A DNA stretch of 64,000 nt from sequence record PP892525.1, one strand, 5' to 3'. Origin of the DNA: Escherichia phage vB_EcoS_I14. The notes below the pieces were generated by a model. That model ran no database searches. It was not told the origin of the DNA and saw only the letters and a program-made list of their open reading frames with translations. How positions within the stretch are numbered: position 1 is the first letter of the stretch; the number at the start of each line of letters is the position of its first letter. A program made the translations under genes and the position numbers. Below are positions 1 to 64,000 of the stretch, one piece after another.

Positions 1-34
1 ACCGTAAGACATAACGTTACTAAATTTTAGTGTC

Positions 35-1012
35 TTAATTGTAATCTTTGACATATTTCGCAGCTCTAGCCAAGATTCTATCAATGTCGCCTTGAGACAG
101 CTTCTCGACTTCACGGAAGTAAAGTTCAAGTTCACCTAACATATCAAGATCAACAAGATTTAACTTAGCGTCTTTAGTAACTCGATGGTTAATCTTCTTA
201 TCTAATAAATCAGAGTCTTTGATAGACTTTAATTGAACAACGTCACCAGTAACTTCATAGACTACACGATCATAATCACTAGGTTCCATCTCTTCACCGG
301 CTCCGATTGTTTTACGAATCAGTTGTGGTAAATCACCTAGTTCAATCCATTCTACTTTTAATGTGTCGGTATCGACGATAAAGCAACCATTTGTACCTTT
401 TGTGCGTTCTCTATGGAACGATGTAGTTAATGGAGACCCTGGGTAGAGAAGTCTAGTAGATCCGATAGTCTGGCTATTAGTATAAGAATGTAAATCTCCA
501 GCAATTACAGTATCATAACAGTTGTACTTAGTTAGATCAATTTCTGGTTTTACATGTGGAGGGATTTCACCACGAACATGCGTGAAACATAGTTTTGATT
601 CAGACGGTTTCCACTTAGACTTATGGATCTCATCATACGGAACAATATCAAATTCAGGGGAACGATATGGTTTGGTAATTACTTCCCACTTTCCACTAGT
701 TACTTTATTAATAACCCCCGCATAATGATACAGACATGAAATGGTTTTAGTTAACATTTCATGATTTCCAGTAAAGATTTTGCCTGGATGGTCGAGTCTT
801 GACATGAACTGTTCAAGCAGTTCTATTTCTTCTGACGACGGGTCGGCAACATCAAGTATATCACCACCAGCAATATGAAGATCACAGTTATGATTATGGA
901 ATATATCATTTAACCGTTCTCCTAGCATCAGGAAGCGACGCTTCTGCCATTCCTTTGGAACTTTATCTTGTCCTAGTTTGATATGATGATCAGCACTAAA
1001 TAATATTCTCAT
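35..1012 (-). CDS. SbcD/Mre11-like metallophosphoesterase nuclease (T5 D12-like)
   Basis: 325 aa; N-terminal DHH, GD and GNHE calcineurin-like motifs; sits downstream of the D10-like helicase and D11-like ORF as in T5. Confidence 0.8.
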   Translation of the reverse strand: MRILFSADHHIKLGQDKVPKEWQKRRFLMLGERLNDIFHNHNCDLHIAGGDILDVADPSSEEIELLEQFMSRLDHPGKIFTGNHEMLTKTISCLYHYAGVINKVTSGKWEVITKPYRSPEFDIVPYDEIHKSKWKPSESKLCFTHVRGEIPPHVKPEIDLTKYNCYDTVIAGDLHSYTNSQTIGSTRLLYPGSPLTTSFHRERTKGTNGCFIVDTDTLKVEWIELGDLPQLIRKTIGAGEEMEPSDYDRVVYEVTGDVVQLKSIKDSDLLDKKINHRVTKDAKLNLVDLDMLGELELYFREVEKLSQGDIDRILARAAKYVKDYN

Positions 1013-1017
1013 TGGTT

Positions 1018-1041
1018 AAAAAGAAAGGGGCCGAAGCCCCT
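1018..1041 (-). terminator. intrinsic terminator-like hairpin between D11-like and SbcD-like genes
   Basis: GGGGC-CGAA-GCCCC hairpin followed by a U-run on the minus strand; palindromic; no promoter after it, so likely partial. Confidence 0.55.
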
Positions 1042-1048
1042 CTATTTA

Positions 1049-1822
1049 TTAGTCGTCCAGATCGCTTGCAGCTTCTGTGTCAATACCTTTCTGGGAGCCT
1101 GCATTGCTATTACCAGATTTGGCATCATCATCTTTATTCTCGCGACCCTCCATGAAGGCTAGAATTGCTTCTCTCTGCTCTTCATAAGTAGGAACCGGAT
1201 AGGTTTGTTCCAGAGAAGGAACTTTTTCGAACTTAATGATGTCGCCATCTTCATCACACATAGCTTCACCGATCAGATCGACATCCGCAGCATATTGCTT
1301 AGATTCCGCACTGTTAGGATCTTGCAGCTTAATCTGGAACTGCATAGCAGCAATCTGCTGTACATCATACTCAGTATCGAAACCTTTACCTTTTTTCTCG
1401 ATAGAAATATCAATATCAAACGGAGTTGCCAGGCTCAGCTGCTTCATGATAGACTGGATGCCTTTCAGAATAGTGGCCTTAACTTCCATTACTTTCAGTT
1501 TGTTATCAGAACGGTCAATAACAAAAGCGATATAGTTTTTCTTCGGTTTCAGCGGAACACGATTACCATCTTTATCCAGCTCTTTCTCGAAGAAGCCCAT
1601 CTCATGAACTGGATCAGCTTTACCACGAACAAAACTCTCTTTGTCACGGTTAAAACGGAGACATTCGAAAGGAGCTACGTTACCCTCTTTATTAGTCAGC
1701 CAATAGACATAACGTGGAAGAACACCAGAAACGATACGAACACGAGTGATACCGTTGTTGAACTTCAGGAATTCGATTTTATCGTTAGAACCGCCAGTAG
1801 TTTCGCCCCAAGACTTAGCCAT
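1049..1822 (-). CDS. hypothetical protein with acidic C-terminal tail (T5 D11 position)
   Basis: 257 aa ORF ending in DTEAASDLDD; function not assignable from sequence. Confidence 0.55.
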   Translation of the reverse strand: MAKSWGETTGGSNDKIEFLKFNNGITRVRIVSGVLPRYVYWLTNKEGNVAPFECLRFNRDKESFVRGKADPVHEMGFFEKELDKDGNRVPLKPKKNYIAFVIDRSDNKLKVMEVKATILKGIQSIMKQLSLATPFDIDISIEKKGKGFDTEYDVQQIAAMQFQIKLQDPNSAESKQYAADVDLIGEAMCDEDGDIIKFEKVPSLEQTYPVPTYEEQREAILAFMEGRENKDDDAKSGNSNAGSQKGIDTEAASDLDD

Positions 1823-2099
1823 ATTTTATTTCCTCTTTAAAGATTAATTTTGATTTGTTAATTGCGATTAGTGGGTTAGTGTCGATTACTAAACGTGGTA
1901 TCCATACTGGAACATATTGCATGTCCAAACTAGGATCGTTTGTAAACTTGTATTCGGCATAATTTCGTAGACTTAAAATTCCTAGATATTCTGCCAGTTG
2001 TCTAATAGACAACTTATTTGGATTATCAACTATTGTTGATTCATTCAAAATGAATGAGGAACCGACCAATAATTGGTGAGCATCAGGCTCTGTAAGCAT
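1815..2099 (-). CDS. hypothetical protein
   Basis: 94 aa ORF downstream of promoter-like elements at 2207-2236. Confidence 0.35.
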   Translation of the reverse strand: MLTEPDAHQLLVGSSFILNESTIVDNPNKLSIRQLAEYLGILSLRNYAEYKFTNDPSLDMQYVPVWIPRLVIDTNPLIAINKSKLIFKEEIKYG

Positions 2100-2206
2100 T
2101 CTTTTGAAGAGCTTAATAATTAGGTCGGAATTTCCTCTAGCTAGTAAGTATAGCTTTTCATAATCGAAGAATTTAATTTTTGTTTTCTCCTCGAATTTAT
2201 GTATAT

Positions 2207-2236
2207 ATTATACTAGATTTCAAGAGAATTTAGCAA
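2207..2236 (-). promoter_or_regulatory. sigma70-type promoter (minus strand)
   Basis: Minus strand reads TTGCTA-18bp-TATAAT. Confidence 0.6.
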
Positions 2237-2307
2237 CTAAAATTTTTATTTTTCTGCTTCGGACTTTCTTATCAATCCGAAACTTTCTCTCTCAAATTTA
2301 TGTATAT

Positions 2308-2336
2308 ATTATACATCATTTATGAGCTGTTGCCAA
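2308..2336 (-). promoter_or_regulatory. sigma70-type promoter inside the 3' end of the D10-like helicase gene (minus strand)
   Basis: Minus strand reads TTGGCA-17bp-TATAAT. Confidence 0.55.
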
Positions 2337-3672
2337 ATGCAATTTTAGCTAATTGAACTGCTTTCTCCGGAGTCATGGTAATAGTTTTCCACCCGTTGTT
2401 ACGATATACTGACATACGTCCAGAAGCCTGTCTTAGTCCAGTGCCTCCTTTCATAATTAGATCTACAACAATAGGGTCGAGTTTACCTTCAACAATACGT
2501 TGAACACGACCTGCAAGCTGTTCAATGAGAGACTCATTATTAATAAGACTTCCCATTATTAAACAAGATAGCTCATTAAGGGAGATACCTTCAGAGAAGA
2601 TACTCTGAGCTGCTGCAAGTACACAAGGTCCACCTTTTGCTATATCTTCCTGGATTTTTAATCGGTCATCTAAGTGGGTTGCCCCTATAATTTCATATGT
2701 TGTAACACCACGCTGTGCAAGAGCTTCTAGTACTGTCTGGATTAACTCTGTTCTATCGCTTACAATGAGTACTTTATGCCCCATATTCACGTATAAATGT
2801 GCTAGATTTATAATAGTCTCTCGATATTCAGGATGATTATATACATCGTTAGCACGTAATGCCCATGGTACGTTTTGGTTCCCTGATAACTCAACAGGTA
2901 CGGAGTACCTATGGATTGTAGGTGCAACAGTATTATTAACCGGTGGGCTAAAGATCTTATATCCAAAGAAATCTTTGAACATAACTTGTAGACCATCTTT
3001 TCTTTTTAATGTACCAGATAGTCCAATCTTATAGCGAGCACATGATATTTCTAGGAAGTTAGTGAAAGTTGTAGCCACACAATGGTGAACTTCATCAACT
3101 ATAACAGTACCGAATACTTTAGAAAGATTATTCGCATGTTTATTCACTGTTTGAATATTACTGACCACAATTGGTGGATCAATATTGTATTTTCCAGAAC
3201 CTATGATACCTGGTTCAAACCCAAACCATCTACGAACTTCTGCCGCCCACATTTCACGAATAGATGTATTAGTACAAATTACCAAAGTTTTCTGGCCAAA
3301 TTTATATGCAAGTGCAAGGGCTAGGATAGTTTTACCAAATCCAGGCTTACCATTAATAATACAGGTATCATCGCACTCTTCATATATTGGGAGTTGGTCT
3401 TCTTCACGCAGCGTGAACTTAGGTTTTGGTATATCTACCGGAGCTAATGTACGTTTATCGACTAATTCGTATTTTACTCCTTTAGCATCTAGTAAATCCA
3501 GACGCGTGATAGGAATCCACTTAATCTCTTTGGCAACAACACCACTATTCTTATACATAATAGGGTATTTACTAGTCATTGTCTCTATGTGATAAGTGGT
3601 TTGCTTACTACAATAATCCCAAAGTTCATCATCGGGCTTGAAATAGGCTTTATTAGATATAACAACCTTCAT
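2320..3672 (-). CDS. SF2 DNA helicase (T5 D10-like)
   Basis: 450 aa; Walker A GKPGFGKT and DEVH box (IVDEVHH). Confidence 0.8.
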   Translation of the reverse strand: MKVVISNKAYFKPDDELWDYCSKQTTYHIETMTSKYPIMYKNSGVVAKEIKWIPITRLDLLDAKGVKYELVDKRTLAPVDIPKPKFTLREEDQLPIYEECDDTCIINGKPGFGKTILALALAYKFGQKTLVICTNTSIREMWAAEVRRWFGFEPGIIGSGKYNIDPPIVVSNIQTVNKHANNLSKVFGTVIVDEVHHCVATTFTNFLEISCARYKIGLSGTLKRKDGLQVMFKDFFGYKIFSPPVNNTVAPTIHRYSVPVELSGNQNVPWALRANDVYNHPEYRETIINLAHLYVNMGHKVLIVSDRTELIQTVLEALAQRGVTTYEIIGATHLDDRLKIQEDIAKGGPCVLAAAQSIFSEGISLNELSCLIMGSLINNESLIEQLAGRVQRIVEGKLDPIVVDLIMKGGTGLRQASGRMSVYRNNGWKTITMTPEKAVQLAKIAFGNSS

Positions 3673-4166
3673 AATTTTATTCTAAGTCTAGGAATTTCAG
3701 GCTCCTCTTGATGGACTTGGTAAATAACAGGGCTATTATTTACCAGAATATAGCTTATATAAGCTGGAACATAGGATAATACAAATGGATATGGAACTTT
3801 AGCTACATAGCATTGGTATTTTCCGTTATAAATTCTAGCTGAATGCAAAACTTTAGAGGTGACAACATCATAGAACGTAGTTTTCTTCCAGTTAATAAGA
3901 TTTCCATCAGAATCTATAAATTGGCTACGCTTTGACCCAACTAATTGAGACAACATTGATATTCTGCCTCTAATAGGGTAGAGCTTGTATGGTAATTCTT
4001 TCCGTTTCTCAAATAGAATAAGCCTACGTTGAGAAAACGTGCCAGGCAACTTCCTGTTATCTAGCACATATTTATTATATCTTGTTGTAATTACGGAATA
4101 ATCACCTTCTTGCTCAATTGATACAAACGCCCGTAAAGCATATACGGGCAATTTGAAATCAAGCAC
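3669..4166 (-). CDS. hypothetical protein
   Basis: 165 aa ORF, start overlaps polymerase stop. Confidence 0.5.
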   Translation of the reverse strand: MLDFKLPVYALRAFVSIEQEGDYSVITTRYNKYVLDNRKLPGTFSQRRLILFEKRKELPYKLYPIRGRISMLSQLVGSKRSQFIDSDGNLINWKKTTFYDVVTSKVLHSARIYNGKYQCYVAKVPYPFVLSYVPAYISYILVNNSPVIYQVHQEEPEIPRLRIKL

Positions 4167-6726
4167 CGAGAATCCTTCTCACGTTATCCAGATCTTTACA
4201 TACAGCAATAAACTTATCATCCTTGTATTTGCTGTGATCTGGATGCTCTTTATCCATTGCAGCTAGTTTCTTATACTCGAACTCTGCATCAAGTAATACA
4301 CCCTTGACATAACGAGTATATTCATCATCATCAATACAAGCGATTGATGGGTGCTGCTTCTTCATCTTACCACAAGAGTAGTCACGAGAACCTCCAGCTT
4401 CAGAATCAGAATCAATACCAATCGGACAACCAGGAATACTGATACCACGGTCTTTCTGAATATTACGAATCAGGATTTCATTGTATTGGTCGATCAAATC
4501 CTCACGAACAATAGCAACTACGGAGTCGTGAACCAGCATAACAATCTTCATCTCTTGTTCTAGGCCAAGAGAAATGATCTCATTATCTGCATCTACAGCA
4601 CCTAAAAGGAGGCTATCAGAAGAAGCAGACTGAATGATTGCGTTAAATCCAGAACGGATTTCTTCACCTTGAACACCACGGTCTTCGGAGTGGATATTAT
4701 GCAGACGACGTTTACGACCAAAGTGACTATAGATAAACCCATGATTCTTGATCTGATCATGGCACTTATCAATCCAACGCTTAAGCTGCGGGAACTGACC
4801 GAAGTATGTCTCAATGTACTCTTTAGCATCTGCAACCGTACACTCTACAAACGGTTCGCCTGTCTTAGCAGCCTGTTCCAGAAGAGCTTCGTTAACAGAA
4901 TGAGCTACTTTAGCCGGGCCGGAACCATACAGAATACCAAAGGTGATTGCTTTAGCTGCTTGACGCAGAGCTGGGAATAACTTTTTAACATCACGAGGTT
5001 CGCATTGAAGCTTAAATACCATGTGTGCGATGTTAGAGTGGAAGTCAGGGTATTTATCAGGCTCATTTCTCATGTTGATAAATACTTGTTGCATATTTCT
5101 ATCACCAGATAGAACAGCAGCATAATAAACTTCCGCAGTTGTTAAGTCCCATGCGATTACACGATACCCGGTAGGAGCTACTACACAACCCTTGATAATA
5201 GATTCATCACGAGGTAACTGTTGCAGGTTCAGTTTACCAGAAGAACTCAGACGACCAGAAGTGGTCATGTGTTCGTGGAAGCCAGTACGAATGCAACCAT
5301 CAGCATCAATACTCAGAAGAATCTTCTCAACATAAGTAGAGATCAGCTTAGTCAGCTTACGAATCTCTAGTAGAGTCTTAGCAATTGGATGCTGCGTAGA
5401 CAATTCGTTCAGAGCCTCTGCATCTGTAGAGTCTGCTCCAGTATCCGTCAATTTACCTGTTGGAGTTAACCCAACATAATCAAACAGAAGAACACGTAGC
5501 TGCTTAACAGAGTTTGGGTTAAACGCTTCGTTCTGGTCTTTCTCTAGCTGAACGACTTCTGGATAAGTATACAGCTTCTCACGAGCTTTATTCAGATTAT
5601 GAGTTAACTGGTACTGAGCTTCTTTTAAACGATCAATAGAAATAGGTACACCACGATCCTCAACACGCTGGAGAAATACACAACCAGGCATTAGAACATC
5701 ATAATACAGACTGCAAAGTTTTTCATTCTTCTCAATTTTTGGTAAGAAGAAGTTGTGCAAACGTATGGTGGCATCGGTATCTTTTGCAGCGTAAGGCCAC
5801 ATAATATCAAACGGAATTAAATCATAGGTGAAATCTTCTTTCTTGATTTTATGTGCTTTGCAGTAATCCTCCTTGAACTTATCTAGCTCAAAGTCATAGT
5901 CACCCATATCGGTATACTTCATTGCTAGAGATTTCAAGCCATGAGTACCACGACGCTCATCTAGAACATAATGCTGCAACATTGTATCATGGAGCCTGCG
6001 TTCTTTATGTGCTTTATCAAAAGTAAGTCCCAGATGGTACTTATAAAAGTGCATATCGAACTTCAAGTTGTGAAAAACAATAGTGTGGTTTTCACTATCC
6101 AGAATTTTCTGGAGATAATATACTGCAACCTCTGTGAGACAATCAGAATCGATATATACACCCTGATACTCTTGGTGAGACATAGAAACACCAAGCAGAT
6201 AACCATCTCGACAGTATAGTGCTGAGGTTTCGGAGTCGAATGCGACAGGTCCGATAACCATATTATACACCATCTTGATATATTCTTCCGCCTCGTCAGG
6301 GTCAGTAATAGGACGGTAATCACCAGCTTTTGCAATCTTCTCACGACCATTGATAATATCGTGGATATTCTCTACTGTTGCATCAAAAACTGGTTTCATT
6401 TCAGGCTTAAAGTGTAACTGGGCTGGGCTGATACTCGCAATCCAGTTAGCATATCCATTATACTCTACACGTTTACCAGTATAATCCCCAATGCCTTTCT
6501 TTCCTGCAAAGTATAGGAAAGGTTCAGCACCTACCAGTATAACAAAATCATAATCATTCGGGTCAAATGGGTTTTCTGGTGTTCCAATAGTAATATGCTT
6601 TTTAAGCAAACGACCAGATAACTTCTCGTTACACATATGGAATACATCAACTTCCTCGCCGTATAGCTGGAAATGTTTATCATAACGAGTGTTATTTAGA
6701 GCTTTATCAACTACTGCGATTTTCAA
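4159..6726 (-). CDS. DNA polymerase, family A, with 3'-5' exonuclease domain
   Basis: 855 aa; exo motif FDSETSALY; pol motifs DLTTAEVYYAAVLSGD, RQAAKAITFGILYGSG, LVHDSVV; apparent TTG start 7 nt after AGGAGA. Confidence 0.95.
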   Translation of the reverse strand: MKIAVVDKALNNTRYDKHFQLYGEEVDVFHMCNEKLSGRLLKKHITIGTPENPFDPNDYDFVILVGAEPFLYFAGKKGIGDYTGKRVEYNGYANWIASISPAQLHFKPEMKPVFDATVENIHDIINGREKIAKAGDYRPITDPDEAEEYIKMVYNMVIGPVAFDSETSALYCRDGYLLGVSMSHQEYQGVYIDSDCLTEVAVYYLQKILDSENHTIVFHNLKFDMHFYKYHLGLTFDKAHKERRLHDTMLQHYVLDERRGTHGLKSLAMKYTDMGDYDFELDKFKEDYCKAHKIKKEDFTYDLIPFDIMWPYAAKDTDATIRLHNFFLPKIEKNEKLCSLYYDVLMPGCVFLQRVEDRGVPISIDRLKEAQYQLTHNLNKAREKLYTYPEVVQLEKDQNEAFNPNSVKQLRVLLFDYVGLTPTGKLTDTGADSTDAEALNELSTQHPIAKTLLEIRKLTKLISTYVEKILLSIDADGCIRTGFHEHMTTSGRLSSSGKLNLQQLPRDESIIKGCVVAPTGYRVIAWDLTTAEVYYAAVLSGDRNMQQVFINMRNEPDKYPDFHSNIAHMVFKLQCEPRDVKKLFPALRQAAKAITFGILYGSGPAKVAHSVNEALLEQAAKTGEPFVECTVADAKEYIETYFGQFPQLKRWIDKCHDQIKNHGFIYSHFGRKRRLHNIHSEDRGVQGEEIRSGFNAIIQSASSDSLLLGAVDADNEIISLGLEQEMKIVMLVHDSVVAIVREDLIDQYNEILIRNIQKDRGISIPGCPIGIDSDSEAGGSRDYSCGKMKKQHPSIACIDDDEYTRYVKGVLLDAEFEYKKLAAMDKEHPDHSKYKDDKFIAVCKDLDNVRRILGA

Positions 6727-6787
6727 ATTTAATCTCCTCTTGGTAAGTAAGTATAACTTCAGTGTTTCTTCTCTAACTTACCAATAT

Positions 6788-6816
6788 ATTATATCAAAAT
6801 ATTGGGATAATAGCAA
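6788..6816 (-). promoter_or_regulatory. sigma70-type promoter upstream of DNA polymerase (minus strand)
   Basis: Minus strand reads TTGCTA-17bp-TATAAT. Confidence 0.65.
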
Positions 6817-6819
6817 ATA

Positions 6820-7149
6820 CTATTTATAGGTGTGTAGTAATTTACGCATTTCATTGCGCTGCTTTTCTAGCACTCGAAATTCTTCATCTATACACAGAAA
6901 AGCATCTAGCACTTTCATAGATTGCTCAGTATTTTCTACAACAGCCCAATCATATGTTAGGTACACCTCTTGACCTGTATCTTTTACTTTAAAGTAAATA
7001 TAAGATGCAGGCAATTTAGGATCACCAAATAAATGGAAATTCTTTCGTTTATTAATGGACTCCAGTGTTGTAAACCGCTCTAGTTTAACCTCTTTGTGTG
7101 TTATACTATCGTACACCGGAACATCCGCATAAATATATACATATTCCAT
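6820..7149 (-). CDS. hypothetical protein
   Basis: 109 aa ORF between primase and polymerase. Confidence 0.5.
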   Translation of the reverse strand: MEYVYIYADVPVYDSITHKEVKLERFTTLESINKRKNFHLFGDPKLPASYIYFKVKDTGQEVYLTYDWAVVENTEQSMKVLDAFLCIDEEFRVLEKQRNEMRKLLHTYK

Positions 7150-7175
7150 AGTAGCTCCTCAGTTATTTAGGACTA

Positions 7176-8066
7176 TTATACCAAATCTTTAAGCGACTCA
7201 GCAACTAAAATTTCAATACGTTTTGCTAACATATCAATTTCATCTTTGTTTAAATCACCCGGATCTTTGCCTTCTGGCAGAAGAAAGTTAGCAACTACAG
7301 GTGTTAAACGCGTTTTTGTACGAATTAGCTTGGCCAACGCTTGTGCAGCTTTGTTACCAGAAGCATCATTATCTAGTAAGATAACAACAACTTTTACACC
7401 AGCAATAATATAAGGACTGAACTTATCTGCAATGTTATCCGAAGTAAACTGATGTGTACCAAAGCAGCAAGAAGCATAGTCTATACCATTATCCTCTAGG
7501 TTAAGCATATCAAAGATACCTTCAACTAGAATAAGAACTGGAGTATTATATCGTACAGGGAAAATCGGTGGTGAAACTTGTTTTGGTTTTACTAAGTATT
7601 TAGGAGGGGCAGAACTGTTTATAGAACGACCCAAAAATAGGATATTGCGTCCAACAGCATCTGTGATTGGGAATACAATTCTGCCTTCCCAGTCTGCTTG
7701 GTGTTGGAAAGCAAAATATTTCTTCAAGGTTTTAGAACTTATACCTCGGAAATCACCTTCGAAAAGGTAAGCAGATTCAGGAATTGCAAGATTTGTAGAT
7801 CCATTCCTAATCTCTGAAATCTTTTTACGTACCTGCGATAGTCTTGGAGACTGTCGGTACTGAGTCTCGTTAAAATAATGGTAAATGCTCGGTATACCTT
7901 TACCGAAGCCACAACTCAAGCAGTGCATAATACCTGTTTCAGGATCAATACGCAAACTTGGGTGTTTATCGTCATGATCTGGATTGAGACAACAGATGAG
8001 GATGTCCCCACCTGTGTCTTTATATTCAATGCCTTTCAGATCAAGTAGTTCTGTTATTCTACTCAT
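7176..8066 (-). CDS. DNA primase (zinc finger + Toprim)
   Basis: 296 aa; CHC2-like zinc motif CLNPDHDDKHPS...HCLSCGFG; Toprim-like VVVILLDNDASGNKAA. Confidence 0.8.
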   Translation of the reverse strand: MSRITELLDLKGIEYKDTGGDILICCLNPDHDDKHPSLRIDPETGIMHCLSCGFGKGIPSIYHYFNETQYRQSPRLSQVRKKISEIRNGSTNLAIPESAYLFEGDFRGISSKTLKKYFAFQHQADWEGRIVFPITDAVGRNILFLGRSINSSAPPKYLVKPKQVSPPIFPVRYNTPVLILVEGIFDMLNLEDNGIDYASCCFGTHQFTSDNIADKFSPYIIAGVKVVVILLDNDASGNKAAQALAKLIRTKTRLTPVVANFLLPEGKDPGDLNKDEIDMLAKRIEILVAESLKDLV

Positions 8067-9535
8067 ATATCGCTGGCCTGTTCACCTGTTGAATTTTCAG
8101 TTTTGTCTTTCTTAGCACGTTTAGGTTGAGCCGGCTTATCCTTCTCAATAGGGATAACGAACTCAGCTTCCATTTGAGATATATCTTCCATTGCTAGGTT
8201 GGTAGTGTTATCCATTCGCAGAGTTTCCCAATTCATTTTAGGCATAAACTTCACGCTATCAGAAGAACGAGTCTTAACGAAGTCAAACATAATAGCACCT
8301 TGACCATTATCAGCTTTAGCAGCATTAAGATTAGCAGCCATGTCTGCGGAATCAAGAATCCCCTTTGACATACGTGTTCTACCATCTTGATCGATCTGGT
8401 AGGGAGCTACGCCAGCCACGTTATGTTTCTGGCAGATGGATTTGAAAGACGAGCTAACAACCATCTGTTCCTTCCAGTCATACATATCAATGGTTTTAGA
8501 ATCTGGAAGTCGGGTTTGGTTAATATAGTCCAGTAAAGCTACTGTAACTTTATCACCATATCTAGCAACTAATTTATTTAATTCTACGTCAACTGTTGTA
8601 ATGGACAGTTCAGGGTCATAAACGATAATCATAGGAGTATGTAGTTCATACCCTTCTATTAGCTTACTCTCCATATCGTAGAAATCACTCATCTTAGCCA
8701 TTGTATACTGTTTAACGAAGTTATCGAAAAGCTCTTCACCCCCGTTGAACATTCTAGCTCTAGTTCTGGCTAATCTCAATAGAGCTGCACCTTCTAGAGT
8801 ATTATTACGCATTGCTAGTGCTGATACCCCGGCTAACATGGCTAGATTACGTCTAAATACTTCATGTTCTTTCATCTCAATTGAGAAGTATGGAGCAATA
8901 TCTCCATTCAAATATTGCTGAACCTGTATGTTTGAACAGATAATGGATTTACCAGTACCACGCCAACCACCAAGCAGTAACGTTTCTGTGCGAGCTAAAC
9001 CAATTTGAGCGTCGAACTCATTACAAATACCAAGAGCGATTAAGTTCAGTTTGGTATCTTCTTCTCTCTGGAAAATACGCATGTTATCTGCGTTGAATAC
9101 TTTTCCAGTATTCGTTACTTTCTCTTCTAATTTTAAGTGAAGGGAGGCAACTCGGTTGAGAATTTCTCCCTGATCCAGCATTGTTAAATCTTGAAGCACG
9201 TCTGTTTCTAGAAGCTTCAGGAATAAATCCTGTGTATATTCAGCCTCTAGGACTTCAAGTGCCTGTTCCATGCTCACTTCTGGAATTTGAGTGTTAGCTA
9301 AGACGACTAGAGCTTGAGAAAGGCGGGCGTTCCTATTAGCTTCAAGCATAAGTGCGTCAATGGACGGCATTGTGTTATATTTTTTATAATAATTCTGGAC
9401 GGCTTGGTAAATTGAGGAGAAAGCGTCATTAAAATGATCTTTATGCAGTTTTGAGAATGTTTCCAATGCTATTTGCTTCTGTTCGGAAGCTAGAAGCATC
9501 TTTAACACTACAGCTTGCACGTTAAACAAGGTCAT
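8063..9535 (-). CDS. DnaB-like replicative helicase (RecA-fold ATPase)
   Basis: P-loop GGWRGTGKS; start chosen at ATG 9535 preceded by AAGGAG; the track ORF extends to 9586. Confidence 0.7.
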   Translation of the reverse strand: MTLFNVQAVVLKMLLASEQKQIALETFSKLHKDHFNDAFSSIYQAVQNYYKKYNTMPSIDALMLEANRNARLSQALVVLANTQIPEVSMEQALEVLEAEYTQDLFLKLLETDVLQDLTMLDQGEILNRVASLHLKLEEKVTNTGKVFNADNMRIFQREEDTKLNLIALGICNEFDAQIGLARTETLLLGGWRGTGKSIICSNIQVQQYLNGDIAPYFSIEMKEHEVFRRNLAMLAGVSALAMRNNTLEGAALLRLARTRARMFNGGEELFDNFVKQYTMAKMSDFYDMESKLIEGYELHTPMIIVYDPELSITTVDVELNKLVARYGDKVTVALLDYINQTRLPDSKTIDMYDWKEQMVVSSSFKSICQKHNVAGVAPYQIDQDGRTRMSKGILDSADMAANLNAAKADNGQGAIMFDFVKTRSSDSVKFMPKMNWETLRMDNTTNLAMEDISQMEAEFVIPIEKDKPAQPKRAKKDKTENSTGEQASDI

Positions 9536-9568
9536 TCTCCTTTGCACGCTTTCGTGCCTTCTAAATGC

Positions 9569-9598
9569 AAAAAGGGGAAGGAGCATAGCCCCCTCCCC
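9569..9598 (-). terminator. intrinsic terminator-like hairpin
   Basis: GC-rich hairpin followed by UUUUU on the minus strand, between the 255-aa gene and the helicase. Confidence 0.55.
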
Positions 9599-9617
9599 TT
9601 AGGTTTAATTTACCAGA

Positions 9618-10385
9618 TTATTCAGCAGCCGCAGCTTTTGCATCCAGTTTAGCACGCTTAGCGGCACCATCATAGTCCTTAGCAACCAGACCACGACGAG
9701 ACAGCATAGATTTAACACCGCGCTCAGACTTACCAGTTTTCTCAGCGATCTCAGCAACAGTCATGTTAACCAGATCCAGACCTTCTAACAAATCTTCACG
9801 AGTTTTAGCACTTGAAGTTTCCTGTACCGGCATAGCAGCGATACGACCTTCACGAAGCAGGCTCAGAGCTTTACCACGGATCTGCTTGATATTACGACCG
9901 AAGTGAGCAGCAATAGCTTCAATAGTAGCACCAGCAACAACCTGATTAACAAAATCAGTTTCTTCATCCGGAGTGAAGGAACGAACAGCGGCAGCTTTTT
10001 CAGTTGGTTTAACAGAAGCGGTCATTTCCAGACTCAGGATCTTACCCTGTACCTGCTTAGCACCGAACTGACCACCAGCTACAGCAGCAGCGATTTCAGC
10101 ATAGGTATACTGACCAGCATGAGCGTTCAGGAAATCAACCAGTTCAGCTTCCTGCTCGGGAGTCCACGGGGATTTCTGTACTTCGTTAGCTTTCTGTACT
10201 TCAAAACCTTCTTTACGCAGTTTAGAGCCAACAGAGCGAGCAGTAACATCTTTGCCAGTTTCAGCAGCCAGTTCAGCAGCGATAGCAGCTACTTGTTCTT
10301 GAGAGATTACAGCAACACCCAGAGCAGTGGCTTTTGCTTTCAGAGACTCGGTTACACCTTCTACGTTCCAGTTCAGTTTAGACAT
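9618..10385 (-). CDS. Ala-rich protein with four tandem HTH-like repeats, putative DNA-binding (possibly T5 D5-like)
   Basis: 255 aa; four repeats of the pattern (S/T)xxEIAxxxGxxxxxxxxKxxxLxxxG. Confidence 0.5.
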   Translation of the reverse strand: MSKLNWNVEGVTESLKAKATALGVAVISQEQVAAIAAELAAETGKDVTARSVGSKLRKEGFEVQKANEVQKSPWTPEQEAELVDFLNAHAGQYTYAEIAAAVAGGQFGAKQVQGKILSLEMTASVKPTEKAAAVRSFTPDEETDFVNQVVAGATIEAIAAHFGRNIKQIRGKALSLLREGRIAAMPVQETSSAKTREDLLEGLDLVNMTVAEIAEKTGKSERGVKSMLSRRGLVAKDYDGAAKRAKLDAKAAAAE

Positions 10386-11160
10386 TATTATTTTTCTCCA
10401 ATAGTTCTTTAATCGACAGGATTTCTATCCCATTCGTTTCGGCTTTCTTATAAGATGAGGAAGAACGTTTTGATTCATCCTCACAGATTAGGTATTTGAC
10501 GTCTTTAGTAACGGATTTCTTAACCGTATACCCTAGACTTTCTAAATAGTTTGTTGCATCCGTTCTATTTGCAAAATCTTGCAAAGATCCGGTAATACAT
10601 ACCGCGATTCCATTTGGCTGGGCAACTAATTCATCTGTAATGATGATATTAGCTTTAGTGCCCCTAATACCAGTTGAAAATTTCCACGGTAGTTCGATAA
10701 CATCTTTGCCTTGTGGGGAATTTAGCCAGGCTTTATAATTTTCTCCAGCCTTGCCGTCAGCCTTCACATCGTGGAAGCTAGTGCAATTTTGGGATAATTT
10801 CTTTGCTGCAACCTCTCCAATTAGAGGGATTCCTAAAGAACCGAGAACTGAACCAAAGTCAATGTCTCCGCGAACTTTAGTATTTAATTCGCTAATTAAC
10901 TTAGCGGCAACCTTGCTACCCACGGCTCTAACCAAATCTTCTTCGGTTAGGTAAAATAGTTCTGAAATCTTCGTCAGCTCCAGCTTCTCAATAGTTTTTG
11001 GGCCAAAGCCCTTTAACTTCATTTTTGTACAGAAGTTCTCAATTAACTTACTTGATTGTGCTGGACAGTTGGACTTATTACGACAGAATAATTGTCCGTT
11101 GACAAGATCTAGCTTAGAACCACAAGAGGGACATTGTGTTGGAATTTCGATTTTCATCAA
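10378..11160 (-). CDS. NAD-dependent DNA ligase, C-terminal part (Zn finger, HhH, BRCT)
   Basis: 260 aa; zinc finger CPSCGSKLD...CRNKSNC; BRCT-like C-terminus; own promoter and ATG. Confidence 0.8.
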   Translation of the reverse strand: MMKIEIPTQCPSCGSKLDLVNGQLFCRNKSNCPAQSSKLIENFCTKMKLKGFGPKTIEKLELTKISELFYLTEEDLVRAVGSKVAAKLISELNTKVRGDIDFGSVLGSLGIPLIGEVAAKKLSQNCTSFHDVKADGKAGENYKAWLNSPQGKDVIELPWKFSTGIRGTKANIIITDELVAQPNGIAVCITGSLQDFANRTDATNYLESLGYTVKKSVTKDVKYLICEDESKRSSSSYKKAETNGIEILSIKELLEKNNNV

Positions 11161-11187
11161 ATTTCTTCCTTATCAATTTATATAAAT

Positions 11188-11216
11188 ATTATAGCAAGTA
11201 TTTAAGCATTTAGCAA
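11188..11216 (-). promoter_or_regulatory. sigma70-type promoter upstream of the ligase C-terminal ORF (minus strand)
   Basis: Minus strand reads TTGCTA-17bp-TATAAT, then TATAAATTGATAAGGAAG and ATG at 11160. Confidence 0.7.
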
Positions 11217-11359
11217 CTACAATTTTAACTAACTTTGCTTACCCTCGCCATAACTTTCTATCCCTCAACTGAATGATAATAGTATATACCTAAGCGGCGA
11301 AAATGTCAATAACCACTTTATAATTCCGATATGGTAGATGGGTAGCAAAGGGTTATGTA

Positions 11360-12331
11360 TTAATCGTATACTCGCTCTACTATGCACGGGATTACACCAC
11401 CAGCACGAATCACTCGAATCTGGCAACCGATCTCTAGATCAAGAGAGTTAATATAATCAACGTTATTAAGAGTCGCTTTAACAATTGTAGCGTCATCAAT
11501 AATTACCGGTTCGAAATAACCAACTGGAGTTACTTTACCAGAAGCCCCTACCTGCCATTCAACTTTAGTAAGAGTTGTAATCTCGCCTTCTTCATCCTCT
11601 TTAATAGCGAATGCCCCACGAGGGAATTTATTAGTCCAGCCTTCACGGAAGAATTTGTTGTTGTCATTAATACGAACAACTTTACCGTCCGTCGGAATCC
11701 ATTTAAAGAAGGAACGCACATTAACAACTGTTAAGAAATCTTCATTCTCTAGCCAGAGCATATCTTTTAAATATGATTCTGTAATACCTACAGATTCAGC
11801 AGAACACTGGATACCGTATGCAACAAAGATTAAACCACCTTCCCCGATACGTTGTACGAAATCATCGCTATCTTTGAGGTTAATAGCGCCAGAGGCAAAG
11901 TTACGTTTATTTTCTACTTCTTTTGTAATTAGAACTTCACCAGTAATTTGAGTAGGTACTTTTTGGGAAATCTTTTTAGGGATGTTCAGCAATCTTACGT
12001 TGCTTGTGACATCATTCCCTAGAATGCCATTACCGCGAGTTAGTGCTTGAACAAATTCGCCATTAATATATAACAGAGAAATCGCACAACCATCTAACTT
12101 ATCAGTTTCTACCTGACCTAATGGGTTAAACGGAGGTTTATCCCCACGATTATAATAAACTTTCTGTAAAGAATACATACGATACAGATGTGGAATATCT
12201 CCCTTAGGCCCAATCTCTTCCTCTAGTGGGAATCTTTTAATCAGACGATCATATTCTTCGTCAGAGATTAAAGACATTCCCTGGTAATACGCTTCTTGGC
12301 AACGTTTAATAAAGTCTTTTACATTAGTCAT
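11360..12331 (-). CDS. NAD-dependent DNA ligase, N-terminal part (adenylation + OB domains)
   Basis: 323 aa; KxDG adenylation motif TDKLDGCAIS; OB-like C-terminus. Confidence 0.85.
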   Translation of the reverse strand: MTNVKDFIKRCQEAYYQGMSLISDEEYDRLIKRFPLEEEIGPKGDIPHLYRMYSLQKVYYNRGDKPPFNPLGQVETDKLDGCAISLLYINGEFVQALTRGNGILGNDVTSNVRLLNIPKKISQKVPTQITGEVLITKEVENKRNFASGAINLKDSDDFVQRIGEGGLIFVAYGIQCSAESVGITESYLKDMLWLENEDFLTVVNVRSFFKWIPTDGKVVRINDNNKFFREGWTNKFPRGAFAIKEDEEGEITTLTKVEWQVGASGKVTPVGYFEPVIIDDATIVKATLNNVDYINSLDLEIGCQIRVIRAGGVIPCIVERVYD

Positions 12332-12362
12332 TTATTTGTATCTCTCATTAATTTATATAAAT

Positions 12363-12391
12363 ATTATATAACAAAACTGAGTTGAAAGCAA
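12363..12391 (-). promoter_or_regulatory. sigma70-type promoter upstream of the ligase N-terminal ORF (minus strand)
   Basis: Minus strand reads TTGCTT-17bp-TATAAT, then TATAAATTAATGAGAG. Confidence 0.7.
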
Positions 12392-12401
12392 ATACATTTA
12401 T

Positions 12402-12435
12402 AAAGAAAAAGCCAAGAACTAGGCATTCTTGGCTT
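12402..12435 (-). terminator. intrinsic terminator
   Basis: Hairpin GCCAAGAA...TTCTTGGC followed by a U-run on the minus strand, just upstream of promoter 12363-12391. Confidence 0.6.
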
Positions 12436-12727
12436 TGAGTTCTTCAGCTCGTTTCTGTACTTCATGTAAAACCTCAGATTCGCTAAGAATCTGGGTAAAC
12501 GCATAGAAAAGCTGTGATGTTGTTTCTAGGGTGTAAGGAAAAGAGAAGCCAGATTTCGTTGGAAACCATTCATCATTAATATCAAGAAGCCAGTAACGAA
12601 TACCCATGTATAGATTCCCACGAAATTCAGATACTGTTAATCTTACTTGTTCTCCCTCCTTCTCCCAGAGTATGATGGACTGGTCATCAACGTGTCCTTC
12701 ATAGTTTTGATTTACCTGTTCGCTCAT
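12419..12727 (-). CDS. hypothetical protein
   Basis: 102 aa ORF with upstream promoter and downstream hairpin. Confidence 0.5.
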   Translation of the reverse strand: MSEQVNQNYEGHVDDQSIILWEKEGEQVRLTVSEFRGNLYMGIRYWLLDINDEWFPTKSGFSFPYTLETTSQLFYAFTQILSESEVLHEVQKRAEELKAKNA

Positions 12728-12745
12728 TTACATATCCCAAATACA

Positions 12746-12767
12746 CAAAAAGCCCCATATAGGGGCT
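12746..12767 (-). terminator. intrinsic terminator-like hairpin
   Basis: AGCCCC-ATAT-AGGGGCT hairpin followed by UUUUU on the minus strand. Confidence 0.55.
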
Positions 12768-12777
12768 AATTGGTTTC

Positions 12778-13074
12778 TTATCGGCCTACTGGAGAAGCAC
12801 GATCTAACTCTGATTGGAGGCTAGTCACACGACGGACTTTCTCGACAGGAATAAAACGGAAGCTATCATTAGTACGAGAGAAGACAAGGATCTCATCATC
12901 TTTCGCTTTACGAATACGTTCACGTTTAATACGCTCAGCCAGATATTTATCTTGGGCTGGATCAAATTCCATCGTACCCTGAAGGTACGTGGTTCCTTTC
13001 TGACGAAGTTTCTCGTAATGAAGATAAAACTCACCAAATTTTTCACATTGTGCGATAATTTCAGCTTTGGTCAT
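12778..13074 (-). CDS. hypothetical protein
   Basis: 98 aa ORF. Confidence 0.5.
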   Translation of the reverse strand: MTKAEIIAQCEKFGEFYLHYEKLRQKGTTYLQGTMEFDPAQDKYLAERIKRERIRKAKDDEILVFSRTNDSFRFIPVEKVRRVTSLQSELDRASPVGR

Positions 13075-13110
13075 AACTGTGTTCCTTTTGTTGGTGGATT
13101 TATCTAAAAA

Positions 13111-13521
13111 TTACTTAGTGATAGCTCGGATTGCTTCTGCCAGATGAGCAGCCGCTTTACCGGTCAGTTTGTCGATAATTGCATCATCCAGAAAATCTGG
13201 TGCTAGGCCAGCATCAGAGAATGCTGAACGAAGGTCGGCATGAGCTTGGGCTTTGGAAGTACGAGAACCACCAGAAGCTTTTTCTCCAGTAGATGCGCTA
13301 GATTTAGAAGCAGAGCCAGCAGCTTTCTTGATATACAAACCTGCTTTAGTCAGCTTCATACGAAAACCGTTCGGAGTTACACCATTTTCCTGGGCAATTT
13401 CGCTAACAATTTCCATGCTAACACCTGGACGTTCATCCTCTGGGAATTGCTCCATACGAGCAACGTATTCGGAAGACATTTTTTCGAACAGTTCATCAGT
13501 CCACTGAGTTGGAGTAGTCAT
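13111..13521 (-). CDS. hypothetical protein with HTH-like repeat related to 9618-10385
   Basis: 136 aa; motif EIAQENGVTPNGFRMKLTKAGL resembles the repeats in the 255-aa protein. Confidence 0.5.
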   Translation of the reverse strand: MTTPTQWTDELFEKMSSEYVARMEQFPEDERPGVSMEIVSEIAQENGVTPNGFRMKLTKAGLYIKKAAGSASKSSASTGEKASGGSRTSKAQAHADLRSAFSDAGLAPDFLDDAIIDKLTGKAAAHLAEAIRAITK

Positions 13522-13578
13522 ATTTTATATTTCCTTAATTAAGAATTAAACAGAATAGTTCTTTCAAACTATGAGAAT

Positions 13579-13607
13579 ATTATATCAAGAATTATAGGAT
13601 TAAGCAA
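13579..13607 (-). promoter_or_regulatory. sigma70-type promoter (minus strand)
   Basis: Minus strand reads TTGCTT-17bp-TATAAT. Confidence 0.65.
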
Positions 13608-13627
13608 CTGAAATTTTTCTGTAATTG

Positions 13628-13915
13628 CTACACATCTAGCTCAACGATCTCCCAATCATCCGCCAGAGCTTCTTCTAGGGTTAGGGAGGAGGTTTTCCAT
13701 GTTGCGTCTTTTATATCGAACTTGGTATACCCATCTTCATTGGGCCACCAGGTAAACTCGACAATATCATTATTATCAACATCTACTTTTATAATAGTAG
13801 AGTAATAAGTACGAGAGTCCCAATTACCCCAGCTATCCCGCTGGAGATATTTTACATCTCCATCTTTGAGCAAATCTGTTAGCTTACTCACGGCGTTTTC
13901 CTTTTTCTTTATCAA
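13628..13915 (-). CDS. hypothetical protein
   Basis: 95 aa ORF. Confidence 0.5.
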   Translation of the reverse strand: MIKKKENAVSKLTDLLKDGDVKYLQRDSWGNWDSRTYYSTIIKVDVDNNDIVEFTWWPNEDGYTKFDIKDATWKTSSLTLEEALADDWEIVELDV

Positions 13916-14588
13916 GCTTCAGGGCGGCCTTAACAGCTTCGTTAATCAACGTAATAATTTCTTCACGAGTCCACTTGTACCCTAGAGATTTTACGTCAAC
14001 CCCTAGTTTTTCCAGATGTTTAACAGAAGCCAGCTCGTAATTCATATAATGAACGTTCTGTTGTTTGCCTTCCGATAGAAGCCATACACGGTAACAACCA
14101 ACAGGATTATCCATTGCTTTTTTGATTTCACCGATACACTGGTATCCAGGAACCCAAACAAGCTCACCAACTGCAAATTCTTCTGCTACAGCATCATCAG
14201 GAATAATCGGAGGATTCAATGGATCTACAATATCGTTCAAACGAAGTAGAGCACCATAGCGTTCCAGAACAGATTTAACCATTGCTACAGAGCGGTAATT
14301 ACGATCGGCAATTTCTTCAAAAGAATCACCAGATAAATACTGCTCAATAACGTTAGCTAACTCGATGCCTTCAATAAGTGTGCCACGTTTCTTTTTCTTC
14401 ATTTCGGCAACTTGAATTTGGCGATCTTGCCACTCTTCAATCATCCTTTCCATAGTTGGATTGGATGATACGCCGAGCATTTCACATGCTGCTTTCTTAG
14501 TACCACCGTTCTCCAGATGCTCTATAACCTTTTTAAAGACTTCATCAGGGATTTCATGGATATGTTTCTTTCTACGAGAACCAGCCAT
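13884..14588 (-). CDS. hypothetical protein, possible HTH DNA-binding
   Basis: 234 aa; basic N-terminus and HTH-like segment TKKAACEMLGVSSNPTMERM. Confidence 0.5.
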   Translation of the reverse strand: MAGSRRKKHIHEIPDEVFKKVIEHLENGGTKKAACEMLGVSSNPTMERMIEEWQDRQIQVAEMKKKKRGTLIEGIELANVIEQYLSGDSFEEIADRNYRSVAMVKSVLERYGALLRLNDIVDPLNPPIIPDDAVAEEFAVGELVWVPGYQCIGEIKKAMDNPVGCYRVWLLSEGKQQNVHYMNYELASVKHLEKLGVDVKSLGYKWTREEIITLINEAVKAALKLDKEKGKRRE

Positions 14589-14619
14589 ATTTAAACTCCT
14601 CTCTCAAATTTATAAATCT

Positions 14620-14649
14620 ATTATACAGAAATTTTTTGCACTATGCAAA
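14620..14649 (-). promoter_or_regulatory. sigma70-type early promoter resembling T5 P-N25 (minus strand)
   Basis: Minus strand reads AAAAATTTATTTGCAT...TCTGTATAATAGATTTATAAATTTGAGAGAGGAG, recalled from memory as near-identical to P-N25. Confidence 0.7.
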
Positions 14650-14656
14650 TAAATTT

Positions 14657-14899
14657 TTACGATTCCTTGAGCAAAGAAGCAAGTTCAGCATAGACTTTAT
14701 CTAACTCAAAGCCGATGCGAAGAGACACGTTAGTTTTCCGTTGTTTAAGTAACCACTCGGATATGTTAGGGATGCCAGCTAATCTATGTGGTACCACCCT
14801 ACATAGCTTTTCCGAAGTGTCGTAAACAGGAACTTTACGTTCTTTTACTGGGAACTTCCTTGTTTCCCATTTTTTATTCTTCACTGTCATTTCTAGCAC
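14657..14899 (-). CDS. hypothetical protein
   Basis: 80 aa ORF overlapping the stop of the upstream helicase gene. Confidence 0.4.
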   Translation of the reverse strand: MLEMTVKNKKWETRKFPVKERKVPVYDTSEKLCRVVPHRLAGIPNISEWLLKQRKTNVSLRIGFELDKVYAELASLLKES

Positions 14900-17663
14900 C
14901 TAGCTCTGCCATTGCTTCATCATGCATATGTTTCTCCTCATCAGTCATAAACTTATACGGGATTGGCATACATTCGATTTTACAATAGGTTCTGTACCAG
15001 TCTACAATATTCTCCGTGTTCATATCCTTACCAATACCCATCATACCAAGATACATTCTGGCATATTTTGGGTTAGCACTCTGACCTGTTTTAAGGAAGA
15101 AATCTTTCTTCTTACCTTTCAGAGCTTCTATGAATGGTTTGATAGTGACATTTGAGCACTTCTTAATATCTTCCCAGAACATCTCGTGCATTTTATGGAA
15201 GAATGCCGCTCGATCATTCGGTTTATCCTTGATATACTGCTCAACATGCTCAACTGTTACATCTTTAATAGACTCAAGATGATAATAGCGAACAAGAAGT
15301 AGTTTAGCTTCATACGCATCTGCATGACGTGGAGCACAATAATCAGGAGTTGAATACAAAATAGCTTTGATTCGCTCTTCCGTATATTCTTTTCCTGCAC
15401 CTTCGATAGTTCCCCAGCTTTCACTGAAAATATCAATAGTTGCACCCTGATCAAGCAAGTAATAACGTAAAGTACTAGTATAGTTCCTAGATTCCAGCTC
15501 CCTACGACGTGCGTATAATTGCTGTGCTAACTCCAGCCAACCTTCATCAATGTTATACTGTTCAGAACCTGCGGAGAATCCACTCGTAGATTTATCAATA
15601 AAATAATAAATGTTCTGGGCACCACGGTCGCGCCTGATTGCTTGGAAACGCATGTTTGGCGCTTGGTTGCTAGTTCTAGTAATAACGAATACGTTATCAA
15701 AATAGTTGAAGTCAACACCACTCGTTACGGATGGACTACATAATAAGCAATCAATTTGTTGGTCAATTAACTCATTAGTTGTGTAATCCAGAATACGTCG
15801 AATATCTACATCAGACGTAGAGTTTGAGTGGATTTCCTTAACTAACGCACCCGTATTACGACGCAACGCCATGCCCTTCTCATTCAGTTCATCCGGCCCA
15901 CAGTCAGATACTAGGATAGATTTCTCCCCCATCTCTAGAGATGTCTGAAGCGCAACCCAAATACTGGATTCATCAGGGAACTCATAAGCATGAGCTTTTG
16001 ACAGCATTTTTCGGTGATGATTATAAAATGCAACCGGTTTATCAAACTCAATCAAGGAACCATATGCTTCAATTGTTTCTGCACTAATATCACCATCAGA
16101 TAATATAATGATTTTTGCAGTTGCAAGAATATCCCGAAGAACCTGAATGCATTCACGACGTTGTTTAACAACCGGGGCGAATAGTAGGTCATTCATTACA
16201 GCATCACATTCATCGATAAAGATTGCATCAATTTGACCAATAAAACTCTTGAACTTATGCAAAGAGTGAATAGTTGTGGACATACGGTCAATAGCACCAC
16301 GCTTAAAATTAAGCATATCTACAGACTTATCATATTGTCCTGCACTAAATTTCTTAGCATTTGAAGACACCAGTGCTCTAGTATTGGTAATTGCTAAGAA
16401 ATTACCTTTAATAACTCCCGAATCTAACCAACGCACAACCGCCGTGGTTTTACCTGTACCTAGACTTGCTTTTACAAAAGTCATATAACCTTCTGGTGGC
16501 ACAGTATTTAATTTCAAGAAGTTATCAGTTTCTAGGGAGTTAGTTTCTAGCTTTTTAAGTGGAATACCTTTTAAAACATCAGGTATATCGCGTTTAGAAT
16601 TATTAACAAACGCTTTCAGAGCCTGTTTACGACCGTTATTAAAGTAATCTTGAATATTACGACTATTATCTTTAGTTGCAATATATTCTGATAAGGCTGG
16701 GCGGATTTCTTTTTCTAGCCATGCAAAATCAACACCATCCTCTAAAGCCCTGTGATAGAGTTTAGGAATAATACGTAGATACACTCCATCCTCAGCTTCT
16801 TCTAGTTCGCTGATAGTTTCTTCTACTTTATCAGAGGCAGCTTTTTTACCCTTAATTTGGTCGAGTAAAGAGTAAAACTCCTCCTTAAACTCACCTCTAG
16901 TTGTTTCATAGTCAACCAGATTATTTGGTAAATTTACTTTAGAACCTTTAACAAATACCAGACGTGAAGCACCCTCCGCCTTAAACGGATCTACTATACC
17001 ATCGGTAAATAACGGATCTGCAAAATAATGGAGCTGTACGGAAGAGTAATAAGCTAAGTCGGCAATATCAAAGCCATACTTTTGTCTACTACTTTCGTTG
17101 ATAGATGTAAATAAGAATTTGATTTGACCCTGAGTTACTTTAACATTAGATTCTAGTATTAAGTGCATTCGGATACCTGGTTTTAGCCCAGCCGAAGATG
17201 ATGCATGAGCGATAAACCCTGCATCAAGAGGAAACATATCCTCACTAATACTATTTAACATTCTAATAATATGTCGAGCCATACCAACAAGATCAAACTT
17301 GTTACAACCACCTGTATCTACAATACCATCCACGTCCATTGCAATTATATGACTTGGGTTAGATACATTAAAGTTGCCCTTCTTACGTCGCACATTATTT
17401 TTAGGTGCAAGACATCGACCTCGTACCGCAACGATATGAGGGTCAGACGTTAAACGCCTCATAAGAGGGAGCATTTCTACTAGGGTTTGAGGATCAACTT
17501 CATCAATTACATCAAACTTGAAGGGCATTGAAGCTGGTTTACCTTCAGGATGCTTTGAGGAAAATCTTTTAGCAAAAAGATAGTCTTCTGCTTTAACTTC
17601 TCGCCAAATGCCTGTGGCTAAGTCGCGATGAAATCCTGCATGACCTTGTAGGATTGAGAACAC
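14874..17663 (-). CDS. large replication protein with P-loop helicase domain (origin-binding/initiator helicase-like)
   Basis: Walker A KASLGTGKTT and Walker B IFIDECD; proposed GTG start at 17663 after ACAGGAG; the track ORF runs to 17741. Confidence 0.7.
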   Translation of the reverse strand: MFSILQGHAGFHRDLATGIWREVKAEDYLFAKRFSSKHPEGKPASMPFKFDVIDEVDPQTLVEMLPLMRRLTSDPHIVAVRGRCLAPKNNVRRKKGNFNVSNPSHIIAMDVDGIVDTGGCNKFDLVGMARHIIRMLNSISEDMFPLDAGFIAHASSSAGLKPGIRMHLILESNVKVTQGQIKFLFTSINESSRQKYGFDIADLAYYSSVQLHYFADPLFTDGIVDPFKAEGASRLVFVKGSKVNLPNNLVDYETTRGEFKEEFYSLLDQIKGKKAASDKVEETISELEEAEDGVYLRIIPKLYHRALEDGVDFAWLEKEIRPALSEYIATKDNSRNIQDYFNNGRKQALKAFVNNSKRDIPDVLKGIPLKKLETNSLETDNFLKLNTVPPEGYMTFVKASLGTGKTTAVVRWLDSGVIKGNFLAITNTRALVSSNAKKFSAGQYDKSVDMLNFKRGAIDRMSTTIHSLHKFKSFIGQIDAIFIDECDAVMNDLLFAPVVKQRRECIQVLRDILATAKIIILSDGDISAETIEAYGSLIEFDKPVAFYNHHRKMLSKAHAYEFPDESSIWVALQTSLEMGEKSILVSDCGPDELNEKGMALRRNTGALVKEIHSNSTSDVDIRRILDYTTNELIDQQIDCLLCSPSVTSGVDFNYFDNVFVITRTSNQAPNMRFQAIRRDRGAQNIYYFIDKSTSGFSAGSEQYNIDEGWLELAQQLYARRRELESRNYTSTLRYYLLDQGATIDIFSESWGTIEGAGKEYTEERIKAILYSTPDYCAPRHADAYEAKLLLVRYYHLESIKDVTVEHVEQYIKDKPNDRAAFFHKMHEMFWEDIKKCSNVTIKPFIEALKGKKKDFFLKTGQSANPKYARMYLGMMGIGKDMNTENIVDWYRTYCKIECMPIPYKFMTDEEKHMHDEAMAELGARNDSEE

Positions 17664-18162
17664 AACAATACTCCTGTGTTGGAAATGAAATAAGTTTTCT
17701 TTAGGACTATTCAGAAAGAATAGAACAACTGTTACTGTCAATTTCTCAACAAATTAATTGCAAATACTGAAGTGGGGTGGCAACTTCCACTTTCACGCTA
17801 CACTGCCGCTTCACTATACCGCACAAATCCTTGAGGATGGCCGCTAAGCCAGATTTGCTCACCTAATGCTTCATGTACTAGCTCATACTAGATGTAGTAT
17901 ACCTTACGTCATCACTTCTCAGAGTTTTTCACTCTTCCCGTCTCACTTCACAACCACCTCACACTAGGTTGCTTCGAGGCCTTACCAGGGTTCCTACGGG
18001 ATGTAGATCGCTAAGTATTCTATTAATTATTTGTTTAAAAACTAACACGTAACAGTTAAAACAACCCTTAATGGGGCAGCCTAACTGTTCCGTATCGCGG
18101 ATTGTAAACAAGAAAAATTAGCAAAATCAATTTTTACTAATGTCTCTCAATTCAATATAAAT

Positions 18163-18191
18163 ATTATATCAAGATTTTGGGCATCCTGCAA
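18163..18191 (-). promoter_or_regulatory. sigma70-type promoter preceding a long ORF-free leader (minus strand)
   Basis: Minus strand reads TTGCAG-17bp-TATAAT; about 500 nt without ORFs before the helicase start. Confidence 0.55.
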
Positions 18192-18282
18192 GTAAAATTT
18201 TCCGGACGGTGCTATCATTGGTCTTGAGTACGGATAAAACCGAGCCAAAATGACTCGGTAATCAGAGTTCAGCTAGTAAAAA

Positions 18283-18675
18283 TCATTCATCATTTAGGCC
18301 TGGAACATAGATCCCAACACGGTTTAATTGTTCTTTAGCTTCTTTGAGAATATCTGGAGTGTACTCCCAAATATCATCTTCCACCTGTAAAAGATGGGGC
18401 GAACAACCGTCATCCGGCACACGACATATGGCCAAACCACGTGGATGGAACAAAGAGAAATTTAGGGCAACAATTAAACCCATAGCAGACAATTCATTCC
18501 AATCCAATTCCCATTCCCCCGCGTAGCCGGATAGGAAAACACCAACACAGGGATCATCTATTTGCTGCTCCGGAAAAGTGAGGGAGGCTTGTCTTACCCC
18601 CAACCAACGTTGTAGCAGCTTCTCCGCACGTTTCACCAAACTAGGGTCAATCTGACGCCAATATACTTGTTCCAT
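18283..18675 (-). CDS. hypothetical protein, tandem paralog A
   Basis: 130 aa; shares MGLxxALN(F/Y)xLF and VPGL motifs with the adjacent ORF. Confidence 0.5.
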   Translation of the reverse strand: MEQVYWRQIDPSLVKRAEKLLQRWLGVRQASLTFPEQQIDDPCVGVFLSGYAGEWELDWNELSAMGLIVALNFSLFHPRGLAICRVPDDGCSPHLLQVEDDIWEYTPDILKEAKEQLNRVGIYVPGLNDE

Positions 18676-18684
18676 TCTGCCTCC

Positions 18685-19113
18685 TTAAGCAGTTAAACCT
18701 GGGATCATATACCCGAAACGGCGAAGTTTTTGAATCCCCTCATTTACTTCTTCCGGTGAGTAAGACCAACCATAACGTTCATTAATCTGAAAACCAGGAG
18801 ATTCACTAGTTTTATAGTTAACAACGAGGCGGTGCTTAGCAGGCATAAACAGCTTATAATTTAACGCAAAAACTAAGCCCATTTCGTCTAACTCTTTCCA
18901 GCCCACAATCTCTTCAAGACCATCCTCTACCTGAACAATTAAACCAATACAGGGAGCCTCATCAATATCATCTTTAAAAGCAAAGGAGATTTCGTTATTC
19001 TCACACCATATTTTCAAAGAGTTAATAGCCTCATTATACAGGCTAGCTGGGAGGGTACGCCAAAAGTTAACCAAAATTGGGTTAGCCTCTTTAGAGAAGA
19101 CATTATTAAACAT
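18685..19113 (-). CDS. hypothetical protein, tandem paralog B
   Basis: 142 aa; paralogous to 18283-18675. Confidence 0.5.
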   Translation of the reverse strand: MFNNVFSKEANPILVNFWRTLPASLYNEAINSLKIWCENNEISFAFKDDIDEAPCIGLIVQVEDGLEEIVGWKELDEMGLVFALNYKLFMPAKHRLVVNYKTSESPGFQINERYGWSYSPEEVNEGIQKLRRFGYMIPGLTA

Positions 19114-19115
19114 AT

Positions 19116-19622
19116 TTACACCTTAAATTGTTGTAGGGCTTTACACATTTCAAGATCTGGACTAAATTCTAACATATAGCTAACAGCTTTTAAATCTTGA
19201 AGATTTATTCCAGTCCTACCGTTGACTATAACCGTTGGATACTGATACATCATAGCACCCGCATCATCAAGCACACACCAATGTTTGAGCTTATGCTTTT
19301 CAACGAAGCGAAGAACAGAATTGCCCCTAGATAATCCACCCCCAGTAAAATCCGTTGTACCAAGAAAACGATCGATAAGGCCTAATCCGGTCATAATCTG
19401 AACGTTCTCCATCTCATTTCTGACAGAGAACCAAGATGATACTCCAACAATCATTATCGGAGAAGGACGAATAAAGTCCTGAAAAGCCTTGAGAAGCGGT
19501 TTGAAAACCCAGTCACTTCCAAAGAAAATCTTTTCATTATCAGGTGCATGATGGTGGGAGATGCTCGAATTGAGCACCCCATCAATATCTAGAAAAATAA
19601 TTGGAGTATTACTTATTTCCAT
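19116..19622 (-). CDS. HAD-superfamily phosphatase-like protein (possible nucleotidase)
   Basis: 168 aa; HAD motif I IIFLDIDGVLN near the N-terminus and later VLDD. Confidence 0.6.
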   Translation of the reverse strand: MEISNTPIIFLDIDGVLNSSISHHHAPDNEKIFFGSDWVFKPLLKAFQDFIRPSPIMIVGVSSWFSVRNEMENVQIMTGLGLIDRFLGTTDFTGGGLSRGNSVLRFVEKHKLKHWCVLDDAGAMMYQYPTVIVNGRTGINLQDLKAVSYMLEFSPDLEMCKALQQFKV

Positions 19623-19818
19623 TTTTGTTCCTTTCTAAGAACGTATCATACTCAACCGTATCAACATATATAACACCATAGTCATCGGATTTATAGTCCA
19701 TTTCCCACAGCTCACAGCGATAGCACCAACTACCATCTGCCCATACAAATATATCATCGGGATGTGTATAAACAGATTTAACTATGGACATATCTGTTTC
19801 CCTTGCTTCTCGACACAT
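19609..19818 (-). CDS. hypothetical small protein
   Basis: 69 aa ORF; true start may be the internal Met. Confidence 0.35.
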   Translation of the reverse strand: MCREARETDMSIVKSVYTHPDDIFVWADGSWCYRCELWEMDYKSDDYGVIYVDTVEYDTFLERNKNGNK

Positions 19819-20614
19819 AAGGTCTACCCTCTAAATGAGCTTCTACACGAGCAATAAAATCAGGGTCACTAAAAGCATCTACCGCACCTTTACTCCAGTA
19901 AGGGATACCGCGTTCTTCCAACTGGTACATCTCACTACGAGTCATACCTTGATAGCCCGGTTCTGCTGCGAGGGCACTATCATAGTAGTTAACAACCATA
20001 AGTTTCGCAGCAGTCAAATTAAGAACAGGAAATAATTCCCAGTAGAAGTTAATTACTTGGTTAGAGCAACCAACCACAATGATCATATCTTGACTGGTAA
20101 TACCATCAAAAACATTATACATTTCTGCGTATGCAGGAGCATGTTCTCCAAAGAAGATTACATTAGGTTTAACCCATTTATAATCATCTGGATCAATAGA
20201 ATTATACCCTACATCAATAATCCGTTTATTGCTACTATTGTAGCTATCAGCTACAACAACCTCTTTTAAATATCCGTGAATGTGCAGAATGTCACTATGT
20301 GGAACGCCAGCACGCTCAATAAGGTCATCAACGTTGGTAGTCAAGTTTACTACTTGACCTGGATATTGTTTATACCATTCACCAATACGCAAATGTGCAA
20401 GATTGGGTTCAACAGTTTTTAGCTCTTCACGACGTTTGTTGTAAAACATATGGGTTTTATGGTAAAAATTACCACGAAAGGCATGAATATTACATACTTC
20501 TTCTAGATCATAATCATCCCACAATGCTTTACCACTAGCAGTATCAGTACGAAAAGCTCGTACACCACTTTCAACACTCAAACCTGCACCGCTAATAATA
20601 ATTACCCTACGCAT
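19778..20614 (-). CDS. SIR2-family (sirtuin-like) NAD-binding protein lacking the zinc ribbon
   Basis: 278 aa; sirtuin motifs GAGLSVESGVRAFR, TTNVDDLIERAG, HIHGY, PNVIFFGE, VVGCSN; no CxxC pairs. Confidence 0.65.
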   Translation of the reverse strand: MRRVIIISGAGLSVESGVRAFRTDTASGKALWDDYDLEEVCNIHAFRGNFYHKTHMFYNKRREELKTVEPNLAHLRIGEWYKQYPGQVVNLTTNVDDLIERAGVPHSDILHIHGYLKEVVVADSYNSSNKRIIDVGYNSIDPDDYKWVKPNVIFFGEHAPAYAEMYNVFDGITSQDMIIVVGCSNQVINFYWELFPVLNLTAAKLMVVNYYDSALAAEPGYQGMTRSEMYQLEERGIPYWSKGAVDAFSDPDFIARVEAHLEGRPYVSRSKGNRYVHS

Positions 20615-20828
20615 TTTTCACCTGTTCTCTGAAGTTTTGCCCAATACTGTCTAATAGCTCAGCTAATTCTTTATTGCCTTTCTCCATTAAGGTATTAGCA
20701 ATAACTTCTAGCATAGTAGCACAGGATTCAACACCATCCTTATAGCCAGTTTCCCAGTGCTGCATTAATGCGTTTTCCAAAGCGGAGTTTAAACCCTTAT
20801 CTGGCAGCATCGGCTTCGAGAATGCCAT
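20607..20828 (-). CDS. hypothetical protein
   Basis: 73 aa ORF. Confidence 0.4.
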   Translation of the reverse strand: MAFSKPMLPDKGLNSALENALMQHWETGYKDGVESCATMLEVIANTLMEKGNKELAELLDSIGQNFREQVKNA

Positions 20829-21000
20829 AAAGTTTCTCCTCTAGTTCCATAACACGATTTTCATAAGAGGCACGCAACTTTTCAATTGCTAGCGCACGCA
20901 CTGTAACCTCATTAGAATTAATAGCTAATTGGGCCAGATCTTCTGTTTCCATACGTCCGTTGTAAATTAAGCGATATTTAAGATGTTTTACGTTTTTCAT
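20797..21000 (-). CDS. hypothetical protein
   Basis: 67 aa ORF. Confidence 0.4.
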   Translation of the reverse strand: MKNVKHLKYRLIYNGRMETEDLAQLAINSNEVTVRALAIEKLRASYENRVMELEEKLYGILEADAAR

Positions 21001-21009
21001 TCTTGTTCC

Positions 21010-21291
21010 TTAGTTCTGTACTGTAAATTCATTCTTATCACAGTGAGCATAATAATACCCGTACATACGATAAATTTTCACAGCCTTAGTAGACCCCTTC
21101 GATTCTTCATAATCGATCCAGAGCCACTTGTCTTTACCTACATAGTGTACCCGAAACTTCTTAACCTTCTTATCATTCCATGTTGCAACAACACGACGAT
21201 AATCAAATCCACCCAACCAATCTAGAGCCTTACGTTCTTCACTAGGCTCTCCAAGATGGGAGACATCTACTTTAGGAAGCAACTCGCTCAT
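21010..21291 (-). CDS. hypothetical protein
   Basis: 93 aa ORF downstream of promoter 21320-21348. Confidence 0.45.
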   Translation of the reverse strand: MSELLPKVDVSHLGEPSEERKALDWLGGFDYRRVVATWNDKKVKKFRVHYVGKDKWLWIDYEESKGSTKAVKIYRMYGYYYAHCDKNEFTVQN

Positions 21292-21319
21292 AGCTTTCTC
21301 CTATCAAATTTATAAATCT

Positions 21320-21348
21320 ATTATATATAAATTTTTGGCTGAAAGCAA
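21320..21348 (-). promoter_or_regulatory. sigma70-type early promoter resembling T5 P-N25 (minus strand)
   Basis: Minus strand reads TTTATTTGCTTTCAG...TATAATAGATTTATAAATTTGATAGGAG. Confidence 0.7.
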
Positions 21349-21390
21349 ATAAAATAAAAGCCAGGTCGACTAGCAACCCGGCTGATTAGC

Positions 21391-23265
21391 TTATTTAGCT
21401 CGAATATCCTGATGTTTCACCCTGCCCATAACCTCATGCTGTTTGCCTGGGTTAAATGGACGAGCACCTGGATTTCCAAGATACCCACAAACTCGACGAG
21501 TTACTTCAAGAGTTTCAGGGTCATGATTACCACAGATAGGGCACTTAAACCCATCTTCGGATGCTATTGTTTCACCTAAGAATCCACATTTACCACAAGA
21601 ATCCACTGGAGTATTAATACCGAAGTAATGAACCTTACTAGCAGCATAATTAATAACCCATTCCAGTGCATCTGGGAATCGTTTCATATCCGGTAGTTCT
21701 ACATAGGAAATACACCCACCAGAAGCAATCGGAGTAAAGTTAGATTCATAATCAAATTTGACGTTAGGAGCAACTTTACGTTCCACATCAAGGTGGTGCG
21801 AGTTAGTGTAGTATCCTTTAGACAGAATATCTTCATGCTCTGGGAAATATTCACGGTCTAGACGACAAAAACGATCACATAGGGATTCTGATGGTGTAGC
21901 ATACAGGCTATAACCTAACTTAGTTTCTTCCTTCTTCTGATCGACTCTATCCCGCATGTACTGCAATACACGCTGAACAAACTTGATGCAGGTCTCGGAC
22001 ATTGTGTCTACATCTTTGCCAAACATGAACTGTAGCATTTCATGGCAACCAATATACCCTAGAGATACAGAAGCACGGTTATAGAAATGATCGAATACAT
22101 ATTCATCAGGCTCCAAGCGTAAACCAAAGGCTCCTGACATATAGAGGATAGGTGCAGCTTTAGCTTGGATGTATTTTAAGCGATCAACTCTCCACTCCAA
22201 TGCTTTTAACGCTGTATCCACACGTAGCTCAAGCAAATCAAAGAATAGATCAATATTTCCTTCAGCTTCGATAGCAATTCTAGGCAAGTTTACAGAAACA
22301 ACACCTAAGTTATTACGACCGGCAGTTTCACCATCTTCTGTAGCAGCTAAGAATGAACGACAGCCCATAGAAACTTTATAGTCTCCAGTAACTTCCACAA
22401 CCTTATCATAGCTGATATAATCTGGATACATACGTTCAGCAGTACATTTCATAGCTAACTTCTTGATGTCATAATTAACATCCCCTGGTTTCATATTTAC
22501 GCCATCACGAAGTACAAATACCAGTTTCGGGAAGATAGCTGTACGTTTATTGATACCTAAACCATCCATGCGTACTTTGAGTATTGCTTTCTGTACTAGA
22601 CGTGCTTCCCAAGAAGTTCCCAGACCAAAGCCAAAGGTAATAAATGGACTCTGACCATTAGAGTTGAACATGGTATTGATTTCATATTCTAGACCCTGAC
22701 AGGCATCATAAACTTCTTTTTCAGTCATCTCCGTAGCCATTACTGATGCTTTGGCCTCATCCTTAGTCCAACGTTTTGCAAACGCATGATTTTTGTCATA
22801 GGATTTACGAACATAAGGAGCTAATACTTCATCAAGGCGATCCACGGAAGTACCACCATACTGATGGGAACTAACCTGTGTGATAATCTGAGCTGTAATA
22901 GCCGCCGCAGTAGTGATAGAGTTTGGAGTGCTAATTTCAGCATTACCAACCTTCATACCATTCTTCAACATATCTTCCAGAGCTACCAGACAACAGTTAG
23001 TCATGCCTAATGCAGCATAATCAGCATCATGGAAATGAATATCCCCAATCATATGAGCATTTCGAATCTGAATTGGCATTTCTTCTAGAATCAGATACTT
23101 ACTCAATTCACCTGCAAGCATATCCCTTTGTGTAGGGAAACGTTCTGAGGGTTTATTGGCATTATTAAACAGCAGTTCTTCATCTGCTGACCCTTCGATA
23201 ATCTCTTTGCAGTTTCTAATTAACGCCTGCATTCCTTTATACTTTAGTTCTTCATTGCGATTCAT
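21391..23265 (-). CDS. nrdD: anaerobic ribonucleoside-triphosphate reductase (class III)
   Basis: 624 aa; C-terminal glycyl-radical motif RVCGYLG; zinc ribbon CGKCG...CPICG. Confidence 0.95.
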   Translation of the reverse strand: MNRNEELKYKGMQALIRNCKEIIEGSADEELLFNNANKPSERFPTQRDMLAGELSKYLILEEMPIQIRNAHMIGDIHFHDADYAALGMTNCCLVALEDMLKNGMKVGNAEISTPNSITTAAAITAQIITQVSSHQYGGTSVDRLDEVLAPYVRKSYDKNHAFAKRWTKDEAKASVMATEMTEKEVYDACQGLEYEINTMFNSNGQSPFITFGFGLGTSWEARLVQKAILKVRMDGLGINKRTAIFPKLVFVLRDGVNMKPGDVNYDIKKLAMKCTAERMYPDYISYDKVVEVTGDYKVSMGCRSFLAATEDGETAGRNNLGVVSVNLPRIAIEAEGNIDLFFDLLELRVDTALKALEWRVDRLKYIQAKAAPILYMSGAFGLRLEPDEYVFDHFYNRASVSLGYIGCHEMLQFMFGKDVDTMSETCIKFVQRVLQYMRDRVDQKKEETKLGYSLYATPSESLCDRFCRLDREYFPEHEDILSKGYYTNSHHLDVERKVAPNVKFDYESNFTPIASGGCISYVELPDMKRFPDALEWVINYAASKVHYFGINTPVDSCGKCGFLGETIASEDGFKCPICGNHDPETLEVTRRVCGYLGNPGARPFNPGKQHEVMGRVKHQDIRAK

Positions 23266-23294
23266 TATACCCTCCTTCTCTAACTAAGACTACT

Positions 23295-23323
23295 ATTATA
23301 ACTCATTCGAAGGCGGATGTCAA
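23295..23323 (-). promoter_or_regulatory. consensus sigma70 promoter upstream of nrdD (minus strand)
   Basis: Minus strand reads TTGACA-17bp-TATAAT (perfect consensus hexamers). Confidence 0.7.
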
Positions 23324-23374
23324 CAATATTTTACTATAAAGTTCTATAACATGATCTGAGTCAAAAAATTTTAT

Positions 23375-23403
23375 TTGCCAACCTCTACTAAAAATAGTAT
23401 AAT
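23375..23403 (+). promoter_or_regulatory. sigma70-type promoter (distal, divergent region)
   Basis: TTGCCA-17bp-TATAAT with A/T-rich upstream. Confidence 0.6.
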
Positions 23404-23515
23404 CACGCACCCGTGTACGCGATATAAAATGATTATCTAGTACCATACATCTCCCAATAAAAGCAAGCAAATTTTTTATTTAAATGCAATATCATAGGCT
23501 TATTTAAAATTGTAG

Positions 23516-23544
23516 TTGCTTTCTCCCGTATATATTGGTATAAT
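23516..23544 (+). promoter_or_regulatory. sigma70-type early promoter upstream of phoH
   Basis: TTGCTT-17bp-TATAAT with AAAATT upstream tract. Confidence 0.7.
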
Positions 23545-23617
23545 ATATTTGTAAGTTGATAAACAAGATCTTTTTGTTGATCCTCTGTTAGCGAAGTACA
23601 CTATAGGAGTGTTATTT

Positions 23618-24370
23618 ATGGGAAAAGCACGTCAAAAAAGAGAGAACCGCAATGGTTCAAGAAAGCGTGGCAACAAGTACGAGAGTAACGTAATTCAAGC
23701 AGATTTCTCTGGTGATTACGCCAATCCAGTTGCTAAATCCCTAGTTGGTAAAAACCGTGAGCAAAAATCATATATCAATATGATCAAGAACAACACAGTG
23801 ACTGTGGGTATCGGTGAACCAGGTACTGGTAAAACCTTTATCCCGTCCGTTCTTGCAGCTCAGGAACTCGTAGACATTCACTCAGATATTGAGCAAGTGA
23901 TCCTCGTGCGTCCGAACGAACCTCTAGGTAAATCTCTTGGTATGCTCCCAGGTGATCTAGCAGAAAAGCTAGAGCCTTGGTTGGAACCAATAGCCGATGG
24001 CATGAAATGGGCAATCGGTGATCACGCCTATAAAGGATATGTCGAACGTCAGAAAATCAAATTCCTGGCTATCGAACATGCCCGTGGCCGAACTTTCAAC
24101 AACTCCTATGTAATTGTCGATGAAGCTCAGAATATTTCCGTTGAGGCAATGATTTGTCTTCTAACTCGTGTAGGGCAAGACTGCCGTTTAATTATCTGCG
24201 GAGATATAGCTCAGAAAGACATTAAAGGTGACTCAGGTCTAGCACTCCTTATGGAAGTCTATGAGAAATACGAAAATGCCCCATTCTCAATGATCGAATT
24301 GATTGATAACGTTCGTTCTGTTGAGTCTAAAGCATTCTATGACATCTTTAAAGACATGGGGAAGGTGTAA
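23618..24370 (+). CDS. phoH: PhoH-like ATPase
   Basis: Walker A GEPGTGKTF; HARGRT; DEAQN; ATG 23618 after AGGAG. Confidence 0.85.
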   Translation: MGKARQKRENRNGSRKRGNKYESNVIQADFSGDYANPVAKSLVGKNREQKSYINMIKNNTVTVGIGEPGTGKTFIPSVLAAQELVDIHSDIEQVILVRPNEPLGKSLGMLPGDLAEKLEPWLEPIADGMKWAIGDHAYKGYVERQKIKFLAIEHARGRTFNNSYVIVDEAQNISVEAMICLLTRVGQDCRLIICGDIAQKDIKGDSGLALLMEVYEKYENAPFSMIELIDNVRSVESKAFYDIFKDMGKV

Positions 24371-24371
24371 T

Positions 24372-24593
24372 ATGGGAAACGTCGTTCATCTGAGCCGTAA
24401 AACTAAAATACATCGTACTTCACTGAGTGCTGCTAATATAATTACACGTAAGGAAGGGGAAGAAAGTCCTAAGACAACCCTAGCGTGGAAAATTGTAACC
24501 TCAAATCCAAATAAACCATTCAATTATAATGAGCTGAGCACCTCCATAGATATTCTATTAAAAGAAGTGGCTAGAGCTAAAATAATTGAATAA
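24372..24593 (+). CDS. hypothetical protein
   Basis: 73 aa from ATG 24372; the track ORF starts at 24303 in overlap with phoH. Confidence 0.4.
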   Translation: MGNVVHLSRKTKIHRTSLSAANIITRKEGEESPKTTLAWKIVTSNPNKPFNYNELSTSIDILLKEVARAKIIE

Positions 24594-24735
24594 ACTAAAA
24601 AGCTAGACTGGTAATATACAGGGCCTGGGTATGAAAATACTCGGGCCTTTTCTATCAGAAAATTTTATTTGCCTAATGACCGATAATAAAGTAGAATATT
24701 CCTTAAATCCTGATAACTATAAAAAGGAAAGCCAA

Positions 24736-27066
24736 ATGAGCCATCGCATTGAAAAAGTAATTAAACGTGACGGTACTGTAGAAGACTTTGCTCCTGAAAA
24801 AATCAATGGTTGGGCAGAGTATGGGTGCAAAACAGTTGATGTAAGTTGGTCAGCCATTACTATGGCTGCTCAAAAAACTCTGCCTAAAGGGGTTGTAGAT
24901 TCCGACACTCTGATGGATGCATTAATTAAAGCTGCTGAAAGTCTTATTAAAGATAATCCAGCATATGATGTGCCAGCAAAGGAATTACGTCTTGCGCAAA
25001 TGCGTAAACGCCTTTATGACTCTTTCGAACCACCTTCTCTACGCTTCTTCCATGACCATATGGTTAGCGTAGGTGCATGGGAAGACATGAGTGCATGGAT
25101 TACCGATGAGCAATTTGAAGCTCTGAATCAGGTTATCGACCATGACCGTGACCGTCTTTTTACTAGTGGTGGGCTGAAGCAGTTCTTTGATAAGTATTCC
25201 CGTCGTAACATAGCCACTGGTGAAATTTACGAAACCCCGCAGTTTGCCTACATGGGTATGGCAATGGCGATGCTTTCTCAACCTAACTGGACAATTCTAG
25301 ATGCAATCGACCTCTACAACGCAATGTCACTCCACAAAATCAACGTTCCTACGCCGCCACTGGTTGGTCTGCGCTCTAGTGACCGTGGATTTGCTAGTTG
25401 CTGCCTCGTGGATTCCACTGACACGTTGGATTCAATCGACACCGCCGAGCACATCGTCTTCAAAATGGTCGCAGCCAGAGCGGGAATCGGGTATCATCTT
25501 GAAAGCCGATCAATTGCTGATCCGGTGCGAAATGGGGCATTCCCGCATTCCGGAAAACTGCCATATTATCGACACATTGACCGCTCAGTAAAGGCCAATA
25601 CTCAGCAAACTCGTGGTGGTTCTGCTACAGTGTCTTATCCGTACTTCGACCCTGAAATCATTCAATTGATGCAGGTTAAGCAACAACGTGCTACAGATGA
25701 GAATAAAATTGATAAGATGGATTATTCTCTAAGCTTTAACAATCTTTTGTTAAAACGTTATCTTAAAAACGAAGATATTACGCTAATGTCATACTTCTAT
25801 GCTCCAGAAGTTCATGAAGCGTTTTATAGTGATGACGAGGCTAAATTTGAAGAAATCTACGTGGCAGCGGAGAAACGTGTGGCATCTCTTACAAAGATCG
25901 ACCACGAAGGAAAAACAGTTCCAGCAGCTCCTAAAGTCTCTGCAAAAGAAATCCTAGATACTTGGCTACGTATCCGAATGGAAACAGGACGTATGTATGC
26001 TCATCACATTGGGGAATCTAATCGTCACGGTAACTTCCTTGATCCGATCCGTATGACAAACCTTTGTGTTGAAATTACTCAGCCTACACGCCCGTTCCAT
26101 CACATTACAGAGCTGTACAAGACAAAAGAGCAGCTTAATCAGATGAAGCCGGAGGATATTGGTGAAGTATCCCTGTGTAACTTAGGTGGTGTTGTACTTG
26201 GACGCATGGAATCTCTGGCTGAGTGGGAAAAAACTTGCTACATCCTTCTGAAGTTTGTTGATACAATTATTGAAATTCAGGATTACCCGTTCCCAACTAT
26301 GGAATATACGGCTAAGAAACGTCGTAATGTTGGTATTGGCCTGATGAACGCAGCAGGTGCAATGGCAGCAGAAGGTCTGGCTTACGAAGGTATTGAAGCT
26401 CGTAACTGGATCCACCGTGAGGCTGAAAAACTGTCTTACTTCCTGCATAAAGCCTCTGTACGCCTGGCTAAGGAACAGGGTGCATGTGAGTGGTTTGATC
26501 GTACTAAACCATCTAAAGGAATTCTGGTAATCGACACGTACAAGAAAACTGTTGATGAGTTGGTATCCGTAGGTCTAGAAATGGACTGGGAGTCTCTGCG
26601 TGCAGATATTCTGAAATACGGTATGCGTAACTCTGTTCTGACTGCTCAGATGCCAGGAGAAAGTTCTTCTGTTCTGTTAGGTGTTACTAACTCTATTGAA
26701 CCGCCTCGTAAGATTGTATCTATCAAGGGTAGTGCAGTGAATAAAGTAATTGCAATTGCCCCGGGTGCAACCGATTGGGAAACGTTAATGAGCTATAAAC
26801 TGGCTTATGATGTAGATCGTATAGAGTGGATCAAATGGGTAGCAACTATGCAGAAATTCTTCAGTCAGTCTATCAGTACGAATATGTACTATGACTACAC
26901 CAAGTTTGAGAATGAAATCATTCCTGGCCCAGTAGTAGTTCGTGATTTCATGACTGCTGTTAAATACGGGTGGAAAACTTGGTATTATGCTAACTTCAAC
27001 ACCGCAAATGGTGGTGGTGCTGGAGAAGAAGCAGCCGGTTGTGCATCAGGCGGTTGTACTATTTAA
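24736..27066 (+). CDS. nrdA: ribonucleotide reductase class Ia large subunit
   Basis: ATP-cone N-terminus then RNR catalytic core; start at ATG 24736 after AGGAAA; the track ORF starts at 24631. Confidence 0.95.
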   Translation: MSHRIEKVIKRDGTVEDFAPEKINGWAEYGCKTVDVSWSAITMAAQKTLPKGVVDSDTLMDALIKAAESLIKDNPAYDVPAKELRLAQMRKRLYDSFEPPSLRFFHDHMVSVGAWEDMSAWITDEQFEALNQVIDHDRDRLFTSGGLKQFFDKYSRRNIATGEIYETPQFAYMGMAMAMLSQPNWTILDAIDLYNAMSLHKINVPTPPLVGLRSSDRGFASCCLVDSTDTLDSIDTAEHIVFKMVAARAGIGYHLESRSIADPVRNGAFPHSGKLPYYRHIDRSVKANTQQTRGGSATVSYPYFDPEIIQLMQVKQQRATDENKIDKMDYSLSFNNLLLKRYLKNEDITLMSYFYAPEVHEAFYSDDEAKFEEIYVAAEKRVASLTKIDHEGKTVPAAPKVSAKEILDTWLRIRMETGRMYAHHIGESNRHGNFLDPIRMTNLCVEITQPTRPFHHITELYKTKEQLNQMKPEDIGEVSLCNLGGVVLGRMESLAEWEKTCYILLKFVDTIIEIQDYPFPTMEYTAKKRRNVGIGLMNAAGAMAAEGLAYEGIEARNWIHREAEKLSYFLHKASVRLAKEQGACEWFDRTKPSKGILVIDTYKKTVDELVSVGLEMDWESLRADILKYGMRNSVLTAQMPGESSSVLLGVTNSIEPPRKIVSIKGSAVNKVIAIAPGATDWETLMSYKLAYDVDRIEWIKWVATMQKFFSQSISTNMYYDYTKFENEIIPGPVVVRDFMTAVKYGWKTWYYANFNTANGGGAGEEAAGCASGGCTI

Positions 27067-27074
27067 TAAAAACA

Positions 27075-27100
27075 AGGGGATCTTCGGGTCTCCTTTTTCT
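27075..27100 (+). terminator. terminator-like hairpin after nrdA
   Basis: Imperfect GGGGA...TCTCC hairpin followed by TTTTTCTTT. Confidence 0.45.
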
Positions 27101-27112
27101 TTGAAATTTTAC

Positions 27113-27141
27113 TTGCTAATCGCTACCAGATTTGCTATAAT
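27113..27141 (+). promoter_or_regulatory. sigma70-type early promoter upstream of nrdB
   Basis: TTGCTA-17bp-TATAAT. Confidence 0.7.
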
Positions 27142-27172
27142 ATTCCTGAAATAGTGAGAAAGAGGAAAATCA

Positions 27173-28318
27173 ATGACTACTTTACTAAACCTGAACTGGG
27201 ATCATACTAACGCTGACCTTTTCCTGGGAGATTCTCTCGGTATCGCAGATTATGTACGTGTAGCACATCCAGAACTAGAACGTCTGGCACTACTGCAACG
27301 CTCTCAATTTTGGACTGAAACTGAAATCAGTCTGGAAGCAGATAAGAAACAATGGCCTAATCTCCCACGTGAAATTCAGGAAATTACACTCCTGAACTTA
27401 GCATGGCAAACCCAAACCGACTCCTTTATCAGTCGTGCCCCTGAAGCAGCTATTATGCCGCTTGTAAGTCGTCCAGAATTGGAAGGTATGCTCAAGCAGT
27501 GGAGCTACTTCGAAGATCTGCATAGTCGTGCTTATAGTAATATTATTCGTAATGTGCTGACTGATCCAGCAGAATTTATTGATTCTGTAACCAAAAATCA
27601 AGAAGCATTCGCACGAATCGCTGATTCTGTTGAGCTATTTGATGAGCTATATCAGTTAGGCCAGTATTTCATCGCAGTACGCGATCATCGTGGTGACAAT
27701 ACATATCCAGAAACTGAGTTCCCTGAAGTTAAACGTGAAACTCAGGCTAAACTATTAGACGCTTACTTTGCGATCTATGGTCTGGAAGCAATGCAGTTTT
27801 ACGCATCCTTTGCATGTACTTTTGCATTAGCAGAGAATGATATTCTGCAAGGTATTGCTAAAAATCTGCAATTAATCGCTAAAGATGAAGCTCTGCACAC
27901 TCAGATGTCCAAAGCAATCATCCAGATTATGTTCCAGCAGTTTGACAAAGATCTGGTGGATGAAGCAGTGGCTAAAGCACCAGCACAGCTCCTGAAAACT
28001 CTGAAAACTGAAATTGAATGGGGTCATTTCATTTTCAAAGGTCGTAGTCTGATTGGCTTGAATGCAGAACTTCTAGAAGAATATCTGTACTTTGTGGGGC
28101 GTAATGCATTTATGCACATCGGTGTAGAATGGCCTAGTCATTTACCAGTAATCACCAAGAACCCCATTCCGTGGATCATGAACTGGCTGGATACCACTTC
28201 TTTACAGCCTGCTCCACAAGAAATCCAGATTGGTGCAGCATATCGTGTAGGTCAAGTCACCGAAACCTCTACTGATACTCTGAAAGATCTGGGTAATGAA
28301 TTTGGAGATTTCTTATGA
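27173..28318 (+). CDS. nrdB: ribonucleotide reductase class Ia small subunit
   Basis: 381 aa ferritin-like ORF directly after nrdA with its own promoter. Confidence 0.9.
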   Translation: MTTLLNLNWDHTNADLFLGDSLGIADYVRVAHPELERLALLQRSQFWTETEISLEADKKQWPNLPREIQEITLLNLAWQTQTDSFISRAPEAAIMPLVSRPELEGMLKQWSYFEDLHSRAYSNIIRNVLTDPAEFIDSVTKNQEAFARIADSVELFDELYQLGQYFIAVRDHRGDNTYPETEFPEVKRETQAKLLDAYFAIYGLEAMQFYASFACTFALAENDILQGIAKNLQLIAKDEALHTQMSKAIIQIMFQQFDKDLVDEAVAKAPAQLLKTLKTEIEWGHFIFKGRSLIGLNAELLEEYLYFVGRNAFMHIGVEWPSHLPVITKNPIPWIMNWLDTTSLQPAPQEIQIGAAYRVGQVTETSTDTLKDLGNEFGDFL

Positions 28319-28848
28319 TTACAGCAATGTATGCAGTTGGGCCGAATGGGGAGTTCGGCCTCCACGGTAAACTTCCGTGGGGTTCCTTCAAAGAAGAACT
28401 AGATGCTTTCTATTCTCAACTGGACGTGTTGAATCCAGATAACATCATCATTGGTGCTGGTACTTATTTAGCTCTTCCATACGCCGTTAGGGAACGTATG
28501 ATTGGAGCTTCTGATCTATTTATTCGTGCTGATCGTCCACTGCCAGACGATATTACACATGGTATTTACACCCCAATTTCTAAGATTGGGGATACATTGC
28601 CTACGTTCTTAAAAGATCAACAGACAGTGGTTTTAGGTGGCGCAACATTACTGTACGAAATGTATATTCACGGTCATATTGAAAGTGCTTTCGTATCCAC
28701 AATCTTTAGTGATCAAAAACTAGAGGCAGATGTACATCTGGATAATACGATTCTAGATTACAACTATGAATCTACTCGTTTAGTTTACGCAACTGGCGCA
28801 AACAGTGATAACAGCCTGCGATTTGTACAGGAATTGGTTACTTATTAA
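28315..28848 (+). CDS. dihydrofolate reductase
   Basis: 177 aa; DHFR-like N-terminus; between nrdB and thyA. Confidence 0.7.
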   Translation: MITAMYAVGPNGEFGLHGKLPWGSFKEELDAFYSQLDVLNPDNIIIGAGTYLALPYAVRERMIGASDLFIRADRPLPDDITHGIYTPISKIGDTLPTFLKDQQTVVLGGATLLYEMYIHGHIESAFVSTIFSDQKLEADVHLDNTILDYNYESTRLVYATGANSDNSLRFVQELVTY

Positions 28849-29687
28849 TGCAACAATATTTAAAAATTCTAACAGATGTAATTTTACTGGGTGAACCACG
28901 TAACGATCGTACAGGAACAGGCACAGTTTCAATTTTCGATTCCTATGCTAAGTTCGACCTACGTGAAGGATTCCCTGCCGTAACTACTAAACGTCTAGCT
29001 TGGAAATCGGTAGTTGGGGAACTCTTATGGTTCCTATCTGGATCTACAAATCTCCATGATCTGCGTGTATTCACGTTTGGGCGTGACCAAGGACAGTGGA
29101 CTATCTGGACCCCAAATTATGAAGACCAAGCTATAAGCATGGGTTATGACAATGGTAATCTAGGACCAGTATACGGTAAACAATGGCGCAACTTTGGCGG
29201 ACGAGATCAGATTTTAGAACTCATTGAGGGACTCAATAATAATCCACATAGTCGTAGACACCTAGTATCTGCATGGAACGTTGCTGAACTGGATAAGATG
29301 GCACTACCACCATGTCATTATGGTTTTCAGTGTTACGTAAGTAATGATGGATACCTAGATCTTAAATGGACACAACGTTCTGTAGACTGTTTTCTAGGCC
29401 TACCTTTCAATATTGCTAGTTATGCTTTATTAACACATATACTAGCAAAACTGACTGGACTAAAACCTCGTTATCTCATCTTTAGTGGTGGAGATACACA
29501 TATTTACAGTGATCATATAGAGCAAGTAGAGGAGCAAATGAAACGTAAACCACGTCCTCTGCCAACTCTAGTAATGCCAGAATTTGTAGATCTCTATGAT
29601 TTATTAGAGAATAATACTGCGGCTTGGTCCTTCCAGCTTGAAGGATATGATCCGCATCCAGCTCTTAAAGCTAAAATGTCTTCTTAA
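28848..29687 (+). CDS. thyA: thymidylate synthase
   Basis: 279 aa; catalytic LPPCHYGFQCYV motif. Confidence 0.95.
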   Translation: MQQYLKILTDVILLGEPRNDRTGTGTVSIFDSYAKFDLREGFPAVTTKRLAWKSVVGELLWFLSGSTNLHDLRVFTFGRDQGQWTIWTPNYEDQAISMGYDNGNLGPVYGKQWRNFGGRDQILELIEGLNNNPHSRRHLVSAWNVAELDKMALPPCHYGFQCYVSNDGYLDLKWTQRSVDCFLGLPFNIASYALLTHILAKLTGLKPRYLIFSGGDTHIYSDHIEQVEEQMKRKPRPLPTLVMPEFVDLYDLLENNTAAWSFQLEGYDPHPALKAKMSS

Positions 29688-29692
29688 TTTAA

Positions 29693-29717
29693 ATAGCCCT
29701 TCGGGGCTATTATATTT
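29693..29717 (+). terminator. intrinsic terminator after thyA
   Basis: ATAGCCC-TTCG-GGGCTAT hairpin followed by a T-rich tract. Confidence 0.7.
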
Positions 29718-29726
29718 AAATTTCAT

Positions 29727-29755
29727 TTGCTTATTTAGTGAAATTTAAATATAAT
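29727..29755 (+). promoter_or_regulatory. sigma70-type early promoter
   Basis: TTGCTT-17bp-TATAAT, then ATAAATTGGAGG box. Confidence 0.7.
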
Positions 29756-29780
29756 ATATTTTATAAATTGGAGGTATATA

Positions 29781-30062
29781 ATGATTTCAGCCAAAGAAGC
29801 TCAAGAACTTGCAGGATTAACAGAAGTACCCGCATTTCTAAAGTTTATAGAAGAAAAGATTGTAGAAGCTGCTAAGTCTGGAAATACAGAAGTAATTATT
29901 CGAGATAATCCTTACGCTAGGTGGCTATATAATCCTAGAGAAATGCCAGGAGCCGCTAAATCGGTACTAAAAACCTTATCGGATAAGGGGTATCATCTCT
30001 CACAATACTACCGAGAAGCCGCCTTTGTAGACATGGGTCTTAAAATTAGTTGGGAGGTATAA
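29781..30062 (+). CDS. hypothetical protein
   Basis: 93 aa ORF with promoter and RBS. Confidence 0.5.
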   Translation: MISAKEAQELAGLTEVPAFLKFIEEKIVEAAKSGNTEVIIRDNPYARWLYNPREMPGAAKSVLKTLSDKGYHLSQYYREAAFVDMGLKISWEV

Positions 30063-30538
30063 TGTCGGTTTTCCACATTTACACAGATGGTGCTTGTAAG
30101 TCTAACCCAGGTCCGGGTGCTTGGGGTTTTATTGTCTATGATGGTAACGACGATCGTTTAGGTTCTAAATCTGGTTATAATCCTAAAACCACAAATAATG
30201 AGATGGAACTCACAGCTATCGTAGAAGCCCTACGTTGGTCTGTTAAAAAAGATAATAGACCAATTGCTATCTATACTGACTCTGCTTATTGCAAAAATGG
30301 CATGGAAAGTTGGATGTTTTCTTGGCAAAGGAAAGGCTGGAAGAAAGCAGATGGTGAAGTCCCTCTTAATCTAGAACTTTGGCAGGAAGCATTTAAATTA
30401 ACACAGCAGTATATCAACTTTCATAATACTAACCCTACCTTTATTAAGGTTAAAGGACATTCTGGTATTAGTGGTAATGAAGCTGTAGATGCATTGTGTA
30501 ACACAGTTATTACTGAAGCTGAAATGGCTGAGATGTGA
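30062..30538 (+). CDS. rnhA: ribonuclease H
   Basis: YTDGA, NEMEL, YTDS and GHSG...NE.VD motifs; ATG 30062. Confidence 0.85.
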   Translation: MSVFHIYTDGACKSNPGPGAWGFIVYDGNDDRLGSKSGYNPKTTNNEMELTAIVEALRWSVKKDNRPIAIYTDSAYCKNGMESWMFSWQRKGWKKADGEVPLNLELWQEAFKLTQQYINFHNTNPTFIKVKGHSGISGNEAVDALCNTVITEAEMAEM

Positions 30539-30558
30539 TAAATAAATTAAAAATTTTC

Positions 30559-30587
30559 TTGCTTAAAGCCCTCTAATTTAGTATAAT
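30559..30587 (+). promoter_or_regulatory. sigma70-type early promoter
   Basis: TTGCTT-17bp-TATAAT. Confidence 0.7.
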
Positions 30588-30614
30588 ATTCTTATTGAAA
30601 GTGAGGAGGGCTTT

Positions 30615-30893
30615 ATGCGAATTTATAACTCAAATTCACTAGGATTTAAACCATTGAGAAAACGTGCACAATCACCTCGTCAAATAAGAAAGGCTAATAT
30701 TGGTGAGCCAGAAACACGTCTTCCACCTCCTCCAGAGCAACGTTTAGTTTATCTGGATGAAGAATTAGCTGAACGCGAAAGAAAAGCTCAGGAAGAGATT
30801 GAGCGTAAGAAAATGTGTACTGCTCCGGCGTATAATAAAGGAGCGTATCAATATGTCTCAGATGCTGAACAAGCTAAGATGGTTGGTAGATAA
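30615..30893 (+). CDS. hypothetical protein
   Basis: 92 aa ORF. Confidence 0.5.
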   Translation: MRIYNSNSLGFKPLRKRAQSPRQIRKANIGEPETRLPPPPEQRLVYLDEELAERERKAQEEIERKKMCTAPAYNKGAYQYVSDAEQAKMVGR

Positions 30894-30911
30894 TTTTTAA
30901 AAAAAATTCAT

Positions 30912-30940
30912 TTGCTAAACGCTTCAAATTCTCGTATAAT
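30912..30940 (+). promoter_or_regulatory. sigma70-type early promoter
   Basis: TTGCTA-17bp-TATAAT, then CATAAATTGATAAAC. Confidence 0.7.
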
Positions 30941-30978
30941 ATACTTCATAAATTGATAAACAAAAAGGAAAATAAATA

Positions 30979-31494
30979 ATGGCTAAGCAGAAAAACGCAA
31001 AAACTCAAGCAGCTCCGGCAGTTAAAACTTTCCCACAGACCGAGGCTAATCGCAAAGCTCGTCTGGAACGCCACCTGCGTAAGCATCCTACCGATGCTCA
31101 GGCTGCGCAAGCACTGAATAGTCCGGCTCCGATTCGTCAGAAGCCTAAAGCTAAAAATGCCACCCGTAAATCCTACAAAATGGTTATGTATGTAGAAAAT
31201 TACGGCCACAAATCTGTCTCAGTTTCCCTGAGCTTTAACGCTGGGGCTGAATTGTTCTCTCGTAATGGTATGTCCATGAAAGACTATGAGAAAGCAGTTA
31301 ACCAGAAGCGTAAACCAACAGCAGATGTATTACGTGATACTCGTGGACAGTTTGGTTCTGTTAAGCCAAATATCTTTGGCGTAGAGTATAGTAAAGATAA
31401 TGTTCGTGCTCTGTGTTACGGTGTAGGCATTAAGTTCACTGGTGATTCTGCTCGTAAATCTGCTAAACCAGCTCGCAAGCGTAAAGCGAAGTAA
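30979..31494 (+). CDS. hypothetical basic protein
   Basis: 171 aa, Lys/Arg-rich. Confidence 0.5.
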   Translation: MAKQKNAKTQAAPAVKTFPQTEANRKARLERHLRKHPTDAQAAQALNSPAPIRQKPKAKNATRKSYKMVMYVENYGHKSVSVSLSFNAGAELFSRNGMSMKDYEKAVNQKRKPTADVLRDTRGQFGSVKPNIFGVEYSKDNVRALCYGVGIKFTGDSARKSAKPARKRKAK

Positions 31495-31558
31495 TAGATA
31501 AATAGGGGCAGAAGCCCCTACAATCTACTAATTCTCTAACTAATCAAGGATATTTTTT

Positions 31559-31774
31559 ATGTTCTCTAAGAAACCACGTTCTGTTACTGAAATCGTTGCT
31601 TCCTTTACCACTATCACTGATGAGCTTCAAGCTCGTATTGAGGCTGATCAAAAAATTGCTGCGGATATTCAGAAACAGCAGGAAGAACTCGCTTTAAAGT
31701 TGGCTGAAACCAACAAGAGTGAAAAATCTGCCCAAACTATTATGGAAAATATCTTTAAACTGCTGGGCAAGTGA
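31559..31774 (+). CDS. hypothetical protein
   Basis: 71 aa ORF flanked by hairpins. Confidence 0.45.
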   Translation: MFSKKPRSVTEIVASFTTITDELQARIEADQKIAADIQKQQEELALKLAETNKSEKSAQTIMENIFKLLGK

Positions 31775-31783
31775 TTTAAATCA

Positions 31784-31808
31784 GGGGGCGAAAGCCCCTC
31801 TTATTTGG
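31784..31808 (+). terminator. intrinsic terminator
   Basis: AGGGGC-GAAA-GCCCCT hairpin followed by CTTATTT. Confidence 0.6.
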
Positions 31809-31815
31809 AGAAACT

Positions 31816-32052
31816 ATGCGTAATTTTGTAGCAAAGAATGATTTTAACCGTGCTAGCACTCATAAGTCCGCTAGAGATTATACACGACTTTCTAGTCATG
31901 AGGTAATGGATACCTGTTATGAAGAGCTGGAAGGTAGCTGGAATGAATGGCCCGGCCTCTCTATGGAAGAGAACTGGGATGTCAGTGAGGATATGCTTCC
32001 TGGTTTTAAAGACCCCAAGAAGTGGGAGTCTATTAAAGAGACAGCTCTTTAA
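31816..32052 (+). CDS. hypothetical protein
   Basis: 78 aa ORF. Confidence 0.4.
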   Translation: MRNFVAKNDFNRASTHKSARDYTRLSSHEVMDTCYEELEGSWNEWPGLSMEENWDVSEDMLPGFKDPKKWESIKETAL

Positions 32053-32080
32053 TAGTTTTCTACACAATAAAGGATAAGTT

Positions 32081-32782
32081 ATGAAAGTAAAACCATTTGG
32101 TATGCTAGATATTGAATCTCTAGGAACTCCAGGAGATTGTGGTACTACTCATATCGCAATGCCTTCTTTCGCTTTTGTGGCTATGCATGGAATTGATAAA
32201 GACCCTGATCTAGTATTTGTTACCTTAGATGTACAAGATCAACTTAATTCTGGTGCCAAAGTTACAGCATCTACTCTAGCATTCTGGATGGATCAGGCTA
32301 AACATAGCCCGTCTGCTATCCACATTATGGAAGCTATGAATGAGCGTAATCCAAAACTGATTGCCTTCCAAAATGGTAAACATCATTGCACTAATAAACT
32401 TGGCTCTAACCATGCTGCCTTCTCTATGGCTCAAAATATTATGGAGTTGGCTCTAGGTGAAAATGCTTTGTACTATGGCAATGGCCCAGAGTTTGATATG
32501 ACTATCTACTCTGCAAACACTTTCCATGCTGGAACCAATGAAGAAATAGTTCCGTGGAAATTCTGGAACTTGGGTAATGTTAGATCTCTTCGTAATCTCT
32601 GGATGCAAACTGGCTATAGTTATAAAGCTCTAGAAACCGAAGGTATTAGCTGGGCAATAGCTAAAATGGAGAAGATGGACACCATTCGTTATGGGATCTA
32701 TCCGGTTAAGCACGACCCAGCATTCGATGCCCTAGTTGAGAGCTATTGTGTTGCAGCTATGATCGAAAAAATGAAAATTTGA
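32081..32782 (+). CDS. DEDDh-type 3'-5' exonuclease (DnaQ/RNase T-like)
   Basis: 233 aa; Exo I MLDIESLG, Exo II YGNGPEFDM, Exo III HDPAFDA. Confidence 0.6.
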   Translation: MKVKPFGMLDIESLGTPGDCGTTHIAMPSFAFVAMHGIDKDPDLVFVTLDVQDQLNSGAKVTASTLAFWMDQAKHSPSAIHIMEAMNERNPKLIAFQNGKHHCTNKLGSNHAAFSMAQNIMELALGENALYYGNGPEFDMTIYSANTFHAGTNEEIVPWKFWNLGNVRSLRNLWMQTGYSYKALETEGISWAIAKMEKMDTIRYGIYPVKHDPAFDALVESYCVAAMIEKMKI

Positions 32783-32783
32783 T

Positions 32784-32812
32784 TTGCTTCCGGCTCCAAA
32801 ATTCTGTATAAT
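32784..32812 (+). promoter_or_regulatory. sigma70-type early promoter
   Basis: TTGCTT-17bp-TATAAT; -35 region overlaps the 3' end of CDS 32081-32782. Confidence 0.7.
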
Positions 32813-32852
32813 ATATTCATAAATTTGAGAAAACAATAAAAGGAAAACAAAT

Positions 32853-33035
32853 ATGCCAGTATCTAAAAATGTTCGTAAAAATGGTAAGAAAGCTACTCGT
32901 AATCTGGGTATCCGTCGTATGGCTGAACGTCAATCAGGTATCCAGAAAATCTTTGATCTGCTAAATCGTGCTAATCCTAAAATTGATAACAGTAACGATA
33001 CTGTTCTGCGCACCCTGCTGGCAATTGGTCTGTAA
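32853..33035 (+). CDS. hypothetical small basic protein
   Basis: 60 aa ORF. Confidence 0.4.
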   Translation: MPVSKNVRKNGKKATRNLGIRRMAERQSGIQKIFDLLNRANPKIDNSNDTVLRTLLAIGL

Positions 33036-33088
33036 TAGACCAAATTTAAACAAATTCAAATCTCAAACTTCATATAAGGAAGCAAATA

Positions 33089-33727
33089 ATGACTACTCGT
33101 ATCTCTAAAACTCGCGCTCTGGCAACTATCAAATCTCTGGAAGCTAAAATCCGTAAAGCTACTGAACAACAGCTTCTGATCGCTGTTGGTGAAGGTAAGG
33201 ATAAAAACCAGGTTGTAGTTGGCGCTGCAATCGAAGTAGATGCCCTGTCTACTCGTATTAAAACTGATTTCCAATCTCTGCTGGATATGATGTCTCAGCG
33301 TGATCGTATTAAATCTGCTCTGATTAAGAGCAATGCAGAAACAATCGTTGAGATTGGTTCTCGTAAGATGACTGTTGCGGAAGCAATTGAAGCTAAGCGT
33401 TCTATGGAGCTTAAAGCTCAGCTGCTGGCTAACATGCGTAAGCAGTTCCATGCCGCTACGGTTAAGTTTAATACGCAGAAAGCACAGTTTGATGCTAAAT
33501 ATGAGCGTTTGCAGGATAGCATGGCTACCCGCGATAAGAAAACTTCCGAAGATGAAGTTAAAATGCAGCTCAATCTGCTGGAACTCAAGAATACTCCATT
33601 CTTGATTGATCCGCTGGAACTGGAGAAGCTGATTAAGCAGCATGACGAGGAATACCAGGACTTTGCAACAAATGTTGACTTTGTTCTATCCGAGTCTAAC
33701 GCCTCTACCTTCATTGAAGTAGAGTAA
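33089..33727 (+). CDS. hypothetical protein, predicted coiled coil
   Basis: 212 aa ORF. Confidence 0.5.
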   Translation: MTTRISKTRALATIKSLEAKIRKATEQQLLIAVGEGKDKNQVVVGAAIEVDALSTRIKTDFQSLLDMMSQRDRIKSALIKSNAETIVEIGSRKMTVAEAIEAKRSMELKAQLLANMRKQFHAATVKFNTQKAQFDAKYERLQDSMATRDKKTSEDEVKMQLNLLELKNTPFLIDPLELEKLIKQHDEEYQDFATNVDFVLSESNASTFIEVE

Positions 33728-34110
33728 TAATTTAAAAGCTAGTAAATCGGTAGACGAAAGCCCAAGCATCTTACCTCGCAGCAGCGGTTGAAATACGAGG
33801 TTAAATAAGACCGCTGACCATACTATAAAGTATAATCTATTGGAGATTATGTTTATTACACCAGCCTTTTAAGCTGACACGTAAGAACAAAGCGTCGTTG
33901 ATATTACCGACACAACTTCAAAGATCAACATTTAAGTATGAAAGCTGAAAAGTTTAAAGAACTCAAACTTCTAAACTTCTAAAGCTAAAAGATGCAAAGT
34001 ATTCGTTGATGATTCAAACCCTAGATCAAAGGTACATGGCTCATAAGATATGGCCTGTGGCGCCTCTAGGCTGTTTATCGGTTTACTAGTTTCACAATTT
34101 AAAAATGTAT

Positions 34111-34139
34111 TTGCTAATTTACTAAGTTATCTGTATAAT
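34111..34139 (+). promoter_or_regulatory. sigma70-type early promoter
   Basis: TTGCTA-17bp-TATAAT, then TTAAATTGATGAAACGAGG. Confidence 0.7.
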
Positions 34140-34169
34140 ATATTTTTAAATTGATGAAACGAGGCTATT

Positions 34170-34487
34170 ATGACTTTTCATATTTTGATTGATGATGTGC
34201 GTAATCTTCACGGAATGGACATTATCATTCGAACCCCAGAAGCCGCTGTAGAGTTTCTGAATAAAACTGATACCACCGGCCATTTCGTTTATATGGATAA
34301 TGACTTGGCTGTAGATGGTATGGAAGGTTATCAAATTCTTCGTTTACTCTTAGAATTTGGGCAGAGACCAAAGAAAGTGGTACTAGTAACCTCGAACCCA
34401 GTAGCTAAGCAAAATATGCGTAATGATTTGCTTGACTTAGGGTATAAAGAAAATCCCAATCGTGTTGAATATGATTGGCAGGAGTAA
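34170..34487 (+). CDS. receiver (REC/CheY-like) domain protein, stand-alone
   Basis: 105 aa; ILIDD, FVYMDNDL, VVLVTSN and PVAK fit the DD-D-T-K receiver pattern. Confidence 0.45.
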   Translation: MTFHILIDDVRNLHGMDIIIRTPEAAVEFLNKTDTTGHFVYMDNDLAVDGMEGYQILRLLLEFGQRPKKVVLVTSNPVAKQNMRNDLLDLGYKENPNRVEYDWQE

Positions 34488-34492
34488 AAAGA

Positions 34493-34942
34493 ATGAAGGC
34501 AGCTTTGCTTTTAGTAGCTGCCCTTACCTTCAGCTTTAGTAGTCAGGCATCGCACGATGCAAAAGAAATAGATTGCATTGCTAAAAATATCTATTTCGAG
34601 AGTCGTGGTGAGGGCATAAAGGGAATGACGGCAATTGCACATGTTACTAAAAACCGTGTAAACTCCGGTAAATTCCCAGATTCCTACTGTAAAGTAGTAT
34701 ATCAGTCTAACCAGTTCTCTTGGGTATCTAAGAGACCAAAAGTTGATAAAACTGATGAGGCTTGGCAAACCGCTAAGAATTTAGCTAGAGTGATATACTA
34801 CGTTGATTTACCACAAGATCCTACACATGGAGCACTATACTTCCATAGTGGTAAAGATAAACCTTACTGGACAAAGAAATTTAAGAAAACAACTAAGATT
34901 AAGGGACATACGTTTTATAAACCTGTTGTCACTAAAACTTAA
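34493..34942 (+). CDS. secreted cell-wall hydrolase (SleB/Hydrolase_2-like)
   Basis: Signal peptide MKAALLLVAALTFSFSSQA; motifs IYFESRGE, AIAHVTKNRV, CKVVYQSNQFSW; the track ORF starts at 34475. Confidence 0.65.
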   Translation: MKAALLLVAALTFSFSSQASHDAKEIDCIAKNIYFESRGEGIKGMTAIAHVTKNRVNSGKFPDSYCKVVYQSNQFSWVSKRPKVDKTDEAWQTAKNLARVIYYVDLPQDPTHGALYFHSGKDKPYWTKKFKKTTKIKGHTFYKPVVTKT

Positions 34943-34950
34943 AAATTTAC

Positions 34951-34979
34951 TTGCTTAAATACTTAAATTTCTGTATAAT
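34951..34979 (+). promoter_or_regulatory. sigma70-type early promoter
   Basis: TTGCTT-17bp-TATAAT, then CATAAATTAATGAGAGG. Confidence 0.7.
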
Positions 34980-35010
34980 ACTTCCATAAATTAATGAGAG
35001 GAAGCGAAAT

Positions 35011-35181
35011 ATGAAATCAGTTGTAATTATTGGTGTTAACACTCGCGGTATTCGTACTACGAAAACTGTTAAAACTTCTAACGTTGCTGAGATCACTACG
35101 AACCCTAAAAAGTTTGATTTCGCCAAAGTCTCAGCAGTTATGACAGAACAATCTTTTAACCAAGCATTGGGGATGAAATAA
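35011..35181 (+). CDS. hypothetical small protein
   Basis: 56 codons from ATG 35011; not in the ORF track. Confidence 0.35.
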   Translation: MKSVVIIGVNTRGIRTTKTVKTSNVAEITTNPKKFDFAKVSAVMTEQSFNQALGMK

Positions 35182-35615
35182 TGGGTACGAATATGATTCG
35201 TGTGCTGCGAGAATTAATTGAAAAAGCTCGCAAACACGGTGATACTGTGTCAGTCAAGCACCTTAGTACGATTTTAGGTGACTTACAACGAATTGATAAA
35301 GATTGCGTATCTAGACTAGAGTTTACTAACTGGATTAAATCACAGTTCAAAGCAATTGAGAGTACAATGACTTCTGCTGCAAAAGCAAATATCGAGTATA
35401 CTCCAGATGCTGAATATCTCGACTTGTTAGCAGGTCTAGAGTATGAATATGCTCTAGAGCAGTTAACTGAAGTTCAGATTCGTGAGTATTTTGCAGAACT
35501 GGTTAAATTAAACCCAGGTATTACCAAAGCTCTATTAATGAAAACTATTAAGGCAGAATTTCCTGGACGTTATGACGGTAAAACAACTGCTTTGATTGCT
35601 AGTGAATTTTTCTAA
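35181..35615 (+). CDS. hypothetical protein
   Basis: 144 aa ORF. Confidence 0.5.
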   Translation: MGTNMIRVLRELIEKARKHGDTVSVKHLSTILGDLQRIDKDCVSRLEFTNWIKSQFKAIESTMTSAAKANIEYTPDAEYLDLLAGLEYEYALEQLTEVQIREYFAELVKLNPGITKALLMKTIKAEFPGRYDGKTTALIASEFF

Positions 35616-35623
35616 AAATTCAC

Positions 35624-35652
35624 TTGCTAAATGCTTATAAATTCTGTATAAT
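35624..35652 (+). promoter_or_regulatory. sigma70-type promoter at the start of the tRNA/ncRNA region
   Basis: TTGCTA-17bp-TATAAT; no ORF follows for about 750 bp. Confidence 0.7.
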
Positions 35653-35718
35653 ATATTCATAAATTAGAGAGTAATTTCTATCTAATTTATAAATAGTGGG
35701 GTGTGGAAATCACTTATG

Positions 35719-35790
35719 TAGTAACACTGCCGTCCTAGTATAATTGGTATTATCAAGCCGTAACTGGTGGAAGATGTAGGTTCGAATCCT
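35719..35790 (+). tRNA. tRNA-like element, anticodon arm not foldable
   Basis: T-arm GTAGG-TTCGAAT-CCTAC and acceptor GCCGTCC/GGTCGGT with one mismatch; no convincing D or anticodon stem; no CCA. Confidence 0.3.
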
Positions 35791-36293
35791 ACGGTCGGTA
35801 AGAACTGGATAACTGATGCTTTTAACGTAAAAGCTTCCGAGGTTAGTTGCGCACTGCCTAAACCACGCGGTAGTTGGTTCCAGACTAACCAACCAGTCTG
35901 CTGAATAGTTTTATTACGATTTAACTATGTCCAGGCTAAAGAAGAACTTTAGAAGGTATTTCTAGGATAGTGAAGTTCTTTCTCCATATCGGAGTAGTTT
36001 TTCAAGCTATCCACAAAGTGGGAAATGCTGACATGAGAGATGTCACTAATGGTGCACAATAGCACAGGTAATTCGCGATAACTCCTGTTGAGTAGCAGCA
36101 AAAGGCGGGAAGTCATGACCCCAAGCCTAACCGAGTCCTCAATATACCGCAGGACATAACCACTAAGTCACCCTGACTTAAACTGGAAAATAATAGACGT
36201 TACTGTATTTTGTCTTGAAATACTTAATGAGTGAGACTTATGATTCTCCCGGTATCGTCTGTATTTTTAAGAGTTTTTACGAGAGTTCTTAAA

Positions 36294-36368
36294 AATACTT
36301 AAACGGGGTGTAGTCTAATGGAGAGGCAGGAGTCTTCTAAATTCCTTTATGCAGGTTCGAATCCTGTC
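36294..36368 (+). tRNA. tRNA-Arg(TCT), tentative
   Basis: Acceptor CGGGGTG/CACCTCG; anticodon stem GGAGT/ATTCC, loop CTTCTAA; T-arm GCAGG-TTCGAAT-CCTGT; CCA encoded; short D-arm. Confidence 0.55.
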
Positions 36369-36412
36369 ACCTCGGCCAATTTTATTAACTGTAACTAAAA
36401 CAAAGGAAACAT

Positions 36413-37360
36413 ATGTTTAATACTAAAAATATGAAAGAATTGACTTCTGAGCAGAAAGTAATTCGTACTATTAAACGTTGGGGTATTGGTGCTATAGTTG
36501 GTTTAGCAGGTTTAATCCTAGCTTTTAATTCGTATACCATTGTTTCTGATGGTACGGTTAAAACCCAAACATTCCTGGGTAAAGTAGACCCTAATCCAGT
36601 ATTACCTGGTTTCCATCTTGTAAACCCGTTTGCATCTTTCGATACTTTTAGTACAAAAGATATTGCTGTAAAATTAGATAAACTTCAGGTTCCTAGCCAG
36701 GATAAGTTTAAATCCACTGTTGACCTGACTGTTATGTTGCAGTTTGATGGTTCTAAGGCACCAATTAACCGTATTAACGCAGGTACTCAGGATCAAGCGT
36801 TAGACAAGTATGTAACTGAAAAATTACTGTCTACTATTCGTGAGTTTGGTAAGTCTGTACCTAAAGCACAAGATTTGTTTGATGCTAAAATTCAGGCTCA
36901 ATTGCAAACCGCAATTCAACAAGAAGTTGAAGAGTATGCACGCCCATATGGTTACACAGTTAAGCAGGTATTCCTTCAGGATATTACTCTACCACCAGTA
37001 ATCATGGAACAGGTACAGAATACCAAAGTTCGTGAAGAGCAAGTTAATGCTGCGAAAGCTGAATTGGCTCGTGTTGAACAGGAAGCACAGCAAAAAGTTA
37101 AACAAGCAGAAGCAGATCGTGAAGCTCGCAACAACCAAGCTATTGCTAATGAACGTGACGCAGATGCTAAACTGTACGCAGCTAAGAAAGAAGCTGAAGC
37201 TAACGCCGCACTGCAACGTACCATTACTCCTGAGATGATTCGTTGGAAACAACTGGAAGTTGAGATGATTCGTGCTCAGAAATATCAAGGTGGTGTACCG
37301 CAGACTGTGGTTGGCACTGGCTATGATGGCCAAATGATTATGGATATGCGTAATAAATAA
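36413..37360 (+). CDS. SPFH/band-7 (prohibitin/HflKC-like) membrane protein
   Basis: 315 aa; N-terminal TM segment, SPFH-like core, Ala/Glu/Gln-rich coiled coil. Confidence 0.7.
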   Translation: MFNTKNMKELTSEQKVIRTIKRWGIGAIVGLAGLILAFNSYTIVSDGTVKTQTFLGKVDPNPVLPGFHLVNPFASFDTFSTKDIAVKLDKLQVPSQDKFKSTVDLTVMLQFDGSKAPINRINAGTQDQALDKYVTEKLLSTIREFGKSVPKAQDLFDAKIQAQLQTAIQQEVEEYARPYGYTVKQVFLQDITLPPVIMEQVQNTKVREEQVNAAKAELARVEQEAQQKVKQAEADREARNNQAIANERDADAKLYAAKKEAEANAALQRTITPEMIRWKQLEVEMIRAQKYQGGVPQTVVGTGYDGQMIMDMRNK

Positions 37361-37383
37361 TACCCGCACGTAACATCTGAAGT

Positions 37384-37419
37384 GAGCCCTGCGTTCCCTG
37401 GAGAGCGCAGGGCTTTTCT
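37384..37419 (+). terminator. intrinsic terminator after the SPFH gene
   Basis: GAGCCCTGCG...CGCAGGGCT hairpin followed by TTTT. Confidence 0.7.
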
Positions 37420-37456
37420 ATATAATGTATTTGTAAATCTAACTAGGAGATCAAAT

Positions 37457-37975
37457 ATGAATGTTGATGAGCTAATACAGCACCTCTTATCTAGGGGATT
37501 TGATACAGATAAATATCATTGCTGGTTAAGTCCGGAAGGATGGCTAACAGTCCCGTTGTATGACTTCTCTGGGATGTTGAGAGGCTATCAGACTTATAAT
37601 CCTTCTGCTCCCAAAAGGCAGGGTAAGTGCCCATTTGAAGCTAAATATTTTACCCATTCTACTACACAGTGTGTATGGGGGCTAGAAACTCTCAATGGAG
37701 ATGAAAAAGTAGTATTGATTGCTGAATCTGTATTTAAGGCAGTTGCGTTACATAACGCTGGTTATCCCGCCCTAGCAATGTTGGGTTCTTCTCCGGGAAA
37801 AGCATTATTAAAGCAACTGAAATTACTACCTTTTAAATTGATAGCTATTGGTGACAATGATCCCGATGGTGAAAAATTTGCTAGAAAATTAAACGGCTTT
37901 GTTTCTCCCGTAGATGTGGATGAGATGTCTACCGAAAACTTGAAAAATTTTCTTGCTATGAAGCTAAATTTCTAA
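37457..37975 (+). CDS. hypothetical protein with Toprim-like motifs
   Basis: ATG 37457 after AGGAGA; VVLIAESVF and IAIGDNDPDGEKFA; the track ORF starts at 37382 inside the terminator. Confidence 0.45.
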   Translation: MNVDELIQHLLSRGFDTDKYHCWLSPEGWLTVPLYDFSGMLRGYQTYNPSAPKRQGKCPFEAKYFTHSTTQCVWGLETLNGDEKVVLIAESVFKAVALHNAGYPALAMLGSSPGKALLKQLKLLPFKLIAIGDNDPDGEKFARKLNGFVSPVDVDEMSTENLKNFLAMKLNF

Positions 37976-37981
37976 TATAAT
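37953..37981 (+). promoter_or_regulatory. sigma70-type promoter upstream of tRNA-Ser
   Basis: TTGCTA-17bp-TATAAT; -35 lies in the 3' end of CDS 37457-37975. Confidence 0.65.
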
Positions 37982-37994
37982 ATATCTTATAAAT

Positions 37995-38085
37995 TCGGAA
38001 GAATAGCATAACGGTATTGCAGCAGATTGCTAATCTGTCGGTTTGAAATATAGCCTTGTGGGTTCGATTCCCACTTCTTCCGCCA
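37995..38085 (+). tRNA. tRNA-Ser(GCT), type II
   Basis: Acceptor GGAAGAA/TTCTTCC; anticodon loop TTGCTAA; long variable arm; T-loop GTTCGATTC; CCA encoded. Confidence 0.7.
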
Positions 38086-38091
38086 GATTTT

Positions 38092-38169
38092 GGTTCTCAA
38101 GCTCATATGGTATGAGCACCCGGCTCATAACCGGAAGGTACGTAGGTTCGAATCCTCGGGGAGCCACCA
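38092..38169 (+). tRNA. tRNA with CAT anticodon (Met or Ile2), tentative
   Basis: Acceptor GGTTCTC/GGGAGCC; D-stem GCTC/GAGC; anticodon loop CTCATAA; T-stem has two mismatches; CCA encoded. Confidence 0.5.
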
Positions 38170-38385
38170 ATTAAATAGAGGTCACAAATGGATCTATATA
38201 TATAGTTTATGTTGTGTTTATCCAAGATAGAGAATACCCGGATGAATATAAAAAAGGATATAGGTTAGCCAGAGCTACTTCTGAAGCCCAAGCTATGGAT
38301 AAAGTGGCAGATTATATGATTACAGTAGAAAACGTACACTATATCGACTACCTTGAAGCCTCAAAAGTAATTGACTAAACTACAT

Positions 38386-38462
38386 GGGGGTGTAATCGAA
38401 TTGGCATAGGTACTGGACTTAAAATTCAGGTTTTGTGGGTTCGAATCCCACCACCCCTACCA
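38386..38462 (+). tRNA. tRNA, anticodon tentatively TAA (Leu)
   Basis: Acceptor GGGGGTG/CACCCCT; T-arm GTGGG-TTCGAAT-CCCAC; CCA encoded; D-arm unclear. Confidence 0.5.
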
Positions 38463-38477
38463 AATTAAGGAAATAAG

Positions 38478-38645
38478 ATGTATAGACATCCACCTCCGCC
38501 AACACGTCGTTCTAGAGAAGTTATCCTCATGGAATTAACTAAAAACTTCAAGGCAACTCTTGAAGATAGAGATCTAGGCACGGATGAAGACATTGATTTT
38601 ATTTGTAGACTACTAAAGATGAAACTGGAGAAACAACATGGCTAA
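38478..38645 (+). CDS. hypothetical small protein
   Basis: 55 codons from ATG 38478; not in the ORF track. Confidence 0.3.
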   Translation: MYRHPPPPTRRSREVILMELTKNFKATLEDRDLGTDEDIDFICRLLKMKLEKQHG

Positions 38646-38844
38646 TCCTGAAATTACCGCACAACGTTTCATGCTTAAAGGCATGATTGCTGAAGCAGGT
38701 ATGACTCAAGAGGTTGCAGACTTTCATAAGCAAATTCTTGATATTATAACTCTAGCTAAAGAGACTGGAGAAAAAGAGCACGCAGCAGCAATTATGGCTA
38801 TATCTCTTATTAGTCTAGACTTGGCTGAAGAATCTGGAGTTTAG
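38638..38844 (+). CDS. hypothetical protein
   Basis: 68 aa ORF. Confidence 0.4.
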   Translation: MANPEITAQRFMLKGMIAEAGMTQEVADFHKQILDIITLAKETGEKEHAAAIMAISLISLDLAEESGV

Positions 38845-38874
38845 CTCCTCCAAACAGAATTTTTAAAAATGTAC

Positions 38875-38904
38875 TTGCCTTTTGCTTTAAATTTCTGATA
38901 TAAT
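38875..38904 (+). promoter_or_regulatory. sigma70-type early promoter
   Basis: TTGCCT-18bp-TATAAT, then TATAAATTGATGAAGGAG. Confidence 0.65.
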
Positions 38905-38934
38905 AGTTATATAAATTGATGAAGGAGTTAACGA

Positions 38935-39210
38935 ATGCAAAATCGTGTTGTAGCAGCTGGTATTGAAAGTGCAATCTGTAAATCCTGGGAAGGCTGGGAA
39001 GGTGAGATTGAATGGCTTTATTTCTACGATGTAGAACTTCTTCCAGAAGTTAAAGCTAAATGTGTTGAAGCTGGCATGGCTCCAGATGCAAAAGCTGATA
39101 TTGATATTTCAATGTCTGAACTTAAAGGTCGTGTAATTACTGTTGGTGATGAGGGCGAAGAAGTTTTCGAACTTCCGTTCTCCTTAACTGTCACTCCTAA
39201 GTTCGACTAA
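38935..39210 (+). CDS. hypothetical protein
   Basis: 91 aa ORF. Confidence 0.5.
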   Translation: MQNRVVAAGIESAICKSWEGWEGEIEWLYFYDVELLPEVKAKCVEAGMAPDAKADIDISMSELKGRVITVGDEGEEVFELPFSLTVTPKFD

Positions 39211-39246
39211 CTAATACAGCACTGAGCAAGTTCTTTAAAATTTGAC

Positions 39247-39275
39247 TTGCTCAGTGCCTTAAAACTTGGTATAAT
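39247..39275 (+). promoter_or_regulatory. sigma70-type promoter upstream of tRNA-Tyr, overlapped by a 12-bp inverted repeat
   Basis: TTGCTC-17bp-TATAAT; perfect inverted repeat GCACTGAGCAAG/CTTGCTCAGTGC (39220-39257) spans the -35. Confidence 0.6.
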
Positions 39276-39338
39276 AGTTATCTAATTTGGAAACATATTT
39301 AAAAGTGTTTAAACTAATATTTGAATACTTTTAAATAT

Positions 39339-39426
39339 GGGCGTTTATTCCGTAAGTGGTAGCGGAGGGGATTGTAAATCCCTGGTCATTGCGACTCGAG
39401 TGGTTCGACTCCATTAACGCCCACCA
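39339..39426 (+). tRNA. tRNA-Tyr(GTA), type II
   Basis: Acceptor GGGCGTT/AACGCCC; anticodon stem GGGGA/TCCCT, loop TTGTAAA; long variable arm; CCA encoded. Confidence 0.7.
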
Positions 39427-39443
39427 AATTAAAGGTAAAGGAT

Positions 39444-39935
39444 ATGTATATTGATAGGATAATTCAAGAAGCTGCAAATAGGGGTATTATACAGTTAGGT
39501 TCACCCGCTGATATAAACAAAGATCTAATATTAGAGAGCCTCACATTTGGTACAGCTAACTTTGGTCGCGATAGTAATCGTCGGTATAGTTTGAAGTTAT
39601 CTGCTCTATCTTTTATCAAGTATAACAAAAGTATTGGAGAAAAATCCAGCTGTGGTTTTATTTATGCAATAACTAACCCAGCTTGGGATAACTATGTAAA
39701 AATTGGTATGTCTTCTGATCCTAAAACAAGATTAGGAAATTACCAGACTTACTCTCCTTTACGTGATTATAAGTTAATACATTGGTCATTTTGGTTTAAT
39801 GCTAGAGAAGCTGAGAAAATGCTTCATAATAGCTTTCCCGAACGGCTTAATGAATGGGTAGTATTAGATAGAAGTGTAGATGAAATACTTTCTGAGTTTA
39901 ATAATCTATCCAATAAACAATTTAAGTCCTGTTAG
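39444..39935 (+). CDS. T5orf172/GIY-YIG-like domain protein (homing-endonuclease-like)
   Basis: 163 aa; motif GFIYAITNPAWDNYVKIGMSSDPKTRLGNYQT; lies between tRNA genes. Confidence 0.55.
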   Translation: MYIDRIIQEAANRGIIQLGSPADINKDLILESLTFGTANFGRDSNRRYSLKLSALSFIKYNKSIGEKSSCGFIYAITNPAWDNYVKIGMSSDPKTRLGNYQTYSPLRDYKLIHWSFWFNAREAEKMLHNSFPERLNEWVVLDRSVDEILSEFNNLSNKQFKSC

Positions 39936-40002
39936 ACAAACTGGTAAAGTCACTACCCTTTCAAGGTAGGGTTTGTGGGTTCGATCCCCGCACAGGACGC
40001 CA
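39926..40002 (+). tRNA. tRNA-Glu(TTC)
   Basis: Acceptor GTCCTGT/ACAGGAC; anticodon stem CTACC/GGTAG, loop CTTTCAA; CCA encoded; 5' end overlaps the stop of CDS 39444-39935. Confidence 0.65.
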
Positions 40003-40010
40003 ATTTCTGC

Positions 40011-40087
40011 ATTCCTAGAGTGTTACTGGACAGCATGTCGGTCTCCAAAACCGTACGGTCTAGGTTCGAGTCCTAGTAGGTTTGCCA
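40011..40087 (+). tRNA. tRNA-Trp(CCA), tentative
   Basis: Anticodon loop CTCCAAA; T-arm CTAGG-TTCGAGT-CCTAG; CCA encoded; acceptor has two U-U mismatches. Confidence 0.45.
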
Positions 40088-40093
40088 AAATTT

Positions 40094-40168
40094 GCACCTT
40101 TAGCTGAGATGGATTAGCGCTTGCCTGAAGAGCTTGAGAGGTTCGTTCGATACGAACAGGGTGCACCA
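40094..40168 (+). tRNA. tRNA-Phe(GAA), tentative
   Basis: Acceptor GCACCTT/AGGGTGC; D-stem GCTG/TAGC; anticodon loop CTGAAGA with weak stem; T-arm GTTCG-TTCGATA-CGAAC; CCA encoded. Confidence 0.55.
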
Positions 40169-40185
40169 AATTGAAGGAGCTGCTG

Positions 40186-40458
40186 ATGCATCCTGAAAAC
40201 TTCTTTATTTACTGCGCTGATAAGTCGCTAAAACGTAGAATTAACAAAGTCTATCATTATCGTGCTAGTCAACAGCCTTATGTATATGCTTTTGACGGTG
40301 ATCACATTCCACTAGAACAATTATCTTGTGATTACATGATATTGAAGAACTTTGACGAGACGAAGATCTCAAGCGTTCACAATCGACAGAATCCATTAAC
40401 GTGGAAATATAAGAAGAAAAAGAAAGGAATCAAATTCTTAAAAAATGTAGTTGCTTAG
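40186..40458 (+). CDS. hypothetical protein
   Basis: ATG 40186 after AAGGAG; the track ORF begins at TTG 40171. Confidence 0.4.
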   Translation: MHPENFFIYCADKSLKRRINKVYHYRASQQPYVYAFDGDHIPLEQLSCDYMILKNFDETKISSVHNRQNPLTWKYKKKKKGIKFLKNVVA

Positions 40459-40479
40459 TTTCCAAAAGTTCTGTATAAT
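40451..40479 (+). promoter_or_regulatory. sigma70-type early promoter
   Basis: TTGCTT-17bp-TATAAT. Confidence 0.7.
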
Positions 40480-40508
40480 AATTACATAAATTGAACTGGA
40501 GAAGCAAC

Positions 40509-40733
40509 ATGACAGAACAAGAATTGAATGAACGTAAGCTGGTAATGCTTCGCTTACTAAATATTTTCTCTGGTATGGACGGTGGAATTGACTTTGTTCA
40601 TCTACGTTCTTTCGTAGAAGAAGCCGAAGGCGAATCTATCACTAAAATCCTTAAACACATGGGATTACTTTTAGATGCTGCTAATGTGGCTACTGAATAT
40701 AAACTAGAAGATCTACCGGAGCGTGTTAAATGA
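40509..40733 (+). CDS. hypothetical protein
   Basis: ATG 40509 after GGAGAAG, downstream of promoter 40451-40479. Confidence 0.45.
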   Translation: MTEQELNERKLVMLRLLNIFSGMDGGIDFVHLRSFVEEAEGESITKILKHMGLLLDAANVATEYKLEDLPERVK

Positions 40734-40921
40734 AACGATTAGTTAGATTTAAGTGTTGTGGTTCTGAACATATTTTCACACATCTTCGTGAATTTAAAAT
40801 GTGTGATTGTGGTAAATCAGGCTATGACTCAGGAGATGGGTTCTACGCCCGTACTCTAGGGAACTTCAATGATCTAGAATTTGAAGATCTCGAAAAGCAA
40901 GATAAATCGACCGTTGGCTGA
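40730..40921 (+). CDS. hypothetical Cys-rich small protein
   Basis: 63 aa; CCGSEH...CDCG; 3' end overlaps tRNA-Cys. Confidence 0.4.
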   Translation: MKRLVRFKCCGSEHIFTHLREFKMCDCGKSGYDSGDGFYARTLGNFNDLEFEDLEKQDKSTVG

Positions 40922-40983
40922 ATGGCTTAGGCGAAGGATTGCAAATCCTTTTTATGTGAGTTCAAATCTCATGCGGTCGTCCA
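40908..40983 (+). tRNA. tRNA-Cys(GCA)
   Basis: Acceptor CGACCGT/GCGGTCG; anticodon stem AAGGA/TCCTT, loop TTGCAAA; T-loop TTCAAAT; CCA encoded; overlaps the 3' end of CDS 40730-40921. Confidence 0.7.
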
Positions 40984-40990
40984 AATTTTA

Positions 40991-41073
40991 GGGTCGTTAG
41001 CCAAGCGGTTTGGCGGCGGATTGTTAATCCGTGTCGAAAGACAACGTAGGTTCGAATCCTACACGGCCCGCCA
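40991..41073 (+). tRNA. tRNA-Asn(GTT) with extended variable region, tentative
   Basis: Acceptor GGGTCGT/ACGGCCC; D-stem GCCA/TGGC; anticodon stem GCGGA/TCCGT, loop TTGTTAA; CCA encoded. Confidence 0.6.
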
Positions 41074-41175
41074 AATTCTGTGTAGAGTTAAGTAAACCGG
41101 TAGCCAACCAGCTATCATTGCTGACATCGAATTCAGCCACAGATACCATTTTCATTAATAACTGAGGAAACAAGC

Positions 41176-41361
41176 ATGTCCAAGAATGTAATTGCACAGT
41201 TAGAAGTTCATCGTGATAACACAGCTAATAACATTAAGTGCCGACAAAAAGATATTGAAGCTCGAAAGGCTGATCTTTTAATGAGTATTCGAGAGCTTAA
41301 TGTACGAAAAGAGTTTCTTAAAGAACTTAATGCAGCTATTGAAAAACTCAAAGCTGAGTAA
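41176..41361 (+). CDS. hypothetical protein
   Basis: 61 aa ORF. Confidence 0.4.
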   Translation: MSKNVIAQLEVHRDNTANNIKCRQKDIEARKADLLMSIRELNVRKEFLKELNAAIEKLKAE

Positions 41362-41370
41362 ATGAATTAT

Positions 41371-41447
41371 GCGACCGGGGCTGGCTTGGTAATGGTACTC
41401 CCCTGTCACGGGAGGGAATGTGGGTTCAAATCCCATCGGTCGCGCCA
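41371..41447 (+). tRNA. tRNA-Asp(GTC)
   Basis: Perfect acceptor GCGACCG/CGGTCGC; anticodon stem CTCCC/GGGAG, loop CTGTCAC; T-loop TTCAAAT; CCA encoded. Confidence 0.75.
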
Positions 41448-41473
41448 AACTAAACTAGCACGAGAAATATGAT

Positions 41474-41821
41474 ATGGTTAATGCTAAAGAAGAATTGTTA
41501 CTTGCCCTAAAGAATACTAATTCTGAAGTTAAGTGTATTAAGATAGAATTCGGTTATTATGGGGACAAAGAAGTTTGGGTATTACCCATAGGTTATACAG
41601 AAAAAGATATTGAAGATTTTCTAAATAATCTAGACTTTAAATATGATTCTGGTTTCGGTGGACAATTGCTTTATGGTAACGTATGGTTTACTGATGGAAC
41701 TTGGTTAGAACGTGGTGAATACGACGGTTCTGAATGGTGGGAATATAAGGCTACACCAGCAATCCCAGAAGAATGCCGAACAATTAATGGTGAAGTAGAT
41801 CGTACTTTACTATTAAATTAA
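41474..41821 (+). CDS. hypothetical protein
   Basis: 115 aa ORF. Confidence 0.5.
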   Translation: MVNAKEELLLALKNTNSEVKCIKIEFGYYGDKEVWVLPIGYTEKDIEDFLNNLDFKYDSGFGGQLLYGNVWFTDGTWLERGEYDGSEWWEYKATPAIPEECRTINGEVDRTLLLN

Positions 41822-42213
41822 CAAAATTTCAGTGCAGAACACGGAGCTAGCAATTCGGAAGTGCTGACTCATGATAAGCTGCCTATGTACTTGCGAAGCG
41901 GTCGTGTCCAAGACTCGGACTCTTGCACTGAAAACAATCAAACATTCTAGCGTGGTTGATGGGGAAACCAGCTTGGCTAGGGCAGAAGCTCGTTCGATTC
42001 GAGTGAAAGAATGGTTCTCGTAAGTCCGCACAAGTGATAGCAGGTTCGAGTCCTGTCTAGAATGACACTATAAAGTTTACTTATTATGTAGGTTCCGATA
42101 GATCGGCGGGTCTATTCTGGCATTTAAGAGAAGTCTCGCAAACTTTTTTGTCAGCCGTGGGGTTGGTAGCCTCCAGGTGGCCTACACAATAAGTAAATTT
42201 ATTAAAAATTCAT

Positions 42214-42242
42214 TTGCTATTCTGCTTTATTATCTGTATAAT
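42214..42242 (+). promoter_or_regulatory. sigma70-type early promoter
   Basis: TTGCTA-17bp-TATAAT, then TATAAAGTGAAGAGAAGG. Confidence 0.7.
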
Positions 42243-42274
42243 ATATTTTATAAAGTGAAGAGAAGGAAAGCAAA

Positions 42275-42433
42275 ATGAAACACAAGATAGCTCAAGTCTT
42301 TATGGCATTATGGTGTATGCCAATAGCTATAACAGCATTTAATCTAGATACTTTTACTATAGAAGAAAAATATATCGGATTAGTTAGCGGCTTTAGTATG
42401 CTGGGCTTATCTTTGCTGTGGTTAAAGAAATAA
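42275..42433 (+). CDS. hypothetical small membrane protein
   Basis: 52 codons after promoter 42214-42242; hydrophobic; not in the ORF track. Confidence 0.35.
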   Translation: MKHKIAQVFMALWCMPIAITAFNLDTFTIEEKYIGLVSGFSMLGLSLLWLKK

Positions 42434-42437
42434 TATT

Positions 42438-42515
42438 CTCCGTGTAGCTCAGTTTGGCCAGAGCGTTTCGTCTGGAGCGATAGGGTCGGGGGTTCAAATC
42501 CTCCCACGGAGACCA
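42438..42515 (+). tRNA. tRNA-Pro(TGG), tentative
   Basis: Acceptor CTCCGTG/CACGGAG; D-stem GCTC/GAGC; anticodon loop TCTGGAG; T-arm GGGGG-TTCAAAT-CCTCC; CCA encoded. Confidence 0.55.
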
Positions 42516-42521
42516 AATAAT

Positions 42522-42599
42522 TGCGGGTTAGATCTCTGGTAGAGATCGCTAGTCTCATAAGCTAGAAAGAGGTAGGTTCGATTCCTGCACCCGCTTCCA
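42522..42599 (+). tRNA. tRNA with CAT anticodon and unpaired 1-72 (initiator-like Met), tentative
   Basis: Acceptor TGCGGGT/ACCCGCT with U-U at position 1-72; D-stem GATC/GATC; anticodon stem CTAGT/GCTAG, loop CTCATAA; CCA encoded. Confidence 0.55.
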
Positions 42600-42619
42600 T
42601 TTTAATAGAGGATTTCGAA

Positions 42620-42787
42620 ATGAAAGTATTTCGATTAGTAGTAAGTGACAAACGCTTAGGTAAGAATACATCAAAATCCTTACTTGCTCATTATGGTAGA
42701 AATTGGGATGAAGTAATGGCAGAGTTTAGTACTAATCACCCTTACTTGAAAGTTCACTCTATTAAAGAAGTATACAATGGTTACTAA
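42620..42787 (+). CDS. hypothetical small protein
   Basis: 55 codons between tRNA genes; not in the ORF track. Confidence 0.3.
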   Translation: MKVFRLVVSDKRLGKNTSKSLLAHYGRNWDEVMAEFSTNHPYLKVHSIKEVYNGY

Positions 42788-42788
42788 T

Positions 42789-42867
42789 AGATCGCTAGCT
42801 CAATAGGTTTAGTAGCATCCGACTTTTAATCGGAAGGTTCTGGGTTCGAGTCCCAGGCGATCTACCA
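42789..42867 (+). tRNA. tRNA-Lys(TTT)
   Basis: Perfect acceptor AGATCGC/GCGATCT; anticodon stem TCCGA/TCGGA, loop CTTTTAA; T-arm CTGGG-TTCGAGT-CCCAG; CCA encoded. Confidence 0.75.
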
Positions 42868-42871
42868 AATT

Positions 42872-42945
42872 GCTCGGTTAGTTTAATGGGAGAACCCCGT
42901 CTTTACACGGCGGTTGCGATAGTTCGATTCTATCACCGAGTACCA
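42872..42945 (+). tRNA. tRNA-Val(TAC)
   Basis: Acceptor GCTCGGT/ACCGAGT; anticodon stem CCGTC/GGCGG, loop TTTACAC; T-arm GATAG-TTCGATT-CTATC; CCA encoded. Confidence 0.7.
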
Positions 42946-42964
42946 ATTAACTCAAAATAAGGAA

Positions 42965-43324
42965 TTGCAAATGCAATTATCAAGCAAGGTTCAAGGCTAT
43001 TTCGGTCATGTAACAATGGAGTTCGCTATCTCTAAAGGTTGGGACTTCGAACAAGATTTAGCTGAGTTCTACAAAGATATTGATCTGAACGTACCATATA
43101 TGGGACTTTCTACTGGTCAGGAGATCACAGAAGCCGATGTATTCAAGGCAAGTCAAGGTGAGGTAACACCTAGTTTTGCCGAGTTCTGGTTAGGCATTAC
43201 GTTAAAAGAAGATGCACCAGATAGTGGTGTACTAATGTCTAGTTTGCACTCTGGAAGTTCCGATTACCTTTTCATTAGCGATGTTAAGGAAATACAAGAA
43301 GTCTGCAAAAATGTACTTGCTTGA
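42965..43324 (+). CDS. hypothetical protein
   Basis: 119 aa ORF. Confidence 0.5.
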   Translation: MQMQLSSKVQGYFGHVTMEFAISKGWDFEQDLAEFYKDIDLNVPYMGLSTGQEITEADVFKASQGEVTPSFAEFWLGITLKEDAPDSGVLMSSLHSGSSDYLFISDVKEIQEVCKNVLA

Positions 43325-43345
43325 TGCTTAATTTCTTGTTATAAT
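43317..43345 (+). promoter_or_regulatory. sigma70-type promoter preceding an ORF-free segment and tRNA-Ala
   Basis: TTGCTT-17bp-TATAAT; -35 overlaps the end of CDS 42965-43324. Confidence 0.7.
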
Positions 43346-43583
43346 ATTTATATAAATTGATGAGGATTTCTCCTCATCATAGTTCACTAAGGTATTAGCT
43401 CGACCTAGGACTGGCTGCCAAAAAGCACGATCCCTACGATTCGGGAGAAGTTCTAGATTAGTCCACTAGATTCAGCGGCAACTGAATAGTGTATTGGGTT
43501 TGCGAGATGACGCGGTTCCTTCCGCTCGAAGCGAAGGTGCTGTAGTTACGCCGAGCTAATAGCCTTAGTAAACTAAAGAATTT

Positions 43584-43657
43584 GGGGATATAGTTTAATG
43601 GTAGAACATCTGCTTTGCACGCAGAAGACGAGGGTTCAACTCCCTCTTTCTCCACCA
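43584..43657 (+). tRNA. tRNA-Ala(TGC)
   Basis: Acceptor GGGGATA/TTTCTCC with G3-U70; anticodon stem TCTGC/GCAGA, loop TTTGCAC; T-arm GAGGG-TTCAACT-CCCTC; CCA encoded. Confidence 0.7.
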
Positions 43658-43663
43658 AAATTC

Positions 43664-43748
43664 GGGGCTATGCTGGAACTGGTAGACAATACGGCCTTAG
43701 ATTCCGTAGCTTAAATGCGTGGGAGTTCGAGTCTCCCTAGCCCCACCA
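43664..43748 (+). tRNA. tRNA-Leu(TAG), type II
   Basis: Perfect acceptor GGGGCTA/TAGCCCC; anticodon loop CTTAGAT; long variable arm; T-loop GTTCGAGTC; CCA encoded. Confidence 0.7.
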
Positions 43749-43764
43749 ACTTATAGGGTAATGT

Positions 43765-44349
43765 ATGCAGTTTGTACCAATAAAAGATGCACCAGGGTAT
43801 TTAGTAAATGAAACAGGGGATGTGTTATCTACATTTACTAATAAAATTTTATCAAGATATATAGTTGATGGATACCCTGCTGTAAAATTACAGATAAATG
43901 GTAAGCAAACTTCGGTACTTATACACCGAATTATTTCTCATGTATTTGGGGACTTATATAATCTATTTGACCCTGAATTAGAAGTAGATCACAAGGATAG
44001 AGATAGGCTGAATCTATCTAAAGATAATCTTCAAGTTTTATCAAAAATAGAACATCAGAAGAAAACTAATAAAGATAATGGATGGTCTGATAGTAGAGTA
44101 CCTTGCCCCTTATGTGGAAATCTAATGCTTCAGAGATCAGTAACATGTACAAATTGTAAGCCAAAACCTACAGGAAAGTTAATAAAACCAGAGTTGTCCT
44201 TAGAAGACATAACTGAAAAGGTTTTATTAATGGGGTGGGTTAAGGCAGCTAAAGATCTAGAAGTATCAGAGTCCACTTTACGTAGACGATATACTAAACT
44301 AACCGGATTAAGCCCAAAAGTATTAACAGAACAACGGAAAAGCAAATAG
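43765..44349 (+). CDS. HNH homing endonuclease
   Basis: 194 aa; HNH motif VDHKDRDRLNLSKDNLQVL; C-terminal HTH-like tail; within tRNA cluster. Confidence 0.75.
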   Translation: MQFVPIKDAPGYLVNETGDVLSTFTNKILSRYIVDGYPAVKLQINGKQTSVLIHRIISHVFGDLYNLFDPELEVDHKDRDRLNLSKDNLQVLSKIEHQKKTNKDNGWSDSRVPCPLCGNLMLQRSVTCTNCKPKPTGKLIKPELSLEDITEKVLLMGWVKAAKDLEVSESTLRRRYTKLTGLSPKVLTEQRKSK

Positions 44350-44429
44350 ACTGGTGACTAAACCCGATTGGAAATCGGTTGAGTGGTAGCAATACCGCCT
44401 TATGGGTTCAACTCCCATCTTTTCCGCCA
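44336..44429 (+). tRNA. tRNA-Ser(GGA), type II
   Basis: Perfect acceptor GGAAAAG/CTTTTCC; anticodon loop TTGGAAA; long variable arm; CCA encoded; 5' end overlaps the stop of the HNH gene. Confidence 0.65.
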
Positions 44430-44441
44430 AACAATTTATAT

Positions 44442-44536
44442 GGTAGGTCAATCCAACGGCTGGCGCTGGACTCCGACTTGAAATCGGTTGATCGTAGTGA
44501 TACGGTGTAAGGGTTCGATCCCCTTACCTACCTCCA
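44442..44536 (+). tRNA. tRNA-Ser(TGA), type II
   Basis: Perfect acceptor GGTAGGT/ACCTACC; anticodon loop CTTGAAA; T-arm AAGGG-TTCGATC-CCCTT; CCA encoded; unusually long (95 nt). Confidence 0.6.
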
Positions 44537-44902
44537 AATCTTGAAGTATGCCGGAATCGGTAGACGGGGCTGCCTAAAAGGTTTATAGGGAACATCCACT
44601 CCCTGCAACATACCTCATAAAGCGGCTGAGATAAATGGTCTATCTCGTGAAGGTTCAAGTCCTTCTGCTTCTTGATACATCTATGGCTCAAAGTGTAACG
44701 GTGCTATTTGATGCTCTTGGTAAGACTTCCCCGACATGCGTTCGGGAGTAAGCTGCTAAGGCTAGGGTAGAAGAGTTTCTGAGAGCCGCCACAATTGAAA
44801 ATTCGTACTCGTCTTGAGCTGCGTGCAATAGGAGATAACTTGATTAGTATTCTAGAACATGCTAATTGAGGAAGGTTTCGCTAACCCTGCGAGTTTTCAA
44901 TT

Positions 44903-44979
44903 GTGGCTATATCATAATTGGTTAATGATCCTGATTGTGAATCAGGCCTATGTGGATTCGAATTCCACTAGCCACCCCA
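44903..44979 (+). tRNA. tRNA-His(GTG)
   Basis: Perfect acceptor GTGGCTA/TAGCCAC; anticodon stem CCTGA/TCAGG, loop TTGTGAA; T-arm GTGGA-TTCGAAT-TCCAC; CCA encoded. Confidence 0.75.
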
Positions 44980-45003
44980 AATTAACTTAAATAGGAAATA
45001 AAT

Positions 45004-45198
45004 ATGGCTGATTTCTGCAAACAATGCTCCATTGATATGTGGGGCAGAGATACTGGTGATCTTTCTGGTTTGATTACAGAAGCTGAAGTTAAAGAAGGCT
45101 ACGGTGCTGTTGTGGTTTGCGAAGGATGCGGAGTTATTCGAGTAGATCATGAAGGCAAACGTTTGGAAGAATCTGAGCCAACAACGATTTTTCCGTAG
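45004..45198 (+). CDS. hypothetical zinc-ribbon-like small protein
   Basis: 64 aa; CKQC...CEGCG. Confidence 0.45.
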   Translation: MADFCKQCSIDMWGRDTGDLSGLITEAEVKEGYGAVVVCEGCGVIRVDHEGKRLEESEPTTIFP

Positions 45199-45214
45199 AA
45201 TAAGATGAAATTAT

Positions 45215-45290
45215 TGGGATGTAGATCAATTGGCAGATCGTCGGTTTCTGACATCGAAGGTTCCACGTTCGATCCGTGGCATCCCAGCCA
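45215..45290 (+). tRNA. tRNA-Gln(CTG)
   Basis: Acceptor TGGGATG/CATCCCA (U1-A72); D-stem GATC/GATC; anticodon loop TTCTGAC; T-arm CCACG-TTCGATC-CGTGG; CCA encoded. Confidence 0.75.
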
Positions 45291-45296
45291 AACAAT

Positions 45297-45371
45297 TGGA
45301 AAGTAGTGTAATGGTTAGCACTGGAGATTTTGAATCTCTTAGTTAGGGTTCGAATCCCTACTTTCCTGCCA
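45297..45371 (+). tRNA. tRNA-Gln(TTG), tentative
   Basis: Acceptor TGGAAAG/CTTTCCT with 1-72 mismatch; anticodon stem GGAGA/TCTCT, loop TTTTGAA; T-arm TAGGG-TTCGAAT-CCCTA; CCA encoded. Confidence 0.6.
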
Positions 45372-45377
45372 ATTTAC

Positions 45378-45452
45378 GCGTGATTAGTTCAGTGGCTAGA
45401 ATAACTGGCTTCCAACCAGTAGACACGAGTTCGACTCTCGTATCCCGCACCA
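45378..45452 (+). tRNA. tRNA-Gly(TCC)
   Basis: Acceptor GCGTGAT/ATCCCGC (one mismatch); anticodon stem ACTGG/CCAGT, loop CTTCCAA; T-arm ACGAG-TTCGACT-CTCGT; CCA encoded. Confidence 0.65.
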
Positions 45453-45469
45453 ATTTTTAAGGAAACGTT

Positions 45470-45691
45470 ATGCACGTTTTTGAATTTCGTAATAAAAGTA
45501 CCGATAAACGAGTTATTGTTATTGGAGAAACATACCGAGCATACGAACAAACTGACGGCTCTGTTATCTTGAATGACGAGAAAGGAGGTTTTAGCTTTTA
45601 TCCCAAAGAAACTTACGAAGAATTTCGTACAAAGTTTCTTCTACCAGACTGGCTAGAAGTAGCGCAGCAACGAGAACCCGAAGATGGCTGA
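45470..45691 (+). CDS. hypothetical protein
   Basis: 73 aa ORF. Confidence 0.45.
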   Translation: MHVFEFRNKSTDKRVIVIGETYRAYEQTDGSVILNDEKGGFSFYPKETYEEFRTKFLLPDWLEVAQQREPEDG

Positions 45692-45848
45692 TAACCTAAA
45701 AGTCAAGATCGATAAACAAAAGAAACGTGTAGAAGTAGAGATTGGTGAAGAACGTGTAGCCTTCACCTTTGAATTTCTACAACAAATGGCAATGACAGTT
45801 ATGACTGATAAGTCTCCTGTTATTGAAAAAGAAATCCCGTTAAAATAA
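45684..45848 (+). CDS. hypothetical small protein
   Basis: 54 codons; ATGGCTGA overlap with upstream stop; not in the ORF track. Confidence 0.3.
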   Translation: MADNLKVKIDKQKKRVEVEIGEERVAFTFEFLQQMAMTVMTDKSPVIEKEIPLK

Positions 45849-45856
45849 CGGGATCT

Positions 45857-45943
45857 GCTGGGTTGGCAGAATGGTTGAATGCACCTGATTTGTAATCAGG
45901 AGGAGTAATCCCGTTGCAGGTTCGAATCCTGTGCCCAGCACCA
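45857..45943 (+). tRNA. tRNA with TGT anticodon (Thr) and long variable region, tentative
   Basis: Acceptor GCTGGGT/GCCCAGC; anticodon stem CCTGA/TCAGG, loop TTTGTAA; T-arm GCAGG-TTCGAAT-CCTGT; CCA encoded; 87 nt. Confidence 0.55.
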
Positions 45944-45957
45944 ACTTAAGGACTAGT

Positions 45958-46125
45958 ATGTTTAAACTGTTAGTAGTTATCTGGTATAGTCAATCAAATA
46001 GAGCGAATACCTCCCACGTTATAGACTTTAATACTAAAAATGAAGCTGAAAAAGCATACGCTAATTTAATAGAACGTAATAAAGAATCTCGTAGTATAGT
46101 TTATGAAGTGACTAAACTTTATTAA
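45958..46125 (+). CDS. hypothetical small protein
   Basis: ATG 45958 after AAGGA; the track ORF starts at 45931 inside a tRNA. Confidence 0.35.
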   Translation: MFKLLVVIWYSQSNRANTSHVIDFNTKNEAEKAYANLIERNKESRSIVYEVTKLY

Positions 46126-46133
46126 AAATTCAT

Positions 46134-46162
46134 TTGCCTTCTCTCTTATTTCTTGTTATAAT
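46134..46162 (+). promoter_or_regulatory. sigma70-type early promoter
   Basis: TTGCCT-17bp-TATAAT, then TATAAATTAATGAGAGGG. Confidence 0.7.
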
Positions 46163-46192
46163 ATTTATATAAATTAATGAGAGGGAAACCAA

Positions 46193-46486
46193 ATGAAACG
46201 TTATATTTCTGTTATGTTCCAAACTGGTGGTCAACGCTATACATATGAATTTCCATCTTCTTGGAAAATCAAAGAAGGTGATCAAGTAGTTGTACTAACA
46301 CCTCGTGATGGGTACAAGGTAGTAACGGTTAAGCAAGTCTTCCCAAAAGATTATACGCCATCTAAGTCTATTAATTATAAAATGATTCATGGTGTAGTTC
46401 GTCAAGTACCACGAGCGGAAGTCGAAATCAAAGTAGATAAAGATGGTAAACTTAAATATACCTCTTGCTTAGAAGAGTTGCTATAA
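46193..46486 (+). CDS. hypothetical protein
   Basis: 97 aa ORF after promoter 46134-46162. Confidence 0.5.
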   Translation: MKRYISVMFQTGGQRYTYEFPSSWKIKEGDQVVVLTPRDGYKVVTVKQVFPKDYTPSKSINYKMIHGVVRQVPRAEVEIKVDKDGKLKYTSCLEELL

Positions 46487-46692
46487 TGAGGATTACTTTT
46501 ACAGAAAAGATCATGAGTAATGGTGTTATGATCATTACTGCATGGGATGGTAATCAGTGGTGTAGTGTCTCAGGTATTAAGCCTGAAGAACAAACACTAG
46601 ATAATATCTCAAAGATTAAGCGAAGAATGACAGAACGTGCACGACTTCCAGGTGCACCTAGAAATGGCAAACGTTCTGCTGCAAAATGTTAA
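46486..46692 (+). CDS. hypothetical protein
   Basis: ATG 46486; the track ORF starts at TTG 46465. Confidence 0.4.
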   Translation: MRITFTEKIMSNGVMIITAWDGNQWCSVSGIKPEEQTLDNISKIKRRMTERARLPGAPRNGKRSAAKC

Positions 46693-46693
46693 T

Positions 46694-46770
46694 GCTTCGG
46701 TAGCTTAGCGATCTAAAGCACTCGGCTGATAACCGAGAGATCGGGGGTTTAAATCCCTCCCGGAGTACCA
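46694..46770 (+). tRNA. tRNA-Ile(GAT)
   Basis: Acceptor GCTTCGG/CCGGAGT; D-stem GCTT/AAGC; anticodon stem CTCGG/CCGAG, loop CTGATAA; CCA encoded. Confidence 0.7.
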
Positions 46771-46866
46771 AATTTAGGAATTAAGACTATGCGTCCAGGA
46801 AAGTTTAAAAAAGCTAATTGGTCTAAAGAGTATAAAGAATACTTACTTAGTCTAGTAAAACATAAT

Positions 46867-46942
46867 AGTTAGTTGGCAGAGTGGTTATGCACCTCCTTCA
46901 TACGGAGCGACTACAGTGGTTCAAATCCACTACTAACTACCA
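46867..46942 (+). tRNA. tRNA with CAT anticodon (Met or Ile2), tentative
   Basis: Perfect acceptor AGTTAGT/ACTAACT; anticodon loop TTCATAC; T-arm AGTGG-TTCAAAT-CCACT; CCA encoded. Confidence 0.6.
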
Positions 46943-46979
46943 TTAAAAGAGCTAGAGATAGCTAACTTTAGGAGCAGCT

Positions 46980-47174
46980 ATGTTAACAATTAAAATAATG
47001 TCAGCCAAGAATGGGGAACAGATTCATACAGGCAAAAGTGTAAGCTTTAATCCTAGAAATAAAAGACTGGCTATAGTTGGAGTAGACCAAGCCATCTTTT
47101 TAAAAGAAGATGAAGTAGCATATGTCATGAACCAAACTGGTAAGACAGTTTCCGTATACTATGGAAAAGTATAA
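46980..47174 (+). CDS. hypothetical protein
   Basis: 64 aa ORF. Confidence 0.4.
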   Translation: MLTIKIMSAKNGEQIHTGKSVSFNPRNKRLAIVGVDQAIFLKEDEVAYVMNQTGKTVSVYYGKV

Positions 47175-47216
47175 AGAATAAATAGCTGAGCCAAATTCTA
47201 ACATCGGGGAGATCTA

Positions 47217-47585
47217 ATGAAAGCATATCAAAACCTTAAATCTGGCGTAATTAATATTGTTCATAATAATCAGATCATTCAGCTATACTCCGACAACGGT
47301 GAACTTAAACAGAAAGTTCTAGTTGAAGATCTAGAAGGTATCACACCACAATTCGATCCTGAAGCCTTCCGTGAAGTTAAGGTGGAAGTCGCCCCTCAAA
47401 TCGAAGGTGGTCAGCACCTAAATGTCAATGTGTTAAGCCGTGATCAGCTTTTGGATGCGCAGAAACACCCTGAAAAATATCCTCAGTTGACCATCCGTGT
47501 CTCTGGCTACGCTGTTCGATTTAATGCACTGACTCGTGAACAACAGAACGACGTTATTAGTCGTACATTTACTCAGGCGATGTAA
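47217..47585 (+). CDS. hypothetical protein
   Basis: 122 aa ORF. Confidence 0.5.
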
Positions 47586-47666
47586 TGGGGTTTGGATACG
47601 ATTTCTCCCAGCTACGCAAGGTAGTCGAGCAAACTCCGTTTATCTCCCAAGTTTTAGGAGAAATGT

Positions 47667-47972
47667 GTGGATCGAGCATTAAGACGTCATCACAGGCAAC
47701 GTGTAAAGAACAACCGCAAGAAGTACTGGACAGTCTTTCCACATGAAGAAAGCCCTAAGCGGTTAGGTATTATCACTACTACTCCTTGCATCTGTTCTTG
47801 TTGGATGTGTGGGAACCCTCGCAAGTACTATAAGAATAGTAAAGCAGGCATGAAAACCTCGGAGATCAGGAAAATGGAAGCGATGATTGCGGGCATCACC
47901 TATACTGGTGGTATTTCAAATGATGAATTTGATGGCTTTGTGTCGTTCGAAGATGAACGCCCCGATCTGTAA
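47667..47972 (+). CDS. hypothetical basic Cys-containing protein
   Basis: 101 aa ORF followed by a terminator hairpin. Confidence 0.45.
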   Translation: MDRALRRHHRQRVKNNRKKYWTVFPHEESPKRLGIITTTPCICSCWMCGNPRKYYKNSKAGMKTSEIRKMEAMIAGITYTGGISNDEFDGFVSFEDERPDL

Positions 47973-47980
47973 TTAATAAC

Positions 47981-48018
47981 AAACCCCAGCTATTGAATAA
48001 GTAGTCTGGGGTTTTTCT
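47981..48018 (+). terminator. intrinsic terminator
   Basis: AAACCCCAG...CTGGGGTTT hairpin followed by TTTT. Confidence 0.6.
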
Positions 48019-48093
48019 GTATAAAGGTACATAATATATGTATAATAAAATTCATCCACATTAGGTTAATTTAAAAGACTTAATGGAGGTAAT

Positions 48094-48441
48094 ATGAGCC
48101 GTACTTATCGTAAACAATCTGGTGATCAGTGGTGGAAGTCTAAAGAACACTTCTCTCAAGAATATTCTTTCTTCAAAGAAAATGGCTACTGGATTCGTGT
48201 TATTTATCCCAAATCCTGGGACGACATCAAAAAAGAAATGAAGGAAGCAACCATTCGTAATGAGAAAAAGGATGGTTATAACTGGAATTCCATTAGTAAG
48301 AATGTTAAGTGGCACTCTAATAAAATGGTTCGTCAAGGGAATCGTCAAGAACTTCACCGCGTGATGAAAGATCCAGAAAATTACGACTATAATCGCGATC
48401 ATGACATGCGTAAGCGTGGGTTATGGTGGTGCTATGACTAA
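48094..48441 (+). CDS. hypothetical protein
   Basis: 115 aa Trp-rich ORF. Confidence 0.5.
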   Translation: MSRTYRKQSGDQWWKSKEHFSQEYSFFKENGYWIRVIYPKSWDDIKKEMKEATIRNEKKDGYNWNSISKNVKWHSNKMVRQGNRQELHRVMKDPENYDYNRDHDMRKRGLWWCYD

Positions 48442-48458
48442 ATTCTGAAATAATTCAT

Positions 48459-48487
48459 TTGCTAAACCTCTCTTTTCTTGCTATAAT
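48459..48487 (+). promoter_or_regulatory. sigma70-type early promoter
   Basis: TTGCTA-17bp-TATAAT, then TATAAATTGATGAGAGAGG. Confidence 0.7.
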
Positions 48488-48517
48488 ATGTTTATAAATT
48501 GATGAGAGAGGTTTGAA

Positions 48518-48799
48518 ATGAAAACTCGTCTAGACTGTGCTGTTCATGTTCTTGAGCATGATGTTGCTGGAACCTGTATGTCTTACCACGAAGCAGGTCG
48601 TTTAATTAAAGAACGTGTGGCAGATGTGTGTGGATTGAAGATTACTGCTGAGGAAGCTGATGATCTTTTAGGTCAAGCACTGGAGAAAACTGAAATGTTC
48701 CTCTGCGATTCTTGTTCTTGGTGGGGTGAAGCTCACGAACGTTCTTTCAACGATTATGATGTATGTCGTGATTGTAGTGGGGAGGATGAAGATGAATAA
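48518..48799 (+). CDS. hypothetical Cys-rich acidic protein
   Basis: 93 aa ORF after promoter 48459-48487. Confidence 0.5.
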   Translation: MKTRLDCAVHVLEHDVAGTCMSYHEAGRLIKERVADVCGLKITAEEADDLLGQALEKTEMFLCDSCSWWGEAHERSFNDYDVCRDCSGEDEDE

Positions 48800-49091
48800 G
48801 TTTATTATTGCACTGATGATCTCCGCAGTTAGTTTCGGTTCTCTGGCGTCTACCAAAGTTTCTATGAAAAATGGTAATGTTAAAGTTCAACAGAACGGCA
48901 TTATTACCGAGTATGGTAAAGTTCGTGATGTTAAGGAACGTAATGGTAAAGTAGAAATATATACTAATAAAAACTTCTCTACTCCAGCCGTTACTATTAG
49001 CAAACGCGGTGAAATAACCACTCAACGTACTAATAGCTCCAGTTCTTTTACTTGTCGTTATGATTGCGACTTTGAAGGTGAAGATGAATAA
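48792..49091 (+). CDS. hypothetical secreted protein
   Basis: Signal-peptide-like MNKFIIALMISAVSFGSLAS from ATG 48792; the track ORF starts at 48726. Confidence 0.5.
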   Translation: MNKFIIALMISAVSFGSLASTKVSMKNGNVKVQQNGIITEYGKVRDVKERNGKVEIYTNKNFSTPAVTISKRGEITTQRTNSSSSFTCRYDCDFEGEDE

Positions 49092-49479
49092 TTTAGACCC
49101 TAGAATTAAATTTGCAATTACAGAAATCCAAGATCAAATTGATGAGGACTTCACCGTTTGGTCAAGGTCTGGTAATGGAGAATATTGCCAGCTTTATAGC
49201 ATGAAAATGGGTATCTCAATTGAGCTTAATATCAACTCTGAAGGTAGAGTAGAAGCCCAACCCATGTTCAGTGTTCCAGGCTTCTCTGGATTTGTTGCAG
49301 GTATAAAATTGTGTCTACCAAATAACCATCTTCATCGAGTTATTTGTCAGCTAGAGACTATTAAGCATTTCTTGCCAGAAGATAACATTAATGACTACTA
49401 CCACGAAGTTGTAGCAGCTCATATGATGAAAGAATCTAAACGTCGGAGAGAAGAACGTGAAAAGACTAAACATCAATAG
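49084..49479 (+). CDS. hypothetical protein
   Basis: ATG 49084 in the same GAAGATGAATAA junction as the previous gene; the track ORF starts at 49060. Confidence 0.45.
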   Translation: MNNLDPRIKFAITEIQDQIDEDFTVWSRSGNGEYCQLYSMKMGISIELNINSEGRVEAQPMFSVPGFSGFVAGIKLCLPNNHLHRVICQLETIKHFLPEDNINDYYHEVVAAHMMKESKRRREEREKTKHQ

Positions 49480-49753
49480 CACGGTGCAGATTCCAGCAAC
49501 TAAGGATGTTTTAACATTCCTACGAAGTGAAAACGCTCAGTTTTGGCATGATCATGTTGTAAAGAACGGTAGTACTCCAGATGTAGTTGCCTTTGCCAAA
49601 AAACGTATCGAGGAGTATAAAGATCCAGAGATTAAAGATGGTACGATAACTATGCAGTTATGGGTAGCCATGCAAACCTTTGGCCCCACAATGCGTTTAG
49701 GAAATATCCCATTATTTACAAATATTTTAATTAATGAAAAGGATCTGAAATGA
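49457..49753 (+). CDS. hypothetical protein
   Basis: 98 aa ORF. Confidence 0.45.
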   Translation: MKRLNINSTVQIPATKDVLTFLRSENAQFWHDHVVKNGSTPDVVAFAKKRIEEYKDPEIKDGTITMQLWVAMQTFGPTMRLGNIPLFTNILINEKDLK

Positions 49754-50034
49754 TTATCTCTCCATTTGCTCTTTGGTTCGTCATTGGATCTATAGTAGCT
49801 ATTTACAGCTTGGTTGATGATCTGTATATTTCTAAGAATAAAGATGTAATATTATACGTTATACATAAAACTCGACCGTTAGATCTGCCTCCTCTTGATG
49901 ATAAAACATTACTCAGATGTGCTAGATCTATGATATTTATTGTAGATATTCTTCTAGGCCCAACATCTGTGTTTTTCTTTTATAGAAAGACTCGTAATAT
50001 GAAAAAATTTAAAGCTGAAATGCAGAATACCTAA
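49750..50034 (+). CDS. hypothetical membrane protein
   Basis: 94 aa with hydrophobic segments. Confidence 0.45.
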   Translation: MIISPFALWFVIGSIVAIYSLVDDLYISKNKDVILYVIHKTRPLDLPPLDDKTLLRCARSMIFIVDILLGPTSVFFFYRKTRNMKKFKAEMQNT

Positions 50035-50143
50035 AGAACTCGCGTAGGACCGAGTTGCGTCACCTGCAACTGTTACGGATAAGGGAGTCGTGCCCCTTAG
50101 TGCGGTAAGTGGTGAGGTGGCTGCTAGCCCTAACTGGAGATAA

Positions 50144-50489
50144 TATGACTACATTACTAATTCTTGTTACAACTTGGTTTTTAATCGGTGCTGGATATGC
50201 GATAGCTATTATTAGACATCTGGACGAATATTCTGCTGAATGGTTTGTTAAGTATCTACGTATTGATGATCAAGAACAGAAGTTTAAAGATGAAAAGCAG
50301 AAAAAAGCAGTAAATAATATGACAGCCAAAGAATGCTTGTTCTACATGCGTATTGTAGGGTTCTTTGGACTATTAGTTGCTGGCCCAATTGGTTCTACCA
50401 TTGCCCCATATAAAGAAACAGTTGCTGACATCAAATTGTGGAGAAATGCAGGGGTACTACGCAAAGCTAGAGAAACTAATATTACATAA
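50144..50489 (+). CDS. hypothetical membrane protein
   Basis: ATG 50144 after GGAGATAAT; the track ORF starts at 50109. Confidence 0.45.
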
Positions 50490-50533
50490 GATTGATACTA
50501 AATCAACTTACTAGCAAAAGCAAATAATGACAA

Positions 50534-50570
50534 AGCCCAGCCTGCACTTTTGCGACTGGGCTATTTTTAT
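50534..50570 (+). terminator. terminator-like hairpin
   Basis: AGCCCAG...CTGGGCT stem with a long loop, followed by ATTTTTAT. Confidence 0.5.
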
Positions 50571-50583
50571 AATAAAATTTTAG

Positions 50584-50612
50584 TTGCTTAGATGCCCAAA
50601 TTTTTGTATAAT
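50584..50612 (+). promoter_or_regulatory. sigma70-type early promoter
   Basis: TTGCTT-17bp-TATAAT. Confidence 0.7.
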
Positions 50613-50643
50613 ATGTTTATAGATTGAGGCAAGAGGATTAAAT

Positions 50644-51342
50644 ATGAGGATCATTTCTAAATTCGCCGATGTATATGATTTGCAGAACAGTTTATTTGAT
50701 GCAGATCGTGTTTGGGAGCGTAAAACTGAAGAGCTACTGGTTAAAGTAACCGATGATGCAGAAAAGAACATTGTGCATACTCGCCAGGTATTTCGTGATG
50801 GCTCACTATCCTTTCGTGGTGATTTCGAATATTTTGTAAACCCACTATTTGTTGCAGGTGAAGTTTACTGGTTGCACGAGCTGTACTGCTGGCATCCAGC
50901 ATTTAGCTTCAAAACGTTTAATCTCGACACTATGTTCGATAAAATGGAAGAGATGGGATTACATGCTCGCTCTTACTTAATGGATAAGAGTCGCGGAGAT
51001 GTTCGTGAAACAATGCGTGATTTGCTCGCTGAAGCAAAACCTAAAGCAGAACGTATCTTATCCGAACTGCGTGTACCGATTGCATATGTGAAAGGTATTA
51101 AGAAGAACGATAACGATGATGTTCGTAACTTCGTGATTCAGACTAATATTCGTTTCCATCAGTCAGGTATTCCGTGGCAGGAAATTGAAAGTAACTTATA
51201 CCGTTTACACCAAGTTCTCGAACAGTATATCTTCGGTGTACTAGGAACTGGTGAGCCTGATATGATTAAAGTATCAGATAAAGACAGGTTAGCAGCGCAT
51301 GGATTTGATACAAAAACTTCTTTCAGGAATATGGCACGGTAA
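50644..51342 (+). CDS. hypothetical protein
   Basis: 232 aa ORF after promoter 50584-50612. Confidence 0.5.
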   Translation: MRIISKFADVYDLQNSLFDADRVWERKTEELLVKVTDDAEKNIVHTRQVFRDGSLSFRGDFEYFVNPLFVAGEVYWLHELYCWHPAFSFKTFNLDTMFDKMEEMGLHARSYLMDKSRGDVRETMRDLLAEAKPKAERILSELRVPIAYVKGIKKNDNDDVRNFVIQTNIRFHQSGIPWQEIESNLYRLHQVLEQYIFGVLGTGEPDMIKVSDKDRLAAHGFDTKTSFRNMAR

Positions 51343-51748
51343 GTGGTATATCCTGGGAGCAGGTCTAGCGATAGGCATCGGGTTCGGTGCGTATCACTTA
51401 GTAAATAAAGTGGAGACTTTAGCGGGAGATCTTGCGGTAGCTACTAAAAAGATTTCCTCTCTAGAGACTTCCCTTAATAAGGTGAAAGCTGAAAGTGAAC
51501 TTCGTGAGACTAGAATGAATCAGTATTTCACAGTGAATAATATTTCGCAAGCAGATCTAGACAAAAAGATTAAGCAGTTAGATAAAGCTCTTAGTCGACA
51601 AGATATTATAGCTGCAAAGCCTGGATTGGTAACATTAATTGCTAAAAAGCAGAGTAAAGAGTTCGAGGAAAGATTAGCGTGTTTAACTGGAAACTTGGAA
51701 TACTGCTCGCAGCCGCAATCACAATCACAGGCTGTGCAGAAGAAATAA
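51299..51748 (+). CDS. membrane-anchored coiled-coil protein (candidate i-spanin-like)
   Basis: 149 aa; N-terminal TM WYILGAGLAIGIGFGAYHLV then coiled coil; 3' end overlaps the lipoprotein ORF. Confidence 0.4.
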   Translation: MDLIQKLLSGIWHGKWYILGAGLAIGIGFGAYHLVNKVETLAGDLAVATKKISSLETSLNKVKAESELRETRMNQYFTVNNISQADLDKKIKQLDKALSRQDIIAAKPGLVTLIAKKQSKEFEERLACLTGNLEYCSQPQSQSQAVQKK

Positions 51749-52032
51749 AACCAGAGCCATCTCATGAGTTAAAGCAAGCTCATGTAGACTGGCCTAAAGG
51801 ACTTCAACCTTGTAGCTTTGACTTTAAGTTTGAAAAGAAATTAGCTACAAATGGAGAAGATGGCGTAGTAGTTGTTGTACCATACAAAGATTGGAATGCA
51901 AAAGCAAAATGTGAGGAAGCAGTTTACTCTTACATTTCACGACTGACTGGTATGGTTTGCTTCTATCGCCAAGATTTACAAGAAAAACGTTGCTTAGTTT
52001 ACTATCCACCAATTAACAATAGGAAAGATTAA
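51679..52032 (+). CDS. lipoprotein (candidate o-spanin-like)
   Basis: 117 aa; signal peptide with lipobox ITGC; start embedded in the 3' end of 51299-51748. Confidence 0.45.
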   Translation: MFNWKLGILLAAAITITGCAEEIKPEPSHELKQAHVDWPKGLQPCSFDFKFEKKLATNGEDGVVVVVPYKDWNAKAKCEEAVYSYISRLTGMVCFYRQDLQEKRCLVYYPPINNRKD

Positions 52033-52784
52033 TGTCAGTATTAGTCGGTTTACATGGTGAAGCTGGTTCGGGAAAAGATACCGTTGCAAAATTAATTATC
52101 GATTGGTGTAATGACACGTATCCAACATGTTTATCACGTCGTTATAGTTTTGCTAAGCCCGTTTATGAACTTGCATCCGTAATCCTCGGTGTAACTCCGG
52201 AGTTTCTAGGAGAGCGCAGGGGAAAAGAGATTGACCAATGGTTTACTGTCACACAATCTCAATTGGAGCGAGCCAGAGATGTGTGGTTTAAGTACGGTAT
52301 CGATAAGTTTGAAGACTTCTCGTACATTTGGCCTATTTTTGAGGAAAAGTATCTTAATCCTCAACAACTTATCTCAGAGAATAAAGAAGACGGACTTTAT
52401 AGTTTATTTATTTCTCCGAGAAAAATGTTACAGCTCGTAGGGACAGAGCTAGGAAGGCAGCTGGTGCATGAACGCATTTGGCTCATAATTCTGGAGCAAT
52501 CCATCGCTAAAGACGACCCAGATGTCGCCGTAATAACAGATGTTAGATTCCCCAATGAAGGAGAGTTACTCAGAGAAACAAACCATTTAGATATGGATTC
52601 TTTGATAGTAAATGTAGTACCCGCTGAGCAGAAGTTCACTATTAAATCAGATCATCCATCTGAAAGTGGTATTCCTGCAAAATATATTACGCACGAATTA
52701 GTTAATAAATTCGATGGTATCAATAACCTTAAACTAGAAGTTTATAACTTCTGTGACTTAGAGCTAGAACCACTAGTTGGATAA
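52032..52784 (+). CDS. dnk: deoxynucleoside monophosphate kinase
   Basis: 250 aa; P-loop GEAGSGKDT; size matches T5 dNMP kinase. Confidence 0.75.
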   Translation: MSVLVGLHGEAGSGKDTVAKLIIDWCNDTYPTCLSRRYSFAKPVYELASVILGVTPEFLGERRGKEIDQWFTVTQSQLERARDVWFKYGIDKFEDFSYIWPIFEEKYLNPQQLISENKEDGLYSLFISPRKMLQLVGTELGRQLVHERIWLIILEQSIAKDDPDVAVITDVRFPNEGELLRETNHLDMDSLIVNVVPAEQKFTIKSDHPSESGIPAKYITHELVNKFDGINNLKLEVYNFCDLELEPLVG

Positions 52785-52796
52785 TCAAGGATCGCT

Positions 52797-53396
52797 ATGA
52801 CTAATAAAAAAGAAGAAAAGACTAACCTGTTTCACTCCATTCGCCAATCTAATGAGTATACCTTTTTCTTTGATGAAGAATTAGGTCCACCTGATGAATA
52901 CCGTGATTTATCAATGGTACTTATGCAGGCAAATGAGGACGACGAAATTAATCTGATGATTAATGGCCCGGGTGGTTATGTTGATACTGCTGCACAGTTA
53001 TCTAACTTAATTGCTAATTGCCGTGGAACAGTTATAGGACATCTGGTTGGTCCTAGTGCTTCTGCTTACTGCACAATTTTTCTATCCTGTCATGGATGGG
53101 TAGTACACCCACATGCTACGCTAATGGGCCACACGTTCTCTGGTGGGTTCTGTGAGAAAGGTCAGGAAATCAAGAAAGCCTATGAATCTTACAACAAGTT
53201 TGTAGAAGATATGATGCTAGATGTCTACTATCCCTTTTTCTCAATAGATGAAATCGACGAGATGGTAAAAGACAACAAAAATATCTATCTAGATAGCAAG
53301 GAAATCCATAAGCGTATTGAAATCTTGGCGAAATATCGATCTGAGCAATATAATAAAGCCCAGTTACCTCAATCCGAGGAGCACAACGAAGAGTAA
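52797..53396 (+). CDS. ClpP-like serine peptidase family protein
   Basis: 199 aa; INGPGGYVDTAAQL resembles the ClpP INSPGG motif; candidate Ser in GPSASAY. Confidence 0.5.
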   Translation: MTNKKEEKTNLFHSIRQSNEYTFFFDEELGPPDEYRDLSMVLMQANEDDEINLMINGPGGYVDTAAQLSNLIANCRGTVIGHLVGPSASAYCTIFLSCHGWVVHPHATLMGHTFSGGFCEKGQEIKKAYESYNKFVEDMMLDVYYPFFSIDEIDEMVKDNKNIYLDSKEIHKRIEILAKYRSEQYNKAQLPQSEEHNEE

Positions 53397-53405
53397 GTAA
53401 TTTTA

Positions 53406-53437
53406 AGCCAGGGTTTAACGACCCTGGCTTTTCTTTT
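53406..53437 (+). terminator. intrinsic terminator after the ClpP-like gene
   Basis: AGCCAGGG-TTTAACGA-CCCTGGCT hairpin followed by TTTTCTTTT. Confidence 0.75.
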
Positions 53438-53499
53438 ATCTAAAATTCTTCTTGACAACGACAAAATTTTGTGCTCCAAAGAAAATCTTTAAAAACACA

Positions 53500-53528
53500 T
53501 TGTAATTTTCCTCCAAAATTAGTATAAT
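53500..53528 (+). promoter_or_regulatory. sigma70-type promoter upstream of holin
   Basis: TTGTAA-17bp-TATAAT; a TTGACA hexamer also lies at 53452-53457. Confidence 0.55.
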
Positions 53529-53552
53529 GGTACTGGTTAGAGGAGGTTACAA

Positions 53553-54209
53553 TTGGAAAAGTTCTTACAATTATTAACGGTACTGCTCCAAGAAGCGAAA
53601 GATCCAGCATCGCTTCTTAAACGTCTGCTAACTATCTTAGTTGCTGTCATTATTTTCTTATTTGTTAGTAATACTAGCGAGGTGATGTCATTCTTAAAGA
53701 CTTTCTCCACGTCTGCGGTTCTACAGGATGTTCAAACTCAAAGGATAGATAACTTTCCTAATGTAGCTAGAGAAAAGAGCATGGTACTCTTTTCTCAAAC
53801 GGGTGCGGATGCTGTTTTTGTAGTCAAGTATAAACCCGATGCCATTAATGATTATTCTAACATTATTGCATGGGAAAGCAATGCGCAATTAGATAGGGCT
53901 GACTTGGCCGATAAAGCAGTAAATAAAACGTCTGAGCTATACAGACGTCACTTAGAGGGCTTTAACTACGCATCGGATTTAAGTGTAAGAGTAAATAAAT
54001 ATACGGGGTTAAATATACCTGCGTTTAAGAACGTTACTTTTAATTACATATACACTTGTCCATATTTCAATCTAAACAATATCTATGCTGGATATATTGG
54101 TATTGCTTGGAAAGATAATCCTGTAGATGCAGCCGATTCTGAGAAATTTAAGGAATATTTAACAAAGCTCTGTTCTCCACAACAGAGATCTTTAGGTAGA
54201 TCAATATGA
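53553..54209 (+). CDS. holin-like membrane protein
   Basis: 218 aa; TM segment LLTILVAVIIFLFV; immediately upstream of endolysin; apparent TTG start after AGGAGG. Confidence 0.6.
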   Translation: MEKFLQLLTVLLQEAKDPASLLKRLLTILVAVIIFLFVSNTSEVMSFLKTFSTSAVLQDVQTQRIDNFPNVAREKSMVLFSQTGADAVFVVKYKPDAINDYSNIIAWESNAQLDRADLADKAVNKTSELYRRHLEGFNYASDLSVRVNKYTGLNIPAFKNVTFNYIYTCPYFNLNNIYAGYIGIAWKDNPVDAADSEKFKEYLTKLCSPQQRSLGRSI

Positions 54210-54619
54210 GTTTTAAATTTGGTAAAAATAGCGAAAAACAATTAGCTACCGTTAAGCCAGAGCTACAAAAAGTAGCTCGTAGAGCTTTAGAATTATCTCC
54301 ATATGATTTCACGATCGTACAGGGTATTCGTACAGTAGCACAAAGTGCCCAGAATATTGCTAATGGTACTTCATTTTTAAAAGATCCTAGTAAAAGCAAG
54401 CATATTACTGGGGATGCTCTTGATTTTGCTCCATACATTAATGGCAAGATTGATTGGAATGACTTAGAAGCATTTTGGGCAGTTAAAAAGGCTTTTGAAC
54501 AAGCAGGTAAAGAACTAGGCATTAAACTTCGTTTTGGTGCTGATTGGAATGCTTCGGGAGATTATCACGATGAAATAAAACGTGGTACCTATGATGGCGG
54601 TCATGTCGAACTAGTTTAA
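54206..54619 (+). CDS. endolysin, L-alanyl-D-glutamate peptidase type
   Basis: 137 aa, the size of T5 endolysin; His/Asp-rich C-terminus; followed by a strong terminator. Confidence 0.8.
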   Translation: MSFKFGKNSEKQLATVKPELQKVARRALELSPYDFTIVQGIRTVAQSAQNIANGTSFLKDPSKSKHITGDALDFAPYINGKIDWNDLEAFWAVKKAFEQAGKELGIKLRFGADWNASGDYHDEIKRGTYDGGHVELV

Positions 54620-54628
54620 TTAATAACT

Positions 54629-54653
54629 GAGGCGGGAATATTCCCGCCTTTTT
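54629..54653 (+). terminator. intrinsic terminator after endolysin
   Basis: GGCGGGA-ATAT-TCCCGCC hairpin followed by TTTTT. Confidence 0.8.
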
Positions 54654-54696
54654 AGGCAAAGGGGGCTTTAATAATTTTTGAAGATAGGAGAAAGCC

Positions 54697-55113
54697 ATGT
54701 TTGCAGAACTATTCACTATGATGCTGCTAGGTATCTGGAAAATAAGTCTAGTAGTATTCGTTTTAATGATAGTCTTTACTATCCTTGCATTAACTACCCG
54801 AAATAGCTTGTTAATAAAGGTTATTCACGGACTAGAGTATATAATTATGGGTTCATTCGGCGTTTGTAAATGCAATTGCCATAGAGATACGAAATATTGT
54901 TGGTTATGGATGGAACTAGAGAATCCTATATCCATAGCTTTGGCTGTTTCATTCGGCATGATTCTTATGGCCCTTACTCTAGCATTAATACCTTTGATGT
55001 TAGCTGGGGGAGTTACAGCGTATTTCACCCTTTTCTCCCCGATACTTATGTACTCAATTTACCCAATAACTATGTATCTAGTTAGGAAAAGATTTATACA
55101 CGCAGAAGATTAA
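54697..55113 (+). CDS. hypothetical multi-pass membrane protein
   Basis: 138 aa with several hydrophobic segments. Confidence 0.5.
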   Translation: MFAELFTMMLLGIWKISLVVFVLMIVFTILALTTRNSLLIKVIHGLEYIIMGSFGVCKCNCHRDTKYCWLWMELENPISIALAVSFGMILMALTLALIPLMLAGGVTAYFTLFSPILMYSIYPITMYLVRKRFIHAED

Positions 55114-55126
55114 GATAAAAAAGTAT

Positions 55127-55155
55127 TTGACTTTTAGCCCTAGTTATTATATAAT
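55127..55155 (+). promoter_or_regulatory. sigma70-type early promoter
   Basis: TTGACT-17bp-TATAAT, then CATAAATTAGTTAAGAGAGG. Confidence 0.7.
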
Positions 55156-55188
55156 ATATACATAAATTAGTTAAGAGAGGTATATATT

Positions 55189-55620
55189 ATGTCTGATCGT
55201 TTCTATACTCAAATGGCGGAACATTTTCGTATACCACATTACGAGCTAAACATTGCACTCCGTGATCATGACTCTCCTGAGTACAAAAAGCTCGAAAAGA
55301 AAGCGGAAAAATCTATTGATACAAAGGTAGGTGCATCTATGTCTAAGGGCAAAAAGTTAACTCGTCTTGATCTTAATAAAATTTTAACTGAACTTTTGGG
55401 TACTGATATTGAAGGTGCTAAATTACCACTTCTTGTACTAGAGACTATGATTAAAAAGGTCAAAAATAAAGAGTATAAAAAGGTAGAAGTCCCAGAAGGC
55501 AGATTAAAGGCTCCTTATCAGGAAGCATTAACCGAGTGTTTGGGTGTAAATCTTGATCTGAGCACCGCAACCGTAAAAACTATGAAAAACTTCTTAGAGG
55601 CCATTAATAACTATGAGTAA
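55189..55620 (+). CDS. hypothetical protein
   Basis: 143 aa ORF after promoter 55127-55155. Confidence 0.5.
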   Translation: MSDRFYTQMAEHFRIPHYELNIALRDHDSPEYKKLEKKAEKSIDTKVGASMSKGKKLTRLDLNKILTELLGTDIEGAKLPLLVLETMIKKVKNKEYKKVEVPEGRLKAPYQEALTECLGVNLDLSTATVKTMKNFLEAINNYE

Positions 55621-55903
55621 ATTAGTATATTTATTAAAAGGTTCCACTTGCAATCCTTGCAAACTTTTCGAGCCAGTGTTTGATAAAGTAGTCAGTGACT
55701 ATAATTTGGAAATCCATAAAGAGACTGATAATACAGAATTAATGCAGAAATTTGGTGTGCGCCAAGTTCCTGTAGTAGTTCTGGCGGATCGTTTACCTAA
55801 TGGTCGAGTAGAAGCTAATCATATTTTGATTGGACGTCAGCTTCGTAAAGAAACTATGCACGAAGCTATTAAAAATTTCCTGGAGGATAATCCAGAGGAC
55901 TAA
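55613..55903 (+). CDS. thioredoxin/glutaredoxin-like protein
   Basis: 96 aa; CNPC redox motif near the N-terminus. Confidence 0.6.
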   Translation: MSKLVYLLKGSTCNPCKLFEPVFDKVVSDYNLEIHKETDNTELMQKFGVRQVPVVVLADRLPNGRVEANHILIGRQLRKETMHEAIKNFLEDNPED

Positions 55904-55909
55904 TAAACA

Positions 55910-55940
55910 AAGCCTGATCTTAGCTGATCAGGCTTTTATT
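55910..55940 (+). terminator. intrinsic terminator after the thioredoxin-like gene
   Basis: AAGCCTGATC-TTAGC-TGATCAGGCTT hairpin followed by TTTATTTT. Confidence 0.75.
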
Positions 55941-55944
55941 TTAC

Positions 55945-55973
55945 TTGCTTTTTGCTAAAAATCTTGGTATAAT
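55945..55973 (+). promoter_or_regulatory. sigma70-type early promoter
   Basis: TTGCTT-17bp-TATAAT, then TATAAATTGATAGGAG. Confidence 0.7.
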
Positions 55974-56001
55974 ACTTATATAAATTGATAGGAGTATTAC
56001 G

Positions 56002-56379
56002 ATGAACTATGCATATCTAATTATTAATAACAATGTAGTTTGTGGTACTCGCGCCGTTGAGATGGGTATTACAGAAGAAAAGTATAAGTCACTCCCAGGA
56101 AAGGAACAACAATATTATGTTGAAGAAGCTGCTTGGGAATATGCTGATGTTTATCCCGAACAACGTGAAGATCGCGTTACTATTGTTGTTTCTTTGGGGC
56201 TGGTTGGCTGTGATACCGAAATTGATACAGACCTAGAGACTTTAGAAGAGTGGGAAGAATTAGACATTTCAGCTAAAAACTCTTTAATCCGTGAGGCTTT
56301 TTGGGAAGCAGTTGACTGCCATGTTGTCTTTGAACCTAACGATGAGGAAGCTGAGAAGCATACTAACCAATGGAGATAA
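56002..56379 (+). CDS. hypothetical acidic protein
   Basis: 125 aa ORF. Confidence 0.5.
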   Translation: MNYAYLIINNNVVCGTRAVEMGITEEKYKSLPGKEQQYYVEEAAWEYADVYPEQREDRVTIVVSLGLVGCDTEIDTDLETLEEWEELDISAKNSLIREAFWEAVDCHVVFEPNDEEAEKHTNQWR

Positions 56380-56383
56380 TTAA

Positions 56384-56629
56384 ATGTTAGCGGAACAAGC
56401 AAAACGTTTAGCCAGGATAAATAGAGCTGTACTCCTTAAGAGCAAGAAGAAAACGTATAAGTATGTTAAAAAGAGAATAGTTTCTTCCGTAGGTATTGGA
56501 GGTTCTTTTGTACAGTTTAATCGTGATGAAATTAGTTATGAAGCTATAAAAGCCCTCTATAAAGAGGGGTATACTCTCCAACTATCTAATGATTATGGCA
56601 CAACTATTTTAACTGTTATTTGGGAATAA
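56384..56629 (+). CDS. hypothetical protein
   Basis: 81 aa ORF. Confidence 0.45.
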   Translation: MLAEQAKRLARINRAVLLKSKKKTYKYVKKRIVSSVGIGGSFVQFNRDEISYEAIKALYKEGYTLQLSNDYGTTILTVIWE

Positions 56630-57495
56630 TTATGAAAAAAGAATTTAATGTACATAAAACTCTAGTAGTGCCGGATGATGCCAACTTGTTTTTCGTTGGT
56701 GATATTCATGGATGCAATGATTTGCTAGAAGATGCGTTGAAATTAGCTGGGTATAATAGCAAAAAAGATTGCGTAGTATGTGTTGGTGACTTAATTGACC
56801 GAGGCACACAAAACTTACAAGTTTTAGCCAAATTCTTGTATAATCCACGTTTTATCAGTGTCCGTGGTAATCATGACCAATTTATGATTGCAGGAGATTG
56901 GGCTAATTGGATGTATAATGGTGGTATGTGGGCTATGAATGAGCTGGATGCAGATACAATTAAAAATATTGCCGAAGATATGGCTGAAAAAATGCCAGTA
57001 TTCCTAACTGTCAGACATCGTGGTAATAAATTTGGTGTTGTTCACGGTGGTGTACCTTTTACGTACAAAGAATGTGGTAATGAGGTAGAAACCCCAGTAT
57101 GGAATAATCTTATTGCACAAGTAGAAGCAGCTAAAGAAGACCCGCATGACCATCCTGAATACCATATTGAGCCATATTTATGGGACCGAGATGTAATCCA
57201 AGAAATAGGCTTCCACTTGTCCAAAAAGGGTGAGGAACACCCATATTTCCAGCGTTATGCAGGATTTAAGGAAAAATACATGGTAGAAGTGCCAGAGGTT
57301 AAAGGGGTAGATTTCGTATTTCACGGACATACTGGGGTTCCTTACCCACTTCTTTATAAAAACCGTGTTTATCTTGATACTGGCGGTGTTTTCAACGGGC
57401 AGTTGACGGTTGCGCAAGTTAACGATGAAACAGGTAAAATCACCACATTTACCACAGACAAAAATAATAGCTGCGGTGTACAGAGGGTTCTTTAA
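56620..57495 (+). CDS. Ser/Thr protein phosphatase (PPP family)
   Basis: GDIHG, GDLIDRG and RGNHD motifs; start may be ATG 56632. Confidence 0.85.
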   Translation: MGIIMKKEFNVHKTLVVPDDANLFFVGDIHGCNDLLEDALKLAGYNSKKDCVVCVGDLIDRGTQNLQVLAKFLYNPRFISVRGNHDQFMIAGDWANWMYNGGMWAMNELDADTIKNIAEDMAEKMPVFLTVRHRGNKFGVVHGGVPFTYKECGNEVETPVWNNLIAQVEAAKEDPHDHPEYHIEPYLWDRDVIQEIGFHLSKKGEEHPYFQRYAGFKEKYMVEVPEVKGVDFVFHGHTGVPYPLLYKNRVYLDTGGVFNGQLTVAQVNDETGKITTFTTDKNNSCGVQRVL

Positions 57496-57794
57496 TGAAT
57501 GATAGCACAAAAGATACACAAGAACAGCTAGAATCAATGCATATTGATGCCCTTCGTTGGAGGGCATTAGTTAATGCTTTCGTCAAAGGAGATACCGGAG
57601 TAATATATTCTGGAATAGCAGTCAATTTTTGTTTTAATTCTCCTGCTGAAATAGAGATAGAAACAAGGCTTACTACCTACCTTAATGAGGTAGATCTTAA
57701 GGAAGGAGAGACTCCCGAGGAGTTTAAAACCAAAGTGTTAACCTCTTGGGCTAATAGTTTAATACGGAATAAGGAAAAGAATAATGAAAGTTAA
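57495..57794 (+). CDS. hypothetical protein
   Basis: 99 aa ORF. Confidence 0.45.
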   Translation: MNDSTKDTQEQLESMHIDALRWRALVNAFVKGDTGVIYSGIAVNFCFNSPAEIEIETRLTTYLNEVDLKEGETPEEFKTKVLTSWANSLIRNKEKNNES

Positions 57795-58374
57795 ATTCTG
57801 GTCAGACTTGCACCTAGACCACCCTGGAGCGTTACGTTTCCGTCCGTGGTTTAAGAACATGAAAGAGCACGATGAGTATATTCTAGATACTTTGTCCAAG
57901 CATATTGGTAAACGAACAAAACTTATTTTGCTAGGAGATATTGCAGTAGGTCGTGAAGGTCTAGCTAAATTAAAGTCGGTTATCCACAATGTTCCTAATC
58001 AACTGATTATGGGTAATCATGATGCGGAGCGTCAAGGACTGAGTATTAGGGACTTAGCGGAAGTTTATGATGATATTCAGGCTCTAGGTAAACAGACTGG
58101 AGGTGGCAAAAAGTTTTGGTTATCTCACTGCCCTTTGCACCCCAATGAACTTCGTGGCAAACTAAATATTCATGGACACGTACATACTACTTCTCTACGT
58201 GATCCACGTTATATCAATGTTTCATTTGAAATGAGTAAAACTCCAATTTCATTAGAGGATATTGTGTCTGGTAAGTTTACTAGTTACGATAGAATAGTTA
58301 ACTGTACTACCGGCGAGGTATTACAAATAGGGGAAGACGTAGCTGCTGTATTGCGTGGTGATATAAATGTATAA
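57784..58374 (+). CDS. calcineurin-like metallophosphoesterase
   Basis: 196 aa; SDLHLDH, LLGDIA, GNHD and GHVH motifs. Confidence 0.65.
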   Translation: MKVKFWSDLHLDHPGALRFRPWFKNMKEHDEYILDTLSKHIGKRTKLILLGDIAVGREGLAKLKSVIHNVPNQLIMGNHDAERQGLSIRDLAEVYDDIQALGKQTGGGKKFWLSHCPLHPNELRGKLNIHGHVHTTSLRDPRYINVSFEMSKTPISLEDIVSGKFTSYDRIVNCTTGEVLQIGEDVAAVLRGDINV

Positions 58375-58482
58375 GTATATAGCTGAGGCTATTATTAAAC
58401 GAATCATACAAGCGATAGCAATACTTATAATCATTTGTATTGCTATTGGCACAGGACTAGGCATTTTAATTAAAAGTTTTAT

Positions 58483-58511
58483 TTGCTAAAATGCTTAAGT
58501 TTCTGTATAAT
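58483..58511 (+). promoter_or_regulatory. sigma70-type early promoter
   Basis: TTGCTA-17bp-TATAAT, then TATAAATTGATGAGAAGG. Confidence 0.7.
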
Positions 58512-58541
58512 TACTTTATAAATTGATGAGAAGGAATCAAA

Positions 58542-58973
58542 ATGAACAAAGTTGATAAAGCTCTAGTTTTCGCAGCAGCAGATAAGTTTGAACAAGTTAA
58601 GGCAACTTTCCGAACCTTGTTCCAGTCTTACGTTCAGGATAAGTCTAATCCTATCTCTGAACGTTTGATGGTCTGGGAATGTCATGCTTGCAATGCCCTA
58701 TTAATTGCGGATTATCGTAGCGATATGGATAAAGATCTGTGCGAAATTCTTATCGCTGAGGAGGCAGAACGTTATCAGTTAATCTCTTTCCAAGATTTGG
58801 CGGAGCATATCATTCCTGATGATCTTTGGGATAAATACTACGGTGATCCTGAAGATGAGGGAATGACTCCAGAAGCCTGTATTGAGCTGATCTGCAAAGA
58901 TCATCCTGAAATTGCAGAGAAATTTGAAAAAGTTTTTGCTTCTGAGTTCTCCGGCGTTGTTAACGATTGGTAA
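58542..58973 (+). CDS. hypothetical protein
   Basis: 143 aa ORF. Confidence 0.5.
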   Translation: MNKVDKALVFAAADKFEQVKATFRTLFQSYVQDKSNPISERLMVWECHACNALLIADYRSDMDKDLCEILIAEEAERYQLISFQDLAEHIIPDDLWDKYYGDPEDEGMTPEACIELICKDHPEIAEKFEKVFASEFSGVVNDW

Positions 58974-58990
58974 GTAATTAAAAAATTCAG

Positions 58991-59019
58991 TTGCTTTAAG
59001 CCTTAAAATTCTGTATAAT
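58991..59019 (+). promoter_or_regulatory. sigma70-type early promoter
   Basis: TTGCTT-17bp-TATAAT, then TATAAATTAATGAGAGAGG. Confidence 0.7.
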
Positions 59020-59051
59020 AAGTTTATAAATTAATGAGAGAGGAAATTCTA

Positions 59052-59303
59052 ATGGAAAACATGACTAAAAATGAAATGGCTAACGTTCTGGCAATTCTCC
59101 TCGACATGCAGGGTTTTGAAGGCCAGCTCATGAAGATGTCTATTCCGGCAATGAAAAAGATGTATGATTCCCTGAATAAGAATGCTATGGCGTTCAACCT
59201 TGCAAAACAGGAAGCACGTTTTGCGAAAGAACATCAGGCAACTGCCGAACGTCGTGCAGCATCTTTTGAGCGTGAAGTTAAGCAACTGAAAGGTAAGAAA
59301 TAA
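59052..59303 (+). CDS. hypothetical protein
   Basis: ATG 59052 after GAGAGAGGA; the track start 59034 lies in the promoter-proximal box. Confidence 0.45.
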   Translation: MENMTKNEMANVLAILLDMQGFEGQLMKMSIPAMKKMYDSLNKNAMAFNLAKQEARFAKEHQATAERRAASFEREVKQLKGKK

Positions 59304-59464
59304 TGGAGAATAAACTAGCATTAGTAGCAATAATGGTAGTTTTCCAAGCGATATTTTTGGGACTTATCCACAATAAAGTTTCTAAACTAGAAAACTCAGC
59401 AAAAGAACTGAAAGTAGAAATGTGTAAATTAGTCCCGGATAACGAAAAATGTAGGGGTATTTAA
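59303..59464 (+). CDS. hypothetical small membrane protein
   Basis: 53 codons, hydrophobic N-terminus; not in the ORF track. Confidence 0.3.
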   Translation: MENKLALVAIMVVFQAIFLGLIHNKVSKLENSAKELKVEMCKLVPDNEKCRGI

Positions 59465-59745
59465 TGTTAATTGAAATTCTCATTGGATTGCTAGTGCTTA
59501 TGACACTAGTAGCTATAGGTGGGATTATTGGTATTGTAAGCATGCGAAAAAATATAGAGAGTATGCTTACTACTAATAGTGGACTTCACTGCCGCTTAAT
59601 AGAACAAGAACAAGATATTGAACTAGCACAGAGACGCTCAGATATTCTAAAAGAAAAACTAAACAATATTGAAACAATTGCTGGGAATACAAAACTACCT
59701 AATAAAGTAATGCGTGCTCAGATAATTACGGAGATTAAAAAATGA
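59464..59745 (+). CDS. hypothetical membrane protein
   Basis: 93 aa with N-terminal TM. Confidence 0.45.
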   Translation: MLIEILIGLLVLMTLVAIGGIIGIVSMRKNIESMLTTNSGLHCRLIEQEQDIELAQRRSDILKEKLNNIETIAGNTKLPNKVMRAQIITEIKK

Positions 59746-59987
59746 TGATGTTTATTCTAGCGTTTTATCTAATTGTGGTTGGTGTACTGGTTACTAAGTA
59801 TCACACATGGACACCAAAGAATGTAGCTAAGGTAGCTTTATTTGTTATTCCAGTCCCACTTATTATCTTTTCTATGCTAATGGTGATGTTAGTTGGTAAA
59901 GTAACAAAAACAGATATTAAACGAATTGCGGAGGAATTGCAACAGTCTTGCGATATGGTAGAGGATATTCTTAAAGATGAAGCTTAA
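59742..59987 (+). CDS. hypothetical membrane protein
   Basis: 81 aa with two hydrophobic segments. Confidence 0.45.
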   Translation: MMMFILAFYLIVVGVLVTKYHTWTPKNVAKVALFVIPVPLIIFSMLMVMLVGKVTKTDIKRIAEELQQSCDMVEDILKDEA

Positions 59988-60303
59988 TTTTAATGAATTA
60001 AATACCTTACATGAGATATTACAGTTTGTGAATAACAATATTAGTATTCCAGATGATACACTAGAAGTTCTCATGTTAATAGAGAAAAAGGTAGGAATTG
60101 AAATTGAGGACTCTTGGAAACCACTTTCTGTATTAACACCACTTAATATGAAAGTGATAGTTAAAAATATTGATACTGGTGAAGAGTGTGAAATGATTCG
60201 TAAAGAACTAGCTGATAGCTATTCACCAAAGTCTGTAGTAATGTACCATGATGATACCGCTAAGACTCTACAGACAGCTAATTACGTATGGCGTCTCCCA
60301 TGA
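59977..60303 (+). CDS. hypothetical protein
   Basis: 108 aa ORF. Confidence 0.45.
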   Translation: MKLNFNELNTLHEILQFVNNNISIPDDTLEVLMLIEKKVGIEIEDSWKPLSVLTPLNMKVIVKNIDTGEECEMIRKELADSYSPKSVVMYHDDTAKTLQTANYVWRLP

Positions 60304-60402
60304 TTGATTTAGTACCAATTACTGCGGGGCTAATAGCGCTATTAGTGCTTGCAGTTTTTATTATTGTGGAGCAGGCCAAAGTAATAAGGAGACTTAAAAA
60401 CA

Positions 60403-60603
60403 ATGATAAAACGTCTTGTTTATCAGGCACCAAAGATTGTAACTGAGTATTTTGTATTACTGCCTCAGATTGTATTTCTAACAGCATTATTTAATATACT
60501 TTTTCGACATCTAGGAATAACGGAAAATATCTTCTACACTTCTGAACTACTTCCTTTTATGTACGAAGGCATCATCGTGGCAATTAATGGAGTTCGTAAA
60601 TGA
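60403..60603 (+). CDS. hypothetical protein
   Basis: 66 aa ORF. Confidence 0.4.
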   Translation: MIKRLVYQAPKIVTEYFVLLPQIVFLTALFNILFRHLGITENIFYTSELLPFMYEGIIVAINGVRK

Positions 60604-61061
60604 CAGCACTACAACAACTACAGAATTACTGGTTTGATAACCAATTTAACGATCTCTTCATCCAGTTGTTTGTCGAAACGAACGGACGCTTCAACTACCG
60701 ATTCTTTAATAAGTTTCACGAAACAAAATTCTCTCATACAGAAATTAATGCAGCGATCCAAGACCTAACCGGTTCTAAAGTAATTCAGTATCGTGAAGTA
60801 GACTTTACACCTGATTGTTTTGGGTTTGAGCTGTTTAAGAAAGCGTATAAATTTGGTAAGTTTGAGGATGCTCGTCAATGGGTTCATGATTTCTGGTACA
60901 ACACTGATATTGTTCCTAGTCGTGTACTGATTCTTAACTGGATTGCTAAACAACATCCACCTAAAGCTCAATCGTCCTTCTTACCAACTGACACAGGAAA
61001 CCTTTACCATGACAGAAAAGAAAAATCCATTGCTGGAGCAGATGAAGGAATGGGAGAGTAA
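60600..61061 (+). CDS. hypothetical protein
   Basis: 153 aa ORF. Confidence 0.5.
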   Translation: MTALQQLQNYWFDNQFNDLFIQLFVETNGRFNYRFFNKFHETKFSHTEINAAIQDLTGSKVIQYREVDFTPDCFGFELFKKAYKFGKFEDARQWVHDFWYNTDIVPSRVLILNWIAKQHPPKAQSSFLPTDTGNLYHDRKEKSIAGADEGMGE

Positions 61062-61380
61062 TATTGAATCTGGTCTAGTAGACGGAGAAGATATTGTTAA
61101 CTCTATGCTAGAAGTAACAATAGATAATATTAACCCTATTTTGGCCAGTGAAACCTCAGATCTTATAGGACTTTCTAGTACTTTCGATTCTTTAGCTAAA
61201 TTAGCTTTAGATAATGAAGAGATAACCAAAGAAGATCTCGCCTCAGCTATGAATATGGCTATTAACGCTTACATTGGCAAACGTACCGATGAACTCGACA
61301 AACAAATCAAAAAGCGGGATACAACGTTAAATCTTATGGAAACGGCCACTATTTTAAGAAGTGGTAAACAACTTCATTAA
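61009..61380 (+). CDS. hypothetical protein
   Basis: Internal Met of track ORF 60943-61380; overlaps the upstream gene. Confidence 0.4.
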   Translation: MTEKKNPLLEQMKEWESNIESGLVDGEDIVNSMLEVTIDNINPILASETSDLIGLSSTFDSLAKLALDNEEITKEDLASAMNMAINAYIGKRTDELDKQIKKRDTTLNLMETATILRSGKQLH

Positions 61381-61387
61381 TTCTAGA

Positions 61388-61416
61388 GGCCAGGACTTAA
61401 TTGTTCTGGCCTTTTG
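61388..61416 (+). terminator. intrinsic terminator
   Basis: GGCCAG...CTGGCC hairpin followed by TTTT. Confidence 0.65.
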
Positions 61417-61434
61417 TGTTTCAAGGAACTTAGT

Positions 61435-61632
61435 ATGAAAACATTAGATAACTACCTAAAGGCTAGATATAGCCCTACGGAAGATCAATCTGCTGTAACC
61501 TGTGAAATAAGCAAAAATAAAACAGTACGATTAGCTCAAAAAGGTGGAGGAACATCCCCCAATATTATTTGGCTATCCGAAGAACAAGCAAAAGACTTAT
61601 ACTGTAAACTAAATAAGTTATTTAATAAGTAA
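61435..61632 (+). CDS. hypothetical protein
   Basis: ATG 61435; the track ORF starts at 61414. Confidence 0.4.
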   Translation: MKTLDNYLKARYSPTEDQSAVTCEISKNKTVRLAQKGGGTSPNIIWLSEEQAKDLYCKLNKLFNK

Positions 61633-61633
61633 C

Positions 61634-62080
61634 ATGCGTGATAAAATAAATGAATTATTAATCGAGGAAGCGAACAACTTCCCAATAAATAGGTTTACCA
61701 AATCAGATGGGTCTATTAATAGAACTAAGATTAAGCAGCTACATCCCGACTTTCAACAGGAAGCGCTAAACCTTATCTTTATCAAGAAAGCTGTTGCAGT
61801 TCATGGAGCTTTCTTTGGATATGAACGTGTAAATTATAAAACAATGCAACAGCAAGTCGAGATCTATTGTCCAGATCATGATGGTTATTACTGGCAAACT
61901 GCTAGATCTCATTTAGAAGGGCATGGTTGTAGACTGTGTGCACACAAGGTTGTGCAGCGTGTCACGGATTATGGAACTTATACCGTACCAGCATGTTATC
62001 ATAAATTTGTAGTTGACGATAATCATATAGTTTGGTATAATAAGTTTTCAAAGTTAAGAATGGAGATAAATAGTGAGTAG
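61634..62080 (+). CDS. hypothetical Cys/His-rich protein
   Basis: 148 aa; CPDHDGYYW...GHGCRLCAHK. Confidence 0.5.
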   Translation: MRDKINELLIEEANNFPINRFTKSDGSINRTKIKQLHPDFQQEALNLIFIKKAVAVHGAFFGYERVNYKTMQQQVEIYCPDHDGYYWQTARSHLEGHGCRLCAHKVVQRVTDYGTYTVPACYHKFVVDDNHIVWYNKFSKLRMEINSE

Positions 62081-62363
62081 CTATATTATATGGTCAAATC
62101 CATTAGCAGCACTTAGTAACAAACTATTTAAAACAACGTGGGGCTATAATGAAATAGACTTAAGCAGTCGCCCAATATCAAATACATGCTCTCTAGTCCC
62201 AGATCTGTATAAAGTAGTAATAAATAACGTAGAATATTTGGTTGACGAATTTGACAGAAAGTATATACTAGAGTGCGTTTATGATAACAACACATCAATG
62301 AATGAACTGATAGATCATGCCCAAATGTGTGATAAAAGCTGGATGTTAATATGGAAATCATAG
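62073..62363 (+). CDS. hypothetical protein
   Basis: 96 aa ORF. Confidence 0.45.
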   Translation: MSSYIIWSNPLAALSNKLFKTTWGYNEIDLSSRPISNTCSLVPDLYKVVINNVEYLVDEFDRKYILECVYDNNTSMNELIDHAQMCDKSWMLIWKS

Positions 62364-62584
62364 CAATTATTTTAGTAGTTATGTTATTCATCGTAGTACT
62401 TGTATCTTTTGCTATTATGCGTAGAGCTAGAGAACTAGCAGAAGATCTGGTAAAATTACGGGGTGAGTTGGCTGCTCTTAAGTTACAACGTGAAGCTCTC
62501 AAGCTATTCGTAGCTCAAGGTAGCGTAGAGCATACAGCAGAAGACTTCATCGTATATCTTAAACGTTACATGGGAATCAAATAA
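62351..62584 (+). CDS. hypothetical membrane protein
   Basis: 77 aa, N-terminal TM then coiled coil. Confidence 0.4.
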   Translation: MEIIAIILVVMLFIVVLVSFAIMRRARELAEDLVKLRGELAALKLQREALKLFVAQGSVEHTAEDFIVYLKRYMGIK

Positions 62585-62769
62585 TGGAAACTCTTTTTCT
62601 TTTAATGCTCGTAGGTTCTCTGTTACTAATACTAGCACTTCTACTAATCTGCAACATTCTTAATAATAAGAATTTAGAGTTAAAGTGTGAGAACCAAATC
62701 CTTAATCGTGAACTTAAACAATATAACCTAGCAGCCCATAAACTGTTAGACAAACTGGAGAATAAATAA
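62584..62769 (+). CDS. hypothetical membrane protein
   Basis: 61 aa, N-terminal TM. Confidence 0.4.
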   Translation: METLFLLMLVGSLLLILALLLICNILNNKNLELKCENQILNRELKQYNLAAHKLLDKLENK

Positions 62770-63389
62770 TGACATTTAATGCACAACAACCTATTCAAGT
62801 AGTACCAGACCATGAACTGAATACGTGGGATTATAGCTTTAAAGATTTAACTGCTACTGTACAATTCAAATCTATGAAGCTAACATTTGCACACAATGAC
62901 CTTAGAGCATGTAAAGATCTTGAGGGTAAGCTCGAAGATGCTCGTAAGATTTTTGGTAAGGCTCGCATCCCAGCTGATAATCTAATTAACGCATTAATCG
63001 ATGCATGGTATAAACTTGTGAAGACTGAGGTAAATCGGCCCAGTACTCCAGTGACTATTAGAGATCCGTGGCAGTTAGGGACAATCTCAATGCTGAATAA
63101 CTCCGATAAAAGATTAATGTCGGATATGCACAATGTTCCTTGTGGGGGTGTGGGAAGTAGTACGCAGTCATATAAGTTAGGAGAAGATTACGGCCCTTCT
63201 GTACAGTTGAAACATACTCAAGAAGCTTTTGAATCTGATATGCGAAGCGTAGCACCTGCGGATGCTGGAGTTTCTAGGAGTTCTGTTTGTACTATTCATT
63301 TTAATAATCCTAGTAAACATGGAAGCTTAGAAGATGCTATTATGGGGGCGCTGGGAGCCTCTATTAATGAAGATAAAAGAGGTAATTAA
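62769..63389 (+). CDS. hypothetical protein
   Basis: 206 aa ORF. Confidence 0.5.
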   Translation: MTFNAQQPIQVVPDHELNTWDYSFKDLTATVQFKSMKLTFAHNDLRACKDLEGKLEDARKIFGKARIPADNLINALIDAWYKLVKTEVNRPSTPVTIRDPWQLGTISMLNNSDKRLMSDMHNVPCGGVGSSTQSYKLGEDYGPSVQLKHTQEAFESDMRSVAPADAGVSRSSVCTIHFNNPSKHGSLEDAIMGALGASINEDKRGN

Positions 63390-63877
63390 TGAAAGAAGCA
63401 CTTAAGTTTGCTAATATACTATTTGAACCGACGGAGGACTCGTCGGTTTACTTTCTACAAATAACTGATGGTGCAAATGTACGACGTTATCTAACTGTAT
63501 TAACTTTTGAAGCTATTACGCTTATTGAAGCTATTAGAAAAGTCTCTTATGACTCAGAAGATGTCCAAACTATTGGATTCCTGAATTTCTTGAAGGAACA
63601 GAAATGTGCAGTGATTCCTATGAAAGAACATATTCCTGTTGATAGTACGGGAATACTAGAGTCTTTCCCACTTACTAAATATACTCAATTACATTTGAAA
63701 GAGTATACTATATGTCTGGGAGAGGAAGAGTTTGAGGTTCCTAATCCTAGAGTCTTATTTGACCTAATAAAGAGAACAGCCAAAAATAAATCTGATGCAA
63801 AAGATATTATTAATGGTATCTTGAAACGTGAAAGAAGATTAGCAGCAACAGCTAGTGGACAGGCGGATGATATATGA
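63389..63877 (+). CDS. hypothetical protein
   Basis: 162 aa ORF. Confidence 0.5.
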   Translation: MKEALKFANILFEPTEDSSVYFLQITDGANVRRYLTVLTFEAITLIEAIRKVSYDSEDVQTIGFLNFLKEQKCAVIPMKEHIPVDSTGILESFPLTKYTQLHLKEYTICLGEEEFEVPNPRVLFDLIKRTAKNKSDAKDIINGILKRERRLAATASGQADDI

Positions 63878-64000
63878 GTATTAAAAAGAATTTAGCAGAG
63901 ATTATTAAATTAGCTAGAGCTTGTAATGGAAAATGTGTTTCTCAGCTTAATGAACTAGAGGCACATGCAGTAGCATTTTGTGCAGAGTTTTATCCTGCAT
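63874..64000 (+). CDS. hypothetical protein, 3'-truncated by window end
   Basis: ATG 63874 overlapping the previous stop; ORF runs off the window. Confidence 0.35.
   Translation, partial: MSIKKNLAEIIKLARACNGKCVSQLNELEAHAVAFCAEFYPA

What the first reader, a model, noticed from the sequence alone, without database searches (positions are those of the whole stretch)
36413..37975. SPFH/band-7 membrane protein followed by a small Toprim-motif protein
A prohibitin/HflKC-like protein (TM plus SPFH plus coiled coil) is unusual in a phage and could modulate host membrane proteases such as FtsH or membrane microdomains. The downstream ORF has Glu and DxD motifs reminiscent of a Toprim fold without an obvious partner domain.
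Basis: partly seen in the sequence, partly recalled or inferred. Interest (0 to 1): 0.45.

Follow-up and report, generated by a model that had tools for sequence, protein, structure and literature searches.

The report
Two unlinked T5 accessory genes
The window is a T5-like phage, and the two genes are its already-annotated, lab-dispensable accessory genes: a membrane-anchored SPFH protein and a small DnaG-type primase core lacking its zinc finger; they are neighbours by accident rather than a functional pair.

Summary
ORF A (36413-37360, 315 aa) is a single-pass SPFH/Band-7 protein (Pfam 2e-17). Its model aligns full-length with the cage-forming erlin, prohibitin and HflK/C proteins.

Both genes were annotated in phage T5 long ago (T5p078, band 7; T5p074, primase-like/toprim). 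Both lie inside the segment deleted in the viable T5st0 mutant, yet both are under strong purifying selection (dN/dS 0.015 and 0.10).

They are not a unit:
- A terminator and a promoter lie between them.
- 18 of 25 T5-like loci have a 2-kb insert between them.
- Each occurs without the other in other phage families.

SPFH is not rare in phages (722 records). A full 296-aa primase sits elsewhere in the window.

One lead remains open: the mini-primase recurs inside tRNA arrays in several distant lineages.

The parts
36304..36378 (+). tRNA-Arg(tct), immediately upstream of the SPFH gene. In T5 it is co-transcribed with it from promoter P16-17 (context feature).
   Evidence: ARAGORN, Rfam 52.3 bits, T5 annotation.
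36413..37360 (+). SPFH/Band-7 membrane protein, 315 aa, orthologue of T5p078.
   Evidence: Pfam Band_7 2e-17. PHROG 200 1.3e-86. 99% identical to T5p078. Foldseek full-length hits to erlin1/2, prohibitin, HflK/C, stomatin and QmcA, E 2e-14 to 1e-9. dN/dS 0.015.
36479..36535 (+). Single N-terminal transmembrane anchor (about residues 23-41). The basic N-terminus predicts N-in topology with the C-terminal SPFH domain in the periplasm.
   Evidence: Hydropathy maximum 1.81 at residues 25-43 and no second hydrophobic segment. K+R mean 4.0 on the N-side vs 1.6 on the C-side, N>C in 46 of 52 homologues. AF2 helix 12-39. The orientation is an inference from the positive-inside rule.
36566..37087 (+). 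SPFH (Band_7) domain, residues 52-225.
   Evidence: Pfam envelope. AF2 beta/alpha core at residues 41-192.
36995..37282 (+). Long helical (coiled-coil type) region, residues 195-290, then a low-confidence C-terminal tail. This matches the CC1/CC2 wall and cap segment of cage-forming SPFH proteins.
   Evidence: AF2 helices 195-270 and 273-290. About 300-column Foldseek alignments to full-length erlin, prohibitin and HflK/C chains.
37384..37415 (+). Intrinsic-terminator-like hairpin (13 pairs, then a T-run), matching T5 'ter1'. It contains the sequence of the T5 major single-strand interruption, CCCTGGAGA|GCGC, at 37404|37405.
   Evidence: Terminator scan. Alignment to the T5 region after T5p078. 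T5 annotation of ter1 and the nick.
37421..37449 (+). TATAAT -10-like element (37421-37426), which aligns with T5 sequence inside annotated promoter P15a, and the AGGAG ribosome-binding site (37445-37449) of the primase-like gene.
   Evidence: Promoter scan, sequence, alignment to the T5 region before T5p074, T5 promoter annotation.
37457..37975 (+). Free-standing DnaG/T7-type primase RNA-polymerase domain, 172 aa, orthologue of T5p074. It has no zinc-binding domain and no helicase-binding domain.
37724..37861 (+). Toprim catalytic motifs: Glu90 (37724-37726, DnaG motif IV 'E-S/G-x-F') and Asp133-x-Asp135-x-x-Gly138 (37853-37870, motif V). Asp153 and Asp155 (motif VI) follow at 37913-37921.
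   Evidence: E90, F93, D135, G138 and D153 are at least 90% conserved in 119 family members. D133, D135 and E90 are invariant in the closer 15-sequence set. They align to DnaG EGYMD / DGDxAG.
37997..38085 (+). tRNA-Ser(gct), 22 nt after the stop of the primase-like gene (context feature).
   Evidence: ARAGORN, Rfam 60.5 bits.

Best explanation
These are two independent, separately transcribed accessory genes in the tRNA-gene island of a T5-like (Tequintavirus) phage. They are not a two-gene system.

Gene A is a type-II (N-in) single-pass inner-membrane protein. Its SPFH domain, long coiled-coil helices and C-terminal tail face the periplasm. By analogy with HflK/C, prohibitins and erlins, it most likely assembles into a homo-oligomeric cage on the periplasmic face of the host inner membrane and encloses or regulates a membrane client. 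FtsH is the most obvious candidate. A role in envelope or lysis-timing control is the main alternative.

Gene B is a complete, catalytically intact DnaG/T7-type primase RNA-polymerase domain (N-subdomain plus Toprim) that has no zinc-binding or helicase-binding domain. It most likely performs Mg2+-dependent nucleotidyl transfer on a single-stranded nucleic acid, as an accessory enzyme alongside the phage's full 296-aa primase. It would depend on a partner for template recognition.

Shown here: the folds, motifs, transcription signals, distribution, purifying selection, and location inside the T5st0 deletion segment. Inferred: oligomerisation, membrane orientation, the client of A, and the substrate and activity of B.
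For: Identity:
- The window is T5-like: 24 tRNAs and 94-96% nucleotide identity to Tequintavirus genomes.
- A is 99% identical to T5p078 and B corresponds to T5p074, annotated 'band 7' and 'DNA primase-like, toprim'.

Independence:
- A terminator-like hairpin, a -10 element and an RBS lie between the genes.
- T5 annotates terminator ter1 after T5p078 and promoter P15a before T5p074, with three opposite-strand genes in between.
- The window junction equals the two T5 flanks fused.
- Spacing is about 2 kb in 18 of 25 T5-like loci and about 100 nt in only 4.
- The SPFH gene occurs without B in T4-like phages.
- B occurs without SPFH in Providencia PR1, Salmonella phage Arash and a 42-kb Salmonella phage.

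Gene A:
- Band_7 at 2e-17.
- Full-length Foldseek matches to cage-forming SPFH proteins.
- A single TM helix with positive-inside bias in 46 of 52 homologues.

Gene B:
- pLDDT 95.4.
- R13, G43, Y47, Y64, G75, E90, D135 and D153 are at least 90% conserved across 119 family members, and D133 is invariant in the closer 15-sequence set. 'HL..RGF' aligns with DnaG's 'YL..RGL'.
- A full primase with Zn ribbon, DNAG_N and Toprim lies at 7176-8066 (-), next to a DnaB-like helicase.
- Homologues sit in replication modules elsewhere: after a helicase loader and SSB in 8 loci, and overlapping an SNF2 helicase gene in the 42-kb phage.

Accessory but functional:
- GenBank AY734508 is exactly the 8,208-nt segment between the T5st0 recombination sites and contains both genes.
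- T5st0 is a viable laboratory strain.
- dN/dS is 0.015 for A and 0.099 for B.
Against: - No experiment or publication on either gene was found.
- The SPFH model is of only moderate confidence (pLDDT 72, pTM 0.40). Oligomerisation and orientation are inferred.
- SPFH identity to HflK/C is below 20%. Nothing links it to FtsH specifically.
- For B, a primase core without a zinc-binding domain is expected, from published work on DnaG and T7 gp4 (my knowledge, not tested here), to be poor at template-directed priming.
- In both T5-like phages and the 42-kb phage, another primase is already present. Fusion partners in the family include no replicative helicase.
- The recurrent tRNA-array location is not explained by a replication role.
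Confidence: 0.75

Rival explanations
1. The mini-primase is an RNA- or tRNA-directed enzyme. It would use the primase-type active site on phage tRNA precursors or damaged tRNAs (processing, repair or 3'-end chemistry) and would be maintained as part of the tRNA island.
For: - The gene is embedded in tRNA arrays, on the same strand and often within 20-350 nt of the flanking tRNAs. This holds in T5-like phages, the distant Demerecviridae member PR1, the 181-kb Salmonella phage Arash and related contigs, and uncultured phage contigs of roughly 8-140 kb, several with an upstream NAMPT gene. In total, 18 of 54 non-T5 IMG/VR loci show it.
- In Vibrio phage F100 it adjoins a tRNA nucleotidyltransferase gene. 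Vibrio F94 and Shewanella phage 1/40 show the same pair of feature names under the match.
- An RNA-repair-associated cREC_REC domain protein lies 3 kb upstream in the window.
- Toprim domains can be RNases: RNase M5, and PARIS and Retron-Eco2 (PMC12405507).
Against: - The fold is the two-subdomain primase core, not the Toprim-only RNase M5 type.
- Many homologues lie in replication modules with no tRNAs nearby: 36 of 54 loci have none within 6 kb.
- From general knowledge, phage tRNA islands are hotspots for unrelated accessory genes, so co-location is weak evidence.
- The tRNA-embedded loci collapse into a few lineages, so the count of independent events is small.
Confidence: 0.15
2. One or both genes are counter-defence factors. 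The mini-primase would act as a decoy or antagonist of a host immune sensor or effector. The SPFH cage would shield the inner membrane from membrane-targeting abortive-infection effectors or from superinfecting phages.
For: - Both genes are dispensable in the laboratory yet strongly conserved, which is typical of host-range or anti-defence genes.
- They lie in the T5 tRNA island. T5-encoded tRNAs are reported to neutralise tRNA-targeting defences (Burman et al. 2024 and Azam et al. 2023, as cited in PMC12405507).
- Family neighbours and fusions include NAMPT, cytidylyltransferase-like, Mom and Arr-like domains.
- There is a weak PADLOC hit of B to a DRT 'RTasDnaG-like' Toprim (9.3e-5).
- The SPFH gene is 82% identical between unrelated phage families, implying recent horizontal spread.
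Against: - No defence or anti-defence family match for the SPFH protein. The PADLOC hit for B covers only about 60 residues of the shared Toprim motif.
- The intact catalytic residues in B argue for an enzyme rather than a passive decoy.
- No experimental link exists.
Confidence: 0.1
3. The two genes form a functional SPFH-Toprim module. This is the first reader's implicit reading: a membrane scaffold that recruits the Toprim enzyme.
For: They are adjacent on the same strand in the window and in a minority of T5-like genomes. Both are retained together in most Tequintavirus and Epseptimavirus genomes.
Against: - A terminator plus promoter lies between them.
- A 2-kb insert of opposite-strand genes separates them in 18 of 25 loci.
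- The SPFH domain is predicted to be periplasmic, while B has no signal peptide or TM segment.
- Each gene is found alone in other phage families.
Confidence: 0.03

Closest known systems
Phage T5 T5p078 ('putative membrane protease', band 7 / COG0330) and PHROG 200
   Same: 99% amino-acid identity, the same length (315 aa), and the same position after tRNA-Arg. PHROG 200 match at 1.3e-86.
   Different: Nothing material. The PHROG label 'lipoprotein' is not supported for this protein, which has no Cys or lipobox in its anchor; only 5 of 52 homologues have a Cys there. 'Protease' in the T5 label refers to the COG name, not to a protease domain.
E. coli HflK/HflC (FtsH-regulating periplasmic SPFH cage); mitochondrial prohibitins; ER erlins
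   Same: N-terminal single TM anchor, SPFH domain, long CC helices and a C-terminal tail. About 300-column structural alignments (E 2e-14 to 6e-10). The predicted orientation away from the cytoplasm matches these three (the orientations of the reference proteins are from established knowledge).
   Different: 16-19% identity. It is a single gene rather than a K/C or 1/2 pair. No evidence of FtsH binding. It is phage-encoded and dispensable in the laboratory.
E. coli QmcA-YbbJ (SPFH-NfeD pair)
   Same: Best sequence match among solved structures (phmmer 1.7e-6, profile 4.5e-7).
   Different: No NfeD-type partner gene next to it: the neighbours are tRNA-Arg and the primase-like gene. QmcA's SPFH domain is cytoplasmic (established knowledge), whereas this one is predicted to be periplasmic.
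Phage T5 T5p074 ('DNA primase-like protein') and PHROG 849
   Same: Orthologue: 172 aa, aligned start region and the same downstream tRNA-Ser. Window protein B is 92-100% identical to the T5-like homologues listed with this 172-aa arrangement. PHROG 849 match at 2.6e-59 over profile positions 143-337 of 435.
   Different: In T5 proper it lies 2 kb from the SPFH gene rather than 96 nt.
Bacterial DnaG and phage T7 gp4 primase RNA-polymerase domains (also the Twinkle N-domain and T4 gp61)
   Different: No CHC2 zinc ribbon (three non-conserved Cys and no Pfam hit). No helical C-subdomain or DnaB-binding domain. Not fused to a helicase. Only 22% identity to the phage's own 296-aa primase (E=0.2). 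The GGR motif of DnaG is replaced by G-x-Q-x-Y.
Mycoplasma MG010-type DnaG paralogues (TIGR00646, 'DNA primase-like protein')
   Same: A short DnaG-like protein; the weak match spans residues 14-172. That MG010 lacks a zinc finger is from my own knowledge.
   Different: 21.6 bits against a cutoff of 260, so it is not a member. The function of MG010 is itself unknown (my knowledge).
RNase M5 and small Toprim proteins
   Different: RNase M5 lacks the primase N-subdomain and has a C-terminal RNA-binding domain instead. The overall match is much weaker than to primases.

Membership tests
SPFH / Band-7 superfamily | Band_7 (PF01145) domain above the curated threshold | tested here: met
   64.2 bits vs cutoff 23.6, E=2e-17, residues 52-225. 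All 120 listed homologues but one carry PF01145.
SPFH / Band-7 superfamily | Membrane anchor N-terminal to the SPFH domain | tested here: met
   A single hydrophobic helix at about residues 23-41 (KD 1.81), conserved in 52 of 52 homologues.
SPFH / Band-7 superfamily | C-terminal coiled-coil helices and tail, as in cage-forming members | tested here: met
   AF2 helices 195-270 and 273-290. Full-length Foldseek alignments to erlin, prohibitin, HflK/C, stomatin and QmcA. Model confidence is moderate (pLDDT 72).
SPFH / Band-7 superfamily | Assembly into a large oligomeric ring or cage | not testable with these tools
   Needs native MS, cryo-EM or a multimer prediction.
HflK/HflC-type FtsH regulators | Two paralogous subunits (K and C) encoded together | tested here: not met
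   Only one SPFH gene at the locus. The neighbours are tRNA-Arg and the primase-like gene. No second Band_7 ORF was seen among the window ORFs examined.
HflK/HflC-type FtsH regulators | Periplasm-facing SPFH domain | tested here: inconclusive
   The positive-inside rule favours N-in/C-out in 46 of 52 homologues. This is a prediction only.
HflK/HflC-type FtsH regulators | Binding and modulation of FtsH | not testable with these tools
   Requires co-purification or proteolysis assays.
Stomatin/QmcA-NfeD pairs | Adjacent NfeD-family partner gene | tested here: not met
   The flanking features are tRNA-Arg upstream and the primase-like gene downstream. The T4-like homologues also lack an annotated NfeD neighbour. 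No window-wide NfeD HMM scan was run.
DnaG-type (bacterial/T7-type) primase | Toprim domain with a conserved Glu and DxD | tested here: met
   Toprim_2 at 22.6-22.9 bits vs 22.1. E90 and D135 conserved in at least 90% of the family, D133 invariant in the closer 15-sequence set. They align to DnaG EGYMD / DGDxAG.
DnaG-type (bacterial/T7-type) primase | N-terminal subdomain of the RNA-polymerase domain preceding the Toprim | tested here: met
DnaG-type (bacterial/T7-type) primase | CHC2-type zinc-binding domain for template recognition | tested here: not met
   No Zn_ribbon_DnaG hit. The protein starts 12 residues before the 'RGF' helix, and its three Cys (22, 58, 72) are not conserved. The phage's 296-aa primase does have the Zn ribbon.
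DnaG-type (bacterial/T7-type) primase | Helicase-interaction domain or fusion to a helicase | tested here: not met
   The protein ends about 17 residues after motif VI. No helicase gene is adjacent in the window.
DnaG-type (bacterial/T7-type) primase | Template-directed oligoribonucleotide synthesis | not testable with these tools
   Needs a biochemical primase assay.
RNase M5-type Toprim ribonuclease | Toprim domain plus a C-terminal RNA/uL18-binding domain, with no primase N-subdomain | tested here: not met

The most novel reading that the evidence does not exclude
The free-standing, zinc-finger-less DnaG-type core is a distinct enzyme family. It has at least 424 cluster representatives, most of 165-190 aa. 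Its conserved role in large phages would be tied to tRNA islands, for example acting on phage tRNA precursors or damaged tRNAs, or countering Toprim- or tRNA-based host immunity, rather than priming DNA replication. This would explain why it recurs between tRNA genes in T5-like, PR1-like, Arash-like and uncultured phages. It would also explain its adjacency to a CCA-adding enzyme gene in marine phages, and its co-existence with a complete primase.
Probability: 0.15. Interest if true: 0.65.

Novelty: already known. Interest (0 to 1): 0.25.

Why it matters
As a finding, it mostly re-derives the existing GenBank annotation of phage T5 (T5p078 band-7, T5p074 primase-like). That makes it ordinary.

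Two things still give it modest value. First, both proteins are very strongly conserved yet dispensable in the laboratory, and neither has an assigned function in one of the classic model phages. They are therefore good candidates for host-interaction or counter-defence roles that could be tested by simple deletions. Second, the comparative work here shows that the small primase-like protein is a complete primase catalytic core that recurs as a stand-alone family. It is often a second primase-like gene, and it often sits inside tRNA arrays. If that location reflects function, it would add a new activity to the DnaG fold.

Tried and rejected
1. The GTG 37382 start (197 aa) is rejected. Its first 25 codons translate a terminator hairpin and the nick site. 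ATG 37457 has an AGGAG and matches the annotated orthologues.

2. B as a recent paralogue of the phage's replicative primase is rejected: 22% identity, E=0.2.

3. The longer 288-aa family members (L035-L038) supplying the missing zinc finger is rejected. Their N-terminal extension has no Cys cluster and no Pfam hit. Only rare members carry an unrelated DUF3268 zinc finger.

4. The mini-primase as the sole primase of small phages, and therefore demonstrably a working primase, is rejected for the 42-kb Salmonella phage. That phage also encodes a 766-aa 'replicative helicase-primase'.

5. A shared helicase partner is rejected. The SNF2 helicase coupled to the homologue in the 42-kb phage shows no similarity to the window's SF2 helicase at 2320-3672 (E=0.27).

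6. Recent block transfer of the tRNA island together with the gene is not supported. The flanking tRNA-Ser and tRNA-Tyr of the window and of Arash-like phages are only moderately similar.

7. The 'lipoprotein' label for the SPFH protein is not supported.

8. Known defence or anti-defence membership: no PADLOC hit for A and only a Toprim-motif hit for B. NCBIfam gave nothing for A and a far-subthreshold MG010 hit for B.

9. Literature searches for functional work on either T5 gene, or on phage SPFH proteins and FtsH, found only statements that the function is poorly understood.

10. The search for related loci with the 119-sequence alignment failed because no stretch was conserved enough. It worked with 15 sequences.
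Full report
**What the window is.** The window carries 24 tRNA genes between 36304 and 46942 on the + strand. It also carries a replication module on the - strand: DNA polymerase, a DnaB-like helicase, a 296-aa primase, a split NAD-dependent ligase and an origin-binding protein. The 1.9 kb around the finding is 94-96.5% identical to Tequintavirus genomes such as IME178, SA001 and AKFV33. This is the tRNA-gene island of a T5-like phage.

**Checking the observation.** ORF A (36413-37360, +, 315 aa) and an ORF ending at 37975 both exist.
- A matches Pfam Band_7 at 2e-17, far above threshold, and PHROG 200 at 1.3e-86.
- The downstream ORF matches Toprim_2 just above its gathering score and Toprim just below it. 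It matches PHROG 849 'DNA primase' at 2.6e-59.
- The mechanical 197-aa ORF from GTG 37382 is not the gene. Positions 37384-37415 form a 13-bp terminator-like hairpin followed by a T-run. A TATAAT follows at 37421-37426, then AGGAG at 37445-37449 and ATG at 37457.
- Related phages and T5 annotate the 172-aa protein from this ATG.

**Both genes are already annotated.**
- Protein A is 99% identical to T5p078, deposited as 'putative membrane protease; contains band 7 family protein (PF01145) ... stomatin/prohibitin homologs (COG0330)'.
- Protein B corresponds to T5p074, 'DNA primase-like protein; contains toprim domain (PF01751) and DNA primase (bacterial type) (COG0358)'.
- tblastn finds A in 722 and B in 478 of 50,697 phage records.

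An SPFH protein in a phage is therefore not unusual. I found no paper that assigns a function to either gene. Papers that mention phage SPFH proteins call their role poorly understood or speculate about HflC and lambda CII.

**The two genes are not a unit.**
- In T5 itself, T5p078 is followed by a mapped major single-strand interruption and a bidirectional terminator (ter1). Three opposite-strand genes (T5p075-077) follow, and then promoter P15a drives T5p074.
- Aligning the window junction with T5 shows that the window equals the two T5 flanks joined at a short TCTGTAT repeat.
- Among 25 T5-like IMG/VR loci with both genes, the spacing is about 2.0 kb in 18, about 100 nt in 4 and 215-289 nt in 3. 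The direct adjacency seen in the window is therefore the minority arrangement.
- Outside T5-like phages the genes separate completely. The SPFH gene is 80-83% identical in T4-like Slopekvirus and Pseudotevenvirus, where it lies in the tk/rI region with no Toprim gene nearby.
- The primase-like gene occurs without any SPFH neighbour in Providencia phage PR1, Salmonella phage Arash and a 42-kb Salmonella phage.

**Both are accessory but functional.** GenBank AY734508 is 8,208 nt long. That is exactly the interval between the two annotated st0 recombination repeats (33684-41891 of wild-type T5), and it contains both T5p074 and T5p078. T5st0 is the viable heat-stable deletion mutant used routinely in laboratories. 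Both genes are therefore dispensable for growth on laboratory E. coli. This is an inference from the record's annotation. Against 23-25 T5-like loci the median dN/dS is 0.015 for A and 0.099 for B, so both are maintained by strong purifying selection.

**The SPFH protein.**
- The AlphaFold model has moderate confidence (pLDDT 72). It shows a helix at 12-39, a beta/alpha SPFH core at 41-192, a very long helix at 195-270, a second helix at 273-290 and a poorly defined tail.
- Foldseek aligns about 300 columns to full-length erlin1/2, prohibitin 1/2, HflK/C, stomatin, QmcA and flotillin chains, with E from 2e-14 to 1e-7. These are the cage-forming SPFH proteins.
- By sequence, QmcA and the prohibitins are the closest solved structures.
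- There is one hydrophobic segment. Across 52 homologues the 15 residues before it carry on average 4.0 K+R against 1.6 after it, with N>C in 46 of 52. The positive-inside rule therefore predicts an N-in anchor with the SPFH domain in the periplasm, as in HflK/C.
- The 'lipoprotein' label of PHROG 200 is not supported, because there is no lipobox.
- No second SPFH subunit and no NfeD partner is adjacent.

The most likely mechanism is a homo-oligomeric periplasm-facing cage that encloses or regulates an inner-membrane client. FtsH is the obvious candidate by analogy. Its neighbourhood next to the lysis-inhibition gene in T4-like phages makes envelope or lysis-timing control the alternative. None of this is tested.

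**The primase-like protein.**
- An exhaustive HMMER search finds 424 cluster representatives at E<=0.001, most of them free-standing proteins of 165-190 aa.
- The family conserves L10, R13, G43, Y47, Y64, G75, E90, F93, D135, G138 and D153 in at least 90% of 119 sequences, and D133 in the closer 15-sequence set. E-G/S-x-F, D-x-D-x-x-G and P-x-D correspond to DnaG motifs IV, V and VI. 'HL..RGF' aligns with DnaG's 'YL..RGL' helix.
- The family profile hits only DnaG catalytic cores in the PDB.
- The AlphaFold model is very confident (pLDDT 95.4, pTM 0.91).

The protein is therefore a complete T7-size primase RNA-polymerase domain, not an orphan Toprim. It lacks the zinc-binding domain (no Zn-ribbon hit, three non-conserved Cys) and any helicase-binding region.

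It is a second primase-like gene in this phage. The 296-aa protein at 7176-8066 (-) has the Zn ribbon, DNAG_N and Toprim domains and sits beside the DnaB-like helicase. The two proteins are only 22% identical.

**Context of the mini-primase family.**
- In 8 IMG/VR loci it follows a helicase loader and an SSB.
- In the 42-kb Salmonella phage its start overlaps the stop of an SNF2-type helicase gene, but that phage also encodes a separate 766-aa helicase-primase.
- In 18 of 54 non-T5 loci it lies inside or beside a tRNA array on the same strand. Examples are tRNA-Ser|gene|tRNA-Tyr in Arash-like phages and tRNA-Arg|gene|tRNA-Asp in contigs with an upstream NAMPT gene. The same holds in the distant T5 relative PR1.
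- In Vibrio phage F100 it adjoins a tRNA nucleotidyltransferase gene. Vibrio F94 and Shewanella 1/40 show the same pair of feature names under the match.
- Fusion partners in longer members are heterogeneous: cytidylyltransferase-like, GNAT/Arr, Mom, HAD, ParB_N and DUF3268. None is a replicative helicase.

My best reading is an accessory nucleotidyl-transfer enzyme with a primase active site that needs a partner for template recognition. A tRNA/RNA-directed or counter-defence role is the more novel alternative and cannot be excluded. The tRNA-embedded loci fall into only a few lineages. From general knowledge, tRNA islands also collect unrelated accessory genes, so the association is suggestive and no more.

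**Verdict.** The domain calls are correct but re-derive existing annotation. The 'unusual in a phage' and 'pair' framings are wrong. Novelty is 'already known', and interest is low to moderate (0.25). The only part worth following up is the recurrent placement of a zinc-finger-less primase core inside phage tRNA arrays.

Noticed in passing
window 37384-37415 (nick at 37404|37405): The terminator-like hairpin between the two genes contains the exact sequence CCCTGGAGA|GCGCAGGG, where T5 annotates a 'major DNA single-chain interruption'. One of the T5 major nick sites is therefore conserved in this phage and lies inside the hairpin that aligns with T5's ter1 region.
   Followed up: partly
window 38092-38166 (+) and 35729-35800 (+): Rfam's tRNA model finds two tRNA-like elements that ARAGORN did not report. 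One scores 40.3 bits directly after tRNA-Ser, the slot where T5 and relatives annotate tRNA-Ile2/Met(cat). The other scores 35.5 bits, in the region that by position upstream of tRNA-Arg corresponds to where T5 annotates 'RNAX'.
   Followed up: partly
window 34170-34487 (+) and 34475-34942 (+): A 105-aa protein matches the cyclic-phosphate processing receiver domain (cREC_REC, PF20274, 3.8e-15), a domain associated with RNA-repair systems. It is followed by a 155-aa ORF whose counterpart in phage SIA3lw is annotated 'cell wall hydrolase' and whose N-terminus looks like a signal peptide. Both lie just upstream of the tRNA island.
   Followed up: partly
window 36413-37360 vs T4-like phages (L087, L091): The SPFH protein is 80-83% identical over residues 39-313 between T5-like siphoviruses and T4-like Slopekvirus/Pseudotevenvirus myoviruses, while the N-terminal anchor differs. 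This implies recent exchange between unrelated phage families. In the T4-like phages it sits in the tk/lysis-inhibition (rI-like) region.
   Followed up: partly
L002 2218-3825 (T5 T5p075-077) vs window 37416-37420: T5 and 18 of 25 T5-like loci carry a ~2-kb cassette of three opposite-strand hypothetical genes inserted at a TCTGTAT repeat between the terminator and the promoter of the primase-like gene. The window lacks it.
   Followed up: partly
L005 4001-4496 (Dickeya phage JA33) and Erwinia jumbo phages: In the Dickeya and Erwinia jumbo phages the mini-primase homologue is matched in two pieces, and only the first ~89 codons are annotated. It may be frameshifted, split or interrupted there.
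   Followed up: no
L004 3595-5429 (Vibrio phage F100); also Vibrio F94 and Shewanella 1/40: In F100 the mini-primase homologue is annotated as overlapping the 3' end of a tRNA nucleotidyltransferase (CCA-adding enzyme) gene. Vibrio F94 and Shewanella phage 1/40 show the same pair of feature names under the match.
   Followed up: partly
window 40730-40921 (+): A 63-aa Cys-rich ORF (CC..H...C.C) within the tRNA island weakly matches DUF7695 (21.3 bits, below the cutoff of 25). It may be a small zinc-ribbon protein. No link to the primase-like gene was established.
   Followed up: no

What the first reader, a model, noticed from the sequence alone, without database searches (positions are those of the whole stretch)
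41822..42213. ORF-free 390-bp segment with tRNA-like T-arms but no complete cloverleaf
The segment contains GTTCGATTCGAG (about 41992-42003) and CAGGTTCGAGTCCTG (42040-42054). A possible 68-nt tRNA-like fold (41995-42064) has a 3-bp D-stem with a 5-nt loop and no clear anticodon stem. It lies between a protein gene and a promoter, inside the tRNA cluster, and may encode a non-canonical small RNA or decayed tRNA genes.
Basis: seen in the sequence. Interest (0 to 1): 0.55.

Follow-up and report, generated by a model that had tools for sequence, protein, structure and literature searches.

The report
Known phage T5 tRNA-like stable RNAs
The "empty" 390-bp stretch holds the genes for two small structured RNAs, RNA2 and RNAIV, that are already annotated in phage T5, plus one conserved unannotated element; the RNAs are real and under selection, but nobody knows what they do.

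Summary
The window is a T5-like phage (Demerecviridae) and the segment lies in its tRNA cluster. It is 97% identical to T5, where the same space is annotated as rna2 ("tRNA-like stable RNA with unknown functions") and rnaIV ("stable RNA with unknown functions"). BF23 carries the same annotation.

- **RNA2 (41943-42067)** is a complete tRNA frame with acceptor stem, D arm, anticodon stem and T arm. Its anticodon loop is replaced by a 55-nt insert. The insert holds a second T-arm-like hairpin and an invariant CUCGUAAKUCCGCA.
- **RNAIV (42086-42188)** is a four-way-junction RNA inside a 13-bp flanking stem, with conserved GGCG and CUCGCAA loops.
- **Support.** Compensatory changes across several phage genera support both folds. 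Some relatives encode a proper N-CCA 3' end on RNA2.
Both T-arm motifs are real: one is RNA2's T arm, the other the insert hairpin. The proposed 68-nt fold is not conserved.
- **Unit A (41827-41933)** is a third, unannotated module. It is highly conserved but has no covariation support.
- **Databases.** ARAGORN and Rfam recognise none of the three.

Function is unknown. The region is dispensable in a viable T5 deletion mutant. This is a rediscovery of known RNAs with an open functional question.

The parts
41474..41821 (+). Upstream flanking gene, 115 aa. Homologue of T5.067, function unknown.
   Evidence: ORF list. Matches PHROG 3972, unknown function, E 7e-42. The T5 annotation places T5.067 at the same position.
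41827..41933 (+). 'Unit A': a conserved module not annotated in T5 or BF23. It has an 11-bp terminal stem (41827-41837 with 41923-41933), a T-arm-like hairpin GUCC-AAGACUC-GGAC (41906-41920) and a self-complementary hexamer TCATGA (41869-41874). Whether it is an RNA is not shown.
   Evidence: No substitutions against T5 between 41827 and 41933. Found in 219 phage records, all at least 92.8% identical. RNAalifold predicts a four-way junction, but 0 of 36 pairs show a double change. Folding z-score is only -1.15. Model R3 finds no homologue in Myunavirus, Sugarlandvirus, Vibrio phage pVp-1, or in the Epseptimavirus loci that BLAST had already shown to lack unit A. No Rfam match.
41943..42067 (+). 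RNA2 homologue (T5 rna2/T5s06), 125 nt. A tRNA frame whose anticodon loop is replaced by a structured insert.
- Acceptor stem: 41944-41950 with 42057-42063, plus C41943:G42064.
- D arm: 41953-41970.
- Anticodon stem: 41971-41975 with 42031-42035.
- T arm: 42040-42056.
- 3' tail: ACA, 42065-42067.
   Evidence: Coordinates transferred from NC_005859 through alignment A1. RNAalifold finds 25 pairs, 16 with compensatory changes. On 17 sequences 95.4% of cells pair, 16 pairs show double changes, and 0 of 500 shuffles reach this. Model R1 finds one copy per genome at 123-164 bits, while real tRNAs score 12-36 bits.
41976..42030 (+). The 55-nt insert that replaces the anticodon loop.
- Helix GGGC (41980-41983) with GUCC (42024-42027).
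- Second T-arm-like hairpin GCUCG-UUCGAUU-CGAGU (41988-42004).
- Conserved AAUGG (42010-42014).
- CUCGUAAKUCCGCA (42017-42030), invariant except position K.
   Evidence: The hairpin stem exists in two fully paired versions, GCUCG/CGAGU and UACGG/CCGUA. Four of its five pairs differ on both sides. Position 41983 pairs with 42024 as C-G in T5-likes and as U-A in one Epseptimavirus group, but is U/U in the other lineages. CUCGUAA-N-UCCGCA is invariant in all 15 aligned homologues. The fold of the remaining single-stranded part is unresolved, because those positions never vary.
42073..42200 (+). RNAIV homologue (T5 rnaIV/T5s05; mature RNA by the T5 annotation is 42086-42188) with its flanking stem.
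- Flanking 13-bp stem: 42073-42085 with 42188-42200.
- Terminal stem: 42088-42096 with 42176-42185.
- Hairpin 1: 42098-42115, loop GGCG.
- Long arm: 42117-42154, with the 7-nt loop CUCGCAA at 42135-42141.
- T-arm-like hairpin: 42159-42173.
   Evidence: Coordinates from T5. On 15 sequences 99.3% of cells pair and 9 pairs show double changes. Model R2 also finds homologues in Pectobacterium phages My1 and DU_PP_V (44.9 and 43.8 bits) with the GGCG and CUCGCA loop sequences kept. On 19 sequences 98.4% of cells pair, 30 of 46 pairs show double changes, and 0 of 500 shuffles reach this. That alignment was fitted to the model.
42214..42242 (+). Promoter, equivalent to T5 P13a: -35 TTGCTA, 17-nt spacer, -10 TATAAT. 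It drives the 52-aa ORF and tRNA-Pro/Met downstream, not the RNAs described here.
   Evidence: Best sigma-70-like site in 41000-42700, 10 of 12 matches. T5 promoter P13a maps to 42195-42269.
42275..42433 (+). Downstream flanking gene, 52 aa. Homologue of T5.066; the T5 record notes two transmembrane domains.
   Evidence: ORF list. Matches PHROG 18174, E 2e-35. T5 annotation.

Best explanation
The segment carries the genes for the T5-type stable RNAs RNA2 and RNAIV, preceded by a third conserved module (unit A) of unproven nature.

Identity is shown. Each RNA has a defined fold under purifying selection. RNA2 is a tRNA-derived molecule that keeps acceptor stem, D arm, anticodon stem and T arm. 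Its anticodon loop is replaced by a 55-nt structured insert, so it cannot decode. RNAIV is a four-way-junction RNA that displays two conserved loops, GGCG and CUCGCAA.

Biogenesis is inferred, at about 0.7. No promoter or terminator lies inside the segment. The modules sit 5-10 nt apart, like neighbouring tRNA genes, so they are probably transcribed with the upstream ORF and tRNAs and cut out by the host tRNA-processing machinery. For RNA2 that would mean RNase P at the 5' end and 3' trimming or CCA repair. For RNAIV it would mean a double-strand-specific cut, probably RNase III, in the roughly 22-bp helix formed by its flanks and terminal stem.

Function is inferred, at about 0.3. They would be accessory, non-decoding tRNA mimics that bind or titrate a factor recognising tRNA shape. 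That factor could be a host tRNA-targeting defence nuclease or a tRNA-processing or modification enzyme. The shared CUCGYAA motif would be the presented recognition element.
For: Identity:
- The interval is 97% identical to T5, where rna2 and rnaIV are annotated at exactly this position. BF23 carries the same annotation.

Structure under selection:
- RNA2: 16 of 25 and 16 of 32 pairs with compensatory changes, 95.4% of cells paired, 0 of 500 shuffles as good. The insert hairpin exists in two fully paired versions.
- RNAIV: 30 of 46 pairs with double changes, 98.4% paired.

tRNA-like nature:
- The RNA2 model gives low positive scores to genuine tRNAs.
- Sugarlandvirus, Erwinia phage KEY and Salmonella phage UTK0010 encode N-CCA directly after the acceptor stem.
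- RNA2 occupies a tRNA slot. It lies about 6 nt upstream of tRNA-Gly in Epseptimavirus and My1, and directly after tRNA-Leu in Sugarlandvirus.

Co-transcription:
- The only strong promoter lies downstream at 42214, and no + strand terminator was found.

RNAIV processing stem:
- The flanking 13-bp stem extends the terminal stem into a helix of about 22 bp and covaries in My1.

Accessory role:
- T5Mos, with deletion 30661-38625, is viable. If those coordinates follow NC_005859 (not stated in the passages read), the deletion covers rna2 and rnaIV at 32838-33083, and they are dispensable on laboratory E. coli (PMC11464382; coordinates).
- T5 tRNAs from the same cluster are documented counter-defence factors (PMC11464382; PMC10644984).

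Distribution:
- RNA2 matches occur in about 460 phage records, almost all named as phages of enterobacterial hosts; the eleven records fetched are all Demerecviridae. The signature pattern gave 0 matches in 185,579 bacterial and archaeal genomes, and RNA2 was not found in the tRNA region of Vibrio phage pVp-1.
Against: - No expression, end-mapping or binding data were accessible. 'Stable RNA' rests on the GenBank annotation alone.
- T5-like RNA2 ends in G-ACA rather than N-CCA.
- The acceptor stems and discriminator bases differ completely between lineages. This argues against one conserved aminoacylation identity and leaves the recognised partner undefined.
- The compensatory changes come from only four or five sequence lineages, so few independent events lie behind the counts. 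Alignments A5 and A9 were fitted to the models.
- Single-sequence folding energies are unremarkable, with z-scores of -0.85 to -1.67.
- The decoy function is analogy only.
- CUCGYAA is short. In RNA2 it cannot be shown to sit in a loop.
- Unit A has no covariation support at all.
Confidence: 0.75

Rival explanations
1. The structures act only in cis, as processing or stability punctuation. RNase P and RNase III would cut at them to separate and stabilise the upstream mRNA and the neighbouring tRNAs. The excised RNAs would be by-products with no function of their own.
For: The modules are packed at tRNA-like spacing inside a polycistronic unit with no promoter or terminator of their own. RNAIV is enclosed in a long helix typical of a processing stem. 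Module content varies between lineages: unit A comes and goes, a tRNA-Gly sits between RNA2 and RNAIV in some, and RNAIV was not found in Sugarlandvirus.
Against: A cutting signal needs only a stem or an acceptor/T module. Here loops and single-stranded motifs are invariant across subfamilies: CUCGUAAKUCCGCA, AAUGG and the GAUGGGGA D loop in RNA2, and GGCG and CUCGCAA in RNAIV. The T5 and BF23 records call them stable RNAs, meaning they accumulate.
Confidence: 0.12
2. They are trans-acting antisense regulators. The conserved CUCGYAA-containing loops would pair with a phage or host RNA.
For: The RNAIV loop UCUCGCAAAC is perfectly complementary over 10 nt to GUUUGCGAGA in the RNA2H homologue (window 43498-43507). 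RNA2's UCUCGUAA could pair with the same site through 8 bp including one G-U. Both motifs are the most conserved unpaired stretches of their RNAs.
Against: A 10-nt match among eight small RNAs is expected by chance at roughly 0.4 (my estimate; BLAST E 0.07-0.1). The RNA2H motif is absent downstream of RNA2 in the two Epseptimavirus loci with several kb of downstream sequence (L038, L041), although they keep RNAIV and RNA2. No covariation between the two sites can be tested, because both are invariant.
Confidence: 0.06
3. They are decaying tRNA genes, pseudogenes left by duplication, with no present function.
For: RNA2 has a recognisable tRNA frame, and its 3' end in T5-likes has drifted from CCA to ACA. 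tRNA finders reject it. T5-like tRNA clusters contain several other odd tRNA-like sequences.
Against: Pairs are maintained by double substitutions in every helix. The insert carries invariant motifs across Markadamsvirinae, Mccorquodalevirinae and Sugarlandvirus. There is one copy per genome in every homologue-bearing locus searched with the model and BLAST matches in about 460 phage records.
Confidence: 0.04
4. The segment encodes small proteins, as many GenBank records annotate it ('hypothetical protein', and 'Rz-like spanin' in one record).
For: Mechanical ORFs of 50 aa (41871-42023, +) and 72 aa (41813-42031, -) exist. Several deposited T5-like genomes list CDS features under this DNA.
Against: The 50- and 72-aa ORFs have no Pfam or PHROG match. 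Every reading frame across RNA2 has at least one stop in the window and in Erwinia phage KEY. The substitution pattern is pair-compensating, not codon-like. The curated T5 and BF23 records annotate RNAs here, not CDS.
Confidence: 0.03

Closest known systems
Bacteriophage T5 rna2 (T5s06) and rnaIV (T5s05), and the same features in the phage BF23 tRNA-region record
   Same: Same position between T5.067 and promoter P13a, and 97% identity over the aligned interval (window 41780-42290). They are annotated as a 125-nt 'tRNA-like stable RNA' and a 103-nt 'stable RNA' of unknown function. These are orthologues.
   Different: Only a few substitutions. The window has U3-A70 where T5 has U3-G70 in the acceptor stem. 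The records give no structure, no family and no function. The 107-nt unit A upstream is not annotated in either record.
[quoted passage not shown]
   Same: They are small non-tRNA RNA genes embedded among phage tRNA genes (PMC2330249). From my own knowledge, they are co-processed with the tRNAs and their function is still unknown.
   Different: Different phage family. Sequence and structure were not compared here.
Canonical tRNA (Rfam RF00005; ARAGORN)
   Same: RNA2 has an acceptor stem of 7-8 bp, a D arm with a G-rich loop, a 5-bp anticodon stem, a 4-nt variable region and a 5-bp T stem with a UUCGAGU loop. Some relatives encode N-CCA.
   Different: The 7-nt anticodon loop is replaced by 55 nt. 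Position 8 is C, not U. The D stem is 5 bp. RF00005 scores only 16.6 bits against a threshold of 29, and ARAGORN is silent.
tmRNA tRNA-like domain
   Same: Acceptor stem and T arm are retained while the anticodon arm is replaced by a large insert, giving a non-decoding tRNA mimic.
   Different: RNA2 is far smaller than typical bacterial tmRNAs (my knowledge). ARAGORN detects no tmRNA or tag reading frame, and no tmRNA family appears in Rfam at E up to 10. No G3:U70 pair: position 3:70 is U-A, U-G or C-G. RNA2 also has a real D stem.
YrlA, the bacterial and phage Y-RNA-like tRNA mimics that bind Ro/Rsr (from my own knowledge)
   Same: A non-coding RNA of about 100-130 nt containing a tRNA-like T arm and D arm.
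   Different: In YrlA the 5' and 3' ends close the Ro-binding stem and the acceptor-like stem is capped. In RNA2 the ends form the acceptor stem. No Rfam Y-RNA or YrlA match at E up to 10.

Membership tests
T5 RNA2 / RNAIV stable RNAs (GenBank misc_RNA T5s06, T5s05) | Orthologous position between the T5.067 homologue and promoter P13a, with high sequence identity | tested here: met
   97% mean column identity over the 511-base aligned interval (window 41780-42290). The annotated ends map to 41943-42067 and 42086-42188. BF23 has the same layout.
T5 RNA2 / RNAIV stable RNAs (GenBank misc_RNA T5s06, T5s05) | Accumulates as a discrete stable RNA in infected cells | not testable with these tools
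   This rests only on the wording of the GenBank records. No primary paper was retrievable.
Canonical tRNA (RF00005) | Cloverleaf with acceptor, D, anticodon and T stems | tested here: met
   All four stems are present and covary in RNA2.
Canonical tRNA (RF00005) | Seven-nucleotide anticodon loop that presents an anticodon | tested here: not met
   The loop is replaced by 55 nt (41976-42030) in all 37 homologues aligned or found.
Canonical tRNA (RF00005) | Reaches the family gathering score or is called by a tRNA finder | tested here: not met
   16.6 bits against 29 for a partial, non-conserved register. No ARAGORN call.
Canonical tRNA (RF00005) | 3'-terminal N73-CCA | tested here: inconclusive
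   Encoded in Sugarlandvirus (UCCA), Erwinia phage KEY (ACCA) and UTK0010 (GCCA). It reads GACA, GACC or GACU in the window, T5, My1 and Epseptimavirus. Post-transcriptional addition cannot be tested here.
tmRNA | tRNA-like domain with a G3:U70 alanine identity pair, pseudoknots and a tag reading frame | tested here: not met
   ARAGORN finds no tmRNA. No Rfam tmRNA match. The 3:70 pair is U-A, U-G or C-G.
tRNA gene interrupted by a group I intron | A self-splicing intron of about 200 nt or more (size from my knowledge) in the anticodon loop, matching an intron model | tested here: not met
   The insert is 55 nt and no intron family matches at E up to 10. No normal anticodon loop can be restored by removing it.
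Y RNA / YrlA | The 5' and 3' ends form the Ro-binding stem, and the tRNA-like module is internal | tested here: not met
   The ends form the acceptor stem. No Rfam match.

The most novel reading that the evidence does not exclude
RNA2 and RNAIV would be two members of a set of phage-encoded, non-decoding tRNA mimics that also includes the other odd tRNA-like RNAs of Demerecviridae tRNA clusters. They would present a shared anticodon-loop-like CUCGYAA motif and act as decoys or inhibitors of a host factor that recognises tRNA, such as an anticodon nuclease or other tRNA-directed defence. That would be an RNA-based counter-defence working alongside the phage's nuclease-resistant tRNAs. Unit A would be a third, undescribed member.
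Probability: 0.15. Interest if true: 0.7.

Novelty: already known. Interest (0 to 1): 0.3.

Why it matters
As a discovery it adds little, because the reference records of T5 and BF23 already annotate both RNAs.

It still marks an open question. T5-like phages keep several tRNA-shaped RNAs that cannot decode. RNA2 is conserved in about 460 sequenced phage records from several genera. The tRNA-cluster region that appears to contain them is dispensable in the laboratory, and the neighbouring tRNAs are now known to defeat tRNA-cleaving defence systems.

None of these RNAs has an Rfam family, and tRNA finders miss them. Many deposited genomes therefore annotate spurious 'hypothetical proteins' over them.

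The covariation-supported folds and covariance models made here give a concrete basis for correct annotation and for designing loop and stem mutants.

Tried and rejected
- **Rfam.** Gathering threshold on the whole window, and E up to 10 on the whole segment and on each module. The only results were chance-level hits (pan, sR48, MIR6135, cow-rumen-2) and a sub-threshold tRNA match.
Rejected because the 5' strand of the matching Rfam tRNA register is not complementary to the acceptor 3' strand in the Klebsiella-phage homologues.
- **Wider relatives of RNA2.** Signature patterns found only genome-sized Demerecviridae contigs in IMG/VR, nothing in 185,579 bacterial and archaeal genomes, and 11 metagenome contigs of the same types. 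The tRNA region of Vibrio phage pVp-1 has no RNA2 or RNAIV.
- **Paralogy among T5 stable RNAs.** No significant similarity between RNA2, RNAIV, unit A and RNAI, RNAIII, RNA1, RNA2H or RNA3. The RNA2 model does not pick up RNA1.
- **Which tRNA RNA2 derives from.** The pairwise alignment of the frame to the window's tRNAs was uninformative. The model scores slightly favour tRNA-Lys, tRNA-Arg and tRNA-Gln, but weakly.
- **Unit A.** No covariation and no distant homologues, so its RNA nature remains unproven.
- **Alternative hairpin presenting CUCGUAA** (UGG with CCG). It cannot be told apart from the GGG/UCC pairing because all those positions are invariant. The C-G to U-A change at 41983/42024 slightly favours GGGC/GUCC.
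- **Literature.** No accessible paper describes the function, ends or structure of T5 RNA2 or RNAIV.
- **Coding potential of the internal ORFs.** No family hits.

Full report
**Where the window comes from.** The tRNA-cluster DNA around the finding matches 550 phage records, almost all Salmonella, Escherichia and Klebsiella phages. The best hit is Salmonella phage vB_Si_CECAV_FGS009 at 98.8%. ARAGORN finds 24 tRNA genes and Rfam also 24, all on the + strand between 35.7 and 47 kb. The window is therefore a T5-like phage (Demerecviridae), and the finding lies inside its tRNA cluster.

**Checking the observation.**
- GTTCGATTCGAG is at 41992-42003, and CAGGTTCGAGTCCTG is at 42041-42055, one base off the stated position.
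- The T-loop signature GTTCRAWTC occurs 15 times, all on the + strand, against 2.3 expected. Fourteen hits are in tRNA genes and one is the 41992 site.
- The segment has tRNA-like G+C (0.43-0.50) between AT-rich flanks.
- It lies between a 115-aa ORF and the only strong promoter-like site nearby, at 42214-42242.
- Short mechanical ORFs of 29-72 aa overlap it. The 50- and 72-aa ORFs match no protein family.
- No tRNA finder or Rfam family calls anything here.

**It is already annotated in T5.** In the T5 reference genome the space between T5.067 and promoter P13a carries two misc_RNA features:
- rna2 (T5s06, 125 nt), "tRNA-like stable RNA with unknown functions";
- rnaIV (T5s05, 103 nt), "stable RNA with unknown functions".

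The window and T5 are 97% identical across this interval. The annotated ends map to 41943-42067 for RNA2 and 42086-42188 for RNAIV. The BF23 tRNA-region record has the same two features, with a tRNA-Gly between them. Neither record annotates the 120 nt between the ORF and RNA2.

**RNA2 is a tRNA frame with its anticodon loop replaced.** The single-sequence fold pairs the two ends into an 8-bp stem. It also gives a D-like arm, a long branched central arm and a T arm.

Homologues were collected from Tequintavirus, Epseptimavirus, Sugarlandvirus (Klebsiella), Myunavirus (Pectobacterium My1, DU_PP_V) and Erwinia phage KEY.
- On 15 of them RNAalifold recovers acceptor, D, anticodon and T stems: 25 pairs, 16 with compensatory changes. 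The acceptor stem, for example, reads AUUCUAG/CUAGAAU, UACGGGG/UCCCGUA or AGACAAU/AUUGUCU.
- On 17 sequences aligned to a covariance model, 95.4% of cells pair against 28-40% when partners are slid. Sixteen pairs show double changes, and 0 of 500 shuffles reach this.
- Between the two strands of the anticodon stem lie 55 nt (41976-42030) instead of a 7-nt loop.

The insert contains a short helix, GGGC with GUCC. Its last pair is C-G in T5-likes and U-A in one Epseptimavirus group. That hairpin's stem exists in two fully paired versions, GCUCG/CGAGU and UACGG/CCGUA, with four of five pairs changed on both sides.

Other points on RNA2:
- Sugarlandvirus, Erwinia phage KEY and UTK0010 encode N-CCA directly after the acceptor stem. 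T5-likes read GAC followed by a variable base.
- In Epseptimavirus and My1 a tRNA-Gly starts about 6 nt after RNA2. In Sugarlandvirus RNA2 follows tRNA-Leu directly. It therefore occupies a tRNA slot at normal tRNA-tRNA spacing.
- The RNA2 model finds one copy per genome at 123-164 bits and scores real tRNAs at only 12-36 bits.
That pairing is not conserved.

**RNAIV is a four-way-junction RNA inside a long stem.** The predicted fold has these parts:
- a terminal stem;
- a 7-bp hairpin with a GGCG loop;
- a long arm ending in the 7-nt loop CUCGCAA;
- a short T-arm-like hairpin with a 7-nt loop.

The flanks (42073-42085 and 42188-42200) add 13 bp, giving a helix of about 22 bp. The ends annotated in T5 fall inside this helix, offset by one to two nucleotides. 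That suits a double-strand-specific cut such as RNase III, though this is inference.

On 15 Tequintavirus and Epseptimavirus sequences 99.3% of cells pair and 9 pairs show double changes. A covariance model then finds weaker but significant homologues in My1 and DU_PP_V (44.9 and 43.8 bits). In these the GGCG and CUCGCA loop sequences are kept while every helix changes, including the flanking stem in My1. On 19 sequences 98.4% of cells pair, 30 of 46 pairs show double changes, and 0 of 500 shuffles reach this.

Three caveats apply. Alignments A5 and A9 were fitted to the models. Only four or five sequence lineages contribute, so few independent events lie behind the counts. Single-sequence z-scores are unremarkable.

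**Unit A (41827-41933).** This module has no substitutions against T5. It is at least 92.8% identical in 219 records. It is present in Tequintavirus and in some Epseptimavirus such as TrudiGerster and SB9. It has an 11-bp terminal stem and a predicted four-way junction, but no pair shows a double change. No distant homologue was found. It may be a third RNA, but that is not shown.

**Layout and expression.** The three modules fill about 360 of the 392 nt and sit 5-10 nt apart. There is no promoter or + strand terminator among them. They must therefore be transcribed with the upstream ORF and tRNAs. Co-processing by the tRNA machinery is the natural inference, not a demonstrated fact.

**Distribution and dispensability.**
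- RNA2 matches occur in about 460 phage records, almost all named as phages of enterobacterial hosts. Every record fetched is Demerecviridae.
- Its signature occurs only in Demerecviridae-sized viral contigs, in no bacterial or archaeal genome, and in 11 metagenome contigs.
- It was not found in the tRNA region of Vibrio phage pVp-1.
- A viable T5 variant, T5Mos, carries deletion 30661-38625. If those coordinates follow NC_005859, which the passages I read do not state, the deletion covers rna2 and rnaIV and they are non-essential on laboratory E. coli (PMC11464382).
- The same paper shows that a T5 tRNA from this cluster neutralises the PARIS system. The BF23 paper summarises similar findings for retron Eco7 (PMC10644984).

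**Function.** I found no paper that addresses it. The acceptor stems and discriminator bases are not conserved. A fixed aminoacylation identity is therefore unlikely, and RNA2 cannot decode.

My preferred reading, at about 0.3, is a non-decoding tRNA mimic that occupies or titrates a tRNA-recognising factor. The conserved unpaired motifs would be the recognition surface. Both RNAs carry CUCGYAA, which has the pattern of an anticodon loop (pyrimidine, U, three bases, A, A). This is analogy only.

The alternatives are cis-only processing punctuation, antisense regulation, pseudogenes and small proteins. They are weighed in the rivals section. The invariant loops and the compensatory changes argue against the first, third and fourth of these.

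**Verdict.** The feature is already known by annotation, although it is absent from Rfam and often mis-annotated as CDS. What this analysis adds is covariation-supported secondary structures for RNA2 and RNAIV, the N-CCA ends in relatives, the shared motif, and the unannotated unit A.

Noticed in passing
window 41827-41933: A 107-nt module between the 115-aa ORF and RNA2 that neither the T5 nor the BF23 record annotates. It has no substitutions against T5, is at least 92.8% identical in 219 phage records, and has an 11-bp terminal stem and a predicted four-way junction. No compensatory change supports the fold, and no distant homologue was found.
   Followed up: yes
window 41869-41874; L033 (TrudiGerster) equivalent: Unit A contains the self-complementary hexamer TCATGA. 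In phage TrudiGerster three substitutions turn the site into another self-complementary hexamer, CGCGCG. This is what a loop-loop dimerisation site would look like, but it rests on a single variant.
   Followed up: partly
window 42133-42142 versus 43498-43507: The conserved RNAIV loop UCUCGCAAAC is perfectly complementary over 10 nt to GUUUGCGAGA in the homologue of T5 RNA2H. RNA2's UCUCGUAA could pair with the same site. The RNA2H motif is present in every Tequintavirus locus that reaches far enough, but not in the two Epseptimavirus loci with several kb downstream of RNA2 (L038, L041). Chance is quite possible.
   Followed up: partly
window 41076-41148: An exact copy of T5 rna3 ('putative tRNA-like RNA', 73 nt) lies directly after tRNA-Asn. 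It has a terminal stem, ends in ACCA and folds with a z-score of -3.0. ARAGORN and Rfam do not call it.
   Followed up: partly
window 38092-38166 and 35729-35800: Rfam calls two tRNAs that ARAGORN misses. The first (40.3 bits) sits where T5 has tRNA-Ile2(CAU). The second (35.5 bits) lies upstream of tRNA-Arg, in the region T5 annotates as the 719-nt 'RNAX'.
   Followed up: no
L002 (My1) 6218-6295; L033 (TrudiGerster) 818-903: Another unannotated cloverleaf-like RNA ending in ACCA. It has acceptor stem GGGGUUU/AAACUCC, a 7-bp arm with a T-loop-like UUGAAUC loop in the anticodon position, and an 11-nt loop in the T-arm position. ARAGORN does not call it. In My1 the fold has a z-score of -2.1.
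   Followed up: partly
L001 (T5) 2285-2645 and 3809-3980: All the other T5 'stable RNAs' (RNAIII, RNAI, RNA1, RNA2H) also pair their 5' and 3' ends into a terminal stem. RNAI ends in GCCA. By eye, RNA1 looks like a long-variable-arm tRNA frame with an enlarged anticodon arm, the same design principle as RNA2.
   Followed up: partly
L029 (S133) 1013-1125 and equivalents in L027, L031, L032: Epseptimavirus genomes carry an extra conserved stretch of about 110 nt between tRNA-Gly(GCC) and RNAIV that T5 lacks. Its predicted fold is no better than shuffled sequence (z +0.46).
   Followed up: partly
GenBank records matching window 41822-42275: Many deposited T5-like genomes annotate one to three 'hypothetical protein' CDS, and in one case an 'Rz-like spanin', over RNA2, RNAIV or unit A. 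These are probably gene-caller artefacts on structured RNA genes.
   Followed up: partly
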